63,844 nucleotides of DNA from Alphaproteobacteria bacterium (GTDB lineage Bacteria > Pseudomonadota > Alphaproteobacteria > Rs-D84 > CACZYB01): contig JBJEXC010000011.1 in the NCBI GenBank assembly GCA_051885355.1, forward strand, positions 1-63,844. The letters run 5' to 3'. Numbering within the stretch: position 1 is the stretch's first letter; every line of letters starts with the position of its first letter. The notes beneath the pieces were generated by a model. That model had not been told where the DNA came from and made no database searches. It saw only the letters and a program-made list of their open reading frames with translations. A program made the position numbers and the translations under genes. Positions 1-63,844 of this stretch are shown here, piece by piece.

Positions 1-312
1 CCGCTATCACTAGTTTACTCTTTTCCATCTTTTATTCCCCCTTGGTTCGTTTGTATTCCACGATAAAAATCGTAAAACTTATTATCCCATCGTGCTCGCA
101 AACAGGCGGGGAGTTCGAAAATCATATAGTCTGAAATGATTCCACATGACCTTTAAGAACATGCAAAGCATACTCTCTGAACATACGTCAAGGGCTCCCC
201 ACCAAAGGCGGGGGCATTTATTCACATAACATTGCGTTATGCGCAGACTATAAAGGACTTTCGACAGTCCCGTATCCATTCGCGGACACTAGCCTAGATA
301 TAGAAATCTAAA
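1..312 (-). ncRNA. rnpB: Probable RNase P RNA (5' two-thirds; 3' end lies beyond the window start)
   Basis: A GC-richer non-coding block lies downstream of rpe. The minus strand reads P3-like hairpin GUGUCC-GCGAAU-GGAUAC, then GAAAGUCC (CR-I-like), AUAG, AUAACGC, hairpin CCCCGCC-UUU-GGUGGGG, CAGAGAG, hairpin AUGC-UUU-GCAU and AACUCCCCGCC. This is the same order as conserved bacterial type-A RNase P elements. A TTGAAA-N17-TATTAT promoter sits just upstream at about 320-350. CR-I deviates from the consensus GGAAAGUCC. Confidence 0.4.
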
Positions 313-364
313 CATATTTTCATAATATTATATTTAAGATAAGTTTTCAAGATAAAAAAGAAAT

Positions 365-1021
365 TTACATATTTTTAATTTTCAAAACAGCATCATTAAA
401 GTCTTTTTGCTTAAATAAAAAACTTCCAACAACAACAGAATCCGCACCATTTTCAAATACTTTTTTTGATGTTTCAAAATTAATTCCACCATCAACTTGC
501 ACTAAAATATTTCTTCCACTTTTTTTTACAAGAGAAGAAATTTTCAAAACTTTATCAGCAACTTCCTCAATAAATTTTTGCCCACCAAATCCAGGTTCAA
601 CACTCATCACCAAAATTTCATCAACAAAATCTAAATACTTCAAAACCTTTTTATATGAGGTTTTAGGATTTATCACAATCCCACTTTTTATTCCCAAAGA
701 TTTTATAAGTTTTAAAGATTTAAGACAATTCTTCGCCTCAATATGCACAGAAATTAAATCACTACCTGAGGCATAAAAACTTTTAATATAAGGCAAAGGA
801 TTTATAATCATCAAATGCACATCAAAAAATTTCTGAGTATAAGGTTTAATTGAAGAAATAAAATCCATACCATAAGTAATATTTGGCACAAACACACCAT
901 CCATTACATCAAAATGAATCCTGTCTGCATCAGATTTATTTATCATATCAATAGTCTTTTTTATATCAAAATAAGAAGTTGATGTAATACTTACCGACAA
1001 AATTTTTTTACTTTTTTTCAT
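365..1021 (-). CDS. rpe: Ribulose-phosphate 3-epimerase
   Basis: Motifs HFDVMDGVFVPN, HLMI, VMSVEPGFGGQKF and VDGGI are present. Start chosen at MKKSKKIL, 1 nt after the stop of the upstream gene, instead of the longer ORF-track start at 1084. Confidence 0.85.
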   Translation of the reverse strand: MKKSKKILSVSITSTSYFDIKKTIDMINKSDADRIHFDVMDGVFVPNITYGMDFISSIKPYTQKFFDVHLMIINPLPYIKSFYASGSDLISVHIEAKNCLKSLKLIKSLGIKSGIVINPKTSYKKVLKYLDFVDEILVMSVEPGFGGQKFIEEVADKVLKISSLVKKSGRNILVQVDGGINFETSKKVFENGADSVVVGSFLFKQKDFNDAVLKIKNM

Positions 1022-1022
1022 A

Positions 1023-2801
1023 CTAATTCTTCCTAAAAATTCTCCTAAATAATGCCCTATTTTCAGAAGAATCTTCTTCCTCATCCATTTTATCCAAATT
1101 ATCAGCCGACACAGTTATTTTTTCATTTTCAATATTAACAACTATATCATTCTTTATATCCTTTTCCAAAGTAGAAATAATGATAATCTTATCAGGCGAA
1201 AATTTCTCAATAATCTCCAATAACTTTTCTTTATATACTTTTCTTAAGCCTAAGAAAGGTTGATCAAAAATCATAATCTTTGGATTTCCAACAAAAACCC
1301 TTGCAATACTCAAAAGTTTCAATTCCTCAGGTGATAATAAATCCGTCTTACTATCAATAATAGTATTATAGCCATTAGGAAGTTTCGAAATTATATCATC
1401 AAGCCCAAACATCTTACATACCGCTTTATAATCAACAAATCCTGCAAAAGAACTATCATCATTTTCAGATAAGAAACAATTTAGGTTTTCCTTAACCGTT
1501 CCCTCTATTATAAAATAATTTTCACCAACATAATGAACATAATTTTTAAGACTGTCAGCACGAAGATTTGAAATATTATATCTGTCAAAGAAAATTTCAC
1601 CACTTGAAATATCATACCCACCAATCAAACTTTTTAAAAACAAAGATGTATCAAAAGTATTCTTTGCTCGCACAACATAAACTATACTATCCTCAAATAT
1701 AAAATCAACATTTCTTAAAATCACATTCTTACGCGCATCTTCCAAACTAACTCCTTTAAGTTCAAGATTCGCAAAAGTAATATCCTCAATTTCATCACTT
1801 TTTAAAGCCTCCACCTGCTCAGCCATAACTTGACTTAAACGCTCAGTCGAATTAATAAATTTAAAATATTGTGGAAGATACTTTAAAAAACTGTTTATCA
1901 AATAAAAATTTAATGTAAAAAGCAAAAGTATCGCAACCAAAGTTCCAACACTCATATTATGAAGATTAAACGAATAAACCCCAATCAAAGAAAACACCAC
2001 TAACCCCAAAAAGAAAATAACAAAATTCAAAACCAAACAAATATCCAATGTGTAATTTCTTTTATAAGTAATATCAATAATGCTTTTCTGATAATCATAC
2101 CACATATTCATAACCTTATCAGTCAAAGACATAGTTTTAAGTGACGAAAGATTATGAATTGAACCGGACACAAGTTCATCCCTTTCCTTTATAGCCAACT
2201 TTTCCTTATCATCAACAATTCCCAAAATATAGGAAGCAAACACAACAAAAATTGCATAAACAAGTAAAAACAAAAGCACAACAAAAAAGTATCTGCCAAG
2301 TAAAATCCCTATCACTCCAATAAAAAGTAATACAAAAGGAATATCAACAATATTTATAATATAAGAACCAGAAAGTCCATTCCTTATCACATCAATATCA
2401 GCAAACAAGGTAGTCCAAAAGGCATCTTTCTTTTTTTCAATTTTTTTAACCGGCAACTTAAAAACCTTATCCAAAATATTCTTACAAATATTATTATCTA
2501 TATTAAGAAGTATGTAATTTATCATTCCTGCCCTTACATACCTAAATATAAAATTAAAGCCAAGAACACAAACCAAAAACATAATATTAAATATTCCAGC
2601 AGAATCAGTTGAAAGATTAAACTTTCCATCAACCAAAAACATAATACATAAAGGTATTAAAACAGTTAAAACATTTATCAAAAAAGAAAGATAAAAAATT
2701 CTGTGTATAGCACTTTTAAAAGGTGTCAATATAGTAGAAAGACTATACTTAGAATTATCATAATAAACCGACATCACATCATTTTTTTTTAAATCTAACA
2801 T
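1023..2801 (-). CDS. ABC-exporter-like membrane protein with degenerate nucleotide-binding domain
   Basis: N-terminal multi-TM exporter-type domain plus a C-terminal domain with ABC topology. Walker A is replaced (VVRAKNTFDTSLF), the signature is LSPEE instead of LSGGQ, Walker B is IMIFDQP (E to Q), and there is no H-loop His. Confidence 0.6.
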   Translation of the reverse strand: MLDLKKNDVMSVYYDNSKYSLSTILTPFKSAIHRIFYLSFLINVLTVLIPLCIMFLVDGKFNLSTDSAGIFNIMFLVCVLGFNFIFRYVRAGMINYILLNIDNNICKNILDKVFKLPVKKIEKKKDAFWTTLFADIDVIRNGLSGSYIINIVDIPFVLLFIGVIGILLGRYFFVVLLFLLVYAIFVVFASYILGIVDDKEKLAIKERDELVSGSIHNLSSLKTMSLTDKVMNMWYDYQKSIIDITYKRNYTLDICLVLNFVIFFLGLVVFSLIGVYSFNLHNMSVGTLVAILLLFTLNFYLINSFLKYLPQYFKFINSTERLSQVMAEQVEALKSDEIEDITFANLELKGVSLEDARKNVILRNVDFIFEDSIVYVVRAKNTFDTSLFLKSLIGGYDISSGEIFFDRYNISNLRADSLKNYVHYVGENYFIIEGTVKENLNCFLSENDDSSFAGFVDYKAVCKMFGLDDIISKLPNGYNTIIDSKTDLLSPEELKLLSIARVFVGNPKIMIFDQPFLGLRKVYKEKLLEIIEKFSPDKIIIISTLEKDIKNDIVVNIENEKITVSADNLDKMDEEEDSSENRALFRRIFRKN

Positions 2802-2861
2802 TTTATTTCCCTAAATTTTTTATATAAAATATTATAACATAAAACAATATCCAATACAAAT

Positions 2862-4121
2862 TTAAAAATTATCATTTATAAACTTTCTTATTTTTCCCCA
2901 AATTCCAACATCTTTATCAATTTTCACATCAGAATTAAACCTTACTGCAGATGATGATTTTTGAAAATTAAAAACAAACAAACCAAACAAAGTTGAATAA
3001 GATGAATTAAGAAATTCCTCATCAACTCCATTTATTTTTAACGGAGTTGCAACTCTAACTGGCAAAGAAAATACATCTTCACAAATTCCCTTTATATTTT
3101 CAATTTTTGCACCACCCCCTGTGATAATCACCCTATTTACAAAATGTGAAAAATTTTTATCTTCTATATACTTTTTTATAACATTGAATAACATTTTAAC
3201 AACAGGATAAGTAATATTTAAAATATCAGCCTTTACCATTTCAACATTCTCCTCCTCTCCATTATCAGAAATCACAGCGACATTAACATATTCTGAATAA
3301 TCAATAGGAAGAGGTTCCACCGCACCATACTTTATCTTAATACGCTCCGCCTCATCAAATTTTATATTGGTTTTTCGGCAAATATAATTAGTGATATAAT
3401 CCCCACCAAGAGGAAGCGAAAAAGTATAAATAAAATTATTTTCAAAAAATATTCCCACAGACACTGCCGACTTTCCAATATCAACAATCATACTTCCAAC
3501 TCGCTTGTCATCATCAACAAGACAACCAAGTCCAGAAGCATAAGAATTTGCAACAACATCCTTTACTTTTAAATGCGATTTTTTAACAGCCTCAATCACC
3601 TCCATCATCATAAGACTGTCAACCGCAATAATATGATACATAATTTTAAGAGAAGTTGCCGAAAGATTCAAAGGATTCGCAACCTCTTTCTTTCCATCAA
3701 TAATATACTTTATCGGAATAATATGAATAACTGAATAATTTTCCACATCAATATTTTTCATAACAGGAATCTTCTTTGCACATCGCTCAATATCCTTAAC
3801 AGAGATTAATTGTTCAAAATTAAATGCAACTTTTGATTCCAAAAAATACGACTTAAATTCAAATCCAGAAAGTGAAACTACCACCTCACTAATATGACAT
3901 TTAGCCTTCTTTTCCGCAATAGCAACCGCCTCATCAATAGCAAAGGAAAGTTTCACCATATCAGTAATTTTACCATTTGAAAAACCACCATTAACAGAAC
4001 TTCCTACACCAAGACAAACCGTCCCCCCGTCAGAAGATATTGCCCCAATCATACAAATAACTTTACTTGTCCCAATATCAAGAAAACCAACAACACTTTT
4101 CTTATCGTAATCAAAAGCCAT
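2862..4121 (-). CDS. ftsA: Cell division protein FtsA
   Basis: Actin-like ATPase motifs (DIGTSKV, VDIGKSAVSV, ITGGGA). It lies immediately downstream of ftsQ. Confidence 0.85.
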   Translation of the reverse strand: MAFDYDKKSVVGFLDIGTSKVICMIGAISSDGGTVCLGVGSSVNGGFSNGKITDMVKLSFAIDEAVAIAEKKAKCHISEVVVSLSGFEFKSYFLESKVAFNFEQLISVKDIERCAKKIPVMKNIDVENYSVIHIIPIKYIIDGKKEVANPLNLSATSLKIMYHIIAVDSLMMMEVIEAVKKSHLKVKDVVANSYASGLGCLVDDDKRVGSMIVDIGKSAVSVGIFFENNFIYTFSLPLGGDYITNYICRKTNIKFDEAERIKIKYGAVEPLPIDYSEYVNVAVISDNGEEENVEMVKADILNITYPVVKMLFNVIKKYIEDKNFSHFVNRVIITGGGAKIENIKGICEDVFSLPVRVATPLKINGVDEEFLNSSYSTLFGLFVFNFQKSSSAVRFNSDVKIDKDVGIWGKIRKFINDNF

Positions 4122-4865
4122 TTACAAATCCCTCTGCTTTATAAGTATTTTGTTTATATCTCTTATATCTATTTCAGAAATATTTCTTTTAAGTAAATCT
4201 TGCTCTATATCAAACTTATTTATTTTCTCCAAAGCATCCTCTAAATTATCCTTTGCAAACTTTATTAAAATACCATCTTCAACATCATACAAAAATACAT
4301 TCCAACGCAAGTTATTTATATATTGAAGATAAACAACTTTATTCCATATTCTAGGATATTTCTTCGCAACTAAAAGAAAATCCTTCAAACTCTCATTAGC
4401 ACCTTCCCCAGTAATCAAAAGTCCAGACCTATATTCAACCCCAGCAGGTATAATTTTTCCATCACTATCAACAGGGAAATACTCCCCCTCACTAAACATA
4501 TATGCAACAATATCCTTTGGTTCTATTACAAGTAAAAGTTTTGAAGGATACTCCTTCACCACAGAAACATTTTTTACCCATGAAAGTTGGGAAAATTCCT
4601 CTCTCAATTCATCCACATTCACAGAAAAAGTTTTAGGTTTCAAAAGCACACCATACCTATCAAGAATATCCCGCACATCCGCAAGTGCCAAATTAACATC
4701 AATTGATAAATCACCTTTAAACTCCACCTCAGGATAATCCAAAACAAAGCCATCATCACCAACAAAATTCTGCCTTACCGCCACAAAAAGATAAGACACA
4801 CAAAATACAACAAATAATAAAAACAATACTTTTTTTACATTCAAAAATAATTCTTGTATTTTCAC
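4122..4865 (-). CDS. ftsQ: Cell division protein FtsQ
   Basis: Single N-terminal TM helix followed by a POTRA-like region. Its stop abuts the ftsA start. Confidence 0.7.
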   Translation of the reverse strand: MKIQELFLNVKKVLFLLFVVFCVSYLFVAVRQNFVGDDGFVLDYPEVEFKGDLSIDVNLALADVRDILDRYGVLLKPKTFSVNVDELREEFSQLSWVKNVSVVKEYPSKLLLVIEPKDIVAYMFSEGEYFPVDSDGKIIPAGVEYRSGLLITGEGANESLKDFLLVAKKYPRIWNKVVYLQYINNLRWNVFLYDVEDGILIKFAKDNLEDALEKINKFDIEQDLLKRNISEIDIRDINKILIKQRDL

Positions 4866-4969
4866 CTATCTCTCCATTAATATATTAATTAGGAACATTA
4901 TACCAAATTTTTTTCTTTTTTTAAATTAAATTTATTATATAATTAAAAAATATTAAAAAAGGCTTTATT

Positions 4970-5689
4970 ATGACTATACAAAGATTATATATACCACAAA
5001 AAATAGAAGAAAACAAACATTTATATATAACAAATGATGATTTTCACTACATAAAAAATGTTATAAGGTTAAAAATTGATGACGAAATACTCCTTTTTAA
5101 TGAAACAAACGGTGAATTTTTATCAAAAATAAAGGATATTACAAAAAAAGAAATAATAATCACTCCAATAACCCAAACAAAAAAGCCAACAGAGGAAAAT
5201 ATTCCAGATGTCGAACTAATATTCGCCCCAATAAAACATAATCGCCAAGATTTAATTGTTGAAAAAGCAACAGAACTAGGAATTAAGGAATTAAGTCCTA
5301 TCATCACAAAATACACCAACAACAAAAATATAAATATTGAAAGATTAAATACTATTGCAAAGGAGGCAACCGAACAATCCCGCCGTCTTTCAAAACCAAA
5401 AATAAATGAATCCATTTCATTCATTGAAAAAATCAAAAACTTTGATTTTGAAAACAGAACTCTTGTCTATCTTGATGAACGCCCAACACAAACAAATTCC
5501 ATAGAAATTCTTAAAAAGTTAAAGGGAAAACCTGTCTCTTTTTTAATAGGACCAGAAGGAGGCTTTGCAAAAGAGGAATTTGAAATACTACAACAAACTC
5601 CCGCAATAGGAGTGAGTTTAGGCTCCCTTATACTTCGTGCTGAAACCGCATCAATTTCAATAATCGCAATATATAATTTAGGAATGTAA
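4970..5689 (+). CDS. rsmE: 16S rRNA (uracil1498-N3)-methyltransferase RsmE
   Basis: C-terminal SPOUT motif LIGPEGGF...E and typical length (239 aa). Confidence 0.8.
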   Translation: MTIQRLYIPQKIEENKHLYITNDDFHYIKNVIRLKIDDEILLFNETNGEFLSKIKDITKKEIIITPITQTKKPTEENIPDVELIFAPIKHNRQDLIVEKATELGIKELSPIITKYTNNKNINIERLNTIAKEATEQSRRLSKPKINESISFIEKIKNFDFENRTLVYLDERPTQTNSIEILKKLKGKPVSFLIGPEGGFAKEEFEILQQTPAIGVSLGSLILRAETASISIIAIYNLGM

Positions 5690-5691
5690 AA

Positions 5692-7746
5692 ATGAATAAA
5701 CTACCACCTGAAAATATGACCACATCAGAAATAAAAATTGAATTAAAAGACCTTACAAAACAATTGTCAAAGTTTGATGAAGAATATTACACAAATGACG
5801 CTCCAAGTATCACCGATGCCGAATATGATGAACTTAAAAAACGCGCCTTAGAACTTGAAACCTATCTTTCTCAAACCGACCTTTTCGGAAATTTAATTGT
5901 ATCAAAAAAAGTTGGAAGCAAAGTCAAAAATGGATTTAAAAAAATCACTCACACAATCCCTATGCTATCCCTTGAAAACCTTTATAACGATACTGATTTA
6001 AAGGAATTTACAACAAGGATAAAAAAGGACTTATCTCTTCTTCCAAACGAAACTTTTGATATAGTAGCAGAATATAAAATCGACGGACTAAGTTTCAATG
6101 CCAGATACGAAAACGGAAACTTCGTATCCGCCGCAACTCGTGGCGATGGAACCATAGGCGAAGACATTACCGAAAACATAAAAACAATAAAAAACTTCCC
6201 TCTTCATATAAATACTACCCTACCTATATTAGAAATTCGTGGCGAAGTTTATATGAGTAAGGAGGACTTCATAAACCTTAATAAATATCAAGAAACCCAC
6301 GGCGAAAAACTTTTCGCAAACCCACGAAATGCAGCCGCAGGCTCCCTCCGTCAACTTGATGCAAGCATCACAAAAAAACGAAACCTTTCTATAATAGTTT
6401 ATGCGTGGGGAGAAGTATCCGAACCAAAACCATGGAACACCCAAACCGAATTTTATGAATATGCAAAATCCTTAGGTTTTCCAATACAACCTATATATAA
6501 AATTTGCCACACCTACGACGAATTAAAAGATTTCTATCATAAAATAGAAAACGAACGCCATGCAATCCCATTTGATATAGATGGTATAGTCTACAAAATC
6601 AACGACCTCTCCCTTCAAAAAAAACTTGGCTTTATCGCCCGCGCCCCAAAATGGGCAATCGCACACAAATTTCCACCACAACAGGCAATTACTATCATAA
6701 ACAATATTACTTTACAAGTAGGACGAACTGGCGTCATTACCCCAGTTGCCGAACTTGACCCAGTAAATGTCGGTGGAGTTATGGTAGCCCGCGCAACCCT
6801 TCATAACCAAGATTATATAAAGGCAAAGGACATAAGGACAACAGACACAGTAATAATTGAACGCGCTGGCGATGTTATCCCACAGGTAGTAGAAGTAAAA
6901 CTATCCGAAAGAAAACCAAATACAACAGAATTCATAATGCCAACAATCTGCCCAGTCTGTGGCAACCCTATATCACAAAAAAAGGACGAAGTCGCCCTTC
7001 GTTGCACAAACCCAAACTGCCCTGCACAAATAAAAGAATACCTAAAATATTTCATTTCTAGAGATGCTTTCAATATAGACGGACTTGGAGCATCCCAAAT
7101 AGAACTTTTTTATGACAAAGGCTGGCTAAAAAATCCAATCGACATTTTTAACCTTATCACAAACCACAAAAATGATATAGAAAAATTAGAAGGATACGGA
7201 CCAAAATCTATCAAAAACTTAACAACCTCAATCGAAAATGCGAAACACATAAAACTTGATAAATTCATATATGCTTTAGGCATTTTCGGTGTAGGTTCCG
7301 CAACCGCAATACTCCTTGCCGATAAATTTAAATCAATAGACGCTCTACAAAGAACAACTTTTGCAGAACTCACTTCAATTTATGGCATAGGTGACACTAT
7401 GGCAATGGATATATTAAACTTTATGCGCAATGAAACAAAAATAAATTTAATAAAGGACTTAACTTCAATAGTCACAATTGAAAATCCAGAAATAATTGAA
7501 ATTGATAAAACAAACCCTCTATTTGAAAAAACAATAGTCTTTACCGGCACCCTTTCCAATATAGGAAGAAAGGAAGCCGAGGATATTGCAAGAAAGTTCG
7601 GCGCCCACCCAACCTCCTCTGTCAGCAAAAAAACAAACATAGTAGTTGCCGGCACATCCGCAGGCTCCAAACTTGACACCGCACAAAAACTGGGAATAAC
7701 AATTATGTCAGAACAAGAATTCCTTGATATAGTAGGCAAAAAATAA
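5692..7746 (+). CDS. ligA: NAD-dependent DNA ligase
   Basis: Adenylation motif EYKIDGLS, four-Cys zinc finger (CPVCG...CTNPNCPAQ), HhH region and a C-terminal BRCT-like tail. Confidence 0.95.
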   Translation: MNKLPPENMTTSEIKIELKDLTKQLSKFDEEYYTNDAPSITDAEYDELKKRALELETYLSQTDLFGNLIVSKKVGSKVKNGFKKITHTIPMLSLENLYNDTDLKEFTTRIKKDLSLLPNETFDIVAEYKIDGLSFNARYENGNFVSAATRGDGTIGEDITENIKTIKNFPLHINTTLPILEIRGEVYMSKEDFINLNKYQETHGEKLFANPRNAAAGSLRQLDASITKKRNLSIIVYAWGEVSEPKPWNTQTEFYEYAKSLGFPIQPIYKICHTYDELKDFYHKIENERHAIPFDIDGIVYKINDLSLQKKLGFIARAPKWAIAHKFPPQQAITIINNITLQVGRTGVITPVAELDPVNVGGVMVARATLHNQDYIKAKDIRTTDTVIIERAGDVIPQVVEVKLSERKPNTTEFIMPTICPVCGNPISQKKDEVALRCTNPNCPAQIKEYLKYFISRDAFNIDGLGASQIELFYDKGWLKNPIDIFNLITNHKNDIEKLEGYGPKSIKNLTTSIENAKHIKLDKFIYALGIFGVGSATAILLADKFKSIDALQRTTFAELTSIYGIGDTMAMDILNFMRNETKINLIKDLTSIVTIENPEIIEIDKTNPLFEKTIVFTGTLSNIGRKEAEDIARKFGAHPTSSVSKKTNIVVAGTSAGSKLDTAQKLGITIMSEQEFLDIVGKK

Positions 7747-7807
7747 CTATTGTTTTTAAATAATCTTTCCTTTATAATAAAATTTCAAATAAAGCAAAGG
7801 CTAATTT

Positions 7808-8560
7808 ATGTTAAAATTTTTTACAATTCTGTTCCTTCTTATCCTTCCACCATTTGCATTGGCGGAGGACATTGAACTTACAGCCGATAATGGCTTAGAA
7901 TGGAACCAAAAGGAACAAAAAATCATTATGCGAGAAAACGCTAATGCTAAAACTCCTGAATATGAATTAAAGGCCGATTATATTGAGGCTTTTTATAAAG
8001 AACCAAATAAAAAAATATATCAGGTTATCGCAACCGATAATGTAAAAGTCATATCAAAGGAAGAAAATATCACAACCGACAAACTAACCTACGATATTAA
8101 TAATGAAATTATAAAACTATTTTCCACTTCAAATCCAACAACCCTTAAAAATAAAGACAGCGAAATAATTGCAAAGGATGACATAATTTACTACAAAGCA
8201 AAAAATTACGCCACCGCAAAAAATGCAAAAATCATAAATACCGGTCGCACACTTTTCGCTGACGATATAAAAGTTGAATTTGAAAGAACAAAGGCATCAT
8301 CAAACCAACTAAAAAAAATACTCGCAAATGGAAATATAAAACTTATTGATGGCGAAGAAGAATTATACGGTGACACCGCCGAATACAATCCAAAAACTGG
8401 CTTTGCAACGATATCCGGAAATGTGTATTTTAAAAAGGGAACACAGGCAAACCTTTCTGGCGGTAAAATAATATATGATATGAAAACTGGTATAGCCCGC
8501 GTTCTTCCAAAGGATGGTGAAAGCAAGGTAAAAGGTGTATTTTCCACCGATAAAAAATAA
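7808..8560 (+). CDS. lptA: LPS transport periplasmic protein LptA (OstA-like)
   Basis: Signal peptide, repetitive beta-jellyroll-like sequence, and position directly upstream of lptB. Confidence 0.65.
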   Translation: MLKFFTILFLLILPPFALAEDIELTADNGLEWNQKEQKIIMRENANAKTPEYELKADYIEAFYKEPNKKIYQVIATDNVKVISKEENITTDKLTYDINNEIIKLFSTSNPTTLKNKDSEIIAKDDIIYYKAKNYATAKNAKIINTGRTLFADDIKVEFERTKASSNQLKKILANGNIKLIDGEEELYGDTAEYNPKTGFATISGNVYFKKGTQANLSGGKIIYDMKTGIARVLPKDGESKVKGVFSTDKK

Positions 8561-8571
8561 AGGATCCACAA

Positions 8572-9315
8572 ATGGAAACAGAAAATAAACTTATAAAAGA
8601 AATAGTTGTAAAAAACATTGCAAAAAGTTACTCCAAACGCCCAGTTTTAAAAAATGTTTCAATCAATGTAAAACAAGGGGAAGCAGTAGGCTTGCTTGGT
8701 CCAAACGGCGCTGGAAAAACAACTTGCTTTTATTGTATAACTGGACTTATCACACCAGATACTGGCTCTATCACCCTAAGCGGGGAAAACATAACAAAAC
8801 TTCCATTTTACCACCGCGCACAAAAGGGTATCGGCTACCTTCCACAAGAATCTTCAATATTTCGCTCTCTTACTGTCGAAGATAATATTATGGCAGTATT
8901 GGAAGTTGTTGAACCATACGAGGATAAACGCAAACAAAAACTTGATGAATTACTTGCCGAATTTTCTATCACTCATTTAAGGGAAAGTCCAGCCATCGCA
9001 CTATCCGGTGGTGAACGTCGCCGTCTTGAAATAGCACGCGCCCTCGCTGCAAATCCTGACTTTATATTACTTGATGAACCATTCGCCGGCGTTGACCCTA
9101 TCGCCGTTAACGATATAAGAAACCTTGTTTTCCATTTAAAGGACAAGGGCTACGGCGTTCTAATCACCGACCACAATGTCCGCGAAACTTTGGAAATAAC
9201 TGACCGCGCTTATGTCCTTCATAATGGAACTGTTTTATGCGAAGGAACCCCCGATGCAATAGTATGCAATACAAATGTTCGCAAAGTCTACCTCGGTGAA
9301 AACTTTAAAATGTAA
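8572..9315 (+). CDS. lptB: LPS export ABC transporter ATP-binding protein LptB
   Basis: Walker A GPNGAGKTT, signature LSGGERRR, Walker B ILLDEP and H-loop TDHN. 247 aa, downstream of lptA. Confidence 0.85.
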   Translation: METENKLIKEIVVKNIAKSYSKRPVLKNVSINVKQGEAVGLLGPNGAGKTTCFYCITGLITPDTGSITLSGENITKLPFYHRAQKGIGYLPQESSIFRSLTVEDNIMAVLEVVEPYEDKRKQKLDELLAEFSITHLRESPAIALSGGERRRLEIARALAANPDFILLDEPFAGVDPIAVNDIRNLVFHLKDKGYGVLITDHNVRETLEITDRAYVLHNGTVLCEGTPDAIVCNTNVRKVYLGENFKM

Positions 9316-9387
9316 TTTTTTTAATTCTCTCTTGTTAAAAATCCAAAAATATGATATTATATACTTCATATAAGTAGGATTAAAAAA

Positions 9388-10386
9388 ATGTATACAAATT
9401 TAAAATATATTTCCATTATAGTTTTGTCATTAATAATATTTGAAACAAATGTTTCTGCACAAAAGAAAAAAGTAAGCAAAAAACAAAACACCATTACTGG
9501 AAGTTTTGCAAAAAGGGGTTCAATAAAAAGAAATTTAACAGAAACACCCAAAAAAGAAAAAACAGAAGAAATTATTCAAGAAGAAACCACTACAACCGCA
9601 ACCCCATCAGAAAATACTGATGATATTCAAGCAGAAATTGAAAAACTAACCGCACAAAATAATTTAATAAGAAATAACATAAATGAAAAACAAACAAAAA
9701 TTAATGACATCACTTCAAAAATAAACGATTTAGAAGATTCTATTTTAAACCTTGAAACACAACAAAATAAATCAAAAAGTGCCTGCACCCAACTAAGCAT
9801 AAAAAAGATGGAAGAAATCCAAGGCTGGCTTATCGCCTCCGTTGCTTCCTCCGGTGTTGGAACCGCAGCAAACACAACTGCAACAATTACTTCTTTTATG
9901 CAAAAGGATAACTCTCAAATTGATAAACAAAATCAAAAAGCATTAGACCGTGCAACAGACAAGGCAAAAAATCAAGAAATAAAAAAATTAAAAGAAGAAC
10001 AAAAGAAAATATCTGATCAAATAAAAGATAACAATGAACATATAAATATTCTAAGCATTGGAAACGGAGATGAAATTGATAACATTTTTGATTCAAAAGG
10101 AATTGATTATTTAACAGAGCAAAATCGAACAAATAACGAAAAATTTAATGAGTATGAAGATAAAATAAACGATATTCAAAACAATCCTTTTACAGGTGAA
10201 GTTAATGCAAAAAATACTTCATACGAACAACAACAAAAGAAAAATAAAACTCTTTCAACCGTATCTAACATTTCAAGCATAGTTGGAACTGTTGCCTCCG
10301 GTGCCGCAACAATCACATCAACTGTTGCTGCTGGATTGATATCAACTATCGCAAAACAAGTAAAATCTTGCAAAGGAACATTCTAA
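9388..10386 (+). CDS. Secreted coiled-coil protein, paralog A (unknown function)
   Basis: Signal peptide (…ETNVSAQ), long Lys/Glu/Gln/Asn coiled-coil region, and Gly/Thr/Ala-rich hydrophobic segments each followed by a Cys. Confidence 0.6.
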   Translation: MYTNLKYISIIVLSLIIFETNVSAQKKKVSKKQNTITGSFAKRGSIKRNLTETPKKEKTEEIIQEETTTTATPSENTDDIQAEIEKLTAQNNLIRNNINEKQTKINDITSKINDLEDSILNLETQQNKSKSACTQLSIKKMEEIQGWLIASVASSGVGTAANTTATITSFMQKDNSQIDKQNQKALDRATDKAKNQEIKKLKEEQKKISDQIKDNNEHINILSIGNGDEIDNIFDSKGIDYLTEQNRTNNEKFNEYEDKINDIQNNPFTGEVNAKNTSYEQQQKKNKTLSTVSNISSIVGTVASGAATITSTVAAGLISTIAKQVKSCKGTF

Positions 10387-10935
10387 TGAAAAATATTTTT
10401 TATACTATTTTATTTTCTATAATAACAATTCCTTCCCTTGCTCAAACAGCAACCGAATTGGAAGAAAAACTAAAAAAACTTCAACTTGAAAATCAAAGCC
10501 TTACTTTACAAAACACTAACTTTGATACAAAAATCCAAGAAAAAGAAAAGGAACTAACACGCACAGAAACCGAACTAAAACAACTACAACAAAAACGCAT
10601 AAAAAGTGAAGACGCTTGCAAAAATATATCAGATGACGATATAAAACTTATGCAAGGTTTAGCAGGTGGAACAACCGTAATCTCACTTGCTGGAACCGGT
10701 ATTGGCACAGCACATAAAATAACTGGAGCATTACAAAACAAAGAAACAAAAAATGAAGATACTTCACAAATTTCCGAAACAAACCAAAACACAACACTGA
10801 AAAAATCCACAACCCTTGATAAAGCATTAAATATCACAACCACTGTCACCTCTGCTGGTGCCACAGTCACAAGCGCTATCGCCCTTTCAAAAGTAAATGG
10901 ACTAAAAGACGATATAAAAAATTGTATTGATAGTT

Positions 10936-10943
<8 letters not shown>
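10386..10943 (+). CDS. Secreted coiled-coil protein, paralog B (unknown function)
   Basis: Same plan as 9388-10386: signal peptide ...PSLAQ, coiled coil, SEDACKNIS and IKNCIDSF matching SKSACTQLS and VKSCKGTF. Start taken at MKNIFYT; the ATG overlaps the stop of paralog A. Confidence 0.6.
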
Positions 10944-12881
<1,938 letters not shown>

Positions 12882-12937
12882 TTATTTTACAGACTTTTTT
12901 CCCAAAACAACACAAATTCAATTACTTTTGCAAAGAA

Positions 12938-13180
12938 TTATTTCCATTTATCTAAAAGTTCTTTAAAAACAAGTAAAGGATTATAATTTATTACCATAAA
13001 TATTTCTATACATTCCACAATATCAACACGTCTTTCACCATTTTCTATTTTACTTATACAAGATTGAGAACAATTAAGTTTATTTGCAAGTTCACTTTGA
13101 GTTATATTATTTTTCTTTCTAATATCAACTAACATTTTTAGTAAATATTTATAATTATTTGTATATGCAGATTTATTCAT
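12938..13180 (-). CDS. XRE-family HTH transcriptional regulator
   Basis: ITQSELANKLNCSQSCISKIENGER is a classic Cro/C1 HTH. Start at MNKSAYT is supported by an AGGGG Shine-Dalgarno. Confidence 0.7.
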   Translation of the reverse strand: MNKSAYTNNYKYLLKMLVDIRKKNNITQSELANKLNCSQSCISKIENGERRVDIVECIEIFMVINYNPLLVFKELLDKWK

Positions 13181-13332
13181 ATTTTTCCCCTTATTCATTA
13201 AAAACAAATATATTTTATATCCTTTTACAGAATATACCAAATAAGAATAATATTTCCCCTATAATAATTGTAATAGAAATAGAAGTTTAGTCTTGACTTT
13301 AAAAGTAATATATCTTATTTTTACTACAGTTT

Positions 13333-13407
13333 GCTACTGTGGCTCAGTGGTAGAGCGCACCCTTGGTAAGGGTGAGGTCGTGAGTCCGATTCTCACCAGT
13401 AGCACCA
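13333..13407 (+). tRNA. tRNA-Thr (anticodon GGU), CCA encoded
   Basis: Cloverleaf folded by hand: acceptor GCTACTG/CAGTAGC, anticodon arm CACCC-TTGGTAA-GGGTG, T arm GTGAG-TCCGATT-CTCAC. The T loop reads TCC instead of the usual TTC. Confidence 0.85.
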
Positions 13408-13480
13408 TTAAATTTTTCATTAAATATCCTATAAAAGAGCAGAGAAATTAACCACTTCAAGGCTCTTTTTTTTATACCCA

Positions 13481-13735
13481 TTATCTCTGTTCCTCTTCAT
13501 ACATATATTCACAAAAATCACCTAACTCCATATCACTTACTTCCAATATTTTACTAATAGTCCTCATAGATAGCCATCTGCACTTTCCACTCAAATAAAA
13601 TCTTTTACTTTTGTTAAATGCAGTTCCATCTAACCCAGCATTTTTCGCTAATAATGATACAGATATACCATTAATATAGGCTATTTTATCAATAACATTC
13701 CACAAACTCTTATGGTCTTTCTCTAAATTTTGCAT
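13481..13735 (-). CDS. Phage-repressor-like HTH protein
   Basis: ISVSLLAKNAGLDGTAFNKSKRF...RWLSMRTISKIL resembles the short repressor-type HTH family common in Alphaproteobacteria. Confidence 0.6.
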   Translation of the reverse strand: MQNLEKDHKSLWNVIDKIAYINGISVSLLAKNAGLDGTAFNKSKRFYLSGKCRWLSMRTISKILEVSDMELGDFCEYMYEEEQR

Positions 13736-13954
13736 AATAAACTCCTTTTGTTTCTAATAACCCCTCCCTTAAGAAGATATTCTTAATTTAAAATCATATT
13801 AGAATTACAGCAAGTAGAATAAATTCCTCTATCTCAACACAGCCGTTTGCTTAGAATTTTTTAAGTTAAAATAAAAAAACTCAAAAAACAGAAGAAGAAA
13901 TTTCGTTGCTTTTTTGTTTTCTCCGATTCGTTTTTGTGTAGAAAATAAGATTAA

Positions 13955-14230
13955 AAATTCGGTGATGAAGAAGGAAAAACTTTATACGATATAGCCATAA
14001 AAAAAGACGGTGTATTAGATACAAAGTTCGTTAATAAAAAGAATGTTGAAAATTATTTGGCTAATGCTTTGAAGATGGACAATGTCAATAGTTCTGGCAC
14101 TCCATTCACGTCGGGGGATAAAGCGAACTATGCAACCCTTTCGCTACTCAATGATAATATAGCAAATATGTATATAAATGTCAAACCTAATTATCAGCAG
14201 GCAAGGTCTTTGGCTTCAGTTATAATTTGA
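13955..14230 (+). pseudogene. 5'-truncated coding remnant ending inside the degenerate terminal CRISPR repeat
   Basis: A 92-codon stop-free frame in AT-rich DNA with no usable start until its second half. The frame ends at a TGA formed by the degenerate first repeat. Confidence 0.3.
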
Positions 14231-16169
14231 CTTAAATTTCCTATATGCTATAATTCCAGGTGGTGAGACACGCCCCAAAACGCAGTTGCGATTTGACTTA
14301 AATTTCCTATATGCTATAATAGTTATTATTACGAAAGTGTTTCAAATGATGTTGCGATTTGACTTAAATTTCCTATATGCTATAATTTTTGCTCTTGTGT
14401 TTCTTTTGCAATTGTAGTTGCGATTTGACTTAAATTTCCTATATGCTATAATTATATCGAATCCAGATTCTTTTGCATCTTTGTTGCGATTTGACTTAAA
14501 TTTCCTATATGCTATAATAACTGTTTCATAACGCTTTCATACAACAATGTTGCGATTTGACTTAAATTTCCTATATGCTATAATTTTTTTTATAAAAAAT
14601 TTAGGTATGCTTTCGTTGCGATTTGACTTAAATTTCCTATATGCTATAATAGAAAATATTTATTTAACAGATAACAATAGGTTGCGATTTGACTTAAATT
14701 TCCTATATGCTATAATCCCGTTATTCAGAATGCTATAGGCAAAGCAGTTGCGATTTGACTTAAATTTCCTATATGCTATAATTATCCTACTCTTGAAACT
14801 TTTGATGATTTTGTTGCGATTTGACTTAAATTTCCTATATGCTATAATTTTCAGATTGATTATCAAAATTTAATGCTTGTTGCGATTTGACTTAAATTTC
14901 CTATATGCTATAATAGTTTAACACATCTTGACTTGGATGTTATTGTTGCGATTTGACTTAAATTTCCTATATGCTATAATATAAAAGAAATTTTAAATAA
15001 AAAATATCATGTTGCGATTTGACTTAAATTTCCTATATGCTATAATTTCATAGCTCCCAACATAATTGATTTTTTTGTTGCGATTTGACTTAAATTTCCT
15101 ATATGCTATAATTTAAATAAAGAAATATACGTACAAGGGAACGTTGCGATTTGACTTAAATTTCCTATATGCTATAATAGTACATCGCCATTCATTAAAC
15201 CTTTCTTCGTTGCGATTTGACTTAAATTTCCTATATGCTATAATCTTTTTATTGAATTATATTTATCTTGTTTAGTTGCGATTTGACTTAAATTTCCTAT
15301 ATGCTATAATCAAATCACTCTCTAAGTCTGCATAGAGTTTGTTGCGATTTGACTTAAATTTCCTATATGCTATAATGAAATCAATACAAAAACTGGTGAA
15401 ATAACAGTTGCGATTTGACTTAAATTTCCTATATGCTATAATATATAATCAGAATTTTTATTATAACTTTTTGTTGCGATTTGACTTAAATTTCCTATAT
15501 GCTATAATGTTTACGGGAAAGAATTCTGGGACAAACTAGTTGCGATTTGACTTAAATTTCCTATATGCTATAATCATCCCAGGGGAAGTATGGAAGATAA
15601 AAATAGTTGCGATTTGACTTAAATTTCCTATATGCTATAATCATTATCAAATATATTTAATGTTCGCGATTGTTGCGATTTGACTTAAATTTCCTATATG
15701 CTATAATTCTACACCCCAAACTAAATTATCAACATTAGTTGCGATTTGACTTAAATTTCCTATATGCTATAATTATTATCATTGAAGAAGTTAAGAAAAT
15801 TGAGTTGCGATTTGACTTAAATTTCCTATATGCTATAATATTGGAAGTTCTGGCTACTCCGCACAGATTGTTGCGATTTGACTTAAATTTCCTATATGCT
15901 ATAATTTATTATATAAATGTAATCCTTGATTCTTTGTTGCGATTTGACTTAAATTTCCTATATGCTATAATATATCTAGGAGAACAACCAATATACCAAA
16001 GGTTGCGATTTGACTTAAATTTCCTATATGCTATAATTTTGTGGTTGGTTTAATTTTTCTTTGTTTTGTTGCGATTTGACTTAAATTTCCTATATGCTAT
16101 AATAGTTGTAGCACTCATAATCTACGATAAGATGTTGCGATTTGACTTAAATTTCCTATATGCTATAAT
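14219..16169 (+). CRISPR. CRISPR array: 30 repeats of 36 bp (GTTGCGATTTGACTTAAATTTCCTATATGCTATAAT), 29 spacers (28 of 30 nt, one of 31 nt)
   Basis: All 30 repeat starts were located by hand at 66-bp periodicity, with one +1 shift at spacer 21. The first repeat (14219) is degenerate at positions 4-6 (GTTATA...). Each repeat contains TTGACT-N16-TGcTATAAT. Confidence 0.97.
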
Positions 16170-16175
16170 ATCACA

Positions 16176-16206
16176 GAAAAATCCTCAGAATTTCTGGGGA
16201 TTTTTT
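16176..16206. terminator. Bidirectional rho-independent terminator between the array and cas2
   Basis: Stem AATCCTCAG / CTGGGGATT (9 bp, one G-U) with an A run upstream and T6 downstream. Confidence 0.7.
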
Positions 16207-16303
16207 AATTATTTCATAATAAAAATTTAACAAATTTATACTAATTTTTGATTCGTTTTTTTTATTTTTCTTTTACCGATTCGCAATATTATTATCCACA
16301 TTT

Positions 16304-16648
16304 TTAAAACAACATAAATTGCTCTGGCGATTTTGGGACTTCTCTATAATCTAAATCTCCAATTAAAATTATATCTTTAAATTGCTTATCCGTAAAAAAC
16401 AAAATAGTTATATTACCACTTGTTGGCGCATTTTGTTTTATTGCCGAAACATATTTAGGACACAAATCTTTTGCCCCTATAAATTTAGTATAAACAGAAT
16501 ATTGGTTCATAGAAAATCCCATATCCAACAAATATTCCCTAAATTTATGAGCATAATGCCTATTCTCAGGAGTATCCGTTGGCAAATCAAACATAACCAT
16601 CATCCACATAATTTTTCTCCCATCTATTATATTACTCATAATAATCAC
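16304..16648 (-). CDS. cas2: CRISPR-associated endoribonuclease Cas2
   Basis: MVMFDLPTDT beta1 motif, about 110 aa, start overlapping the cas1 stop. Confidence 0.85.
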   Translation of the reverse strand: MIIMSNIIDGRKIMWMMVMFDLPTDTPENRHYAHKFREYLLDMGFSMNQYSVYTKFIGAKDLCPKYVSAIKQNAPTSGNITILFFTDKQFKDIILIGDLDYREVPKSPEQFMLF

Positions 16649-17555
16649 CTAAATAACTATCTATAAGTTTGTCAGTAATAGAAAGTGAAAAAGTTTTATT
16701 AAGACAAGAATTTGCAAAACTTCTTACATAATTTTGAGTAACAATAGGAAGTTCAGAAATACCATCCAAAGTTTTTATATCTTTATGTAAGATATTAATT
16801 ATTAAAAATTTTTTGCTTTCTGCTTCCAAAGATTTTTCAACATCATCAATTCCATTAAAAATCTTATAAACAAGCAAATCTACAACAGGACGAAATGGTT
16901 CAATCAAATCATCAACTAAACAAAAGGGATTCAAATAACTGTGATGATTAACACCAAATGATGGATTTAAACCAGTCGCAACAACAAACCTAGCAATCAC
17001 CCCTCGAATAATAGCATACCCATAATTAAGAAAACTATTTATACCAGATTTATTTGTATCCCTAACAAAATTATCCCCAAACAAAGCAGAAAAATAATAC
17101 CGTGCGGCCACTGCCTCTTGATTAGTAGTATCTCCAGATAAAACTTGCGTTGCAATATAATCAAGTTTAGTATCATTCTTCAAAAATTTTAAAACTTTTG
17201 ATTGATTTTTTATCTTCTCTTGAACTATTTTTTGCCATAAATTTTTCTGCAAAGGTTTTGATATAGAAATTTGCATTTGTTGAATACGAGTTTGTTGATA
17301 ATTACCATTTATACCAAGCAATAATCCCGAAGGATTATAATTTTTACCACATATAACAAGTGGGATATTTTCTTCGATCAATCTTTGTAATAAAGAATGC
17401 GTATAAATGACTTGATTCGCAGAAACAATTATTCCTCCCAATGAATCAAAAGGGAGATCTTTTACAATCTCCCCTTCTTCCTTTATCCTCAAAAATCCCC
17501 TATATGTTGTTAATGTTTTACCATCATCGTTTATCTCTATAATATTATTTAACAT
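16632..17555 (-). CDS. cas1: CRISPR-associated endonuclease Cas1 (type II)
   Basis: LNYGYAIIRG and HHS...LVDDLIEPFRP motifs; 307 aa. Confidence 0.9.
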   Translation of the reverse strand: MLNNIIEINDDGKTLTTYRGFLRIKEEGEIVKDLPFDSLGGIIVSANQVIYTHSLLQRLIEENIPLVICGKNYNPSGLLLGINGNYQQTRIQQMQISISKPLQKNLWQKIVQEKIKNQSKVLKFLKNDTKLDYIATQVLSGDTTNQEAVAARYYFSALFGDNFVRDTNKSGINSFLNYGYAIIRGVIARFVVATGLNPSFGVNHHSYLNPFCLVDDLIEPFRPVVDLLVYKIFNGIDDVEKSLEAESKKFLIINILHKDIKTLDGISELPIVTQNYVRSFANSCLNKTFSLSITDKLIDSYLGDYYE

Positions 17556-17570
17556 TTTATACCTCTTTGG

Positions 17571-20500
17571 TTAGTTATTATTTATCTCCTTTCCCAAAGC
17601 ATTTAAATAAACCTTTTTTATATTATATTGTTGAGCTACTGATATTCCTTTCTTTGTAGAAAAATTACATTGCCAAGTTTTTTTATCTCCATTATCTTCC
17701 TGTGCAATATGTAACGGACGTAAATAAAGTGTATCTCCTGTCATTTTTTTCACTTTAAAATAAAAATCCATACTCTCTTTGTTTGTATTAAGGAAACGAT
17801 TATCTATAAAATTTTTAAATTTTTTAAGACTATCACATAAATCTTTATCTTTATTAATATTAACCTTCACAATATCATTTGCTCTAAGTGTCATAATTTT
17901 TTTAGCATTTGGATAAATTTTATTCCATAAAGCATAACCATTTTTATCTTCAAGGTGCTCAAAAACTCTAAATCTATTTAAAATTTCCATTTGCCATTTT
18001 CCATCAACCATATAAATCTGTGCTTCATAATTACCATCACTAGCATACCATTTATAGGCTTTGTCTTTTGTAAATGATTCTTCAAATAACTTTTTTGTTT
18101 TATCAAATTCCTCTTGTGTAATTTTACCATCTAACAATCTTTGTTTACCAATAAAATACTTATCAAATAATTCTAAATAGATTTTCTTTTGCTCTTTATT
18201 TCTAAATACCGGTATCATAGAAGATATATTACTTATTTCAGTTTCAACCTTACCTTTTGAACGATTAAATTTTTTAAAAGTCACATTATCATCTTTTGTT
18301 AAATTATTATTTTCTATACTGTATGCTGTCCCTTTCATAATATTTAAAAAACTTAGATTAGATTTATTTTTCCCTTCCCTTATACCTTTCATAAGATATT
18401 TTACTTTATTAGTTTCTTCCTTATAAAAAATAAACATATTTCTAAATCTTTCTTTTAATTCATTCATATCAAAATTTTTATAAGGATTTTCTTTATTTTC
18501 ATTTCTTAATTTTTCAGAAATCAATGATTCTTTCAAAGATTTTCTAAATCTTGCCTCATTTATATTCTTATCACCTTTAATACCTTCATAATATTGTCTA
18601 TCAACTTCTTTTCTAAAATCCTCACTATTTGGATATTGAACCAAAGCAGTATCTAAACAAGCACACACTATTGCATCTATTGCATGATGATAATGAATTG
18701 CCCTATCCTTTTGCTTACTGGATAAATTATAGAAAAGTTGATGACAATTTTTCTTTATTTCATCAGAAGATAAATTCTCCGTTTCCACTTTTACAAATTG
18801 AAAGTTATGAATATCAAAAGCGTTTCTTTTTATTATAGGAGTTTTAACATCTTTTTCATTTTTATTTAATAACTCAACATCACCTATTTCATTAGATTGA
18901 TTTATAACAAACTTTTCAAATTCATCAACTAAGTTATTATATTTTGTTGGATTTCCATCAATTAAATCATCAATAATTTCAGCAACTTTACTATTAAATT
19001 CTTTCTGCATATCCTTTTTATCATATTCTGGATGTAAAAAAAGAATTACATCTTTTAATTTATCACTTAAAAAATCTTGTTGCCATTTTTGAGGAATCCA
19101 TAAATCAAAATCCCGTGGCACAGCCCTTAATAACTGCCAAGCATTTCTATATAAATCAGTAGCGATACCAGTATTAACAGTATTATGCTTCCAATCATTA
19201 GAAACATAATTTAAATACTGATTTGTAAGTTTTGTAATGTATCTTGTATCATTTATATCTCTTGCATTTAAACCGCCGGTTAATTTATTATAAATATCCA
19301 TTGCATTAGGTAAAAAACGCCACCATGTATCAAAAAGTTTATATTCTATCCTCTTTTTATTATTTCCTTTTAGCGCAGATTTATCTCCTTTTTTATCTTT
19401 TCTATAAAAATCAATAAACCCTGCTCTTTTTTGCAATAACTTCAATTCTTCTGGTTCATTTGTTTTCCATTCACTTGGTGTTCTATCACATTTTTCTCCA
19501 TTATACTTACTTTTTGTTATTATCTTATTTGCATAACTGTCATCACCACTTTTTGAAAATGGAAGAATATGTTCTATTTCATATTTAGGCGAAAAAAGTT
19601 CTGATAGAGGAATTGGATGAACTTCATCTATATTATAAATATCAATTCTTTTCGTTTCATCGTGTGGGCAAAGATTTCTCCATACCTTATATTTTTCAAT
19701 ATTATAATCACTAGGATTTTCTCCTTGAGAAATAATAGCCCTTCTTGCTTCATCATTTATTTTTTTATTATCAGATTGTATCACAGCAATTTTTGCTTTT
19801 GTTTTATCACCTTGTGCCATATCACGAGCGACTTCAATTCCAATAACTTCTGGATTACCATACAAAGCAATAATTTCATTTACAACTATACGAAGTTGGT
19901 TAAGTGCAATATGAACAACAGGATTTGTAATTCTGCCATTTCTGCCAAGATATTCTTTAAATTTTTCTGTATAATATGGAAGATTTGTTAAAGGTATCCA
20001 CCCTTCCTTTTGGTATTCCTTTAAAGAATGATTTATTTCTATTTTCTCCAATGCTTCATGATATTTTAAATTATCATTTTCCATAAGTGGTATAATTTTT
20101 TCCAATATATCCTTTGATAATTTGCAATATCCCTTTGGTAATTTATTAAGAATTTCATTTACCTTTATATTATCAAATTCTATATTATATTGTTCCTTTA
20201 AACTCTTTACTCTATCCTTTGCAAACTTACTATAATCAGTTAAAATTTCAATAATATCAAACTTATCAGTATCACTAAAACTGTTCCAATTTTTAATTTC
20301 ACTATAAAGAATATTATTTGTTTCAGAACACTTTATTCCTTCCCTTAACAAAGGTTTATAAACATCTTCATACTCTGCTTTTCCCTCTTCATTTTTACCT
20401 TTATACTTATATTTTTTAGTTGCTTCAAAGTTAAAAAGTGTTTCAACATCCAAGCCTAAAAACTCTTTAATAGATAAATAAGAAACGACATTATCCTTTG

Positions 20501-21434
20501 ATTTTAATTTTGTATTACAATTATAAAGAGCATCTATAAGTTTTCTTCTATCTTCATCAGATAACTTTTTATTTTCAGGATAAATAATTTCAAGATTGCG
20601 AACTTCCGATACAATTCTGAATTTTTGAAAAAGAATTTGTGCTAGTTGTATATTAGGCTTATCATCAAAAAGACATTTTGCAGGTTCTTGCTTTTTTAAA
20701 TTATTTTGATCTAATATAATATCAGTTATTTCCTTTTCCATCTCTTCTGTAAGTTCTGGGAAAAATTTTCTCTGTATTTCAAACATAGATTTTATTTCTT
20801 GTTTGTAAATATCACGACTTGGAAACTCATCTTTTTTCAATTTACCATTATCATCAATCGCCCCTCTAAACCTTACTTTTTCACCATTTTTAATCATTTT
20901 CCATTGATATTCACCAAGAGTTTTACAATCATTATTTTTTATTTCCTCAATTAATTTTTTATGAGCATCTTCCCATTTTGAAGTGTTATCCTCTGATAAA
21001 GATTGAAAACCTCTATGTTGATTTATATGAAATAAAGCCCTTCCTAAAATATAAAGAGGATTATTCAAATTTTGAATCAACTCAGATTCTTTTAAACTAC
21101 CCTTTACACATTCTGCTCTACATTTATAAGGATTTAAAATTTCCAAAGATTTCTGCTCACTTTTATCATTAGGCATAAACCCATAACTTACCAATAAATC
21201 AAAAAGTTTTTTACGACGCACCAAATATCTGTCTTGATTTACTCTTGCACCTTTTGCTTCACTTCTTACAGAAGCAAGGGATTTTGGTTTAGTATCTTGG
21301 GTTAAACCATTATTAAAAATTCGAACCCCAAAATCAATCAAATTAAGAGGAATAATCTTATCATTTTCTCTTTTTATTTCAACAACAGCCCAACCAATAG
21401 AATTTGTTCCAATATCAATACCAAGTTTATACAT
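17571..21434 (-). CDS. cas9: Cas9, type II-C gene context, 1287 aa
   Basis: RuvC-I LGIDIGTNSIGWAVV, RuvC-II IGIEVARD, HNH YEIEHILPFSKSGDDSYANKIIT...N, RuvC-III HYHHAIDAIV. No csn2 or cas4 is nearby. Confidence 0.95.
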   Translation of the reverse strand: MYKLGIDIGTNSIGWAVVEIKRENDKIIPLNLIDFGVRIFNNGLTQDTKPKSLASVRSEAKGARVNQDRYLVRRKKLFDLLVSYGFMPNDKSEQKSLEILNPYKCRAECVKGSLKESELIQNLNNPLYILGRALFHINQHRGFQSLSEDNTSKWEDAHKKLIEEIKNNDCKTLGEYQWKMIKNGEKVRFRGAIDDNGKLKKDEFPSRDIYKQEIKSMFEIQRKFFPELTEEMEKEITDIILDQNNLKKQEPAKCLFDDKPNIQLAQILFQKFRIVSEVRNLEIIYPENKKLSDEDRRKLIDALYNCNTKLKSKDNVVSYLSIKEFLGLDVETLFNFEATKKYKYKGKNEEGKAEYEDVYKPLLREGIKCSETNNILYSEIKNWNSFSDTDKFDIIEILTDYSKFAKDRVKSLKEQYNIEFDNIKVNEILNKLPKGYCKLSKDILEKIIPLMENDNLKYHEALEKIEINHSLKEYQKEGWIPLTNLPYYTEKFKEYLGRNGRITNPVVHIALNQLRIVVNEIIALYGNPEVIGIEVARDMAQGDKTKAKIAVIQSDNKKINDEARRAIISQGENPSDYNIEKYKVWRNLCPHDETKRIDIYNIDEVHPIPLSELFSPKYEIEHILPFSKSGDDSYANKIITKSKYNGEKCDRTPSEWKTNEPEELKLLQKRAGFIDFYRKDKKGDKSALKGNNKKRIEYKLFDTWWRFLPNAMDIYNKLTGGLNARDINDTRYITKLTNQYLNYVSNDWKHNTVNTGIATDLYRNAWQLLRAVPRDFDLWIPQKWQQDFLSDKLKDVILFLHPEYDKKDMQKEFNSKVAEIIDDLIDGNPTKYNNLVDEFEKFVINQSNEIGDVELLNKNEKDVKTPIIKRNAFDIHNFQFVKVETENLSSDEIKKNCHQLFYNLSSKQKDRAIHYHHAIDAIVCACLDTALVQYPNSEDFRKEVDRQYYEGIKGDKNINEARFRKSLKESLISEKLRNENKENPYKNFDMNELKERFRNMFIFYKEETNKVKYLMKGIREGKNKSNLSFLNIMKGTAYSIENNNLTKDDNVTFKKFNRSKGKVETEISNISSMIPVFRNKEQKKIYLELFDKYFIGKQRLLDGKITQEEFDKTKKLFEESFTKDKAYKWYASDGNYEAQIYMVDGKWQMEILNRFRVFEHLEDKNGYALWNKIYPNAKKIMTLRANDIVKVNINKDKDLCDSLKKFKNFIDNRFLNTNKESMDFYFKVKKMTGDTLYLRPLHIAQEDNGDKKTWQCNFSTKKGISVAQQYNIKKVYLNALGKEINNN

Positions 21435-21537
21435 TTTTATACCTTTTTTATTATTTTTAGTTATTCTATAAAATATTATTCAGATACACAATAAAAATTT
21501 TCTTGATTATTAAGAATATTAGAACTACAATAAATCT

Positions 21538-21649
21538 GATTTTGAAACGATAATTATAATATATAGGAAATTTAAGTCTATCGTTAACAAGGAACTATTT
21601 ATAATAGTTACCATCAAAATCAAAAGAGGGTTCAAAACCCTCTTTTTTT
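21538..21649 (+). ncRNA. tracrRNA
   Basis: Anti-repeat ATTATAATATATAGGAAATTTAAGTCTATCG (from 21553) matches the reverse complement of the repeat: blocks of 6 and 18 perfect bp plus a bulge. It is followed by hairpin AACTATT-TATA-ATAGTT and terminator AGAGGGTT-CAA-AACCCTCT-T7. Promoter TTGATT (21503-21508) -N17- TACAAT (21526-21531). Confidence 0.8.
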
Positions 21650-21663
21650 ATTACAAATAAACT

Positions 21664-21693
21664 AAAAAAATTCCCTCACAAAATAGAGGGAAT
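21664..21693 (-). terminator. Rho-independent terminator of the 220-aa ORF
   Basis: ATTCCCTC-N8-GAGGGAAT followed by T7 on the minus strand. Confidence 0.65.
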
Positions 21694-21699
21694 TAAATT

Positions 21700-22362
21700 T
21701 TATCTACCTGCATTTTTTAAATGCTCTTCACAAAGCCTATCCAACTCAGGTTGATTACGCTTACTATGTTGGAATGCTGATGTATTAAGCAAATCACAAA
21801 GTATATGCATTTCATCAAAAAGAAATTCTTCACATAGTTCAGGAGTCATCATATTATACAAAGCACCCAACTTATACGCTTCATTAGATTTATTCGCTTT
21901 CAAAACTTTAAGAGGTAAATCAAGCAACTTCTTTTTTTCCTTATCAGTTGCAAATTTTCCAGAATTTTCCTTTGATTTAAAATTTTCTGTATCATAGACA
22001 TAAGCCAAAATAGTTGCAATAAAGTAAGAATCATCAGCATCTTCTGATAAGATATTAATATAATCAAATACCTGTTTTTTAACAGCCCAACTTTTATTAG
22101 AAAAACGAAGCTTAATATATTCCTTAATCCTACGATTAAAAATATCTTCCTTTATTCTTTTAAACTTCAAACTATCCCAATTATCATCTGTTTGAAGAAA
22201 TCTACGAAGAAGAACCTCTCTTCTGTCTTTATAATCATCAAAAATATCCAATTGAATACCATTATCAAAATGTCTAAATATAAAATAAGGTTTATAAGGT
22301 CCTTCTAACTCATCAAGCCTATTATAAACATCCTTAAAAGATTTATAATTAATTTTCTTCAT
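21700..22362 (-). CDS. Hypothetical protein (220 aa) between lon and the tracrRNA/cas9 locus
   Basis: Long ORF with an AGGAGG Shine-Dalgarno 15 nt after the lon stop and its own terminator. No recognisable motif. Confidence 0.55.
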   Translation of the reverse strand: MKKINYKSFKDVYNRLDELEGPYKPYFIFRHFDNGIQLDIFDDYKDRREVLLRRFLQTDDNWDSLKFKRIKEDIFNRRIKEYIKLRFSNKSWAVKKQVFDYINILSEDADDSYFIATILAYVYDTENFKSKENSGKFATDKEKKKLLDLPLKVLKANKSNEAYKLGALYNMMTPELCEEFLFDEMHILCDLLNTSAFQHSKRNQPELDRLCEEHLKNAGR

Positions 22363-22377
22363 ATTATATCCTCCTAT

Positions 22378-24876
22378 TTATTGAACAACTACCGAAGAAG
22401 TTGGCGCATTCAAAATATTTTCAAAGAAATTGCCTTCCTCTTTTATCGGTGTAAAAGGTTTTACAAGAGCATACTTTAAAACTTCCTCTGCCGTCTTCAC
22501 AGGAATAATCTTAAGCCCATCTTTCACGACTTGAGGAATTTCCTCCAAATCCTTAACATTTTCCTCTGGTATAAGAACTGTCTTAATTCCACCACGAAGC
22601 GCAGCAAGAAGTTTTTCTTTTAACCCTCCAATAGGAAGCACCCTTCCCCTTAATGTAATTTCACCAGTCATAGCAACATCTTTTCTAACAGGTATCTCTG
22701 TCAATGTTGAAACAATAGAAGTCATCATACCAACCCCAGCGGAAGGACCATCCTTCGGTGTTGCCCCCTCTGGCACATGAATATGAATATCAATCTTATC
22801 CCAAATTTTTGGATTAATACCAAAGTGCAAAGATTTACTTCTAACATACGATTTCGCAGTTTCAATACTTTCCTTCATCACATCACCAAGTTTTCCTGTA
22901 AATACTGCTAAACCTTTACCCATCATCACAGCAGATTCAATTTGTAAAAGTTCACCACCTACCTCTGTCCAAGCAAGCCCAGTTACAACACCAACTGCAT
23001 CATCATTTTCTGATTTGCCAAAATCAAATCGCCTTACGCCCAAAAAGTCAGCCAAGTTTTTCACTGTAATCTTAACTTTCTCTTTCTTTGGTTTATCAAG
23101 TCTGTCCTTATCAAGTTTAAACAAATCAGACGAATTTTCATCAACATTATTGCAAAGTTTTCGCACAGATTTACGCATCAATTTATCAATCTGACGCTCC
23201 AATCCACGAACACCAGATTCGCGAGTATAATATCTGACTATATCACGAATTGCATCATCAGTAATTGAAAATTCTTCCTTAACAAGTCCATTTTTAACAA
23301 GGGTTTTAGGAACAATATGACGCTTTGCAATTTCAATTTTTTCATCCTCTGTATAACCGGAAAGTTCAATTATTTCCATTCTATCAAGAAGAGGTCTAGG
23401 TATATCATAACTATTCGCCGTCGCAATAAACATTACATTTGATAAATCATAATCCACATCAAGATAATGATCATTGAAAGCATTATTTTGCTCTGGATCA
23501 AGAACCTCTAACATCGCACTAGCAGGATCACCATGATGATCATTTCCCATTTTATCAATTTCATCAAGCATTACAAGAGGATTATTCACACCCGCTTTTT
23601 TCATAGTCGATAAAATTTTTCCACATTGAGAACCGATATAAGTCCTTCTATGTCCGCGAATTTCCGCCTCATCATGAACACCACCCAAAGACAATTTTTC
23701 AAAAACTCTACCTGTCGCATGGGCAACCGATTTTCCAAGCGAAGTTTTACCAACCCCAGGAGGTCCCATAAAGCAAAGTATAGTTCCCTTCGCACAACCA
23801 ATCCTTTTTTGCACACTTAAAAATTCCAAAATACGCTCCTTTACTTTTTCAAGGGCATAATGTTCATCATTTAAGATTTTTTCCGCCAAATCAATATCAG
23901 TTTGAAGTTCTGATTTTTTAGACCATGGAAGTTCAAGCATACAATCAAGATAATTTCTGATAACCGTTGCCTCCGGTGATTGAGAACTCATCTTTCTCAA
24001 TTTTTTAAGTTCATTTTTCGCCTTCAAAAATGCTTCTTTTGAAAGTCCAGCCTTATCAATTTTTTCTTCCAAAGAATGATAATCTTCATCATCTTCACCA
24101 AGTTCTTTTTGAATAGCACGAATTTGCTCATTAAGATAAAATTCTTTCTGATTTTTATCAATTGATTGCCTTACACGATTTTGTATACGCCTATTCATTT
24201 TTATAAATTCAAGTTCCGTTTCCAAAAGAAGATATAACTTTTCCAATTTTTCCTTAACACTATTTAATTCAAGTATTTCTTGCTTCTTATCAACATTTGT
24301 ATTTATACTCATAATAACAGTAGTAATAAGTAAATTTGGATCCTCTATCTTTGAAAAATCACTAACCTCTTCTACCAAAATTTCTTTGTTAAACTTTATA
24401 TACCTAGAAAATGAATTTATTATAGATTTTACTAAAATCTTTATATCATTATCATTTTTATCATACTCTTTATTTTCATTTATAATATCAACAGTAGTTG
24501 TTAAATAAGGCTTTGATATATTCAAAGACTTTATTTTCACCTTTTGATTTGCCTCTATTAATAATTTTATAGTATTATCCTGCAATTTTAACATTTGGAC
24601 AATATTTGCCTCTACCCCAACTTCAAATAAATCAGATTGAGAAGGATTATTTATACTTCCATCGCGTTGAGAAACGACAACTATTTTTTTATCACGCTTC
24701 ATTGCCTCTTCTACTGTTGCAATAGACTTTCCTCTACCTATAAATATTGGGACAAGAGTAAAAGGAAATACAACTATATCACGAAGAGGAAGCAAGCAAA
24801 CATCCTCACTGCAATTTTTAATATCTATCTCTTCATTGTTAGATAATTTGTCATTCAATTTTTCTTTTCCAAACAT
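22378..24876 (-). CDS. lon: ATP-dependent Lon protease
   Basis: LON N-domain, Walker A GPPGVGKTS, Walker B MLDEIDK and protease Ser motif PKDGPSAG. Start at MFGKEK. Confidence 0.95.
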   Translation of the reverse strand: MFGKEKLNDKLSNNEEIDIKNCSEDVCLLPLRDIVVFPFTLVPIFIGRGKSIATVEEAMKRDKKIVVVSQRDGSINNPSQSDLFEVGVEANIVQMLKLQDNTIKLLIEANQKVKIKSLNISKPYLTTTVDIINENKEYDKNDNDIKILVKSIINSFSRYIKFNKEILVEEVSDFSKIEDPNLLITTVIMSINTNVDKKQEILELNSVKEKLEKLYLLLETELEFIKMNRRIQNRVRQSIDKNQKEFYLNEQIRAIQKELGEDDEDYHSLEEKIDKAGLSKEAFLKAKNELKKLRKMSSQSPEATVIRNYLDCMLELPWSKKSELQTDIDLAEKILNDEHYALEKVKERILEFLSVQKRIGCAKGTILCFMGPPGVGKTSLGKSVAHATGRVFEKLSLGGVHDEAEIRGHRRTYIGSQCGKILSTMKKAGVNNPLVMLDEIDKMGNDHHGDPASAMLEVLDPEQNNAFNDHYLDVDYDLSNVMFIATANSYDIPRPLLDRMEIIELSGYTEDEKIEIAKRHIVPKTLVKNGLVKEEFSITDDAIRDIVRYYTRESGVRGLERQIDKLMRKSVRKLCNNVDENSSDLFKLDKDRLDKPKKEKVKITVKNLADFLGVRRFDFGKSENDDAVGVVTGLAWTEVGGELLQIESAVMMGKGLAVFTGKLGDVMKESIETAKSYVRSKSLHFGINPKIWDKIDIHIHVPEGATPKDGPSAGVGMMTSIVSTLTEIPVRKDVAMTGEITLRGRVLPIGGLKEKLLAALRGGIKTVLIPEENVKDLEEIPQVVKDGLKIIPVKTAEEVLKYALVKPFTPIKEEGNFFENILNAPTSSVVVQ

Positions 24877-24983
24877 AATATTTCCTTTTTTATTAAATAT
24901 ATTAAAAACTAGCAAAAATTTTAATACTAGTCAAGCATAACAGTATATATAAGGATTAAATTCAAAAACTTCAAGGGCTTAAC

Positions 24984-27098
24984 CTATTTTGCAATAAGCA
25001 GGATAAAAGTCCTTGGATTTATAGTAATAGTATTTTTTATAAGTGCATTTTCCTTGTAAAGTTCCGATGTATCAAACACAACTCGCCATTCTTTATACGG
25101 AGGTTGTGTAGGAGGTATAATAGATTTTAACTTCTTTGTATCCGCATTCATAATAACAAAGAAATTATTATCAGGAGTTGCCTGACCATTTTTATCAAGA
25201 TGGAATTTGTCACCTGCCTCCCCAGATATTTTGAAAATCAAGGTTTTATTCATAGGATTATGCCAATCTTCTGTTGTCATTTCAATACCTGCAGGTGTAA
25301 GCCATGTAATATCCTTATTGCGTGTTCCAGGGATTCTTTGCCCCTTAAAAAACTTAGATCTGCGAAAAACAATATGACTTTTTCGTATTGCAATAACCTT
25401 TTTCACAAAATCATAAAGTTCTTTATTCTTATTCAAAAATTTCCAATTATACCAACTGATTTTGTTATCTTGACAATAGGCATTATTATTTCCATTTTGC
25501 GTCCTTTTCATTTCATCACCGCCAAGCATCATAGGAAGCCCCTGCGATAACATAAGAGTCGCAAAAAAGTTTTTCATCTGCCTTGTTCTTATAGTGTTAA
25601 TCTTAGCATTCTTTGTTGGACCTTCTTCCCCATAATTGTAACTTTCATTATCATTATTACCATCACGATTATCCTCACCATTTGCCTCATTATGCTTGTA
25701 ATCATAAGAAACCAAATCATTCATAGTAAATCCATCATGCGCAGTCACAAAATTAACTGTGGACCATGGACGGCGTCCATATTTATCAAACAGTTCTGAA
25801 GAACCTGTAAATCTTGTTGCCATATCACCAATTTGTCCATCATCACCACGCCAAAAACGACGCACAGTATCACGATAGCGACCATTCCACTCACTCCACC
25901 CTGGAGGAAAATTACCAACCTGATATCCACCCATTCCAACATCCCAAGGTTCAGCAATCCTTTTAACCTTTTGCAAAACAGGATCTTGAGACATAGCATC
26001 ATAAAAATCAGATTCGCTACTAAAACCATAATCAGTTCTACCCAAGGATACAGCCAAATCAAACCTAAATCCATCAACTTTCATATCAACAGCCCAATAA
26101 CGAAGAGAATCCATAGTCATTTGCACAACCCTAGAATTATCAAAGTTAAGAGTATTACCACAACCAGTCGTATCATCGTAATACCTTGGATTATCCTTCA
26201 CCAACCTATAATAATAGGCATTATCAATCCCCTTAAATGAAAACATAGGGCCAAGATGATTTCCCTCTGGCGTATGATTATATACAACATCCATTATAAT
26301 TTCCAATCCAGCAGAATGATACTTATCAACCATTTCCTTAAACTCATTTATATCCTTTGAATAAAGATATGCAGGTTCAGGAGAAAAGAAATTCACCGTA
26401 TTATATCCCCAATAATTATAAAGATTTTTTCGCTCAGGAATAGAACCTAAAAAGAAACATTGCGCTGGCATTAATTCTATCGCCGTTATCCCCAAGTCCT
26501 TAAAATAATTTATAGAGTTTTTATGTGCCAAAGCCTCAAATGTTCCGCGTATTTTTTCCGGTATTTTAGGATTTTGCTCAGAAAATCCCTTCACATGCAC
26601 TTCGTAAAGAATAGAATTACTACGACGCGTTCCTACAACACTTTCATTTTGCCACTTGTAATTATTATCCACAACAACACACTTTGGCATATACTTTGCA
26701 CTATCTCGCTCATCAAAAGATAAGTCCTTATCTGGACTGTTTAATTTATATGGGAAAAGAGCACTTGACCAAACAATTTTTCCAAATGTCGCCTTTGCAT
26801 ACGGATCAATCAAAAGTTTATTGCCATTAAACCTGTGCCCCTCATTCGGAGAATACTTTCCATAAACTCTATATCCATAAAGTTGCCCAGGTTTGACCTC
26901 CGGAAGATAACAATGCCAAACTTCATCAGTGTATTCTTGAAGTTCAACCCTAGCAATTTCAGTTTTTCCCTTTGCATCAAAAAAACATAACTCAACTTTT
27001 TCAGCATTTCTAGAAAATATTGCGAAATTTGTTCCCTTGCCATCATAATTCGCGCCAAGAGGATATGGTCTACCTGGAAGCATTCTTAATTTTGTCAT
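24984..27098 (-). CDS. glgX: Glycogen debranching enzyme GlgX (GH13)
   Basis: N-terminal CBM48-like region (GANYDGKGTNFAIFS) and GH13 regions DVVYNHT, GFRFDLA, EPWD, VTAHDGFT. Confidence 0.9.
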   Translation of the reverse strand: MTKLRMLPGRPYPLGANYDGKGTNFAIFSRNAEKVELCFFDAKGKTEIARVELQEYTDEVWHCYLPEVKPGQLYGYRVYGKYSPNEGHRFNGNKLLIDPYAKATFGKIVWSSALFPYKLNSPDKDLSFDERDSAKYMPKCVVVDNNYKWQNESVVGTRRSNSILYEVHVKGFSEQNPKIPEKIRGTFEALAHKNSINYFKDLGITAIELMPAQCFFLGSIPERKNLYNYWGYNTVNFFSPEPAYLYSKDINEFKEMVDKYHSAGLEIIMDVVYNHTPEGNHLGPMFSFKGIDNAYYYRLVKDNPRYYDDTTGCGNTLNFDNSRVVQMTMDSLRYWAVDMKVDGFRFDLAVSLGRTDYGFSSESDFYDAMSQDPVLQKVKRIAEPWDVGMGGYQVGNFPPGWSEWNGRYRDTVRRFWRGDDGQIGDMATRFTGSSELFDKYGRRPWSTVNFVTAHDGFTMNDLVSYDYKHNEANGEDNRDGNNDNESYNYGEEGPTKNAKINTIRTRQMKNFFATLMLSQGLPMMLGGDEMKRTQNGNNNAYCQDNKISWYNWKFLNKNKELYDFVKKVIAIRKSHIVFRRSKFFKGQRIPGTRNKDITWLTPAGIEMTTEDWHNPMNKTLIFKISGEAGDKFHLDKNGQATPDNNFFVIMNADTKKLKSIIPPTQPPYKEWRVVFDTSELYKENALIKNTITINPRTFILLIAK

Positions 27099-27181
27099 AG
27101 AATCTCCTTATTATTATTTTATAATAATACCAGATTTTTAAAACTTAGTAAATAGGATTTTAAATAAAAATTTTAATGAAA

Positions 27182-27267
27182 TGGTGGGAAGAACAGGATT
27201 CGAACCTATGTAGCCCGAAGGCGACAGATTTACAGTCTGTTGCTTTTGACCGCTCAGCCATCTTCCC
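27182..27267 (-). tRNA. tRNA-Tyr (anticodon GUA), long variable arm, CCA encoded
   Basis: Reverse complement GGGAAGATGGCTGAGCGGTC...GACTGTAAATC...GGTTCGAATCCTGTTCTTCCCACCA folds as a class II tRNA. Confidence 0.9.
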
Positions 27268-27315
27268 AACAATGGATAACATAATACCGATTTTTGGTAT
27301 AAAGTCAAGCATATT

Positions 27316-27657
27316 TTATTTAATTTTAAAAGAACTGACTAAGGAATTCATCTCAGTCGGTGTCATATCACGAGCAACCGCATCAATATCATCATACTTC
27401 TTTTTATCAATTTCTTCCCAACCAGTCAAAGTATTATAAAGTTTATATGCCTCCGGCAAATGCTTATTCTTTTGAAGTTGTTCCACAAGCGATTTAGGAT
27501 ATGTTATTCCAAGATAAGCAGGCAATCCATAAATTCCACCAAACACACAAACAGCACCCGTAACCCAAGGAAGTCCACGAACCGCCAATTTTGTAGCCGC
27601 AACTATCTTATCATGATTATTCGCAGCAAATCCCAAAAAACTTTCAAATAAACTCAT
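27316..27657 (-). CDS. Hypothetical small membrane protein
   Basis: 113-aa ORF with one hydrophobic segment (WVTGAVCVFGGIYGLPAYLGI). Confidence 0.45.
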   Translation of the reverse strand: MSLFESFLGFAANNHDKIVAATKLAVRGLPWVTGAVCVFGGIYGLPAYLGITYPKSLVEQLQKNKHLPEAYKLYNTLTGWEEIDKKKYDDIDAVARDMTPTEMNSLVSSFKIK

Positions 27658-27800
27658 AATATCCCCTTACTTTTTCTTTAAATTTTAACACAAAATATTT
27701 TTTTTGTAAATAAATAATTTTTTTTCACTAAAAAATGAAATTTTTGTTTTAAATAAAATTTTATAATGCTATAAAGAAAAGAAAAACACATAATAAAAAA

Positions 27801-28361
27801 ATGATTGATACTAATAATTTAAAATTAAAAATAAATAAACCAATAGTAATAGTCGGACTTATGGGCGCCGGAAAAACATCTGTTGGAAAATTACTTTCAA
27901 AAAAACTATGCTTTCCATTTATCGATTCTGACAGCGAAATTGTAAAGGCTGCAGGATGTTCCGTCGTGGATATTTTTTCCATCTATGGGGAAAAGGAATT
28001 TCGTCGTGTAGAAGATAAGGTTATAAACAGACTTTTATCAGACAATCAAATAAAGGTCCTATCAACTGGCGAAGGCGCATTTATAATAGACAATGTCCGA
28101 AAATTAACAAAGGAAAAGGCTATCACAATATGGCTTAAAGCCGACCTCCCTTTACTTGTAAAAAGGACAAGTTTCAAGGACACCCGCCCACTCCTTCTTA
28201 ATTACGATTCCAGTAAGATTTTACAAAAACTTATTGATGAAAGATACCCTATTTATGCAAAGGCTGATATTACTGTGGAAACAAGGGACGAACCAACATT
28301 TAAAACTGCCTCTAATGTAATGAAAGCGCTTTACAATTATTTGGAAAAGGAACAAAAATAA
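27801..28361 (+). CDS. aroK: Shikimate kinase
   Basis: P-loop GLMGAGKTSVGK, the DSD motif, and 186 aa. Confidence 0.85.
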   Translation: MIDTNNLKLKINKPIVIVGLMGAGKTSVGKLLSKKLCFPFIDSDSEIVKAAGCSVVDIFSIYGEKEFRRVEDKVINRLLSDNQIKVLSTGEGAFIIDNVRKLTKEKAITIWLKADLPLLVKRTSFKDTRPLLLNYDSSKILQKLIDERYPIYAKADITVETRDEPTFKTASNVMKALYNYLEKEQK

Positions 28362-28362
28362 A

Positions 28363-28878
28363 ATGCAAAAATTTTTAAACCTAATTGTTTGTATATCACT
28401 TTGTGCATGCGGTTTTAAACCACTTTACAAAAAAACTTCATACAATGATTTATCTGAACAAACAAGTGAAATTGCTATAGCACCAGTAAAAAATTTTGAT
28501 GGAGCAAGAGGAATTGATTTAAGAAATACCCTCTTAAATAAACTGACCCCAGACGGCAAACCAGAAAATCCAAAATACTACCTAAACATTACACTTTCAC
28601 AACCAATAATCACTGATTACACAATTAAAAACGACGGTATTGCATCTTCTTACTTAATTACAATGAATGCAACTTACACACTTACAAACGCAAAAAATCA
28701 TAATGTAATTCTTACAAAAACTGCTAACTCCGAAATTTCATATAATATTTTAAAAGACCAATTTTCAACAGAAATGTTAAAAAATAATGCTATAAAGTTA
28801 GCAATAAACGACATCGCAGAAAAAATTTATTTTTCAATAATAATTTATTTTACAGAAAAAGCAAATGGCAAAATTTAA
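28363..28878 (+). CDS. lptE: LPS-assembly lipoprotein LptE-like
   Basis: Lipoprotein signal (…ISLCAC), about 170 aa, immediately upstream of and overlapping holA, which is the typical proteobacterial lptE-holA pairing. Confidence 0.5.
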   Translation: MQKFLNLIVCISLCACGFKPLYKKTSYNDLSEQTSEIAIAPVKNFDGARGIDLRNTLLNKLTPDGKPENPKYYLNITLSQPIITDYTIKNDGIASSYLITMNATYTLTNAKNHNVILTKTANSEISYNILKDQFSTEMLKNNAIKLAINDIAEKIYFSIIIYFTEKANGKI

Positions 28879-29899
28879 ACAAAACGATTTCAATAATGCA
28901 CTAAGAAATAAATTCTCCAACCTATCTGGTATCCTTTTTTATGGACCAGATAGAGGACAAGTCCTTGAAAATTTCAACACAGCCTCCGATGTAATCGCAC
29001 CTGACAGCGACGACGGATTTTCAGTTTTTGAATTCAAAGCAGAAGAAATAAAAGACGACCCATCAAAACTTGTTGACGAAGCAACAACTATTTCCTTCCT
29101 TTCATCACGAAAGGTTATAAAAATAAAGGACGCCACAAACGACACTGCTGACACATTAAAAGATTTACTAAAATCAACTGATAAACTAGAAGCCTTTATC
29201 ATTATGTCTGCAGACGAACTTCCCCCATCATCAAAACTTCGAATTCTATTTGAAACAAATCCTAAACTCGCTGCTCTTCCAAGTTATACTGATGATGGTG
29301 AAAACCTTTCAACCCTTATCAGACAAACTTTGGTAAAAAACGGCATCAAAAAAATCCCAGACGAAGTTCTACTATACCTTCGTGAAAATTTTGGTGAAAA
29401 CAGAGCCACCACAAAAATGGAACTGGAAAAACTTTGCCTATATCTATATGGAAAAGATTCTATTACTCTGGACGATGCAATAAATTGCATTATGGACTCC
29501 TCCGTCCTTAATATGTCAGACCTTCCTATGTCAGTTGCAGAGGGCAACAATAAAAAACTTGCCTCCGTCTTAAACCGCCTTTTAAACGAAGGAATTTACC
29601 CAATCCAACTTTTACGAACAGTTTTATACCACTTTAAAAACCTTTATTTTATGGCAGGTGAAGTTGAAAAAGGACAAACCATTTCAACCGTAATTGAAAA
29701 TTCCAAACCTCCAATATTTTTCAAACTTAAACCAAGTTATGAAAGACAATTAAAATTCTGGAACACAGATAAAATTATAAAAATTATTTCTAAATTGAAT
29801 GAGGCAGAAATTATGTGCAAAACAACAAATTCTCCCGCAGAAATAATTCTTTCACAAATACTTTTCAACATTTGCGCCTTTGCAAACAAAAAAATATAA
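28865..29899 (+). CDS. holA: DNA polymerase III delta subunit
   Basis: Size, N-terminal ILFYGPDRG clamp-loader-like motif, and synteny with lptE. Confidence 0.7.
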   Translation: MAKFKQNDFNNALRNKFSNLSGILFYGPDRGQVLENFNTASDVIAPDSDDGFSVFEFKAEEIKDDPSKLVDEATTISFLSSRKVIKIKDATNDTADTLKDLLKSTDKLEAFIIMSADELPPSSKLRILFETNPKLAALPSYTDDGENLSTLIRQTLVKNGIKKIPDEVLLYLRENFGENRATTKMELEKLCLYLYGKDSITLDDAINCIMDSSVLNMSDLPMSVAEGNNKKLASVLNRLLNEGIYPIQLLRTVLYHFKNLYFMAGEVEKGQTISTVIENSKPPIFFKLKPSYERQLKFWNTDKIIKIISKLNEAEIMCKTTNSPAEIILSQILFNICAFANKKI

Positions 29900-29958
29900 T
29901 TTTATTGAAAATATTCTTAAAGTAGTTAATATAGAAAAAAATTAAGGGAGAGAACATT

Positions 29959-32601
29959 ATGAAATTTACAAGAAAAAAAATTATCAATTCTTTAATAATC
30001 ATTATAATATTATCTATAATTATATCACTATTTTTTATTAATAAAAAAACAAATCAGAATTCTAACTATAAATGGTATGATAAAATGGTAATATATCATA
30101 TCCTTCCAAAAGCATTCAATGATACAAATAGTGATGGCATTGGAGATTTTAACGGTATCACAGAAAAACTTGATTATATAAAGGATTTAGGTGCAAATAC
30201 TATATACATAATGCCAATCCAAGACTCCCTTTCCGACCCAGAAAGACTTCGCTCCAACTATGGTTATGAAGTAAAGGATTTGAAATCCATTAACCCAGAT
30301 TTAGGAACAATGGATGATTTTAAAAAACTTTTAAAAGAAGCACATAAACGAGATATTCATATAGTAATAGATTTCGTAACTACAGTAATTTCTGTTGAAA
30401 ACTTTATATTCAAAGATATACTTGCAAATCCAGATACAAGCCCATACAAAGATTGGATTATCACAAACCCAACCCCTATAGAAGGTCCATGGATGAACTT
30501 TAATGATTACCCAGGACAATTTACTTCATCAGCATGGAACAAACTACCTAATGGAATATATTACTATTCTTTATGGGGACAATCTCCTTTCTTACAATTT
30601 TATAACCCAGATGTTCAAGAATATATCCTAAGTGTTATGGATTTTTGGTTAGACATTGGCGTTGACGGCTTTCGTATTGATGCAACAAAACATTTATTCA
30701 TAAATGGTCCAGGCGAAGAATTACAATTCCACCAACCACAAAATTTTGAATTTTGGAGAAAAATGAAAGCCCATATGATGGAAAAATATGGACCAGAAAG
30801 AACTCTTATAGCAGAAACAATCCCTATACCTACAAACATACCATACAAGGAGGATAACAGACAAACTTTTGATACTATGTTGGGAAACACTATGACTGAC
30901 GAATTTTGGCCATATCAAAAAGTTTCATTGAAAGATTACTTAACAAGCGACTTTATAGCCTCTACTTTCATAAATCCTATAAAATATCAAATAAATAAAC
31001 TACAGGACAGAATTTTTTATAATAGCGATCACGATGGGGCAAGAATTTCATCACGCTTCATAAATCCAACCCCAGCGGAAATCAAACTTATTGCCTCTAT
31101 ACTTTTACTTACTCCAGTTCACGCAAAAATATATTTTGGTGATGAAATAGGTCTAGCCGGTATTTTAAATGAAAATCGCCCAGATTTTTGGTTACATTCT
31201 CCTTCACATACTATGGCTTGGAACAACAAGAAAAACGGAGGCTTCTCCTCTGCCGATAAAACATTAATGCCAATATCCGAAGACTATAAATTGCATAATG
31301 TCGCCTCTCAAAGAAAAGATAAAAATTCTATCCTTTCATATTATAAAAAACTTATACAACTTAAAAATAACTATGCTCCATTATTTTTCAAGGGTGAAAT
31401 GGCTCAAATTCCATTCTATGATAATAAAATTTACACTTACTTATTAAATAATGAAAACGAATATGCAATAGTTGTATCTAATCTTTCTGACGAATACAAA
31501 TACTTCAAATTAAATCTAAAAAAATACATAGAAAATAATGAAGTAAAACAAATATTTGCAAGTGATGAAAATATAGATGTAAAAATAGAAAACGGAATTT
31601 TAAACTTTGAAAAACTTCCATCTTTTTCAACCATTGTATTTTACTTTAAAGATAACAATCATTCAAAATTTACAGAACTATTTAATCAACTTCCTGACTT
31701 TGAACACAACACAGTTTTCTATGATTATTGCGATAACTTTGATGATGAAAAAATACATATTTCTGATATTAATAAGGTAATAAATATTCATAACAATAAT
31801 TCATTAATTTATATTCCAAAAAATCAAGGTGAAGTAACTTTAAATGGATATACTATCATAAATAATAATCCAGAAGTTGATACTCCTGAAAATGTAACTT
31901 ATCATTTATCATACAAAGATAAAATAAATACAAATAAATTAAAAGAAGATTTAATTTTACCAATACAAAGTAACATAACACACTTACATTTAAAACAATC
32001 AAATGTAAAATTCAAATTGTTAACTGTAAAATCTTTACCTGAATATATACAAAAGAAGATAACTTCAACTACAAAATCATCATCTAATAAACAACTAAAA
32101 GAATTAGGTGTAGGACAAGATGAAAACTTCATTTATATAAAAATTAAAAATAAAGATTATATTATGGATAAAAATGCAGGATTAGATTTTTCAATTCTTA
32201 TAAACAATAACGAATATGCAAACGGAATAAACGAACTTTCAATCTGGAAACTTCCAACAATAAATTCAGAAAAGCCAATAACCGCAATGATTAATTATGA
32301 AAGACATGTTAATTCTTTCTATTTAGTCAACAATATCACACCAGAAAGACCTTTGGGAATGGATAACTCTTTATCATTAATAAAATTTATTAATTATAAC
32401 AAAAATTATGATGATATGTATATAGTAGTCCCAAAATCATTAATCCCTGGCAAAAACTATAACATCGCCACTATAGTTTGGTCTGCTGGCGGGAAATGGG
32501 GAGATTTTCCACCAGAAGGCAAATTTCCTATTGTTGAAAGATTACCAATAGATAAAAAAGGAACCCTAAACACCATAACAAACTATATGAAAGTCGAATA
32601 A
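29959..32601 (+). CDS. Membrane-anchored GH13 alpha-amylase-family enzyme with about 400-aa C-terminal extension
   Basis: N-terminal TM anchor and GH13 regions GFRIDATKH, LIAET, NSDHD. Region I reads DFVTTV instead of DxVxNH. Confidence 0.8.
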   Translation: MKFTRKKIINSLIIIIILSIIISLFFINKKTNQNSNYKWYDKMVIYHILPKAFNDTNSDGIGDFNGITEKLDYIKDLGANTIYIMPIQDSLSDPERLRSNYGYEVKDLKSINPDLGTMDDFKKLLKEAHKRDIHIVIDFVTTVISVENFIFKDILANPDTSPYKDWIITNPTPIEGPWMNFNDYPGQFTSSAWNKLPNGIYYYSLWGQSPFLQFYNPDVQEYILSVMDFWLDIGVDGFRIDATKHLFINGPGEELQFHQPQNFEFWRKMKAHMMEKYGPERTLIAETIPIPTNIPYKEDNRQTFDTMLGNTMTDEFWPYQKVSLKDYLTSDFIASTFINPIKYQINKLQDRIFYNSDHDGARISSRFINPTPAEIKLIASILLLTPVHAKIYFGDEIGLAGILNENRPDFWLHSPSHTMAWNNKKNGGFSSADKTLMPISEDYKLHNVASQRKDKNSILSYYKKLIQLKNNYAPLFFKGEMAQIPFYDNKIYTYLLNNENEYAIVVSNLSDEYKYFKLNLKKYIENNEVKQIFASDENIDVKIENGILNFEKLPSFSTIVFYFKDNNHSKFTELFNQLPDFEHNTVFYDYCDNFDDEKIHISDINKVINIHNNNSLIYIPKNQGEVTLNGYTIINNNPEVDTPENVTYHLSYKDKINTNKLKEDLILPIQSNITHLHLKQSNVKFKLLTVKSLPEYIQKKITSTTKSSSNKQLKELGVGQDENFIYIKIKNKDYIMDKNAGLDFSILINNNEYANGINELSIWKLPTINSEKPITAMINYERHVNSFYLVNNITPERPLGMDNSLSLIKFINYNKNYDDMYIVVPKSLIPGKNYNIATIVWSAGGKWGDFPPEGKFPIVERLPIDKKGTLNTITNYMKVE

Positions 32602-33945
32602 ATGTATAAGTTTATAAAGGACAAAAAAAGCGTAATATTTTTTGCAATTTTGTTATTACTTCAAACAGGATATACCGCAGGTTGGGCTGGGGTATATTCT
32701 TTTTTAATTGCAAAATCTAATGCAAACACACTTCCTTACTACTTTATATTTTCTGCCCTTGGCTCTTTCTTTATAAACATAATATCTGCTTTCTTTTCAG
32801 ACTTATTCAAAAAACAAACCATAATAAAATTTTCACAAATAATATTCATTATATTCCTAATCACAGAAATATTTGTGATAAAAAATCACAACTTGTTTAA
32901 CAATAATACCCTTTTTTCAATACTTCTTATACTAAGTATTATAATAGTATCAATTCCATCAATATTCACAATACAACTTTGGGCTTTGATAAATGAAAAT
33001 GTCGAACCATCAAAGGCCTCAAAAGTATATCCTGTCTTATGCAGTGCAAACATCATAGCCTCTATTACAGGAGGAATGATAGCAAACATAATTCCAAAAT
33101 ATTTTTCCAATATTTACCTAATCGCTATATGGATTATCACAGTTGCAATTTCATACATCCTAATTTCCCTAATAAAAAATAATTATGATGATGAGGTAGA
33201 AAAAAAACAATTAAAAACTTTAATAAATAATTTTAAGGAAGGGGCAAAACACTATTTCACCTCATCTTTTCTAAAATATTTAAGTATAGTTTTCATTTCA
33301 TTCTGGCTAGTAAATACCTTAACTTACTTTTATTATTCCCAATTTTTAAATATAAGATATAATAATCCGGAAAAAATCGCCTCATTCATAGGATTATTCA
33401 CTATGATTATCCAATTTTCCGCACTCGCAATGCAATTCATAATTTCCCCTATCGTAATAAAAAAAATAGGAATAATAAACGGACTTTTCTATCTTCCTAT
33501 TTCTCAAGTTATAGGATTAAGTCTGATAATAATATATCCACAATTCTGGGCAATAATACTTACCGAATTTTTACAGGACTTCATAGGTATGTCAATACAA
33601 TCAAACTCCGTCAATATGTCATTTAACATAATTTCATCAAAAGTAAGAGCAAAAATCCGCACTCTTTTAGAAGGAATTATAAACCCACTTGGCGGAGTTT
33701 TAGCAGGAATTTCCATACTAATCATACAAAAAACTCTCCCACAATCAGAATTTATAAATTACTATATACCTTTGTTTGGATTGATATTCGCAATACTTTG
33801 GACTCTATCAGTTTTCAAACTCAAAAAATACTATATAAAGGAACTTAAAAAATCCTTTAAAATAAATAAAAATAATGATAGAATATTTATAAAAGAATTT
33901 TTGACAATAGAAAAAAATGCGAAAAGAAAAAAACAGAGTAGCTAA
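32602..33945 (+). CDS. Polytopic membrane transporter (MFS-like; substrate unknown)
   Basis: About 11-12 hydrophobic segments over 447 aa. The start abuts the amylase stop. Confidence 0.5.
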   Translation: MYKFIKDKKSVIFFAILLLLQTGYTAGWAGVYSFLIAKSNANTLPYYFIFSALGSFFINIISAFFSDLFKKQTIIKFSQIIFIIFLITEIFVIKNHNLFNNNTLFSILLILSIIIVSIPSIFTIQLWALINENVEPSKASKVYPVLCSANIIASITGGMIANIIPKYFSNIYLIAIWIITVAISYILISLIKNNYDDEVEKKQLKTLINNFKEGAKHYFTSSFLKYLSIVFISFWLVNTLTYFYYSQFLNIRYNNPEKIASFIGLFTMIIQFSALAMQFIISPIVIKKIGIINGLFYLPISQVIGLSLIIIYPQFWAIILTEFLQDFIGMSIQSNSVNMSFNIISSKVRAKIRTLLEGIINPLGGVLAGISILIIQKTLPQSEFINYYIPLFGLIFAILWTLSVFKLKKYYIKELKKSFKINKNNDRIFIKEFLTIEKNAKRKKQSS

Positions 33946-34648
33946 AATCATTTCAGAAAGTGGTCTTTGTTCAAGACGCGTTGCCGAAAGAAAAATCCTA
34001 AATGGGGAGGTATCTATAAACGGACATATTATAGACTCCCCTGCTCTTAATGTTTCATACGACGATATAATCTTAGTAAACGGAAAACCTCTTTTAAAAC
34101 GCGAAGATACAAAACTCTACATCTATCACAAACCAGCCGGACTTATCACAAGCCACAACGACGAAAACGGTCGAAAAACTATCTTTGATGATATAGGCAA
34201 TAAATACGGCAAACTTCTTTCCATAGGAAGATTGGATTTAAACTCCGAAGGCTTACTCCTTCTTACAAATGACGGCGAATTTCAAAGATTTATGGAAAGC
34301 CCAAAAAACGAATTCGAACGCATTTACAAAGTCCGCGTCCACGGCACACCATCAAAAGATGACATACTAAAACTTAAAAACGGAATAACAGTAGATGGCA
34401 TAAAATACAAAAAAATTGATGTAAAAATCGACAAAGTTTTATCATCTAATTCTTGGTTAACTGTAAAACTTATTGAGGGCAAAAACAGGGAAATAAGAAA
34501 AACTCTATCCGCACTTGGCTACGAAGTAAACAAACTTATCCGCATAAGTTACGCCGGTTTTGAACTAAGGAATTTAGAAAAAAGTGACATTTACGAGGTC
34601 AAAATCCCGCAATCCCTTCTTCAAAAATTTGAAAATTTTAAAGGATAG
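33917..34648 (+). CDS. rRNA pseudouridine synthase, RsuA/RluB family
   Basis: S4 domain (GLCSRRVAERKILNGEVSING) and catalytic motif GRLDLNSEGLLLLTNDG. Confidence 0.85.
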   Translation: MRKEKNRVAKIISESGLCSRRVAERKILNGEVSINGHIIDSPALNVSYDDIILVNGKPLLKREDTKLYIYHKPAGLITSHNDENGRKTIFDDIGNKYGKLLSIGRLDLNSEGLLLLTNDGEFQRFMESPKNEFERIYKVRVHGTPSKDDILKLKNGITVDGIKYKKIDVKIDKVLSSNSWLTVKLIEGKNREIRKTLSALGYEVNKLIRISYAGFELRNLEKSDIYEVKIPQSLLQKFENFKG

Positions 34649-34650
34649 AA

Positions 34651-35763
<1,113 letters not shown>

Positions 35764-35889
35764 TTAACTCCTGTTATTTTATAAAATAATTACCAAAACA
35801 AAGGAAAAAATGCAACATTTATTTTATTGTATTTTCACATTTTACCTATATAATCATTCATATAAGGAATTTTAAAGAAAAGGTTTATT

Positions 35890-38685
35890 ATGAATAAAAA
35901 ATATATTTTGGTTGATGGTTCAGGATTTATATTTCGTGCCTTTTACGCACTTCCACCTATTTCAAGAAGTGATAATTTACCAGTCGGTGCAGTATATGGC
36001 TTTTGCAATATGCTTTTGAAACTTCTTATCGAAAGGGACGGCAAGGATGAAATAGTTGCCGTGATTTTTGATGCTGCCAGAAAAAATTTCAGAAACGATA
36101 TTTACCCTGATTACAAGGCAAATAGAAGTGAAACGCCAGAGGAACTTATCCCACAATTTGCCTATATAAGAAAGGCTGTAGAGGCTTTCAATCTTCCATC
36201 AATTGAACAACTTGGGTTTGAGGCAGACGATTTAATCGCAACCTATGCTCATCAGATTGAGGAAAACGGAGATACCGCAGTTATTTATTCATCGGATAAA
36301 GATTTAATGCAACTTTTAACAGATAAAGTTTCTATATTTGACCCATTAAAACAAAAGCAAGTTAACAAGCAAACCGTCCTTGATAAATTCGGTGTTGAAC
36401 CAAACAAAGTTGTTGATGTGCAAGCATTAATTGGTGACTCCACCGACAATATCCCTGGGGTAAAAGGTATCGGTCCAAAAACAGCATCAGAACTTATAAA
36501 TAAATACGGCTCACTTGAAAACCTACTTGAAAATGCAAGAAATATAAAACAGGATAAACGCCGTGAGACTATTGAAACTAATGCCGACCTTGCAAAAATT
36601 TCAAAACAACTTGCAACCCTAAAAAAAGATGTGCCACTTACCACACCTTTGGATACACTTCATAAAACACCAGTTAACAAAGAAAAACTTCTTTCATTTA
36701 TAAATGAAATGGAATTCAAATCCCTCATTTCAAAGGCTAATAAGTTCATTGAAGAAATTTCTAAAACTCCAACAACAACTAATACAACAGAAGAAACTTC
36801 GGTAATAAACAAACCTGTGATAAAAAACATTGAAAAACATTATGAACTTGTCCGTGATATTGAAACACTTGATAAATGGATAAAGAAATGTGAAGAGAAA
36901 AAACGCTTTGCTGTTGATACAGAAACCACAGGACTTGACAGCCTCTCCGCCTCTATCGTTGGAATGTCCATTGCAATCGATGAAGGTGAGGCTTGCTATA
37001 TCCCTATACATCACATAAAAAAAGTTTTTGATGGTGGAGATTTATTTAACAATGGACAAGATACCCTTGTCGAAAATCAAATCCCAGTTAATGAACTTGT
37101 AAAACACATTAAACCTTTGCTTGAAAATCCAGAGGTAGTAAAAATAGGACATAACATAAAATACGATATGCACATTTTCAAACAACTTGGTATAGATGTA
37201 TATCCTATCGAAGATACTATGGTGATGAGTTATGATTTAGACAGCACAAAGAACCTTCACAATATGGACGATTTAGCATTAAATCACCTTAATTACTCCA
37301 CAATACATTTTACCGATGTCTGCGGAAGCGGAAAGGCTCAAATCACATTTGCGGAGGCACCTCTGGAAAAGGCACTTGATTATGCAGCAGAAGATGCTGA
37401 TATAACACTTCGCCTTTATAATGTATTTAAGGAGCGACTTGATGCAGACACAGAACTTTCAAAAATCTATTACGATATGGATTTGCCACTTGTCTATATC
37501 CTATTTTCTATGGAAGAATGGGGCGTCAAAATCGACAGCCTCACCCTATCCGAATTAAGCACAGAATTTGAAAAAATTCTATCTGGCTTAGAGGGGGAAA
37601 TTTTTGCAATCACAGGCACCACATTCAACATACTTTCACCAAAACAACTGGGCGAAATGTTATTTGATACAATGGGACTTCCATATCCGGCAAAGAAAAA
37701 ATCCTCCGATGGATATTCAACCGATATTGATGTTTTAAAACAACTTTCATATCAAGGATACGAAATCGCAGATAAGGTCTTAAAATATCGTGAGATTGCA
37801 AAATTAAAGGGAACTTACACCGACACACTTCCAAATCAAATTTTGCCACGCGATGGACGAGTCCATACAAATTACTTTGAATGTGGAACATCAACCGGAC
37901 GCCTCTCTTCCAATAACCCAAACCTTCAAAACATACCTATCAGAACCGATTTGGGAAAGGATATAAGGAAAACTTTTATTGCATCAAATGGTTTCAAACT
38001 TCTTTCCGCCGACTACTCTCAAATTGAACTTCGTGTAATGGCAGATTATGCCGATGTTAAAAATTTAAAGCAAGCCTTCCTTGATAATGTGGATATTCAT
38101 ACAAGGACCGCCTCCCAAGTTTTCGGTATCCCAGAGGCTGAACTTGATGCAGATACACGCCGTAAGGCAAAGGCAATAAACTTTGGTATTATATATGGCA
38201 TTTCCTCATTCGGACTTGCAAATCAACTAAACATTTCACAGGGTGAGGCAAAGGAATACATTGATAACTACTTCAAAAACTTCCCTGAGATACAAAAGTA
38301 TATGGAAGAAACGAAAAATTTCGCCCATCAAAATGGATATATAAAAACTATGATGGGGCGTAAATCCTTCATATCAAATATAAATAACCCTCGCCTCAAA
38401 GCCTACGCAGAACGCGCCGCTATCAATGCTCCTATACAAGGAACCGCTGCGGATATTTTGAAAATGGCAATGATTAAAATTCAAAATATTTTAAAAGAAC
38501 AAAATTTAACTGATGACATTCGTATGCTTCTTCAAGTCCACGACGAACTTGTATTTGAGGTCCGCGATGATAAAATTGAATATGCAACAAAACTTATAAA
38601 GGATACTATGGAAAACATCGTAAAACTTTCCATTCCATTAGTAGTAGAAGTTGGTATCGCAAATAATTGGAAAGATGCACATTAA
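35890..38685 (+). CDS. polA: DNA polymerase I
   Basis: 5'-3' exonuclease N-terminus, 3'-5' exonuclease motif FAVDTETTGLD, and polymerase motifs DYSQIELR and QVHDELVFE. Confidence 0.97.
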   Translation: MNKKYILVDGSGFIFRAFYALPPISRSDNLPVGAVYGFCNMLLKLLIERDGKDEIVAVIFDAARKNFRNDIYPDYKANRSETPEELIPQFAYIRKAVEAFNLPSIEQLGFEADDLIATYAHQIEENGDTAVIYSSDKDLMQLLTDKVSIFDPLKQKQVNKQTVLDKFGVEPNKVVDVQALIGDSTDNIPGVKGIGPKTASELINKYGSLENLLENARNIKQDKRRETIETNADLAKISKQLATLKKDVPLTTPLDTLHKTPVNKEKLLSFINEMEFKSLISKANKFIEEISKTPTTTNTTEETSVINKPVIKNIEKHYELVRDIETLDKWIKKCEEKKRFAVDTETTGLDSLSASIVGMSIAIDEGEACYIPIHHIKKVFDGGDLFNNGQDTLVENQIPVNELVKHIKPLLENPEVVKIGHNIKYDMHIFKQLGIDVYPIEDTMVMSYDLDSTKNLHNMDDLALNHLNYSTIHFTDVCGSGKAQITFAEAPLEKALDYAAEDADITLRLYNVFKERLDADTELSKIYYDMDLPLVYILFSMEEWGVKIDSLTLSELSTEFEKILSGLEGEIFAITGTTFNILSPKQLGEMLFDTMGLPYPAKKKSSDGYSTDIDVLKQLSYQGYEIADKVLKYREIAKLKGTYTDTLPNQILPRDGRVHTNYFECGTSTGRLSSNNPNLQNIPIRTDLGKDIRKTFIASNGFKLLSADYSQIELRVMADYADVKNLKQAFLDNVDIHTRTASQVFGIPEAELDADTRRKAKAINFGIIYGISSFGLANQLNISQGEAKEYIDNYFKNFPEIQKYMEETKNFAHQNGYIKTMMGRKSFISNINNPRLKAYAERAAINAPIQGTAADILKMAMIKIQNILKEQNLTDDIRMLLQVHDELVFEVRDDKIEYATKLIKDTMENIVKLSIPLVVEVGIANNWKDAH

Positions 38686-38695
38686 GGAGATTATT

Positions 38696-39244
38696 ATGGA
38701 AAAAATTATTACACCAGAAAAAATTAAAGGAGATAGAATATATCTTCAAAAACCAAAACCATCATTTGAACTTGCAACCACTGGCTACAAGGTGGCTATG
38801 GAAAGCTATGATACTATTTCAAGATACCTTAATTGGATTTTTGATTTTTCACCAGAATCATATTATAATTACTTATCATCATTTGAAAATTCAACTGACC
38901 ATTTCGGTTATATAATTTATGATAAAGACAACAACTTTATAGGATTCATTGACTTACATAATTATAGTGCAGAAAATAAACGTGCCGAATTTGGTTATTG
39001 GATTTCCAATAAATTTACAGGACACGGATATATGATGGAAGCAGTTGCCCTTATGGAAAAAGAATTTTCAAAAATACTTGGCATTCAAAAATTTATGATT
39101 ATGACACATTTTAAAAATACAAAATCTCAAAATGTAGCACTTAAATCCGGATATGAATTAGAAGCCGTATTAAAAAGACATTTATATTGCAAATATGATG
39201 ATAAAATTGTTGATGAAAATGTTTATTCAAAATTTATTGATTAG
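38696..39244 (+). CDS. GNAT family N-acetyltransferase (RimJ/RimL-like)
   Basis: AEFGYWISNKFTGHGYMMEAV acetyl-CoA-binding-type motif. Start at MEKIITPE. Confidence 0.75.
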   Translation: MEKIITPEKIKGDRIYLQKPKPSFELATTGYKVAMESYDTISRYLNWIFDFSPESYYNYLSSFENSTDHFGYIIYDKDNNFIGFIDLHNYSAENKRAEFGYWISNKFTGHGYMMEAVALMEKEFSKILGIQKFMIMTHFKNTKSQNVALKSGYELEAVLKRHLYCKYDDKIVDENVYSKFID

Positions 39245-39405
39245 CCAAATTTCTTATAAAGATATTTAATGTTATCTTTTATTGTTATTGTATATTCACC
39301 AAGACATTGAAACATCTTGCCTTCACACCTTTCATACTCACGAAGTGCGAATGCTGTAGTGCTTATCAAAATTATAAATATAAAAATATATATAAGTTTT
39401 AACAT
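39241..39405 (-). CDS. Small secreted protein (54 aa, below the ORF-track cutoff)
   Basis: GAGGAG Shine-Dalgarno and ATG. Sequence MLKLIYIFIFIILISTTAFALREYERCEGKMFQCLGEY... has a signal peptide plus two Cys. Confidence 0.4.
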   Translation of the reverse strand: MLKLIYIFIFIILISTTAFALREYERCEGKMFQCLGEYTITIKDNIKYLYKKFG

Positions 39406-39482
39406 AACTTTCTCCTCTTTGTATTGTCTTATTATTTGATATGAAAGTCAACTAATTTGATTAAACTTGAAATTCTTCCTTT

Positions 39483-39526
39483 AAAGACTTATAATACTAC
39501 AAATAAAGACTTATAATACTACAAAA
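39483..39526 (+). repeat. Tandem duplication of 22 bp (AAAGACTTATAATACTACAAAt/a), each copy carrying a TATAAT box
   Basis: Read directly. It ends 12 nt upstream of the ATG at 39538. Confidence 0.9.
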
Positions 39527-39537
39527 TGGAGGCCATT

Positions 39538-39738
39538 ATGAAAAAATTCGGATATAAAAGAAACATAGACTTAAATAAATTTGATTTCAACTCAATTGAA
39601 AAAGAAAGATTTTCACGAAGAATAAAAAATGACGAAGAACTAAAAAACAGAATAAATCAACATCATTTTACCAATGAACAAATTGCGGAATCTGTTTCAA
39701 AAGAAATGATAAAAGCAATGGATAATTGGGAAAGATAA
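39538..39738 (+). CDS. Hypothetical protein (66 aa)
   Basis: GGAGG Shine-Dalgarno 4 nt upstream of the ATG at 39538. The ORF-track start at 39526 lies inside the Shine-Dalgarno region. Confidence 0.45.
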   Translation: MKKFGYKRNIDLNKFDFNSIEKERFSRRIKNDEELKNRINQHHFTNEQIAESVSKEMIKAMDNWER

Positions 39739-39808
39739 ACACCTTCGGTATGTTTTCTTAAAAATTTCTTGCATTTAAAGAAAAATATAATATAATATTT
39801 GCATCTTT

Positions 39809-39885
39809 GCGCCATTAGCTCAATTGGATAGAGTATCTGACTACGGATCAGAAGGTTAGAGGTTCGACTCCTCTATGGCGCACCA
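39809..39885 (+). tRNA. tRNA-Arg (anticodon ACG), CCA encoded
   Basis: Acceptor GCGCCAT/ATGGCGC, anticodon loop CTACGGA, T arm AGAGG-TTCGACT-CCTCT. Confidence 0.9.
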
Positions 39886-40032
39886 TTCTTCACAATTTTT
39901 AGTCTTTAGCATAGCATCAAAAGGTCTAACTATTGATAATACTAACTTTTTTTGAATCTAATAAAGAGTTCGGAACTAAAATTTGTAAAATTTCCTTTTT
40001 TAGGGAAAATTCCGAACTTTCAAAATACTTAC

Positions 40033-40920
40033 CTATCTATTGATATTGTTTTCAAAAATTTTAACATTTTCTTGTAAGTCATTTGTTTGATTAATATCAG
40101 AAATTTTTGTCATTCCTTTATCAAATTGTAACGATTGATTATATTTTTTATTCTTTTCCAACAATTCTTCTATAACAACATTATCTGTATAACACTCTTT
40201 AACAACTTTTTGAAAAGATAAATCTGTTGGTATTCCTTTTTCCATAAATGTATCTAAAAGATTATTAAATATCATTCTTATATAATCATAATATTTTGTT
40301 TCTTTTTTTCCTTCTTTATCATACTTAAATTTCAATCCTGCACCAGTAAGAACAACATAAGATTCCATAAATAATACTTTCATTCTTTTTTCTTTATATT
40401 CATCAACAAAAAAACTCTCATTAAAATTCAAATCGATAAAACTTATTTTACCATCTGATAAAAAGAAATTCCCACATTTTGATGGATCCACAGATATTCC
40501 AGCGTTATTAATCGCAATCCAATCAGATATAAACTTATTTAAATTTTCAGAAGACATATTGGAAACTTCTTTTAATCTTGTTTCATATTCATCTATTGAC
40601 ATTTTAGAATTATATAATTCTTCGCCTTTTGCCCTTTTTTGAAGACAATATATACTACAATCTCCTTCATCTCTATCTATTGTCGAAGCATCAATTTTAT
40701 ATTCTAATGGAGGAATAACCGATACACCATCATTTTCCAACTTATTAATTATTTGTATTTCTTTCTTTAATTTTTCTTCATATAAATCAACAGTTTTCAA
40801 ATCAACAAAACTACTACTAACTAACAAAGCATATTCATCAAATAAGAAGCATTTTTTATTACCACCATAAAGATGATTATCCATTTGCTTGGAAAATTCT
40901 ATAAATTTATCTATTAACAT
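40033..40920 (-). CDS. Hypothetical protein with APH/choline-kinase-like catalytic segment
   Basis: GISVDPSKCGNFFLSDGKISFIDLN aligns by eye with the aminoglycoside-phosphotransferase segment HGDLGDSNIFVKDGKVSGFIDLG, with 1-residue indels. Start at the second Met is supported by a GGAG Shine-Dalgarno. Confidence 0.45.
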   Translation of the reverse strand: MLIDKFIEFSKQMDNHLYGGNKKCFLFDEYALLVSSSFVDLKTVDLYEEKLKKEIQIINKLENDGVSVIPPLEYKIDASTIDRDEGDCSIYCLQKRAKGEELYNSKMSIDEYETRLKEVSNMSSENLNKFISDWIAINNAGISVDPSKCGNFFLSDGKISFIDLNFNESFFVDEYKEKRMKVLFMESYVVLTGAGLKFKYDKEGKKETKYYDYIRMIFNNLLDTFMEKGIPTDLSFQKVVKECYTDNVVIEELLEKNKKYNQSLQFDKGMTKISDINQTNDLQENVKIFENNINR

Positions 40921-41064
40921 AACATACTCCATAATGATGTTATAATGTTATCATGTTATCTAATGTTATTCAAGTTGAAACTACTTCATAATTATAAATT
41001 TGACATTGCCTTAAAAATCGTATAAAATAATGTATATTTATAATAATATAAAAAAGGAAAAAAA

Positions 41065-41706
41065 ATGATTGATAGAAAAGAAGATTTAATAAAAGAAATT
41101 GAAAACGAACTTAAATTATCCAATGGAAAAATAACAAAGGATTTTCATGAAAAAATAAAAACTAAAATCCAAAAGATTTTGTTTTTTAATTATGTCCAAC
41201 TTGCAAAAAATGGAAAAGCATTTGATTTGGCAAAAGTTTCAAAACAAATGGATATATATAAAAGAAAAAATCCTAAAGATACTAGTCTTTCTTTTTACCA
41301 CATTAAAAAAGATTATACTGATTATTCAGATTTATTTGGGATTATTACAAATCCAAAACAATTTTTTGTAAGTGATGAAGATGTGGACGAAATATTGAAT
41401 GATCCTATTTCTATTTATGGCTATGTCAATGAGGGATATGAAAATCTTAGCGACAATAATAAAGAGTATTATTTAAGACATAAAGAAAATAACTCTGATA
41501 TTGGTTCCAGAAGTCAATCACTTAAAGATATTCAAAAGTTGATTAAATTTAGTGAAATAAGAGTTGCTTTAAATGATACAAAGGCAAAAATGCACAAAGA
41601 TAGTGGATTTAAGGCTGGAATTGAAAAATTAAAATATTCTATTATGTATTCCAAATCAGAAAAAGAAGAAAATAAAATTTTAAGACAAGTTGATATAGAA
41701 AGATAA
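41065..41706 (+). CDS. Hypothetical protein (213 aa)
   Basis: Long ORF with Lys/Asp/Glu-rich composition and no motif recognised. Confidence 0.5.
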   Translation: MIDRKEDLIKEIENELKLSNGKITKDFHEKIKTKIQKILFFNYVQLAKNGKAFDLAKVSKQMDIYKRKNPKDTSLSFYHIKKDYTDYSDLFGIITNPKQFFVSDEDVDEILNDPISIYGYVNEGYENLSDNNKEYYLRHKENNSDIGSRSQSLKDIQKLIKFSEIRVALNDTKAKMHKDSGFKAGIEKLKYSIMYSKSEKEENKILRQVDIER

Positions 41707-41712
41707 AAATAT

Positions 41713-42183
41713 TTATACTTTTCCTTGCTTTTTTAAAAATTCAAGAAAAGCCTGACAACCATCTACTATATCCCAGTAAGTTTCATCAAAGTTGCCAGTA
41801 TACCACGGGTCCTTTATTTTACGAGGGTGGTTTGTATAATCCAAAAGCATACTTATCTTGCCATCTGTATCCTTGCCGATAAGGGTTTGAATATCCTCTA
41901 CATTACTTTCATCCATAGCAATTATATAGTCAAATTTTTTGTAATCTTCCTTTCTTATTCGCCTTGAATAATGCTGAGAAAAAGGCACTTTCATCTCAGT
42001 TAAAATCTCCCGTGTTCCATAATGAATACCTTCACGATTTAACTCATTATACCCATCAGTCCCAGCAGAATCTATTTCAAATTTCTCAGTCAATCCAGCC
42101 TCATCAACCATCTTTTGAAATACAAACTGAGCCATAGGGGAACGACAAATATTTCCCAAACATACAAATAAAACTTTTATCAT
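41713..42183 (-). CDS. Low-molecular-weight protein-tyrosine phosphatase
   Basis: P-loop VCLGNICRSP (CX5R) near the N-terminus and a DP loop (IKDPWY). 156 aa. Confidence 0.85.
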   Translation of the reverse strand: MIKVLFVCLGNICRSPMAQFVFQKMVDEAGLTEKFEIDSAGTDGYNELNREGIHYGTREILTEMKVPFSQHYSRRIRKEDYKKFDYIIAMDESNVEDIQTLIGKDTDGKISMLLDYTNHPRKIKDPWYTGNFDETYWDIVDGCQAFLEFLKKQGKV

Positions 42184-42452
42184 TTCAATTCCTCTTTCAC
42201 AAAAGAATATATCACACTTTTATCTCCCCGGTCAATCTTTATCATTGCATTTCATATTCTGCTCTGGTATTATAATTTTTAATATTTGTTATTTAACATA
42301 TATAATGTATTAGATTTTCTAACATTAATCTTTAGAGTATTATACAAGAAAGACAAAATTGCGTCAATCTGATTTTGAGTAAAGTCTTTTCTCGTTATTA
42401 AACTTTTAAATTTTTTTTAATAGTCTAGTCATATTTTTACCTCCTTTACTTA

Positions 42453-42480
42453 TAAAAAACTCCCCATCAGAACGATGGGG
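42453..42480 (-). terminator. Rho-independent terminator after the endolysin gene
   Basis: CCCCATC-N5-GATGGGG followed by a T run on the minus strand. Confidence 0.65.
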
Positions 42481-42485
42481 AAAGA

Positions 42486-42896
42486 TTATATTTCACTTAT
42501 GAAAAAGAAAAGTTCTTCAACCCGCCTTTTATATATACCTTTAAGTTTGGATTTAAAACCGAAATCCCATTCACGACAAATAGCCTCAAAATCTTTATTA
42601 ATAATAGCCTGCCTTAATTTAGATTTTTTAAACGCAGGACCACCAACATTATACACAAGTGATACAACGGCCTCCAATTGACGCCCTCTCAAATTCAAAT
42701 CAGAAATATATGGCATCACTTCACAATCAATCCATTTAGAAAGAAGTATCTCAGCCCTCTCCTCTGTAATACTCATTCCTTCATAAACAGGCACACCATC
42801 AACACTTGTATTTCCATAACCAATAGTCCAAACACCAGCCGGACATTTATAGGCAACAAGTAAGCACCCTTCATACTTTTTTATCAAAGAATTCAT
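42486..42896 (-). CDS. Phage-type lysozyme (GH24 endolysin)
   Basis: KKYEGC...AYKCPAGVWTIGYGNT contains the catalytic Glu and the TIGYG motif. The ATGA start overlaps the upstream lipoprotein stop. Confidence 0.85.
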   Translation of the reverse strand: MNSLIKKYEGCLLVAYKCPAGVWTIGYGNTSVDGVPVYEGMSITEERAEILLSKWIDCEVMPYISDLNLRGRQLEAVVSLVYNVGGPAFKKSKLRQAIINKDFEAICREWDFGFKSKLKGIYKRRVEELFFFISEI

Positions 42897-43123
42897 TTGC
42901 ACTCACTCATATAAATTTCATAATAAATATTAAGATGACGAGCCGTTTCCAAAGTATCCTGTCTGCTTGGAAGCATAGGTTCATATATGGCACAAAAACT
43001 ATCAATCTCGGTAGTGCAACTTGTCAGCACTAACACTATTAACACGAGATTTAATCTTAGTTTTCGTATTAACTTTTTTAAGAATTTTTTTAGTCTGCTT
43101 TGCTTTCTGTTTCGACACACCAT
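42893..43123 (-). CDS. Rz1/o-spanin-like lysis lipoprotein
   Basis: Basic N-region, lipobox LVLTSC, and a short mature part with conserved Cys (CAIYEPMLPSRQDTLETARHL...C). The start is embedded out of frame in the upstream ORF. Confidence 0.5.
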   Translation of the reverse strand: MVCRNRKQSRLKKFLKKLIRKLRLNLVLIVLVLTSCTTEIDSFCAIYEPMLPSRQDTLETARHLNIYYEIYMSECK

Positions 43124-43193
43124 TTTCTTCTCCTTTAAAATAAACAAGTAAAGTTCCCAAAATCCCAGCCATAATACAATAAACTTTTTTCAT
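43002..43193 (-). CDS. N-terminally anchored, highly basic small protein (i-spanin- or holin-accessory-like)
   Basis: TM segment VYCIMAGILGTLLVYF followed by a Lys-rich tail. It overlaps the lipoprotein ORF in another frame, as Rz/Rz1 pairs do. Confidence 0.4.
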   Translation of the reverse strand: MKKVYCIMAGILGTLLVYFKGEENGVSKQKAKQTKKILKKVNTKTKIKSRVNSVSADKLHYRD

Positions 43194-43194
43194 A

Positions 43195-43380
43195 TTATAC
43201 CCCTGTAAATAATAAGGTTAATATAGCAACTGGATTTTCAAACGAACCTTGATAAATTGAAACTCCTAAATAACCCAAAACAATCAAAGTTCCCAATATT
43301 CGTTTAAGACCTATTTGACCATCAGGTTTTACAAAACACTTTTTAAGTGCAGTTAATATAAATTCAAATATTTTTTTCAT
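43195..43380 (-). CDS. Holin-like small membrane protein
   Basis: 61 aa with 2-3 hydrophobic segments, an AAGGAG Shine-Dalgarno, and the first position of the lysis cassette. Confidence 0.5.
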   Translation of the reverse strand: MKKIFEFILTALKKCFVKPDGQIGLKRILGTLIVLGYLGVSIYQGSFENPVAILTLLFTGV

Positions 43381-43571
43381 TATTACTCCTTTAAATAGAA
43401 AAATACTCACGAAATGCAAGTATTAAGATTAAAAAAAAACTCCCCCTAACGGAGGAATTAAACATAACTAACAAAATAATAATGGAGAGAGACTTATCCT
43501 ATTAGTCAGAAAATACTATACACCATTTTACTCCAAAAGTCAAGAACAAAATTAGAACAATTAATAATCTT

Positions 43572-44840
43572 TTACTTATCATTTGAATTTACTAACATTT
43601 CTAAATTTACAACACTGTGTTCCACATCATTATTTAAATTACTAATAGCCTTATCAAACATATTATCCTTTTCAGTAGTTTTCATTACCTCATTAAATTC
43701 CTCTTGAAAATTTTGTTGGAACTGTTGTTTCAATTCATCAGGTAAAAAGAAATACTCATGCCCCTTTAACCATTTTTTAACTTGCTTATTAAATGCTTCA
43801 CATAATTTTGGCATACCTGTTTTTTCTTCATCAGAAGATTTAATATAATTTTCCCAAATTTTTACAATAGATTCAAATGCTTCTTTTTCATTTTCATCTA
43901 TCCCCATTCTACTCTTTATACTTTTCTTCAATTCATCAAAATTATTAGGAAAATTACCTCTGTTTGAAATATACAATTTTATATTAGGGTATTTTTTATC
44001 GACCTTTCTAACTTCAATATTTGGAAGACTATAATTACCTTCTGTAATAACATCTTTTTCTTCTTTAAGAGGAAGTCTATATTCTTTTATAAATCCACTA
44101 ATTTCCTCCAAATTTTCTCTTAAATTTCTTCGCCAAATATTTTCAAGTGTATCCTTTTTTCCACCACCAGCAATAGTTTTATCAGAAATATTTACAATAG
44201 CAGTTGTCTTAAAATATTTAGGATAGTTTTCCAAAGACAATGCAGGAGATGAAATAAAAACTTTTGGTAAAGATAATAAATGTTCAATTTGTTTTTCATT
44301 AAATTTAGTTTGCTTTAATTTTTCTTTAAGCAAATGTTCCAGTTGTGATACAACAACAGTCCCAAAACAATGTCCCCGTAAAAATAATTTATTTAAATTT
44401 TTTGCTACCACATAATAATCATCACTTAGTAAAGGAGAAATCGTTTTATTGAAAATATCTTTCACAGGATTACAAACATCCTCAACATTTTCAATATTAT
44501 CCATATTATTATACTTATGAATTAAAACATCTGCCTTATTTTCATATACAGCGGTAAAAAACTTTGCATTAACAGAAGATACAGAAATCATCTGTTTTGT
44601 TTTTTCTGTTGCATTCTTCGCATCACGCATACATTTTTCTTCACCCGTATGACTTATTGCCATACCAGAACCAGGAAAATTAAGAACAATAATTTCATTA
44701 CTATTTGAAGTTATTTTATCAACTTTTTCACCATTTAAACCAACAAAGAAAGTATTACCAATCCAATCTTTTTCCCCATCTTCATTTGTCTCTATCTCCA
44801 AAGCAGATGGCTCTCTTACCTCATATTCAAATCCAGTCAT
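43572..44840 (-). CDS. Hypothetical protein with alpha/beta-hydrolase-like GHCFG nucleophile elbow
   Basis: VLNFPGSG (oxyanion-hole-like) and LFLRGHCFGTVVV (G-x-Cys-x-G). 422 aa. Confidence 0.5.
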   Translation of the reverse strand: MTGFEYEVREPSALEIETNEDGEKDWIGNTFFVGLNGEKVDKITSNSNEIIVLNFPGSGMAISHTGEEKCMRDAKNATEKTKQMISVSSVNAKFFTAVYENKADVLIHKYNNMDNIENVEDVCNPVKDIFNKTISPLLSDDYYVVAKNLNKLFLRGHCFGTVVVSQLEHLLKEKLKQTKFNEKQIEHLLSLPKVFISSPALSLENYPKYFKTTAIVNISDKTIAGGGKKDTLENIWRRNLRENLEEISGFIKEYRLPLKEEKDVITEGNYSLPNIEVRKVDKKYPNIKLYISNRGNFPNNFDELKKSIKSRMGIDENEKEAFESIVKIWENYIKSSDEEKTGMPKLCEAFNKQVKKWLKGHEYFFLPDELKQQFQQNFQEEFNEVMKTTEKDNMFDKAISNLNNDVEHSVVNLEMLVNSNDK

Positions 44841-44896
44841 TAAATCCTACCTCATTATATTTAAAGAAAAAATATTTTTATCAAAAAAAGAGGGTA

Positions 44897-46354
44897 TTAT
44901 CTACCCTCATCACCTCTAGTTATCGATAATCCTTTTGAAGATTTCTTACTTTTAACTTCAAGTTTTATACTTCCTTCATCAAACATTGATTTTTTATGCA
45001 TAACTTTATTAAAGGCAATATTTTCTTCTTTACTTGCTACTTTCAAATCAATATTTTCATTGAAACCAATATAATTAACAGCATGTTTTTTTAACTCCAA
45101 AATTTCATCTTTATATTTTAGAAGAACAGACTTTAGATTTGCTTTATTTGATAATGCTATTTCTTTAACTATATTCATAGAAAGCTCCAGAGGAACAAAC
45201 TTATCATCATTCCAATTTTTAAAAACAACTTTTGGTGGATATTTTTTATAATCTTCATCTCTAATTTTTTTATATTTATCAACAGTTTGTTTTACAAAAG
45301 AATCATCTTTATCAAAACCACAATGATTTAAGATATTTTCTCTTTCTTCAGGATGATTTTTATAAATATAAGTATAAAGTCCATCAAAATATTCTGCTTT
45401 TTTCTTAGTATAAATTTCTTTATCTATATTAGAAAAAAGAGCTCTGTTAATTTTTATTAATATTTTATAATACTCATTGCTATCTATACCTTTATTTTTA
45501 TTAGCCTGTTTATCAAAAGCCTTATATTCAAGAGTTTCATCATATCCATATTTAAAAGTTTGGTCATAGTAACCTTTAATTCTATCTCTATATAAATCAG
45601 CAGATAAATATCCTTCTTTAATTAAAGGTCTTTCTTTCAATTTTTCATGCAACTCATAGTATGTGTGTATAAATTCTTTTGGAAGACCAATATCCATAGA
45701 TCCAAAATTACGAATATTAAGGAAGAATTGTTCAGGTGGAGTTTTCTTAGCCTCCTCAAAAAGGTGAATATTTCTTCTCATATTTTTTATACGCTTTTTG
45801 CGTATCGTACTAATTAATTTGTCTTTACGCAATGCTTCAAACTTTCCTTTATCGTCATTTAAATCTACAAAAAGTTTTGAACATTTCTTTATCAAAGGCA
45901 AAATAGTATCATTATAATATTTATTATCTTTAGCAACTATAGCATCAAAATTTTTTTTACGACTATTTATATAATTTGAACGCATATATTTTAAATGATT
46001 TTTATTAACAACTACCCCACCTTTAAAATCACTTGGAATATATTTACTTAACTTATCACTGAAAGAAGTTATTGGAGATATCATATAGTAGGATTTTCCT
46101 GCCAACATATCCATTTCTTTTATATCTTCTATTACATCTTCTTTAAATAATTCATCATATTGTTCTAAAATATCAAAATCATCTTCAATATAAAAACCAT
46201 CATCATAATTATTAAATGATAAATCCTCCTCAGGATAATCATAATATACGGTTAAACCTCTATCTATTTCTTCTTTTACTTCTTCAGGTATTGGGGTATT
46301 ATTTGCCTGTTTTATTATTCTGTTAATTTTCTTTTTAATATCTTTTTCACTCAT
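44897..46354 (-). CDS. Hypothetical protein (485 aa)
   Basis: Long ORF with an AAGGAG Shine-Dalgarno and no motif recognised. It is the first gene of an apparent two-gene unit. Confidence 0.55.
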   Translation of the reverse strand: MSEKDIKKKINRIIKQANNTPIPEEVKEEIDRGLTVYYDYPEEDLSFNNYDDGFYIEDDFDILEQYDELFKEDVIEDIKEMDMLAGKSYYMISPITSFSDKLSKYIPSDFKGGVVVNKNHLKYMRSNYINSRKKNFDAIVAKDNKYYNDTILPLIKKCSKLFVDLNDDKGKFEALRKDKLISTIRKKRIKNMRRNIHLFEEAKKTPPEQFFLNIRNFGSMDIGLPKEFIHTYYELHEKLKERPLIKEGYLSADLYRDRIKGYYDQTFKYGYDETLEYKAFDKQANKNKGIDSNEYYKILIKINRALFSNIDKEIYTKKKAEYFDGLYTYIYKNHPEERENILNHCGFDKDDSFVKQTVDKYKKIRDEDYKKYPPKVVFKNWNDDKFVPLELSMNIVKEIALSNKANLKSVLLKYKDEILELKKHAVNYIGFNENIDLKVASKEENIAFNKVMHKKSMFDEGSIKLEVKSKKSSKGLSITRGDEGR

Positions 46355-46385
46355 AATTTTTCTCCTTTTTGTTAGACATAATTCT

Positions 46386-46412
46386 ATTTTACCCCCCCCC
46401 AGATTTTGTCAA
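46386..46412 (-). promoter_or_regulatory. Sigma70-type promoter TTGACA-N15-TAAAAT whose spacer contains a G9 tract
   Basis: Minus strand reads cTTGACAaaatctGGGGGGGGGTAAAATagaatta. It lies about 32-58 nt upstream of the ATG at 46354. Confidence 0.6.
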
Positions 46413-46723
46413 GAAAAAAAGATATAAATTCTTATACCCTCTAAAAAAACTAAATAACAACCTTCTGCATAAATTCAAGAAAAATTAGAATCTCCCCTTT
46501 AAAGCAAAAAAAAATCCCCCATACAGAAGGATTTTTCAAACTTTAGTAGGTGTTAGTAAACTATTCACTAACTTTTCTATAACTCCTACCAACCTATTGA
46601 TTTCCTCCAATTTATTCCATTTTTAGAATTTTCGCTTAGTGTTGTATGGTGGGGGATGAAAAATGTTATATTTTATGTTTTTTAATTTACCATCAAAAAA
46701 AACTATTGACTTTTAAAACAAAA

Positions 46724-46761
46724 TGTCGTATATTGACACTATATTTTGTCGTATATTGACA
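46724..46761 (+). promoter_or_regulatory. Two copies of palindromic TGTCGTATATTGACA (putative AbiEi operators)
   Basis: Copies at 46724-46738 and 46747-46761, 23 bp centre to centre, ending 13 nt upstream of the abiEi ATG. Confidence 0.6.
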
Positions 46762-46773
46762 TAAGGTAATAAT

Positions 46774-47229
46774 ATGAAAAAACAGACTTTAATTAATACT
46801 ATTAAATTAAAAATAAATAAAAGTAGAAAAAATACTTTCTTACTTAAGGATTTTAATAACCTTATTGAAAAATACGATTATGATCAAGTTTTACGTGGCT
46901 TAAGAGGATTAGTTAAAGACGGTTTTCTTATTAAAATATCAAGGGGCATTTATGCAAAAACAAAAATTTTAAGTGACGGTTCAATATTACTTAATAAAGG
47001 AATAAATGAACTTGCAACTGAGGCTTTAAATAATCTTGGTATTAAAACTGGTCCTTCAAGTTATTCAATACAATACATAAATGGAGATACAACTCAAGTG
47101 CCAACTGGACGAGTAATTGCTGTTAATAAAAGGGTTAGAAGAAAAATCGGGTATAATGGCAATTACATAAAGTTTGAAAAAATAAATAAAACATATCTTA
47201 ACAATTTATATAATAATCAAAATAGGTAA
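46774..47229 (+). CDS. abiEi: AbiEi-family antitoxin/transcriptional regulator
   Basis: LRGLRGLVKDGFLIKISRGIYAK is the AbiEi winged-helix signature. It lies directly upstream of an AbiEii-type gene. Confidence 0.8.
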   Translation: MKKQTLINTIKLKINKSRKNTFLLKDFNNLIEKYDYDQVLRGLRGLVKDGFLIKISRGIYAKTKILSDGSILLNKGINELATEALNNLGIKTGPSSYSIQYINGDTTQVPTGRVIAVNKRVRRKIGYNGNYIKFEKINKTYLNNLYNNQNR

Positions 47230-47234
47230 ACAAA

Positions 47235-48131
47235 ATGCTTCCACAAAATGAAATATTTGAAAAAATTGCACAAGATAAAGGTTGTAATATTGCATTTCCA
47301 ATAAAAGAAAACTTCCTTTTACAAGTAATAAAACAGTTTGTAGAAAATCTTGAATTACCAAATGGGTATAAATTTATTTTTGGTGGTGGAACAAGTCTTG
47401 TCTGTGCTTATGATGAACTTACAAAACGTTTTAGTGAAGATGCTGATTTCCGTATCGTACCAAAACCTAAACATACGGAAGATATAAGAAATCAACTTAA
47501 ACAAATTGCAGATAATTTAAAGGGATTTAAGTTATCAAATCGTAAAGATGATAGAAACATGATTACATTTTCATTTGAGGCTACAGATTTTAATATTCCT
47601 TCACATGAAGCAATTAAACCAGATATTAAAATGGAAGTATTTTTCACAAATAATTTATTTTATGAACCAAAAGAAAAAGAACTTATATCCTTTTATAATA
47701 AGTATGCAGGATTACCTTCTGAAACTAAAGTATTGTGTGTTTCTCTTGAAGATACAACTATTGATAAAATAAGCACATTACTATGGAGAATTGCATCAAA
47801 CAAAACTGAAACTCCTAAATATAATAAACCTGATATAAGACATTTGCATGATTTAGCTTATTTATATCCTAAGTTAAATATTGATGATAAATTCAAAAGT
47901 TATGTTTTACAAGTTGTAAATCAAGATATAAAGGAAAGATTAAAAAGTGATAAAACTTTCAATGAAGTTGTAAATGAAGTTTTATTAGAGTTAAAAACAA
48001 ATAAAACATATAAAAATGACTTTAAAACATATGTTGAAAATATGTCTTATGAAAAAACAGATAACCAATTAACTTTTGAAAAAGTATTAGAAAGTTTTGA
48101 GAAATTGATTTCGAAAATAGTTAGTATTTAA
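47235..48131 (+). CDS. abiEii: AbiEii/AbiGii-family nucleotidyltransferase toxin (DUF1814)
   Basis: FGGGTSLVCAY...RFSEDADF nucleotidyltransferase motif. 298 aa. Confidence 0.85.
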   Translation: MLPQNEIFEKIAQDKGCNIAFPIKENFLLQVIKQFVENLELPNGYKFIFGGGTSLVCAYDELTKRFSEDADFRIVPKPKHTEDIRNQLKQIADNLKGFKLSNRKDDRNMITFSFEATDFNIPSHEAIKPDIKMEVFFTNNLFYEPKEKELISFYNKYAGLPSETKVLCVSLEDTTIDKISTLLWRIASNKTETPKYNKPDIRHLHDLAYLYPKLNIDDKFKSYVLQVVNQDIKERLKSDKTFNEVVNEVLLELKTNKTYKNDFKTYVENMSYEKTDNQLTFEKVLESFEKLISKIVSI

Positions 48132-48139
48132 TAAAAATA

Positions 48140-48967
48140 TCAATTGTCATTATACCCCAAACCATTTCTAGTACATAAAGTGTCTTTCCACCATTGTTCT
48201 CTATCTATAATAATTTTATCACTTACTTTAGAATTAAATATATCTAATATTGAATACTGAAAATTTTTCTTTATATAATCAAATCCTTTTTCATTTACAA
48301 TTTTTTTTAAGATTTTATTTCCTCCATGCCCATTATCGACATAATTTTTCCATCTTCCAAGTAACGCTTCATTTCCATATGCAGATCCCACATATAATTT
48401 ACCATTATTTTTATCTGTTATTAAATATACCGCTTTTTGATTTTTAAAAGCATTTATCCAATCTATCTTATTTTTCTCCAATATATTTTTTAATTCAATA
48501 TATGATAAACACACATTATCATAACCTTTAAATTCTTTTCCATCATAAGGAGTTGGCAAAATATTAGTTACAATAAGTTTGTCTAAACAGTTATTTGCAG
48601 TAAGACATTGTTGTTGACTCGTTTTATGAAAATTTATAATAATTCTTCCAAAAAATGGTTTATATTCATCTAATTCAGTCCCCTCAAAAGAAATTCCATT
48701 TTTAATCTTTAAATCTTTTGTAACCTTTTTTATTGTTGTTAATAAATGTGTATCTGCATTTAATTCTAATAAAGATATGGCAATTTGTCCCTCTTTAAAA
48801 TTAGCATTATAAGTTCTTCCAAACAAATAATTTATATTAACTATATCTGGATTTTCCACATACTTATCTACTATGTCTTTTTCTGAATAATAATTATTAA
48901 ATTTTATTTTAGTAATATTAACCTGATCTTTAGTCAAATGAAGTATATCATTAAGTTTTATATCCAT
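48140..48967 (-). CDS. GIY-YIG nuclease-domain protein with about 170-aa N-terminal domain of unknown function
   Basis: KAVYLITDKNNGKLYVGSAYG...LLGRWKNY... is a GIY-YIG core. Confidence 0.75.
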   Translation of the reverse strand: MDIKLNDILHLTKDQVNITKIKFNNYYSEKDIVDKYVENPDIVNINYLFGRTYNANFKEGQIAISLLELNADTHLLTTIKKVTKDLKIKNGISFEGTELDEYKPFFGRIIINFHKTSQQQCLTANNCLDKLIVTNILPTPYDGKEFKGYDNVCLSYIELKNILEKNKIDWINAFKNQKAVYLITDKNNGKLYVGSAYGNEALLGRWKNYVDNGHGGNKILKKIVNEKGFDYIKKNFQYSILDIFNSKVSDKIIIDREQWWKDTLCTRNGLGYNDN

Positions 48968-49293
48968 TTTCTTTCCTATATGTTTAATATATTTTAAGTA
49001 TCAATACACATTACTAAATATAATAATATAACTAAAAGAATAAAATCACAACTATTTCTTCAGCATATTTATAATTTTAAAATAAACAAACATAGAATAT
49101 TCAAAATTTAACCATAAATAATTATAGAAACTTCATTTTTACATTCCTATAAATGTAATTTCTAACATTTTTAGGTTCCAATAAATGTAATTTTTTTTAC
49201 ATTTTAGTTTGATACAATATATTTTTTATGAAAAATAACAAAACTGTCCTTTATATATATAATAATAACTACTTCAAAATAAGTTAAAGATAC

Positions 49294-50643
49294 TTAATTT
49301 TCAAGCCTCATTAACCAATTAAGAACATTTTGACGCTTTATTCCATTTATATCTTCACTACCAATATCCATTGACAATATATATTTTTTATAGTTATCAT
49401 TTATTTCTTTTAATGGGCGAAGTTCTCTATTCAATGTATCTGTAGATTCATTAACATAATATGCAACTTGATAATATTCTACAATATTATCTTTTTTAGC
49501 TACAAAATCAACTTCTATTGAAACTCGTTCTGTTTTACCTTCTTTATTCTTTATATACTTAGATATTTGACCAAAGGAAACTTTATAACCTCTTCTTAAT
49601 AATTCTAAATATACAAGGTTCTCCAGCATATGACCTTTATCTTCAGTATACTTTCTGTTAGCAAGTAAAGTATTTCTTAAACCTATATCAACAACAAAAT
49701 ATTTTGAATTACCATTTAATATTTGCTTTCCTTTTATGTTATATCTTTTACATTCATATAATAAGTAACTATCCAATAAACCTTTTATATATTTTGATAT
49801 ATCTGGAACAGATATTTTTATTCCCGTATTTTTAAGAGCATTTGCTATTCCTCTTAAAGATGTTTCACTTCCTATATTATTGAATATATATAAAATTACA
49901 TTCTCTAAATTTTTAGAATTTTTTATATTAAATCTTTTTATTATATCCTTTTGTAAAGTATTGTTATAAACAACATCTCTAAGGTAATCTTCTATCATCT
50001 GTCTATCCCAAGATAAATTAACAGTTTGAGGAAAACCACTATTTTGAATATATTTTAAATATATGTCATTTATACTATCTTTAGTTAATACTTCTTGTTT
50101 TGATTTACCATTGTTTTCATTTGTCAAAAGATAAGCTCCATAGTATTCAGCAAATGAATAAGGTTGCATTTTTATTTCAACATATCTACCCCCAAAGAAA
50201 TTAGAAAGATCACTTGAGAACATATATGCATTTGAACCAGTTAGATATACATCAACATTATCTTGCAAACGTAAAGTATTTGCTACCTGTTGCCAATTAT
50301 TAAGAAGTTGTATTTCATCTATAAATACATAATTCATTTTATTTGGTTGAATTTTACTCATAATAAAATTAAGCAATGTTTCAAAACTATCCAAGAAACC
50401 ATCCTTATTCAAAGACAATCCTATTTCTTGAACTTTTAGTTGGTCTTCAAGGTTTATACTTATTATTTGGTCTTTTGTTATCTTCTTTTCTTCTAATAAT
50501 TTGTTTTGAAATATTTCCAAAAGTTTGGACTTACCGCAACGTCTTACACCTGTGATTATTTTCACTAAATCAGGTGAATTACTCCATTTCTCTAGTTTTT
50601 GGATATATTCATTCCTGTAAAATAAATTTTTATCGTAAGGCAT
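49294..50643 (-). CDS. AAA-type ATPase (AAA_14 + DUF4143 architecture)
   Basis: P-loop GVRRCGKSKLL, Walker B VFIDEIQ and a C-terminal DUF4143-like region. Start at MPYDKN. Confidence 0.8.
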   Translation of the reverse strand: MPYDKNLFYRNEYIQKLEKWSNSPDLVKIITGVRRCGKSKLLEIFQNKLLEEKKITKDQIISINLEDQLKVQEIGLSLNKDGFLDSFETLLNFIMSKIQPNKMNYVFIDEIQLLNNWQQVANTLRLQDNVDVYLTGSNAYMFSSDLSNFFGGRYVEIKMQPYSFAEYYGAYLLTNENNGKSKQEVLTKDSINDIYLKYIQNSGFPQTVNLSWDRQMIEDYLRDVVYNNTLQKDIIKRFNIKNSKNLENVILYIFNNIGSETSLRGIANALKNTGIKISVPDISKYIKGLLDSYLLYECKRYNIKGKQILNGNSKYFVVDIGLRNTLLANRKYTEDKGHMLENLVYLELLRRGYKVSFGQISKYIKNKEGKTERVSIEVDFVAKKDNIVEYYQVAYYVNESTDTLNRELRPLKEINDNYKKYILSMDIGSEDINGIKRQNVLNWLMRLEN

Positions 50644-50883
50644 TTTAACCTCCATAATGCTTTTCCCTTTAATTATATTACGATTTTGTGTAAAGTCAAT
50701 ATTTTATTTGAAATTTCTAAACAATTTTATGTATATACACACTTTTGTTTAAAAAATTTATAATAATTTTAAAATAACAGATAATATTTCTTATACCACA
50801 TTTTCTCTTAAAAGTCAAGAACAAAATACAAACATTATTTTCCCCTTGCCTTATATAATCGGAGTTAGTATAATTTTCCCATT

Positions 50884-52563
50884 ATGAAAAAGGTATTTTT
50901 AGTTATTTTTGTATTTTGTGCGAGGGTGGTATTTTCGCAAACTCCTGAGCAGATTCAACGTTCACAACAGCAATTAATTGATGCAGGATTTAAGAGGCAG
51001 GAGTTAGAGCGTGCGATCAGCAAACCGTCCACTCAACAACCACAACAAAGTGAGGAAACTGCACCTCAAAAATCATCGCATTGCGTTCAAATCAACAGCA
51101 TTGAATTTGATGGAAATACAAAACTTTCCACCCACAAAATCAACAAACTTTCAAAACCTTTTCTTAATAAATGCCTGACGGTGGAGGAGATAAACAAACT
51201 TCTTAACACTATCACAAACGCCTATATTGACAAGGGTTTTATCACAAGCGGGGCTTACCTTAAAACTCCGCAAACCAAAACCAAAGACGGCATTTTGCAA
51301 ATCAAAATCATAGAGGGGACTATTGAAAAAATTAATGGGTTAAAGGAGGCGGAACGCATCTCCGCATTTCCAAATTTGCTTGGTAAAATTCTAAATCTTC
51401 GTGATATAGAGCAAGGGCTTGACCAGATGAATCGCCTTTCTTCCAACCACGCAACTATGGAAATAACCGCATCCGAAAATGCAAACGGAGCAAGCCAAAT
51501 CGTGATTAAAAACACCCCTGAAAGTCGCGTTTCCTATAACACTTACACCGACAATCTCGGCTCCAAATCCACGGGTCAATACAGGGCTGGTGTCAACTTC
51601 GGCATTGACAATATGTTGGGCGTCAACGACCAATTAAACATAGGCTACACAAACTCACTTACCGAACATTACGGTGATAAAAATTCACACTCCGCAAGCA
51701 TAGGTTTTTCTGTGCCATTCGGGTATTGGACCTTCACAAACAACACCTCCTACTCCTACTATAAAACCAATGTAAAACTTCCGATAAGCAGGGAAAAATT
51801 ATACTCCTTCGGCGACAGCTGGACTGACAATTTTTCCGTGGAACGTTTGCTTGCCAGAGGGCAAAAGTATAAGGTTTCCGCATTGGTCGGATTATCATAC
51901 AAGGAAAACGATAACTACACAAAGGTCCTTGACATACTCACAAAAAACGAGGTATCAAGCAGGCATCTTTCAAACATAGAATACGCCTTGCCAACGACAA
52001 TTTATTTTGACCGAGGCGTCATATTCGCAAAGCCATCTTTTGTGAACAGAGTAAAACTTTTCGGGAGTTTAGAGGACGATGGAACCTTCCAACAAAAGGC
52101 TCAATTTGAGGCATACAAACTTTACCTTTACACAGGTTTCAATTTTGGTTTTGTGAATTTGGCAACCACCTTTGACGGTCAATACAGCCCTGATGAACTT
52201 TTCTCCTCCGACGGATTTTATATTGGAAGTGAAGCATCGGTCAGAGGTTTTGCTAACGAAGGTTTAACCGGGGACAGTGGCTTTTACATAAGGAACGATT
52301 TGAAGTTTAATTTGGCGGATATTTTTAAAAGTCAGAATGTGTTTTTGAGAGATTTTAGCCCAAGCATTTTCTTTGATTACGGTTTTGTAAAAACCAATAA
52401 CGATGATGAAAAATCGGAGCTTTCAAGTATGGGTGCAAAAATAAATTACAGATATAAGATAGTGGATTTTTCCACCACCTACGCCCACCCGTTGAAAAAA
52501 GAAACTGAAATGTCCGGCACCCCCGAAACCTACTTCACGATTTCAATCAATGGAAGGTTTTAG
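50884..52563 (+). CDS. ShlB/FhaC/HecB-family two-partner-secretion outer-membrane transporter (TpsB)
   Basis: Signal peptide, POTRA-type region (VQINSIEFDGNTKLS...ITNAYIDKGFITSGAYL...ILQIKIIEGTIEKI), a beta-barrel-type C-terminal half and a terminal F. Confidence 0.9.
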   Translation: MKKVFLVIFVFCARVVFSQTPEQIQRSQQQLIDAGFKRQELERAISKPSTQQPQQSEETAPQKSSHCVQINSIEFDGNTKLSTHKINKLSKPFLNKCLTVEEINKLLNTITNAYIDKGFITSGAYLKTPQTKTKDGILQIKIIEGTIEKINGLKEAERISAFPNLLGKILNLRDIEQGLDQMNRLSSNHATMEITASENANGASQIVIKNTPESRVSYNTYTDNLGSKSTGQYRAGVNFGIDNMLGVNDQLNIGYTNSLTEHYGDKNSHSASIGFSVPFGYWTFTNNTSYSYYKTNVKLPISREKLYSFGDSWTDNFSVERLLARGQKYKVSALVGLSYKENDNYTKVLDILTKNEVSSRHLSNIEYALPTTIYFDRGVIFAKPSFVNRVKLFGSLEDDGTFQQKAQFEAYKLYLYTGFNFGFVNLATTFDGQYSPDELFSSDGFYIGSEASVRGFANEGLTGDSGFYIRNDLKFNLADIFKSQNVFLRDFSPSIFFDYGFVKTNNDDEKSELSSMGAKINYRYKIVDFSTTYAHPLKKETEMSGTPETYFTISINGRF

Positions 52564-52565
52564 AA

Positions 52566-52627
52566 GCATTTACACTTGATGTGAAAGTGAAGAGGAGGAT
52601 AAGGATATAGGTGAGGATGTTAGTCAT
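52566..52627 (-). pseudogene. Stand-alone remnant of the cassette leader (MTNILTYILILLFTFTSSVNAS), no toxin body
   Basis: A sixth copy of the conserved leader block. Homology stops 3-7 nt from the tpsB stop codon. Confidence 0.7.
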
Positions 52628-52637
52628 TTTTCTATTC

Positions 52638-53132
52638 TTACAATTTAAAAATAATATAACTTTCATTATATACGAATATTTTTTCTAATATCATATCAAT
52701 ATTATTGATATTTATTTTTACTAAAAATTCTTTTATAAAACACAGAGCATCAAATTCATTTAATTTATATTTAATTCTACAATCTTTAACAACATCACAC
52801 AGATTTATTGAACGGATTTTTAATTCTTCCTCTAATAATTCAATTAAATCTCTTTCATTCAAATCATTATAAACAAAATGTAAATGATTAAAATTACATA
52901 AAGATAAATCTATATTTTTCCACAATTTTTGTAAAAAAATATCTCTAGGGATAATAAATTCTTTACCATTTTCCTGAGTTATTATATCCAGTAAAAGTTC
53001 TCTAAAATTTATTGAATATTTAAAATTCACATACTTTCCCTGATGAAAATATATTTCATTTGCCATAGTCAAAATTTCTTGTTTTTCATTTAACAATTTA
53101 ATAAACTGCAAAATAATTTCATTTTCTGTCAT
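52638..53132 (-). CDS. Immunity-like small protein (164 aa)
   Basis: Second small ORF after toxin ORF 53586-54596. AAGGAAA Shine-Dalgarno; no motif recognised. Confidence 0.5.
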   Translation of the reverse strand: MTENEIILQFIKLLNEKQEILTMANEIYFHQGKYVNFKYSINFRELLLDIITQENGKEFIIPRDIFLQKLWKNIDLSLCNFNHLHFVYNDLNERDLIELLEEELKIRSINLCDVVKDCRIKYKLNEFDALCFIKEFLVKININNIDMILEKIFVYNESYIIFKL

Positions 53133-53181
53133 ATTTTATTTCCTTACTTATATCCACTATTTCTACTTACTACAAAATTAA

Positions 53182-53466
53182 TTAAATATTATCAAGTAAA
53201 TCTTTTAAATCAATGACATCTTCTTCAATTATAAAACTCCTATTTAAATTATCCAAAAATTCTAACCCAAATTTTAAGGATTCTGGATTTATAAAAATTC
53301 TGTAATTAGAATCATTTATACCTGTAAAATCTGTTAACAAATAAATATTTTTACCATTTATATTGCACATTTTTAACGGAATTTTATGAGAAAAATACCA
53401 ATCTTTTAAATGGGATTCTGGTAATTTTTCTTCTTGCTCTTTTATAAATTCTTCAATATTTTCCAT
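53182..53466 (-). CDS. Immunity-like small protein (94 aa)
   Basis: Starts 9 nt after the stop of the frameshift-restored toxin frame (TAA at 53476-53478). Confidence 0.5.
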   Translation of the reverse strand: MENIEEFIKEQEEKLPESHLKDWYFSHKIPLKMCNINGKNIYLLTDFTGINDSNYRIFINPESLKFGLEFLDNLNRSFIIEEDVIDLKDLLDNI

Positions 53467-53585
53467 TTTCTATCCTTACTTTTTTATAGTATCTGTTGTG
53501 TATATAGGACCTGATTTATAAGTAGCTTTACCATTTTCAAAAATTTCCACATGTGTATGAGGAGTACTATGAGGATGAGGATTAT

Positions 53586-54596
53586 TTAAATCAAATCTAA
53601 CCTTTTTAGTAATATTACTTCTTGACTCATAAAAACAGTATCTCCTGATTTATTTTTTATTACCTTAACGTTATTTCCTAAAAATTCTTCTATATCATTA
53701 GCAATTTTATCAATCTTCTTAGAGTTTATACCAGAGTTACCACTCTTCGCTCCAACCTCTTCCATTGTAGTCATATTTTTATTAGATGCAACATTTGTTT
53801 TCATTGACGAGTATAAACCATATACGCCTATACTCATATTAACTGTATTACCTGCCATATCCCAGGTCATATCTGAATTATTCATATACTGACCTGAGAA
53901 GTTCTCATAATAACCATATTCATTTTTTCCCTGATATAACATATAGCCATCTTCTGCAAACCCTGTTAAACCCATTGATGTATAGCCAATACCTGAAACT
54001 AAATTACTACCACCAACAGTAAAACCTGAAGATACAAGACCTAATCCATTCTTTGCAGTAGAATACATCAACTGATTTTTATTTACTTTTCCATTTTCTG
54101 TATAATACATTCCATTACTATCTGGACCAGTTTTCAAACTTGCTATATTACTTCCTAAATTTTGAGCACTTTTACCTGCAGTATATGCTGTCCAAGCCCA
54201 CATTCCTAGTTTTACTGCTCCTATCACAAGAGGAGGAATATTATCCCTATTCTCTACCCTACTCCAATCTATCGTATTCCCTATTACATAAGATGAATTG
54301 TTATCCACGCTCCAATTACCCAAACTGGTATCTTTTCCGTTTATCCATAGACTGTCGGTATATGCTCCTATGAAGTTATTACCAAGATACTTTGCGAAAT
54401 CTTCATTTGAGCCATATATTGCATGACCTACTTCATGACCAAATACTCCCAATCCTTTTTCTGTATTTCCATTTATATATAAATCATTTAGGTATATATC
54501 GTGGGTATCTTTATCGTGGTGTTGTATATAGCAAGCGTTTACACTTGATGTGAAAGAGAAAAGGAGGATAAGGATATAGGTGAGGAAGTTAGTCAT
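53586..54596 (-). CDS. Leader-bearing polymorphic toxin cassette T5 (HExxH module + variable C-terminus; apparently frameshifted near the 3' end)
   Basis: Leader MTNFLTYILILLFSFTSSVNAC, then HDKDTHDIY...FGHEVGHAIYGS...WSRVENRDN, then a unique region. A second frame continues to 53476. Confidence 0.7.
   Translation of the reverse strand: MTNFLTYILILLFSFTSSVNACYIQHHDKDTHDIYLNDLYINGNTEKGLGVFGHEVGHAIYGSNEDFAKYLGNNFIGAYTDSLWINGKDTSLGNWSVDNNSSYVIGNTIDWSRVENRDNIPPLVIGAVKLGMWAWTAYTAGKSAQNLGSNIASLKTGPDSNGMYYTENGKVNKNQLMYSTAKNGLGLVSSGFTVGGSNLVSGIGYTSMGLTGFAEDGYMLYQGKNEYGYYENFSGQYMNNSDMTWDMAGNTVNMSIGVYGLYSSMKTNVASNKNMTTMEEVGAKSGNSGINSKKIDKIANDIEEFLGNNVKVIKNKSGDTVFMSQEVILLKRLDLI
54248..54551. repeat. 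304-bp perfect direct repeat, copy 1 (copy 2 at 55838-56141)
   Basis: Every 10-mer block was checked by eye at a constant offset of 1590 bp. Confidence 0.9.
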
Positions 54597-55161
54597 TTTT
54601 TAGAAGTAATTCATTTATATCCAAATTTAATTTTTTTAATAAAATATCTTCATTATCATAAAATAATTTATCAATTAAATTATCTTTTTTTAATTCATTT
54701 AAAACATATATTAAAAAACCTACTATTGTTATAGTATTTAATTTAAAATTATTTATCCCATCATTTAAAATAGTATTTAAGTTTATTTTTAAATTTTTAT
54801 CCCTTATATCTTTAAATAAATATATATATTCTTTAATACTAATTCCTAAAACAGAACTATACTGGTTAATATTTATTTTTACAAAATACCTCCAATAATT
54901 TAATAAATTCAATATATTGCGAAGTGTATTATTCATTAATTGAGTATTAACAATTCTATTTTCTAATTCAGCATCCCCAAATTCTATATCTATAATAGAA
55001 ATCAAAGAGTTAACCTCATAAACAAACTCTTTTTCTGTTTCATTTATATTATCTATATTAAAATAATATTGAAAAATATCAGATAAACTATGTTGTTTAT
55101 TAAGAATAAAATTATACAAATTATTCATTTGATCTATAATATATTTTGATTCTATATACAT
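54589..55161 (-). CDS. Immunity-like protein (190 aa)
   Basis: Starts 8 nt after the T4 stop. Its last codons AAT GAC TAA overlap the T5 leader ATG. Confidence 0.55.
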   Translation of the reverse strand: MYIESKYIIDQMNNLYNFILNKQHSLSDIFQYYFNIDNINETEKEFVYEVNSLISIIDIEFGDAELENRIVNTQLMNNTLRNILNLLNYWRYFVKININQYSSVLGISIKEYIYLFKDIRDKNLKINLNTILNDGINNFKLNTITIVGFLIYVLNELKKDNLIDKLFYDNEDILLKKLNLDINELLLKND

Positions 55162-55169
55162 TTCTTTTC

Positions 55170-56186
55170 CTATTTCAAATTAGTTATTTTTCTACCTGGA
55201 ATAACTGTAATAACAGAACCTTCATTATTTGTTACTACATTTACTTTATTAATTTTATCATAATAATATATTTTTGTAGCAGAACTATTAATTTCTTTAG
55301 TTCCCGAAGAAATAGTATTTTCTACAACAGATGGAGAAAGACCTCTACCTTGCATTTGATCTAATGCATGTCCTGTATAATATCTGTCTAATATTGTCGT
55401 AGGTTTATTTGTCCCAGATTGTATAGATATAGGATTATTTATTACTCCAACAATTTCATGTGTTCCTGTTTTAGGTAATGGTTTTGCAACCTTTTCCGCT
55501 TCTCCAAGATATTTTAAATCTGTTCCTATACCACTAATATGATCTATGTCTAAAGCATCATCAACTTTACTCATTAACTTTGAACCAACCTTACTTACTG
55601 CTTTTCCTCCTACATATAATCCCCCTCCAATGATTAAATCTGTCGCTCCTTCTTTTATGTTCCCTCCAGCTGTATATATCTTACCGTCTACTATCGGATC
55701 CTTATATTCTGTCTTACCCTTATATCCTTTCCCCTTTATCCATGCATATATCTTCCTTGCACTATCTTGGATTGAGTATACCTCTCCTGCTATTACTAAA
55801 GCTGTTATTGCCATACTAATAGGTTCAAAGTTGTCTTTATTCTCTACCCTACTCCAATCTATCGTATTCCCTATTACATAAGATGAATTGTTATCCACGC
55901 TCCAATTACCCAAACTGGTATCTTTTCCGTTTATCCATAGACTGTCGGTATATGCTCCTATGAAGTTATTACCAAGATACTTTGCGAAATCTTCATTTGA
56001 GCCATATATTGCATGACCTACTTCATGACCAAATACTCCCAATCCTTTTTCTGTATTTCCATTTATATATAAATCATTTAGGTATATATCGTGGGTATCT
56101 TTATCGTGGTGTTGTATATAGCAAGCGTTTACACTTGATGTAAAAGTGAAGAGTAGGATAAGTATATAGGTTAGAAAGTTAGTCAT
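55170..56186 (-). CDS. Leader-bearing polymorphic toxin cassette T4 (HExxH module, shared middle domain, RNase-like tip)
   Basis: Same leader and HExxH module (304 bp identical to T5), then VENKDN. The middle domain is shared with T0 and T1. The tip YYTGHALDQMQGRGLSPSVVENTI...GSVITVIPG resembles DUF4258/BECR-type RNase toxins. Confidence 0.7.
   Translation of the reverse strand: MTNFLTYILILLFTFTSSVNACYIQHHDKDTHDIYLNDLYINGNTEKGLGVFGHEVGHAIYGSNEDFAKYLGNNFIGAYTDSLWINGKDTSLGNWSVDNNSSYVIGNTIDWSRVENKDNFEPISMAITALVIAGEVYSIQDSARKIYAWIKGKGYKGKTEYKDPIVDGKIYTAGGNIKEGATDLIIGGGLYVGGKAVSKVGSKLMSKVDDALDIDHISGIGTDLKYLGEAEKVAKPLPKTGTHEIVGVINNPISIQSGTNKPTTILDRYYTGHALDQMQGRGLSPSVVENTISSGTKEINSSATKIYYYDKINKVNVVTNNEGSVITVIPGRKITNLK
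55838..56141. repeat. 304-bp perfect direct repeat, copy 2
   Basis: See 54248-54551. Confidence 0.9.
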
Positions 56187-56568
56187 TTAAGTTTAAATTA
56201 TATATACTATATTTATCATATAATGTTAAAGAAATTAAATATCTATCATTTCTAATAGAAGAAACAAAAGTTAAATATTTTTTCATCTCATCTATAGCTT
56301 CATTTATGCAAACATTATAATTCTTTTTTGCTATATCACACTTATATTCCCAATGGGTGAATCCTGTAACATCATAATCATATATATTTTCATCAATTTT
56401 TGTGAAAATTTCACCAAAAGCAATCAACAATTTATGTTCTTTTATAAAATCTATAATATCATCTACAATATCAATATAAAAACCTAGTTTATTACTATGA
56501 TAAGGTAATAGTGGATATACTTTATCTTGTAAATTTTCTTTTAAAAAAATTCTATATTCAACCTGCAT
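56179..56568 (-). CDS. Immunity-like protein (129 aa)
   Basis: AGGAG Shine-Dalgarno 9 nt after the T3 stop. Ends ...LND with a stop overlapping the T4 leader ATG. Confidence 0.55.
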   Translation of the reverse strand: MQVEYRIFLKENLQDKVYPLLPYHSNKLGFYIDIVDDIIDFIKEHKLLIAFGEIFTKIDENIYDYDVTGFTHWEYKCDIAKKNYNVCINEAIDEMKKYLTFVSSIRNDRYLISLTLYDKYSIYNLNLND

Positions 56569-56577
56569 TTTTATCTC

Positions 56578-58038
56578 CTAACGTAAATTTTTAGTTATTT
56601 TATTAGCTTCTTTAAATAATCTATGTGTTATAGTATTATTTCTAGGATCTAACACATATTCAAAAAATCCTTTATTCCCATTTTTAGTACCTTCTATAAT
56701 AGCTTTATAATATATATTATTATCTCCTCCTGTAAATTTAACCCAATCTTTTGGTTTTAATAATTTATCTATTAAAATAGGAAAATCATGATTATCACCT
56801 TTCCCAATTTTACTTAATACAGAGGAACTATATTTAAAATCATTAGCATCACCTTTAAATAACCCTCTAATACCTCCCTTAATACCTTTCACAAATGGTG
56901 CTATTCCCATTAATAAATTACCACCAATATCCATTGTACCATATATCTTTAAATTTGTCTCTAAATCTTCTGATGATATATGTTCTCCACTTGGTCTCAT
57001 ATATTCTCCATTACCTATATATCCTACATCAGCTATCGCTTTTGCCTCACCTCCTTTGTATGCTCCTACAGCTGCAATAATTACTCCTCCCACAAAAGTT
57101 ATCGTAACAGGCTCTAAATTATCCCTGTTCTCTACCTTACTCCAATCCATCGTATTCCCTATTACATAAGATGAATTGTTATCCACGCTCCAATTACCTA
57201 GACTGGTATCTTGTCCGTTTATCCATAGGCCGTCGGTATAGGCTCCTGTGAAGTTATTACCCAGATACTTTACGAAATCTTCATCTGAGCCGTATATTGC
57301 ATGACCTACTTCATGACCGAATACTTCCAATCCCTTTTCTGTATTTCCATTTATATACAAGTCATTTAGGTATATATCGTGGGTATCTTTATCGTGGGAA
57401 CCTCCTGTGATAACTCCTACCACTTTGTTGGTATTATCATTTACACCAAGTTCCATACCAGCAAAAGTTTTAACATTACCGATTTTTATATAATCGTCAT
57501 CGGTTTCATCTTTACCTGTATTATAGATACCAGCAATTTCATTTTTAAACATAGCAAGAGCTATATCTTTTTCTTCCACAGTTGCATCAATTTGACCAGA
57601 CAGAATCGCAACCGCTTCTTCACCACCGTTTGTATTCAATAGATTTGATATTGCAAGCTTAGATACTTCTTTGTATCTGATACCACTTAAAGCTTGGTTC
57701 AAAGTGACATCAGTCATAACTGCGTCATACAAATTAGTTGCTATATTTTCAATGAAACTCTCAGATACCTTGAAATCCTTCAATATCTTCTTTCTCCCCT
57801 CCCCACTAAACACCCTATTGTCTATAGTCATACTTCCATCCAAAGCACCAGTGATTTTATCCTTTGTAATTTCTTGAGCTCTTTCTACATCCCTGTTTAG
57901 TCCCTCTAAATCAGAGTTAGTTTCCCCTCCTACTGTTATATTACCTGGGCCTATTGTTGCGTGAGGAAGATAACAAGCACTTACACTTGATGTAAAAGTG
58001 AAGAATAGGATAAGGATATAGGTGAGAAAGTTAGTCAT
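56578..58038 (-). CDS. Leader-bearing polymorphic toxin cassette T3 (pre-toxin block + HExxH module + unique tip)
   Basis: Leader, then HATIGPGNITVGGETNSDLEGLNRDVERAQEITKDKITGALDGSMTIDNRVFSGEG, a linker, then HDKDTHDIY...HEVGH...VENRDN and a unique 180-aa C-terminus. Confidence 0.75.
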   Translation of the reverse strand: MTNFLTYILILFFTFTSSVSACYLPHATIGPGNITVGGETNSDLEGLNRDVERAQEITKDKITGALDGSMTIDNRVFSGEGRKKILKDFKVSESFIENIATNLYDAVMTDVTLNQALSGIRYKEVSKLAISNLLNTNGGEEAVAILSGQIDATVEEKDIALAMFKNEIAGIYNTGKDETDDDYIKIGNVKTFAGMELGVNDNTNKVVGVITGGSHDKDTHDIYLNDLYINGNTEKGLEVFGHEVGHAIYGSDEDFVKYLGNNFTGAYTDGLWINGQDTSLGNWSVDNNSSYVIGNTMDWSKVENRDNLEPVTITFVGGVIIAAVGAYKGGEAKAIADVGYIGNGEYMRPSGEHISSEDLETNLKIYGTMDIGGNLLMGIAPFVKGIKGGIRGLFKGDANDFKYSSSVLSKIGKGDNHDFPILIDKLLKPKDWVKFTGGDNNIYYKAIIEGTKNGNKGFFEYVLDPRNNTITHRLFKEANKITKNLR

Positions 58039-58789
58039 TTTTCATCAAAACTGAAAATCTTATAATCAAATCAGAAAACAATAAAGATTTAAAATCTTTT
58101 TCATCATAAATCTCTATATTACAATCTGATATCAATGTATCTTTGGTTAAGGTATCAAAATAATTTTGTAATATTTGTTGCTTCTCTTTGTTTTCATTAC
58201 CAATAGGAATAAATTTAATTTTATAATCATTTATTATAATATCCCCTAAATATATATTTTCAATTTTTTTCAAATAAATCTTTGTATCATTAAAAACAGA
58301 CTTTGCCATATTGTCACTATATAAGGAATATATATTACTTTGCATTTGAGAAGTATTTTTTCCATGATAATCCAACATATTTTTCTTTCTTCTACAAGTC
58401 TGATTTCTACTATATGTCTTCCATTCTAAAACTTTATCAGAATTATCTACTTTAAATATTCCATTTTGATCAAAACTAAGTATACTATGCCCAGTTCCTA
58501 TTTTCAAATCTTCCTCACTAAAAGAAGTAATCAATTTTTTTCTACTTTTATCTTCATAAATAAAATATCTGATATCTCGTCTATCCTGTAAAGATATATT
58601 AGGATTATAATCAAGATTTAAAATATCACCTTTTTTAAAATACAATACATTATTATATTTGAAGTAAGGAATATAAACAAAAATTTCATCATAATATAAA
58701 TTTTTAATTACAACAGGAAAAACTGGATATACAATATGAAAACAAGCAGTTAATACCAACAAAATACACATTATAAATATTTTCTTCAT
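58031..58789 (-). CDS. Immunity-like lipoprotein (252 aa)
   Basis: Start at MKKIFIMCILLVLTACF (lipobox LTAC), 1 nt after the T2 stop. Ends ...KND overlapping the T3 leader ATG. The longer ORF-track start (58978) overlaps T2 and is rejected. Confidence 0.55.
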   Translation of the reverse strand: MKKIFIMCILLVLTACFHIVYPVFPVVIKNLYYDEIFVYIPYFKYNNVLYFKKGDILNLDYNPNISLQDRRDIRYFIYEDKSRKKLITSFSEEDLKIGTGHSILSFDQNGIFKVDNSDKVLEWKTYSRNQTCRRKKNMLDYHGKNTSQMQSNIYSLYSDNMAKSVFNDTKIYLKKIENIYLGDIIINDYKIKFIPIGNENKEKQQILQNYFDTLTKDTLISDCNIEIYDEKDFKSLLFSDLIIRFSVLMKND

Positions 58790-58790
58790 T

Positions 58791-59648
58791 TTAAATTCCC
58801 TTATATTTTTGATTTCCATATTTATCTGCATCGGCTTCAAATCTATTTTTTGATGTAAATGGATTATCCAATAAATACATAGGTAAAAATAGTGGCCCCC
58901 ACTGTCTATACTGTTGAACATGTCTATTTTCATGCTCTCTCCATATTGTCCAATCATCTTCTGTAGGAACCTCAACAAATAATCCTAACTCCCTTGCCTC
59001 TTTTACTCTTTCTGAATATTCATATGTACGATTAGCAATATCTATACCATCTCCATAATCATCAACATATCCAAAATAATTTACAACTTGTCCAAATGTT
59101 GTAGCCCAATCATTTAAATTTTCCTCTCCAAATAAACCATTTAACATATGAAACAAAGGATTTCCTATTATATTATGAATTCTATTTTCTTCATCATATT
59201 CATGTCTAGCTCCTAATAAAACTCCGATAGCTCCAATTGTAGCACCTATCATAGTATTTGGCAAGTTCCAAATATCTCCCAAAACTGTTAATGTATTCCC
59301 TACTAAATTCGTATGATCCTCTATTATACTCCTCCAGCCCTCTCCGCTAAATACCCTATTGTCTATAGTCATACTTCCATCCAAAGCACCAGTGATTTTA
59401 TCCTTTGTAATTTCTTGAGCTCTTTCTACATCCCTGTTTAGTCCCTCTAAATCAGAGTTAGTTTCCCCTCCTACTGTTATATTACCTGAGCCTATTGTAG
59501 CGTGAGTTATTTGTTCCTTTTCCGAACCCTTGTCCTTCATAGTTATAGTTGTTGAACCGTTTGGATGGATGGAGTAGTAATAGCAAGCATTTACACTTGA
59601 TGTGAAAGAGAAAATAAGAATGAGGATATAGGTAAGGAAGTTAATCAT
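58791..59648 (-). CDS. Leader-bearing polymorphic toxin cassette T2 (pre-toxin block + HExxH-containing tip)
   Basis: Leader MINFLTYILILIFSFTSSVNAC, a pre-toxin block 135 bp identical to T3, and a tip with NLPNTMIGATIGAIGVLLG and REHENRHVQQYRQWGPLF. Confidence 0.75.
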   Translation of the reverse strand: MINFLTYILILIFSFTSSVNACYYYSIHPNGSTTITMKDKGSEKEQITHATIGSGNITVGGETNSDLEGLNRDVERAQEITKDKITGALDGSMTIDNRVFSGEGWRSIIEDHTNLVGNTLTVLGDIWNLPNTMIGATIGAIGVLLGARHEYDEENRIHNIIGNPLFHMLNGLFGEENLNDWATTFGQVVNYFGYVDDYGDGIDIANRTYEYSERVKEARELGLFVEVPTEDDWTIWREHENRHVQQYRQWGPLFLPMYLLDNPFTSKNRFEADADKYGNQKYKGI

Positions 59649-60218
59649 TTATTTTAAGAAAAAATCTTTGTAATTATTATAAATATTTATAATCCCAACA
59701 TATGGATTAAAATCTAAATTTACTTCTACTTCTTTTTTTAAGTTCTTATAAAAATTATAAAAATTATTTATATATTGCTTATAAGTATTTCCAAAAATAC
59801 CCTTTAAATTTTCTTCTTTTCCAATCCATATATGATAATAGTCATTATCATTAAAAATCATTACTTTTTCATCACTTGATATTAAAACGAAATAAAGAAA
59901 ATGAAGAGTTAAATATATATCAGAAGGTAATATATCTGGATAGTCATTAAGATATATCATTTCATTATCTCCCAATAAAGATATTATTGCTTTTTGATTA
60001 ATAAAATATCTATCAAATAATAATCTTTCACTATCTTCATCAAAAATATTTTCAACAAAAGGTATAATTTTCAAATTATTTTGAATAAGATATTTTCTAT
60101 CCAATTCCCAATAGGAATTTTCTGAAGTTTTACATTCAATTGTTATATTTTTACACAAATTTAAAATATATTTACTTTTTTTCTTAAAAAATATATCTCT
60201 AATATCTAATAACATCAT
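59649..60218 (-). CDS. Immunity-like protein (189 aa)
   Basis: AGGAGAA Shine-Dalgarno 5 nt after the T1 stop. Its stop directly abuts the T2 ATG. Confidence 0.55.
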   Translation of the reverse strand: MMLLDIRDIFFKKKSKYILNLCKNITIECKTSENSYWELDRKYLIQNNLKIIPFVENIFDEDSERLLFDRYFINQKAIISLLGDNEMIYLNDYPDILPSDIYLTLHFLYFVLISSDEKVMIFNDNDYYHIWIGKEENLKGIFGNTYKQYINNFYNFYKNLKKEVEVNLDFNPYVGIINIYNNYKDFFLK

Positions 60219-60223
60219 TTCTC

Positions 60224-61252
60224 CTATTTATATCTAATATCAATATACTTTCCCAAATTATAATCATATACTTCCAAAGTATCAACCCCTTTCAAGGAAG
60301 TACTTTTATGTAAATTTATAATTTCTCCATCTCTTGTACTTCCAATTATAGCATTATTTTTATGGATAGGTTCAACAACATTTATAGAGCTAAAATCGTC
60401 TAAAGCATTTCCTCCCTTCTCATAATTAATAACTTTTTTAGGACTATTTTGAATTGTTGATAGTTTAGAATCCTTCAAAATATTATCAAAACTATTAACT
60501 TTATCAACTGGTTTTAAATCAGTTCCTATACCACTAATATGATCTATATCTAATGCATCATCTACCTTACTCATTAACTTAGAACCAACCTTATTTACAG
60601 CTTTTCCTCCTACATATAATCCCCCTCCAATGATTAAATCTGTCGCTCCTTCCTTTAAATTACCTTCAGCTGTATATATTTTCCCATTTATTGGATCAAC
60701 ATAAGTTGTTTTTCCTTTATATCCTTCTCCATCAAACCATGCATATATTTTCCTTGCACTATCTTGGATTGAGTAAATACTTGCTGCAATGGCTAATCCA
60801 GTCAATATAAAACCATCTCCTCTACCCTCTCCTGTCATAGTATTATGCAAATCCGATATAAGTCCAAGACTTCCCTCCCTTATCGTATCCTCTCCGCTAT
60901 GAGATTCTAACCACTCATCTCCTCCCATTCCATTAGTATTCTCGTTACCATAGTTCTTTAGTCCGAAGATTCCTGCTCCTGTATCTCCTCTATTCTTCGC
61001 AGTAATCTCATTTGCATTATGTTCTTCAAAGTTTGTAGTTTCGTGATACAACGCATTCATCAAAGCTTTTGGATCGGACATATCTATATTTGCCATATTA
61101 AGCGTTATATTTTTTACTTCGCTGTCGTTACTTTGATATGCAAAACCTATTATATTTCCATTTTCTGTTGTTGTATGTGGAACATAGTAGACATTTACAC
61201 TTGATGTAAATGTGAAGAGGAGAATGAGGATATAGGTGAGGAGTTTAGTCAT
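60224..61252 (-). CDS. Leader-bearing polymorphic toxin cassette T1
   Basis: Leader MTKLLTYILILLFTFTSSVNVYY, then about 650 bp identical to the partial ORF at the window edge, then a unique 110-aa tip. Confidence 0.75.
   Translation of the reverse strand: MTKLLTYILILLFTFTSSVNVYYVPHTTTENGNIIGFAYQSNDSEVKNITLNMANIDMSDPKALMNALYHETTNFEEHNANEITAKNRGDTGAGIFGLKNYGNENTNGMGGDEWLESHSGEDTIREGSLGLISDLHNTMTGEGRGDGFILTGLAIAASIYSIQDSARKIYAWFDGEGYKGKTTYVDPINGKIYTAEGNLKEGATDLIIGGGLYVGGKAVNKVGSKLMSKVDDALDIDHISGIGTDLKPVDKVNSFDNILKDSKLSTIQNSPKKVINYEKGGNALDDFSSINVVEPIHKNNAIIGSTRDGEIINLHKSTSLKGVDTLEVYDYNLGKYIDIRYK
60513..61161. repeat. About 650-bp direct repeat, copy 1 (identical by eye to 62808-63457)
   Basis: Line-by-line comparison of T1 and T0 DNA. 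Confidence 0.85.
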
Positions 61253-61691
61253 TTATTTTTTTTAATGTAAAAACACAATCTTTTATATTCATTGTTTTAT
61301 ATATAATATTATTATTTAATTTCACAGAGTATTTCACTATATCATTCGGATATTTATCATGAGTTAAAAAATTATTATAAGAAGAATATAAATCATTAAA
61401 TAATAGTTTACATTTTTTATCACAATATAATTCAACTTTATAACTATTAAGAGGATAATCAACAAAACAATATTTTAATGATTTATGAAAATTATCAAGA
61501 ACTGTTATATTCTTAGCCCATATATCTTCATCAAGAAAATCATCTTCCCAACGCATAATTGGAAAAGATTTTTCATTAACAAAATCTAATATTTTTTTAT
61601 AATTATACACTAAATCATTAGGATTTAAAATATCTTGCACTTTATCTTTAATATTGTAAGTTTTATCTTTTTTTTTATTAATACCAAACAT
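61245..61691 (-). CDS. Immunity-like protein (148 aa)
   Basis: ATG preceded by AGGTGATTAAT. Ends ...IND overlapping the T1 leader ATG. Confidence 0.5.
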   Translation of the reverse strand: MFGINKKKDKTYNIKDKVQDILNPNDLVYNYKKILDFVNEKSFPIMRWEDDFLDEDIWAKNITVLDNFHKSLKYCFVDYPLNSYKVELYCDKKCKLLFNDLYSSYNNFLTHDKYPNDIVKYSVKLNNNIIYKTMNIKDCVFTLKKIND

Positions 61692-61700
61692 ATTAATCAC

Positions 61701-62051
61701 CTAATCAAATTCTACAATATCATTAAAATCTCTAACAACATATAAATAATGTTCATTATTATTTCTTATTAAAACGGCTTCTGGTCCATTAAAACCTGTA
61801 TCACTCATATCAATCTCAATATAATTATTATTGTTTAAGATAAGTTTTATATAAGTATTTTCTTTTTCTTCTATTTCTATTATGCTTTTCCCAATTAAAT
61901 TTTCCAATCTATCATTAAATATGTATGTATTAACTATTTCAATATTAAATAAATTATTCAAACCCAAAGTAATATCCTTATCAATTCCAATATAAATGCC
62001 AACAATACTTTGATTTAACAATTTGTCTTTTAATTCACTTTTTATATACAT
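61701..62051 (-). CDS. Immunity-like protein (116 aa), paralog of 62111-62461
   Basis: Shares a C-terminal pattern with its neighbour (...PEA..L.....N..YL....FN[DE]I..F). Confidence 0.5.
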   Translation of the reverse strand: MYIKSELKDKLLNQSIVGIYIGIDKDITLGLNNLFNIEIVNTYIFNDRLENLIGKSIIEIEEKENTYIKLILNNNNYIEIDMSDTGFNGPEAVLIRNNNEHYLYVVRDFNDIVEFD

Positions 62052-62110
62052 TTTTATCTCCTTTATTTTATTTAATAGGAAAATTACATTAGATTTCCTG
62101 ATTTTAACTT

Positions 62111-62461
62111 CTACCTAAAATCATATATTTCATTAAAATTATTGTAAATAAGATAAATATTATTTCCCTCAGATTTTAAAGAAAAGGCTTCTGGGGTATC
62201 ACAAGAATCGGCATCTAATCCAATAAAGAATTCCAAAGAGTTATCTAAAACAAATTTAATTTTTTCATCCAAACAAGCCTGTATTTTTATTATGTTATGA
62301 TTTTTACATTCTTCTATACCAAAAGGGAAATAACACTTGTTATTGACTGAAAGATAAATATCTTTATCAAATTCAAAATCATAAACAGAAATATTATCTT
62401 TTATAGAGATCAATCGTTTATTTAAAAGGATATTATTTAAACGTTTTTCAATTTCTAACAT
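62111..62461 (-). CDS. Immunity-like protein (116 aa), cognate position for the edge toxin ORF
   Basis: The ATG lies 1 nt after the stop of 62463-63844 and is preceded by AGGTGAT. Confidence 0.55.
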   Translation of the reverse strand: MLEIEKRLNNILLNKRLISIKDNISVYDFEFDKDIYLSVNNKCYFPFGIEECKNHNIIKIQACLDEKIKFVLDNSLEFFIGLDADSCDTPEAFSLKSEGNNIYLIYNNFNEIYDFR

Positions 62462-62462
62462 A

Positions 62463-63844
62463 TTAATCACCTATTTTTATAGAAAAATGCCCTTTCATTC
62501 CTTCATCTATTTGTTTTAATGTATAAGGATCAATACCTGCGTTACTTTTTGGTAAAGAATACTTTACATACCCATTAGGATATGCAGGTATTTTACCATT
62601 ATTTTTAGCTTCCACAGGATTCATAATTCTCATATCAACTTGTGTTCCTTTTATTGTACCACCTTCTAATATAACGCCTTTCCCATTATTTGCAAGGTTT
62701 AGTGTATAATTTTCTGGAACAGGAAATACTTGACCTGAAGAATCCACAAAGAAATTTGTTCCTGTCTTAGGTAATGGTTTTGCGACCTTCTCCGCTTCTC
62801 CAAGATATTTTAAATCAGTTCCTATACCACTAATATGATCTATATCTAATGCATCATCTACCTTACTCATTAACTTAGAACCAACCTTATTTACAGCTTT
62901 TCCTCCTACATATAATCCCCCTCCAATGATTAAATCTGTCGCTCCTTCCTTTAAATTACCTTCAGCTGTATATATTTTCCCATTTATTGGATCAACATAA
63001 GTTGTTTTTCCTTTATATCCTTCTCCATCAAACCATGCATATATTTTCCTTGCACTATCTTGGATTGAGTAAATACTTGCTGCAATGGCTAATCCAGTCA
63101 ATATAAAACCATCTCCTCTACCCTCTCCTGTCATAGTATTATGCAAATCCGATATAAGTCCAAGACTTCCCTCCCTTATCGTATCCTCTCCGCTATGAGA
63201 TTCTAACCACTCATCTCCTCCCATTCCATTAGTATTCTCGTTACCATAGTTCTTTAGTCCGAAGATTCCTGCTCCTGTATCTCCTCTATTCTTCGCAGTA
63301 ATCTCATTTGCATTATGTTCTTCAAAGTTTGTAGTTTCGTGATACAACGCATTCATCAAAGCTTTTGGATCGGACATATCTATATTTGCCATATTAAGCG
63401 TTATATTTTTTACTTCGCTGTCGTTACTTTGATATGCAAAACCTATTATATTTCCATCTACATTTGCAAGTTTTAAATCTCCACTAAATCCGCCACCTTC
63501 TGCTACAAAATCAGCAACTTGTTGTAATATGGCTTGAGCTTCTGGAGAATCAAAATCAGTCATTCCGTTAAGAGCCACAACTAAATCCCTACGTTTCTCC
63601 TGCAACTCTGTCATCTGCCTGTCTTGCTTTACATAGTCTGCAATCGTATCTATCAAATCCTTCGTTTTATCAGTAATTGCATTTTCTATCGCCTTTACTA
63701 CTATATTGTTTCTCAACCCACTTCCTATTTGAACAAGGTTATCCCCTATCTCCTCATGTTGCTTAACTATCTCCGCTCTTCCCTCTCCACTAAATACCCT
63801 ATTGTCTATAGTCATACTTCCATCCAAAGCACCAGTGATTTTAT
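62463..63844 (-). CDS. C-terminal part of a toxin-bearing exoprotein T0 (5' end outside the window)
   Basis: The frame is open to the window edge, where it reads KITGALDGSMTIDNRVFSGEG, identical to T2 and T3. It then has a linker, a degenerate zincin-like module (LYHETTNFEEH), the shared middle domain and a unique tip. Confidence 0.8.
   Translation of the reverse strand, partial: KITGALDGSMTIDNRVFSGEGRAEIVKQHEEIGDNLVQIGSGLRNNIVVKAIENAITDKTKDLIDTIADYVKQDRQMTELQEKRRDLVVALNGMTDFDSPEAQAILQQVADFVAEGGGFSGDLKLANVDGNIIGFAYQSNDSEVKNITLNMANIDMSDPKALMNALYHETTNFEEHNANEITAKNRGDTGAGIFGLKNYGNENTNGMGGDEWLESHSGEDTIREGSLGLISDLHNTMTGEGRGDGFILTGLAIAASIYSIQDSARKIYAWFDGEGYKGKTTYVDPINGKIYTAEGNLKEGATDLIIGGGLYVGGKAVNKVGSKLMSKVDDALDIDHISGIGTDLKYLGEAEKVAKPLPKTGTNFFVDSSGQVFPVPENYTLNLANNGKGVILEGGTIKGTQVDMRIMNPVEAKNNGKIPAYPNGYVKYSLPKSNAGIDPYTLKQIDEGMKGHFSIKIGD
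62808..63457. repeat. About 650-bp direct repeat, copy 2
   Basis: See 60513-61161. Confidence 0.85.

Follow-up and report, generated by a model that had tools for sequence, protein, structure and literature searches.

The T5 stretch at 54240..54527, on the minus strand of the window (the whole 63,844 nt of DNA analysed), very probably comprises the final 93-96 codons of the pretoxin (PT) region in a CdiA-like toxin of the two-partner-secretion type and includes the joint at which cassettes recombine. The DNA probably belongs to a gut alphaproteobacterium that is uncultured and low in GC. The best explanation as a whole combines this PT region and its joint with a divergent zincin that cleaves its own chain, and we assign this combination a probability of about 0.55.

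The gene content of the locus supports the assignment, already made in a reading of the sequence alone (hereafter the sequence-only reading), to a CdiA-type polymorphic toxin array. A TpsB/CdiB transporter gene (50884..52563, plus strand, convergent with the array) encodes an Omp85-type protein with POTRA and ShlB domains (ShlB, 6e-68; POTRA_2, 3e-23; POTRA_3, 1e-17). Of the main cdiA-like gene, T0, the window contains the 3' end (62463..63844, minus strand); the gene runs off the window end, the window being the whole contig, and is thus incomplete, and the large exoprotein with a TPS domain and haemagglutinin repeats that is expected in a CDI locus is seen in two relatives bearing the module instead. 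One, P0010 (2,330 aa), matches the Pfam families TPS and Fil_haemagg_2, carries the module at residues 1967-2092, and ends in a weak Ribonuclease match (a barnase-like tip) with a Barstar gene adjoining. The other, the second main gene L024, is longer than 1,691 aa and has a repeat region, the module, and an IENKDD joint. Small, unrelated ORFs lie behind each of the six distinct C-terminal regions of the array, and these sets represent putative toxin/immunity cassettes, so that, judged from the genes, polymorphic tips, putative immunity genes, and orphan cassettes are all present. The T4 tip weakly matches DUF4258 in Pfam, and the nine putative immunity ORFs gave no Pfam match. The immunity ORFs downstream of T3, T4, and T5 are mutually unrelated although the module is common to all three cassettes, and the module is thus not the toxic part.

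Each orphan cassette begins with a borrowed leader. In T5 the leader MTNFLTYILILLFSFTSSVNACY (54528..54596, minus strand) is fused in frame to the truncated module; copies also head T4, T3, T2, and T1, and a stub lies at 52546-52626 (DNA family D3). In L025, a CdiB has the same leader as its signal peptide. A lipoprotein signal was considered and rejected for lack of a conserved Cys (SSVNAGY, SSVNVYY, SSAYP). Burkholderia orphan modules can sit between cdiI and cdiB (PMC9086364), and L025 has the same layout. Published orphan cassettes usually lack an initiation codon (PMC9086364), whereas those described here have a start codon and the CdiB signal peptide.

Translation of the minus strand reproduced the proposed HEVGH modules of 93-96 aa in T5 (HEVGH 54423-54437, VENRDN 54240-54257), in T4 (55830..56117; HEVGH 56013-56027, VENKDN 55830-55847), and in T3 (HEVGH 57301-57315, VENRDN 57118-57135). 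At the DNA level they form a direct-repeat family of 300 nt (D1) with 100, 97, and 89% identity. The view of this module of approximately 95 aa as a domain had to be abandoned, however: in T4 and T5 its 5' boundary reflects truncation of the orphan, only 22 aa before HExxH, and homology between T3 and the full-length relatives reaches approximately 130 aa farther upstream. The complete PT domain has approximately 220 aa and extends from the end of the filamentous part (..TGALDxSxTxDNRxF..) to the joint [VI]-x-N-[RK]-[DE]-x-x-x-P. In T3 it covers aa 82-304 (57127..57795, minus strand), from just past the ...IDNRVFSGEG anchor to V-E-N, and the stretch first noticed in T3 (57118-57396) is its 3' portion. 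The T3 domain aligns with the PT region of P0010 over 234 aa (34% identity, E=1e-42), and the domain occupies the same place in P0010 and L024. As the upstream half is missing from T4 and T5, neither copy is a peptidase by itself; the truncated copies would be non-enzymes and would become relevant only once recombined into a complete gene. The 300-nt PT pieces in T3, T4, and T5 can serve as homology arms for such an event.

DNA identity among T3, T4, and T5 (89-100%) ends within three codons of VEN. Between T4 and T5 there is no difference up to the end of the VEN codons, and divergence sets in with the codon after them (AGG GAT AAT versus AAA GAC AAC), while the similarity of T3 and T5 runs through RDN and is lost thereafter. 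Comparison of 17 distinct proteins with the module gave 17 pairs that share at least 80% identity over the 40 aa preceding the motif but no more than 30% beyond it; in five pairs the situation is inverse, with dissimilar sequences ahead of the motif and similar ones past it. A given PT subtype occurs with either a type A or a type B middle module, and the converse is found too. Judged from these 17 sequences, [VI]-x-N-[RK]-[DE]-x-x-x-P is genuinely a site of recombination, at which cassettes are exchanged. The DNA breakpoints and the pair counts thus bear out the proposal that the motif is a boundary between constant and variable regions like VENN; a start of variability elsewhere in homologues had been named as the observation that would speak against it, and in the 17 proteins the change falls at the motif. 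Retention of [RK]-[DE]-[DN] in the protein despite synonymous changes in the T4 and T5 DNA suggests selection on residues that may flank a processing site.

The resemblance to the PT-VENN domain (PF04829) is one of position and architecture. Both lie past the end of FHA-2 and ahead of the entry domain and toxin, both end in a short motif that forms the joint between constant and variable parts, orphan cassettes retain a piece of the PT domain in both, and V-E-N equals the first three residues of VENN. The PF04829 profile, however, did not match T3, T4, T5, P0010, or L024 at E up to 1 or 10. The motif described here is V-E-N-[RK]-[DE]-[DN], and the constant part ends in N, D, K, or Y (VENRDN, VKNRDD, VQDMDK, VENKEY), so that a terminal Asn directly before the variable region is absent as a conserved feature. 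Moreover, the present domain carries HExxH, whereas the E. coli PT domain is described as alpha-helical and its VENN motif releases the toxin by cyclisation of the last Asn, without a peptidase (PMC13625785). The motifs published for other lineages, namely (E/Q)LYN in Burkholderia, WVHN, TENN, LYVT, DAMV, and NEALV in P. aeruginosa, and LPEN in Acinetobacter (PMC9086364), are likewise lineage-specific and mark the same joint, and the motif described here is new among them. The PT domain represents a new PT family with a new PT motif in CDI loci.

This family is very rare, with approximately 20 proteins among the billions of sequences searched. A word-indexed search of 5.8 billion clusters returned one match with the module and 12 with a profile, all of them orphans of the same kind; exhaustive phmmer against 1.84 billion representatives returned 11 matches, and a scan of JGI metagenomes three loci. 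The module profile had no match in the 185,579 GTDB species genomes. Relatives of the anchor region come mostly from MAGs of uncultured Alphaproteobacteria (Candidatus Enterousia and others), and further ones from Endomicrobia, Alcanivorax, and Marinomonas. An origin from Fusobacterium, initially considered for the AT richness of the DNA, was rejected.

The claim that the sequence becomes cassette-specific directly after VEN[RK]DN is incorrect for T4, whose following segment is common to T0 and T1. This segment matches theirs at 85% identity over 119 aligned residues (101/119 versus T0), and the likeness is also visible as a DNA repeat family (D2). In T5, the 143 residues after the motif are 53% identical to P0036, an orphan with a different, HETTN-type PT domain. 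The toxin tip does not start straight after the motif as had been assumed, and an exchangeable middle module comes first. These are type A in T4 (..YSIQDSARKIYAW...PLPKTGT; 55449..55808, minus strand), common to T0 and T1 and followed by the tip; type B in T3, with its hydrophobic head (LEPVTITFVGGVIIAAVGAY...) at 57048..57117 on the minus strand, found also in P0002, P0006, P0008, and P0013-16; and type C in T5 (IPPLVIGAVKLGMWAW...), which together with the tip occupies 53586..54239 on the minus strand. At least five types of middle module exist, and they are common to toxins with different PT domains. The predicted hydrophobic segment is present and begins 7-10 residues past the V of the motif (17-aa Kyte-Doolittle mean 1.2-2.1). 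As read from sequence, the order is PT domain, middle module with a hydrophobic head, toxin tip, and predicted immunity gene.

The PT domain is probably derived from a zincin, as its conserved residues and remote family resemblances suggest. HExxH did not arise here by chance: it occurs four times in the 22,016 residues of window ORFs of at least 100 aa, compared with 0.28 expected, namely in the three module copies and in the T2 tip; by composition, it is expected 0.001 times per module. HE[VIT]GH is invariant in every member that covers the stretch, down to 34-39% identity, and lies inside the most conserved block of the PT domain (invariant columns G6, H7, E8, G10, H11, G15, E18, D34, G35, and W37). 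An invariant Glu seven residues past the second His, preceded by an invariant Gly, is a candidate third metal ligand, and an invariant Asp follows at +23. Five zincin families were matched below threshold, with matched stretches of 20-150 residues that all cover HExxH: Peptidase_M32 was best (E=3e-4; 20 bits, under the curated cut-off of 25.1 bits), the others being Zn_peptidase_2 (PF04298; E=0.005-0.08), the NleD/HopH1-like M91 (0.043), M48 (0.05), and Reprolysin_2. The likeness to these families consists of strand-loop-helix alignments over HExxH, but every score stays under its cut-off.

The proposed zincin-like character of the module is weakly supported by the invariant HExxH and the sub-threshold matches, and the search of profiles and structures suggested along with it yielded no significant peptidase match. 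In none of the six toxin ORFs did the module have a Pfam or NCBIfam match above threshold, and PDB searches with a single sequence and two profiles returned no relevant match. AlphaFold2 models of T3 aa 60-330 (11 sequences) and of a 155-aa core (13 sequences, HETTN-type rows included) reached a pLDDT of 40.6 and 36.8, respectively, too low for use. Though of low confidence, both place strands before a helix that bears HEVGH and a second helix after it, with pLDDT below 60 over the motif; a Foldseek search of the PDB with the second model found nothing under E=2, the model being an uninformative query. These results fit a reading in which HExxH merely reflects lineage history and is neither catalytic nor metal-binding, the module being the spacer tail of a PT region that serves as a homology arm in orphans. 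Truncation of T4 and T5 just ahead of HExxH agrees with that reading, and the conservation is weakly informative since all members except P0010 are at least 52% identical. It is nevertheless improbable, considering that the motif persists at 34-39% identity in the most conserved block of the domain, that so few occurrences are expected by composition, and that the leading sub-threshold Pfam matches are repeatedly zincins.

T0 carries another PT type, with YHETTNFEEH at 63315-63341 and the junction TGEG/RGD at 63111-63131. YHETTN occurs in T0, T1, L009, and L012-14, AEERAH in L010 and L011, and neither in L020. The sequence-only reading took the T0/T1 module for a relative that has lost its second His, yet comparisons of the two gave a BLASTP E value of 1.6, an hhalign probability of 0.2%, and hmmsearch scores of about zero in both directions. 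On this evidence from sequence comparison, HETTN of T0 and T1 is the conserved motif of a distinct family and not an eroded HExxH. A MAFFT alignment of positional equivalents of the HExxH and HETTN types shows a common pattern, which is a lead and not evidence, as the sequences had been trimmed around the HE motif beforehand. Sister PT types without a full HExxH precede the same middle modules, and release is thus not zincin-dependent in general.

The sister types bear on a second possibility, in which release needs no peptidase: the Asn of V-E-N would form a succinimide and the chain would break there, with the HExxH domain acting as a scaffold or pseudo-enzyme, perhaps stabilised by a metal, that positions the Asn. 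As the VENN mechanism is an Asn cyclisation without a peptidase, in which cleavage proceeds via the last Asn and is blocked by N2908A (PMC13625785), the conserved Asn of V-E-N competes with HExxH for the role of catalyst. Of the 17 distinct proteins, 16 have this Asn as the third residue of the motif, as do L023, L024, and L025; the DNA breakpoint of T4 and T5 lies exactly past the VEN codons; and the sister types operate with the same middle modules without a full HExxH. However, the full-length P0010 has VQD, with Asp at position 3, and keeps HEVGH. The joint of the HETTN type, G-[EDK]-G, has no Asn, and Asn chemistry is thus not general in the clade either. Moreover, this route gives no reason why H, E, H, G, and E are so strictly conserved. 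We consider it somewhat unlikely, though about as likely as self-cleavage by a zincin.

The preferred reading, self-cleavage by a zincin, would proceed as follows. The PT domain would be a very divergent zincin with a strand-loop-helix unit that carries G-H-E-x-G-H, a Gly four residues on, and the Glu at +7 as the likely third ligand. After the C-terminal half of the toxin has reached the target envelope and folded, the domain would cut its own chain at or beside the border of V-E-N and [RK]-[DE]-x-x-x-P. The hydrophobic entry-like module would thereby gain a free N-terminus and may then take the toxin across the inner membrane. It speaks against this reading that, during secretion arrest, an active peptidase would sit in the periplasm of the producer and would require a safeguard against early cleavage. 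That the PT domain is an active self-cleaving peptidase is a tentative proposal. A more specific version, in which an active zinc PT metallopeptidase replaces the Asn cyclisation of VENN and the HETTN and AEERAH types are pseudo-peptidase descendants with another release route, is somewhat unlikely.

A peptidase domain could instead act in trans on the target envelope, for instance as an import aid that clears a periplasmic or outer-membrane protein, or as a second periplasmic toxin, and leave its own chain uncut. The CdiA delivery model sends the PT region after FHA-2 into the target envelope, where it would face the periplasm (PMC13625785, PMC9086364), and zincin toxins are in use at this locus, since T2 of the array has an HExxHxxQ tip of its own. 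Yet no dedicated immunity gene follows the module, the immunity ORFs differ among T3, T4, and T5, and the motif is missing from the sister PT types, which makes a trans-acting role very improbable.

The self-cleaving zincin would have parallels among polymorphic toxins, for which PVC-metallopeptidase (HExxHxxQ-E), HINT, ZU5, and caspase-like domains are known as releasing peptidases (Zhang et al. 2012, PMC3482391). Like these, the present domain is a built-in peptidase-like domain on the N-terminal side of the toxin, and it has an HExxH signature of zincin type. However, PVC-metallopeptidases mark cargo of PVC/eCIS and not T5SS toxins, for which only HINT has been named as a protease (Zhang et al. 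2012, PMC3482391), and the signature described here is GHExGHxxxGxxE (HEVGHAIYG), without the Q. The DUF4157 and Tox-MPTase families had no HMM match for the module.

To our knowledge, the release and activation of CdiA toxins in the target are only now emerging, and only for the enterobacterial VENN type. If true, the preferred reading would add the first releasing domain of metallopeptidase type in a type Vb (CdiA) toxin, and a cut between V-E-N and [RK]-D-x-x-x-P would expose a hydrophobic N-terminus that drives membrane entry. A PT domain with a protease signature in an uncultured gut clade would mean that a solution for toxin release has arisen on more than one occasion. The system is small and mutable, and pits three zinc-site residues against one Asn. 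Two unrelated PT domains make use of the same set of middle modules, which supports the view of entry domains as autonomous parts. Even if the motif were inert, a new PT family and motif would be gained for the annotation of CDI loci in gut metagenomes, where Pfam at present detects nothing in the module region.

The locus encodes CdiA-like toxins of a two-partner-secretion system and includes orphan cassettes. All genes of the toxin array are encoded on the minus strand. Its first member, T0 (62463-63844), is the 3′ end of a large gene that the window end interrupts, and precedes three small ORFs; one or two small ORFs, without Pfam matches, follow each of the orphan toxin cassettes T1, T2, T3, T4, and T5. 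A 23-residue leader (MTNFLTYILILLFTFTSSVNA..) opens every orphan (54528-54596, 56118-56186, 57970-58038, 59580-59648, and 61184-61252). This leader is the signal peptide (MTKLLTYIFLLFFSFTLSVNA|QVAEDIQRHQQNLIDAGF..) of a TpsB/CdiB gene (1113-2378; ShlB 5e-45, POTRA_2 2e-24) in the related locus L025, and in each orphan a cdiB signal peptide is therefore fused in frame to a truncated 3′ end of cdiA. In contrast to published orphans, which usually lack start codons, those in the window possess one, which in each case overlaps the stop codon of the immunity ORF before it (..KND*); translation and Sec export of these orphans are possible. At its end, the array carries a leader stub of 26 codons (..SSVNASKTFH*; 52546-52626, minus strand), whose 3′ end overlaps that of a convergent TpsB/CdiB transporter gene (50884-52563, plus strand; ShlB 6e-68, POTRA_2, POTRA_3). 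Because the signal peptide of this transporter (MKKVFLVIFVFCARVVFS|QTPEQIQRSQQQLIDAGF) differs from the leader of the orphans, and because of the convergence and the overlapping stub, the arrangement suggests that cdiB was inverted or replaced in the window. Beside cdiB, genes for an AbiEii-family nucleotidyltransferase toxin (47235-48131), a GIY-YIG domain ORF (48140-48967), and an AAA_14/DUF4143 ATPase (49294-50655) suggest a defence or mobile-element island adjoining the CDI locus (47235-50655). Cassette T2 (58791-59648, minus strand) lacks the pretoxin (PT) module and runs from ..DNRVFSGEG through a hydrophobic stretch into a tip that contains EHENRHVQQ (motif at 58920-58934), the HExxHxxQ signature of PVC-type metallopeptidases; T2 had no Pfam match. 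The ORF after T2 (inside 58031-58978) contains a lipoprotein-like start (MKKIFIMCILLVLTAC), consistent with a periplasmic immunity protein.

The VEN[RK]DN-type motif at the end of the PT region is a true boundary between constant and variable sequence, as the sequence-only reading had proposed. When 17 distinct module-bearing proteins were anchored on the motif and 40 residues on each side were compared, 17 pairs shared at least 80% identity before the motif and at most 30% after it, and five pairs showed the opposite pattern. One PT subtype (..GQNGVDFSG-VKNRDD) occurs with two partners, FEPISLTL..YSIQDSARKIY in the protein relative P0017 and CGPLCLTV..GAYKGGEAKA in P0016. In a three-way DNA alignment, T4 equals T5 from the start codons to the VEN codons, and differences start at the very next codon (AGG GAT AAT versus AAA GAC AAC; one R-to-K change, then two synonymous changes), whereas T3 and T5 are alike through RDN and diverge afterwards. 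The breakpoint therefore lies at most three codons from VEN. Including the variant in locus L024, the joint consensus is [VI]-[EKRQ]-[ND]-[RKM]-[DE]-[DNKY]-x-x-P; the first position is V in every member except L024, where it is I, and N is replaced by D in P0010 only. A second, upstream swap point directly follows ..DGSMTIDNRVFSGEG (57796-57825, 59337-59366, and 63780-63809). The DNA of T0, T2, and T3 is 86-93% identical up to this sequence and unrelated beyond it; around it T3 has 83-191 nt in common with T2 and T0 (repeat families D4 and D5), and this common sequence could provide a nested route for cassette exchange.

Minus-strand translation of 54240-54527 (T5), 55830-56117 (T4), and 57118-57396 (T3) yields FGHEVGH in each case, with VENRDN, VENKDN, and VENRDN as the respective termini, in agreement with the module initially read from the sequence. 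Their DNA belongs to a single 300-nt repeat family (100, 97, and 89% identity). HExxH occurs four times, in these copies and in the T2 tip, within 22,016 residues of long open frames of the His-poor window sequence, where 0.28 occurrences are expected. However, comparing T3, P0010, and L024 showed that the supposed unit of 95 amino acids covers only the 3′ portion of a larger pretoxin domain; the apparent 5′ edge in T4 and T5 merely marks where those orphans were truncated. T3, the most complete orphan, retains the conserved end of the filamentous part (HATIGPGNITVGG..LNRD..ITKD..TGALDGSMTIDNRVFSGEG), common to T2 and T0, and beyond it about 220 residues that terminate in VEN. Whatever the route of release, the copies in T4 and T5, in which the upstream half of the domain is missing, would serve as homology arms only, before recombination places them behind a complete PT domain (for example that of T3).

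Contrary to the sequence-only reading, the sequence does not become cassette-specific immediately after the motif, and the toxin comes only later. Over the next 119 aligned residues, T4 shares 85% identity with the equivalent stretch of T0 and T1 (DNA family D2), and the three proteins diverge only after ..GTDLK (T1) or ..PLPKTGT (T0, T4). Past the motif in T5, 143 residues match P0036, an orphan of the other PT type, at 53% identity, and the T3 type of middle module also occurs in P0002, P0006, P0008, and P0013-16, ahead of different tips. A hydrophobic stretch does start 7-10 residues past the V, with Kyte-Doolittle values of 1.2-2.1 over 17 residues in each middle-module type, but it opens the middle module and not the toxin tip. 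This three-tier layout resembles the entry and toxin domains of enterobacterial CdiA-CT (PMC9424206), and from its position and modularity we infer that the middle module may be an entry domain.

Is the PT domain a zincin? HE[VIT]GH is invariant in every member covering that stretch, and the most conserved blocks of the domain are GLGVFGHEVGHxxYGxxE and YTDGLWING. Columns invariant between the T3 type and P0010 include G, H, E, G, and H, followed by Gly and Glu at +4 and +7 from the second His. The best Pfam matches, all below threshold, were repeatedly to zincins: Zn_peptidase_2 (E 0.005-0.09), Reprolysin_2, and M48. The complete PT region of L024 likewise gave sub-threshold matches to M91, M48, and Peptidase_M32 (E=3e-4; 20 bits against a cut-off of 25.1), the latter covering residues 3-152 with HETGH at 138-142. 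No peptidase family in Pfam matched the PT region significantly, PDB sequence and profile searches with the module were empty, and two AlphaFold2 runs reached pLDDT values of 40.6 and 36.8, with Foldseek finding nothing for the second model. Their low-confidence secondary structure (strands, a helix over HEVGH, and a second helix) is zincin-core-like and carries no weight. We put the probability of a zincin origin of the PT domain at about 0.6.

The PT region works like the PT/VENN region of CdiA. It lacks both a PF04829 profile match and a terminal Asn and so falls outside that family. V-E-N-[RK]-D-[ND] is absent from the PT motifs published in PMC9086364 (VENN, (E/Q)LYN, WVHN, TENN, LYVT, DAMV, NEALV, LPEN). 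Among T5SS toxins, Zhang et al. list HINT as the only protease and PT637 and PT-VENN as pretoxin domains (PMC3482391), and a full-text literature search for CdiA with HExxH retrieved no description of such a domain. In E. coli, the last Asn of VENN cyclises and thereby cuts the chain to free the CT, an autoproteolytic step that N2908A blocks (PMC13625785), and exact cleavage after VENN is required to switch the entry domain to a translocation-competent state (PMC9424206). Release through the Asn of VEN would follow this precedent; the Asn is present in all members except P0010, and the DNA breakpoint lies directly after VEN. We give neither chemistry even odds, and tentatively place self-cleavage of the zincin type slightly ahead of the Asn route, because the metal-site signature is strictly conserved, because P0010 keeps HEVGH while VQD replaces VEN, and because [RK]-[DE]-x-x-x-P on the variable side is conserved as protein despite DNA divergence.

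Proteins with the HExxH module are exceedingly scarce. Among 5.8 billion protein clusters, a word-indexed search returned one relative when run with the module and 12 when run with a profile; exhaustive HMMER searching of 1.84 billion representatives gave 11. Scanning one genome per species (185,579 species) gave none, and a JGI metagenome scan gave three loci. Orphans from the gut metagenomes of humans and animals make up most of the matches, and orphan relatives carry the same leader as those in the window, fused at varying points of the module. P0010 is a main gene of 2,330 aa with Pfam TPS and Fil_haemagg_2 domains, a weak C-terminal Ribonuclease match, and an adjoining Barstar gene. The module occupies residues 1967-2092 of P0010, whose PT region shares 34% identity with T3 across 234 aligned aa (E=1e-42). 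L024 is also a main gene, with a repeat region of more than 1,691 aa, the same anchor, a module with HETGH, and an IENKDD joint. Scanning species genomes with the anchor region yielded 15 loci, mostly in MAGs of uncultured Alphaproteobacteria including Candidatus Enterousia, and others in Endomicrobia, Alcanivorax, and Marinomonas. This distribution makes an uncultured alphaproteobacterium the probable source of the window. The GTDB locus nearest to the window in the anchor region (L008:3001-4005; 84% identity) continues into a different C-terminal region of 270 aa with SHEIIAHRD (HExxxH) and a stop, which matched neither PT family. In some orphans (L001:7002, also L002-L005; P0007), internal deletions fuse the module start straight to a middle module (..KSESGL|TVAESIYSIQDSARKIY and ..DLYINENTE|YEDPIVEGK..), and the stretch from HExxH to VEN is wholly gone.

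The module in T0 (63111-63452) and T1 (60815-61156) had been considered a relative that lost its second His. This view was not borne out: BLASTP (E=1.6), hhalign (probability 0.2%), and hmmsearch revealed no relationship to the HExxH family. YHETTNF[ED][EQ]H..NE is invariant across its own family, with a conserved pattern extending to ..NRG..W, and HETTN therefore is not a decayed HExxH in these copies. The HETTN family had no Pfam match; its joint is G-[EDK]-G, not VEN, and the middle modules behind it are the ones that also follow the HExxH module. About 20 database members exist, and the family occurs in several Alphaproteobacteria MAGs (L009, L012-L014). Positional equivalents elsewhere are graded, with HEYSH in an Endomicrobia MAG, HEHARH in Alcanivorax nanhaiticus, AEERAH in two alphaproteobacterial MAGs, and no HE-type motif in an Endomicrobium MAG. 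MAFFT aligns a strand/'x-Y-L-N'/HE/E/W pattern across these sequences, which were pre-trimmed around the HE motif, and the common pattern may serve as a lead only. If the graded series is real, most of the wider group would have lost the metal site yet serve the same middle modules, which would argue against a general need for peptidase activity.

Follow-up and report, generated by a model that had tools for sequence, protein, structure and literature searches.

How do spare toxin genes, sitting behind the large secreted toxin gene of an uncultured gut bacterium, come to begin with one and the same leader peptide, fused in frame to different depths of the toxin? This question is raised by a stretch of 63,844 nt from an alphaproteobacterium (contig JBJEXC010000011.1; hereafter the window), which is a whole metagenomic contig, broken inside the repeated stalk of the toxin gene. 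Five minus-strand ORFs in the window (T1 to T5) share a 22-residue leader at their start (M-T/I-N/K-F/L-L-T-Y-I-L-I-L-L/I/F-F-T/S-F-T-S-S-V-N/S-A). We consider it likely that this leader stems from tpsB, the gene of the TpsB outer-membrane transporter, and that it was fused to 3' fragments of the toxin gene tpsA that now serve as spare toxin-immunity modules. Such arrays would be a new kind of orphan toxin array, in which the spares carry the signal peptide of a transporter.

Layout of the cassette array

The array lies on the minus strand and starts behind T0 (62463..63844), the only part of the main, TpsA-like toxin gene within the window; it is the 3' end of that gene, which runs off the window at the contig end. 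T0 contains the final conserved motif of the stalk (IDNRVFSGEGR), together with module A (GNIIGFAYQS...YHETTNFEEH) and a toxin tip. In the related locus L006 its counterpart is a TpsA of 2416 aa that has TPS and Fil_haemagg_2 domains. It is followed by three small immunity-like ORFs (61245..62470; 62111-62470, 61701-62051 and 61245-61700), which had no confident Pfam match and for which their position suggests an immunity role. The first two have counterparts behind a T0-type cassette in L006 (dN/dS 0.17-0.19), and the last terminates in ...IND-stop within the T1 leader junction. In T1 (60224..61252) the leader (61187-61252) has no Cys and leads through the filler VPHTTTEN into module A, with a toxin tip behind it; the immunity-like ORF after it (59649..60218) is of the same family as those behind T1-type toxins in L014 and L008. 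In T2 (58791..59648) the leader (59583-59648) is followed by C-Y-Y-Y, the stalk from S-I-H-P-N-G onward and the toxin, and this join was also found in L006 and L008. The next gene is a lipoprotein-like immunity ORF (MKKIFIMCILLVLTAC...; 58031..58789) that ends in ...KND-stop within the T3 leader junction and looks like two immunity-like genes fused into one, its N-terminal half resembling L002 12513-12935 and its C-terminal half L008 14456-14908.

T3 (56578..58038) carries its leader (57973-58038), C-Y-L-P, the stalk from H-A-T-I-G, module B, which contains HEXXH and ends in VENRDN, and the toxin. The immunity-like ORF after T3 (56179..56568; dN/dS 0.06 against L006) ends in ...LND-stop and overlaps the T4 start codon (ATGA); in L009, the T3 toxin end and this immunity gene precede a tpsB that itself begins with the leader. 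In T4 (55170..56186; leader 56121-56186), C-Y-I-Q-H leads into module B, entered at H-D-K-D, and the toxin behind it gave a weak match to DUF4258; the immunity-like ORF after T4 (54589..55161) ends in ...KND-stop within the T5 leader junction. T5 (53476..54596; leader 54531-54596) has the same join as T4. Its toxin tip is frameshifted near 53613; the annotated ORF (53586-54596) stops at 53586, and the homologous frame runs on to 53476. Two immunity-like ORFs without a Pfam match (52638..53466; 53182-53466 and 52638-53132) come next, and then Lx (52562..52627), a sixth, cargo-less leader copy in a 26-codon ORF.

Convergent with the array lies tpsB (50884..52563, plus strand), encoding a ShlB/FhaC-type transporter (Pfam ShlB, POTRA_2 and POTRA_3) with a signal peptide that differs from the leader (MKKVFLVIFVFCARVVFS, followed by Q). 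A promoter-like sequence (TTGCCT-N17-TATAAT; 50846..50874, plus strand) ends 9 nt upstream of the tpsB ATG (50884), and L016 has this tpsB allele with the identical sequence in front of it. The 3' end of Lx touches the tpsB stop codon with a 0 nt gap and the shared microhomology CTA, and this junction recurs, with a degraded leader, in L006 at about 18800-18850.

Join points and reading frame

Join points were checked by blastp and by codon alignment, and together with the ORFs these confirmed the original prediction of a leader fused in frame at four depths. T2 joins at S-I-H-P-N-G and T3 at H-A-T-I-G, which is indeed deeper, but by 23 residues and not 25. T4 and T5 join at H-D-K-D-T-H-D, measured at T3 residue 215 where about 210 had been expected, and T1 joins at G-N-I-I-G-F as predicted, although this is residue 130 of the visible T0 rather than about 115. 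That the cassettes continue after the leader Cys was correct for T2 to T5, but T1 reads ...SSVNVYY. The interval 56578-61252, in which all of these fusions had been placed, holds only T1 to T3, with T4, T5 and T0 outside. Moreover, the presumed single linear scaffold was found to comprise a conserved TpsA stalk and two modules that are specific to toxin types. The stalk is where T2 and T3 join, upstream of its last conserved motif IDNRVFSGEG(R/W); T1 joins the module specific to T0-type C-termini, and T4 and T5 join the HEXXH-containing module specific to T3-type C-termini.

All five cargo-bearing leaders in the window are in frame, with ORFs 285-486 aa long. When related loci are counted with the window, this was the case for 22 of 22 non-terminal, uninterrupted copies, which represent 12 distinct join types; frame-random joins would give a probability of about (1/3)^12, and the view that these fusions are not random truncations was borne out. 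All loci are metagenome assemblies with repeats, and the toxin tip behind each 100%-identical 5' tract (T0/T1 and T4/T5) could be mis-phased by the assembler, whereas the join sequences are unaffected because each sits where unique sequence meets a repeat.

The conserved frame might still be an ascertainment effect of ORF-based searching if the cassettes were silent relics and the leader a neutral hitch-hiker. Classical orphan modules are untranslated (PMC3150448), T5 is frameshifted, and promoter-like sites were not above chance. However, the leader scans worked on DNA and on six-frame translations and did not depend on called ORFs, and at non-terminal positions the only ORFs they gave were long and in frame; the signatures of selection given below also argue against neutrality. 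We regard this possibility as very unlikely.

The leader and the TpsB signal peptide

When metagenomes were scanned with a degenerate version of the leader, full TpsB genes were retrieved that begin with MTKLLTYIFILFFSFTSSVNA followed by QVSSQIQR. In a sister clade of 21 TpsB clusters (57-61% identity to the window TpsB), the leader is present at the start of about 17, and 4 begin with a variant that is partly related to it; in TpsBs further removed, the signal peptide (MTKKTLILAIAAAFSFATAAQA, followed by QV) can still be recognised as related. The start codon of the leader-bearing tpsB overlaps the stop of the upstream T3-type immunity gene (AAATGACTAA), as it does in the cassettes. Assembly chimeras are an unlikely source of these genes because they are present in many independent samples. 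The TpsB genes show that the leader is identical to what its sequence predicts to be the native Sec signal peptide of this transporter. This was missed in the original prediction, and it explains the origin of the 'functional-looking N-terminus' remarked upon there.

In L013, L014 and L017 the gene order is tpsA, immunity, leader-cassette(s) and tpsB, all co-directional, and the tpsB at the end begins with the leader in two of them (L013 and L014) and with a partly related variant signal peptide in L017. This order in related loci points to the cassettes being tpsB'-'tpsA-3' fusions. We propose that the ancestral order would have been tpsA, immunity, tpsB, and that spare toxin-immunity modules, each consisting of the first ~22-23 tpsB codons and a 3' tpsA fragment, would have piled up between immunity and tpsB. 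As a model only, the founding event could have been an unequal or illegitimate recombination, for example at a tandem-duplication junction, with one breakpoint just past the tpsB signal peptide and the other within the tpsA stalk. Such an event would leave tpsA and tpsB intact, and the copy would gain the tpsB start codon, its translational coupling and its export signal. Deeper joins might then arise by short-homology deletions, while gene conversion or homologous exchange in the shared modules and the leader would reshuffle 5' ends and toxin tips. In the window lineage, tpsB is inverted and of a different allele, with a promoter-like site and a signal peptide of its own, which leaves the terminal leader Lx without cargo. 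The junction between Lx and the tpsB stop codon is unexplained by the fusion model.

A dedicated joining mechanism had originally been offered as an alternative to selection, and an integron- or shufflon-like site-specific system that recognises leader DNA and grafts it onto toxin modules would fit several features: the discrete, sharply bounded element (about 68 nt in the window), the N+1 copies per N cassettes, and a cargo-less terminal copy that ends where the cassette junctions end. The N+1 pattern, however, is explained by the last leader being that of tpsB, and at the DNA level the leaders of different loci are not conserved, with 19 of 21 third positions variable. Leader-side breakpoints scatter over about 10 codons, from six codons inside the leader (between FSF and GFNIDL) to two past it (after C-Y), the junctions show ordinary short homologies (GNI, GL, NG and CTA), and some joins descend from other joins. 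Genes called in the related loci, and on the tpsB side within 10 kb, included none with an integrase or recombinase domain. We regard a dedicated site-specific joiner as unlikely, to the point of being barely credible.

Selection, exchange and export

Among 13 leader copies, variable columns numbered 9, 4 and 19 of 21 at the first, second and third codon positions, respectively; pN/pS of the leader was 0.18 within the window, and its serine codons alternate between AGT and TCC. For the cassette bodies, dN/dS was 0.15 (T3 against L006 P0001) and 0.12 (T0 against L006_A). Since leader variation concentrates in third positions and cassette dN/dS is low, translation of the leader and cassettes is under selection, and to this extent the original suggestion of selection is supported. 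The purifying selection on the leader could partly come from tpsB via gene conversion; against this, tpsB of the window lineage begins without the leader, and there is no tpsB near the L008 array. Some cassettes are not kept functional, as the T5 tip is frameshifted and the first L014 cassette has a nonsense codon.

It is conceivable that the frame is kept only to hold ribosomes on the operon mRNA, with translational coupling and avoidance of Rho-dependent polarity keeping the downstream immunity genes and tpsB expressed, and with no role for the exported proteins. The genes are tightly packed and co-directional, with immunity stops overlapping leader starts and no terminator-like sites between cassettes, and in sister loci tpsB comes last with the same coupling junction. 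Yet this function needs no conservation of leader peptide or body, contrary to the ratios given above, and leader and frame are kept both in the window lineage, whose inverted tpsB comes with a promoter-like site of its own, and in the L008 array, which is not followed by a tpsB. We consider this explanation unlikely. Under the tpsB-fusion model, the frame would be kept because the cassettes are translated and their products, predicted to be Sec-exported, would be cleaved after V-N-A; without a TPS domain, they could not use TpsB canonically. The spare toxin genes are complete, translatable and probably exported, while the order of events, actual export and the function of exported products are what we infer from the sequences.

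Regarding the mode of export, and compatible with a tpsB origin of the leader, the products might be lipoprotein toxins, lipidated at the Cys that follows V-N-A (signal peptidase II), anchored in the membrane and delivered by vesicles or outer-membrane exchange without TpsA, like myxobacterial SitA. SitA-type lipoprotein toxins are a reported precedent (PMC5562445). Cys is found at +1 in about 20 of about 30 cassettes, with many join types and both TGC and TGT codons, where TpsB has Q, and arrays can exist without nearby tpsA or tpsB (L008). On the other hand, common lipobox rules ([LVI][ASTVI][GAS]C; PROSITE PS51257) do not allow Asn at -2, as in V-N-A-C, Gly or Asp replaces Cys in the otherwise intact P0010, P0011, P0013, L008_11843 and L014_9050, T1 and three join types have no Cys, and C-Y may simply descend from the founding junction. 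Lipidation seems rather improbable, though it deserves some weight. A simple 'signal peptidase I' reading does not account for Cys at +1 in about 70% of cassettes where TpsB has Q.

T0 and T1 are 100% identical over ~650 nt from the exact T1 join onward, and T4 and T5 over 304 nt beginning inside the leader. These tracts reflect recent gene conversion, and rearrangement is ongoing or recent. Nor are fusion points fixed in relatives, the T3 toxin being behind the HATIG join in the window and behind the HDKD join in L006. Judging from their fillers, some joins descend from other joins: T1 VPHTTTEN-GNI matches T3 LPHATIGP-GNI at 22 of 34 nt, the FVKSE(S/D)GL filler of the P0007-type join persists in L008_13194 and L014_7806, and the FIETET filler of the outermost join persists in P0008. 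Modules also exchange between the main gene and orphans; in L006, the T0 toxin of the window and its two immunity-like genes form an orphan cassette. Among related loci, none was found with an orphan as a plain duplicate of the main C-terminus.

E. coli-type CDI loci likewise have arrays of 5'-truncated toxin modules, each with an immunity gene, by a full-length TpsA-family gene; there too, the stretch of a module that precedes its variable part remains homologous to the main gene, and orphans and main gene exchange. Signals for translation initiation are generally missing from E. coli orphan cdiA-CT/cdiI modules, and in the orphan examined from EC93 a signal sequence was missing as well (Poole et al. 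2011, PMC3150448), whereas the orphans here have a start codon, upstream coupling and a tpsB-derived signal peptide. In addition, the array here lies between tpsA and tpsB rather than after the cdiBAI operon, and the boundary motif is IDNRVF..G(R/W) or VEN(R/K)D(N/D), without a Pfam PT-VENN match. Burkholderia-type bcpAIOB/cdiAIB systems (Anderson et al. 2012, PMC3415462) have the order toxin, immunity and transporter last, as here in L009, L013, L014 and L017, but no orphan modules were found in that study. Here, up to five or six orphans lie between the immunity and transporter genes, the NxxLYN boundary motif is absent, and the window tpsB is inverted.

The spare tpsC and mafB-CT cassettes of Neisseria reportedly have no start codon and leader of their own, whereas every cassette here has the TpsB signal peptide. 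Otherwise the tpsC cassettes of N. meningitidis (Arenas et al. 2013, PMC3848433) and the mafB-CT cassettes are similar, being silent or spare 3' cassettes that lie among small ORFs downstream of tpsA or mafB and recombine into the expressed gene. Sec-exported polymorphic toxins such as MafB (PMC4287609) and the SitA lipoprotein toxins (PMC5562445) resemble the cassettes in their conserved signal sequence, short conserved region, variable C-terminal toxin and adjacent immunity gene. The cassettes here differ from these in having no DUF1020 domain or canonical lipobox, in a conserved region that is a truncated TpsA stalk or module, and in a leader borrowed from a type Vb transporter gene.

The array, its leader copies and the convergent transporter gene

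The toxin array lies on the minus strand of the window (GC ~30%) at 52.5-63.8 kb. It begins with T0, the visible 3' end of the main TpsA-like toxin gene, which runs off the contig end, and continues with the orphan cassettes T1-T5, five complete ORFs that are each trailed by one to three small ORFs. With a repeat finder and DNA alignment, we observed that the leader common to these cassettes is a discrete element of ~68 nt (AAATGACTAAC...ACATCAAGTGTAAATGCTTGC(TAT)), present in the window in six copies and not five. Five copies, all on the minus strand, head T1 (61187-61252), T2 (59583-59648), T3 (57973-58038), T4 (56121-56186) and T5 (54531-54596). The sixth, Lx (52627->52562, minus strand), carries no cargo, and its final bases directly abut the stop codon of tpsB. 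The extent originally assigned to the fusions (56578-61252) was too narrow, as T4, T5 and T0 fall outside it. In four of the five cassettes the small ORF located 5' stops within the leader element, where AAT GAC TAA (N-D-stop) overlaps the leader ATG.

The tpsB gene (50884-52563, plus strand) is convergent with the array and encodes a ShlB/FhaC-type transporter, with the POTRA domains and ShlB/FhaC barrel of a two-partner secretion transporter (Pfam ShlB, 6e-68; POTRA_2; POTRA_3). Of the sequences around it, a near-consensus promoter-like TTGCCT-N17-TATAAT (50846-50874) ends just 9 nt short of the tpsB start codon, and a Shine-Dalgarno sequence is not apparent; in the related metagenomic locus L016, this tpsB allele is preceded by an identical promoter-like sequence. 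A scan of promoters and terminators returned counts no higher than those of shuffled controls.

The toxins have the organization of polymorphic toxins, with a C-terminus that varies past a boundary motif and a small immunity gene: T0, T2, T3 and the TpsA of the related locus L006 are alike as far as IDNRVFSGEG(R/W) and divergent beyond it, and small immunity-like ORFs, of putative immunity function, follow each toxin. T2 and T3 keep 60-85 residues 5' of this motif. The toxin of T3 moves together with its immunity gene, the pair recurring in L006, L009 and L014. A second boundary, VEN(R/K)D(N/D), marks the end of the likeness among T3, T4 and T5 and the onset of their toxin tips (approximately 54240-54260, 55830-55850 and 57115-57135; codon 116 of T4 and T5 and the matching position in T3). 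Pfam gave no above-threshold match for T0-T5 or the immunity-like ORFs, the sub-threshold ones being a weak DUF4258 in T4 and DUF3978 in ORF 61701-62051, and PDB sequence searches with T0, T2, T3 and T4 had zero matches. The tip of T5 is frameshifted (53476-53640): the annotated ORF ends at 53586, and the other frame runs to 53476 with ITKKVRFDLNNPHPH..THVEIF, a tail homologous to that of the intact relative P0011. The ORF after T2 (58031-58978) looks like two fused lipoprotein-type immunity-like genes, its N-terminal half resembling L002 12513-12935 and its C-terminal half L008 14456-14908; its true start is likely the ATG at 58789 (MKKIFIMCILLVLTAC).

Origin of the leader

All evidence presented here comes from metagenome assemblies. 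The PolA of the window falls into a cluster, at >=90% identity, with proteins recorded as DNA polymerase I of an Alphaproteobacteria bacterium. A search with the T3 protein retrieved few relatives, all metagenomic, and many of these had the same leader fused at further depths. Scanning genome contigs with the exact leader DNA of the window gave only a chance match in a Chitinophagaceae MAG, because leader DNA is too diverged between loci. With a degenerate, codon-aware pattern we recovered from metagenome contigs both cassette-bearing loci (L011, L012) and loci in which the leader heads a full TpsB protein (L009, L010; MTKLLTYIFILFFSFTSSVNA|QVSSQIQRQQQQLIDAGF...). In L009, tpsB lies directly 3' of a T3-type toxin 3' end and a T3-type immunity gene, and its stop/start overlap, AAATGACTAA, is identical to the one preceding T4 in the window. 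Among sister-clade TpsB clusters, with 57-61% identity to the window TpsB, about 17 of 21 start with the leader and 4 of 21 with a partly related variant; in remoter TpsBs the signal peptide is still recognisably akin to it (MTKKTLILAIAAAFSFATAAQA|QV), and the clade of the window TpsB has a different one (MKKVFLVIFVFCARVVFS|Q). Judged from these sequences, the leader is a TpsB signal peptide, and the leader-headed TpsB genes together with the sister-clade N-termini lead us to infer that it was ancestral to TpsB and was captured by the cassettes. An origin as a TpsA signal peptide was ruled out, since the TpsA of L006 starts with the unrelated MSKNRNRDLTFMRKF....

The gene order of related loci was next compared with that of the window. 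In L013, L014 and L017, tpsA, immunity gene, one or more leader cassettes and tpsB follow each other in the same direction. The closing tpsB bears the leader in L013 and L014, so that the 'N+1th' leader is there tpsB's own, and it bears a partly related variant signal peptide in L017. The main genes of L006, L013, L014 and L017 carry PF05860 and PF13332, for the TPS domain and the filamentous haemagglutinin repeats of a TpsA; in the window the N-terminus of the main gene lies beyond the contig end. L006 and L002, the close relatives of the window, have a convergent tpsB and a degraded Lx at an identical junction. Lx abuts the stop of an inverted, independently promoted tpsB allele that is co-directional in L016. 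An origin of the window tpsB by inversion of its mature part alone, which would have left Lx behind and brought in a new signal peptide, was rejected in this form: in L016, tpsB follows an array co-directionally and already bears both the MKKVF signal peptide and the promoter-like site. L002 (13314-14992) and L006 (18851-20530), from different samples of one series, have one and the same tpsB, broken into ORFs of 223 and 336 aa in the former and intact (559 aa) in the latter.

An array is also found in L008 (7843-15110), between rpsF-rpsR-rplI and dnaB, where four full-length leader cassettes are followed by a truncated terminal one that ends after 69 codons, beside dnaB; tpsA and tpsB are absent within 10 kb of it. 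In L014, an identical in-frame stop within the stalk (LNRDTSKA*; 2689-2706 and 4221-4238) occurs both in the main tpsA and in the first of the leader cassettes, followed in each by an ATG-initiated continuation, which points to either a recent gene conversion between tpsA and cassette or a deliberately split gene.

Join points, reading frame and the origin of the different depths

The original prediction had the leader grafted in frame at four depths of a shared scaffold. The four entry points that it named were all correct, with slight revision of three depths. T2 joins at S-I-H-P-N-G, T3 at H-A-T-I-G (23 residues deeper than T2), T4 and T5 at H-D-K-D (T3 residue 215), and T1, which lacks the leader Cys attributed to every cassette, at G-N-I-I-G-F (residue 130 of visible T0). 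The single scaffold gave way to a composite one, consisting of a stalk and modules specific to T0-type or T3-type C-termini. T2 and T3 are joined within the conserved stalk of TpsA, 5' of IDNRVFSGEG(R/W), the last motif conserved there; for T1 the entry lies in a module confined to T0-type C-termini; and T4 and T5 enter an HEXXH-containing module of T3-type C-termini, which ends with VEN(R/K)D(N/D). In-frame fusion was borne out well beyond the window: every one of the 12 join types over all loci is in frame, and all uninterrupted leader copies at non-terminal positions (22/22 in DNA-level and six-frame scans of all loci, a count independent of gene calling) head long ORFs. Exact look-ups found no record of the T1 or T3 protein in other assemblies, and their join types are therefore seen in this contig only.

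Across 13 leader copies from three genomes, variable columns numbered 9, 4 and 19 of 21 at first, second and third codon positions, serine codons alternated between AGT and TCC, and the pooled pN/pS of the window copies alone was 0.18. For the bodies, dN/dS, computed against homologues from a related metagenome-derived genome, was 0.15 for T3 (versus P0001; dS 0.31, 272 codons), 0.12 for T0 (versus L006_A) and 0.06-0.19 for the immunity-like ORFs. The codon-position pattern, pN/pS and body dN/dS together argue that conservation acts on the peptide and not on the DNA. Leader and toxin body are both under purifying selection, and frame and peptide are probably maintained by it. That the cassettes are silent relics is very unlikely; that the frame is kept solely for an anti-polarity role we regard as improbable, to a lesser degree. 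At third positions, C makes up 39% in the window leaders and about 3-9% in the cassette and immunity genes next to them; the L008 leaders lack this bias, which could be due to rare codons of a signal sequence or to a foreign source.

The junctions themselves are sharp, with 0-8 filler codons between leader and toxin fragment. On the leader side, breakpoints are dispersed, from six codons inside the leader (FSF|GFNIDL) to its end (VN|G, VSS|KF), the commonest lying after C-Y. Clustering of joins near the leader was discarded as evidence of a hot spot, being largely definitional with exactly one leader-proximal join per cassette. Of the two explanations originally offered for the in-frame fusions, selection for exported truncated toxins was supported as far as translation goes, and a dedicated joiner was not supported. 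A site-specific joining system of integron or shufflon-like type, acting at the leader, is extremely improbable: 19 of the 21 third codon positions vary between loci, which rules out the leader as a DNA recombination site, the breakpoints are scattered, and no recombinase gene was found within 10 kb on the tpsB side or in the related loci.

Traces of stepwise rearrangement were seen in the fillers. The T1 filler region (VPHTTTEN-GNI) matches that of T3 (LPHATIGP-GNI) at 22 of 34 nt, and T1 accordingly resembles a T3-type fusion in which a short-homology jump led from GNIT to GNII. L008_13194 and L014_7806 likewise retain the FVKSE(S/D)GL filler of a P0007-type join, followed by a jump at G-L, and the cassette protein P0008 retains the FIETET filler of the outermost join. 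Some fillers are inherited from other joins. At the outermost join, cassette C-Y-F aligns with stalk H-D-F; C-Y, common to most cassettes (Q-V in TpsB), suggests a single founding fusion that may have been followed by nested changes.

Recombination is recent. T0 and T1 are 100% identical over ~650 nt, a tract running from exactly the T1 join to the point of divergence of the toxin tips. Between T4 and T5, 7 differences occur within the first 45 leader nt, after which the two match perfectly over 304 nt as far as the VEN(R/K)DN boundary; their identical tract therefore begins inside the leader. The T0 toxin with two immunity-like genes belongs to the main gene in the window and to an orphan cassette in L006. 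In the between-genome comparison that had been proposed, fusion points were not fixed: the join in front of the T3 toxin differs between the window and L006.

We propose that the starting loci were ordered toxin, immunity, transporter. Duplication or unequal recombination would then link a site immediately after the tpsB signal peptide with one in the 3' part of tpsA. Such a junction would spare both tpsA and tpsB and add an extra toxin-immunity unit, which would automatically gain the start codon, coupling junction and signal peptide of tpsB. The other depths would have arisen through later short-homology deletions and gene conversion.

Predicted export and comparison with known systems

The leader has the features expected of a Sec signal peptide that signal peptidase I would cleave, namely M-T-K/N, a hydrophobic core of 13-14 residues and T-S-S-V-N-A (V at -3, A at -1). 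From these features, the cassette products should be exported by Sec and cut after V-N-A; they are without the TPS domain required for TpsB-mediated secretion. In most cassettes the predicted cleavage site is followed by Cys, as C-Y takes the place of Q-V in TpsB, and the products could be read as SitA-like lipoprotein toxins processed by signal peptidase II. A lipobox has the form [LVI][ASTVI][GAS]C, and V-N-A-C deviates from it by Asn at -2. The Cys is moreover absent from T1, and G or D stands in its place in several intact cassettes. We consider lipoprotein toxins unlikely and retain the prediction of Sec export with cleavage by signal peptidase I.

The orphan toxin modules of contact-dependent inhibition are regarded as 'silent spares', without start codon or export signal, that become usable only after recombination into the main gene. 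Translation initiation signals are generally missing from orphan cdiA-CT/cdiI modules, and the EC93 orphan that was examined has no signal sequence either (PMC3150448). Like these modules, the cassettes described here are 5'-truncated copies with main-gene homology 5' of the variable region and an immunity-like gene; unlike them, each has an ATG overlapping the preceding stop and a 22-residue signal peptide. The PT-VENN domain of E. coli-type CdiA had no Pfam match in T0-T5, and VEN(R/K)D(N/D) resembles the CdiA VENN boundary. Burkholderia-type loci have the order A-I-(O)-B, and orphans were not found in them (PMC3415462). This cdiAIB/bcpAIOB order is matched in the relatives, whereas the window tpsB is convergent, and the boundary is IDNRVFSGEGR instead of NxxLYN. 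In a limited full-text literature search we met no account of orphan modules that carry a transporter signal peptide as a fusion.

The contrast to silent spares extends across the clade: every spare forms a full gene that opens with the signal peptide of the transporter belonging to its own system. With the transporter gene in last place, spare copies would turn into expressed fusion genes, and the loci are a clear natural case of gene order shaping the fate of a recombination by-product. We tentatively extend this to type Vb systems of toxin-immunity-transporter order: every orphan entering such an array would gain the start, coupling and signal peptide of the transporter and so add to a second, TpsA-independent arsenal, exported to the periplasm or, via the conserved Cys, to a membrane, and acting either through membrane exchange or vesicles, or else as addiction toxins in the periplasm. 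This wider proposal is possible, if doubtful. If the products are really exported, many toxins could be deployed, or at least expressed, at once without the giant TpsA carrier; periplasmic addiction toxins, if such they are, would re-enter the producer and enforce retention of the immunity genes.

Defence- and phage-like genes were seen in the neighbourhood. In the window (47235-50655 and 42486-42902) these comprise an AbiEii-type nucleotidyltransferase toxin, a GIY-YIG protein, an AAA_14/DUF4143 ATPase and a phage-type lysozyme, and in L006 P2-like tail genes (GpU, gp25) lie 5' of tpsA. The window also carries a CRISPR array with ~29 copies of a 36-nt repeat (GTTGCGATTTGACTTAAATTTCCTATATGCTATAAT) and, adjacent to it, a type II Cas9 (1287 aa, minus strand), at 14285-16171 and 17571-21434, respectively.
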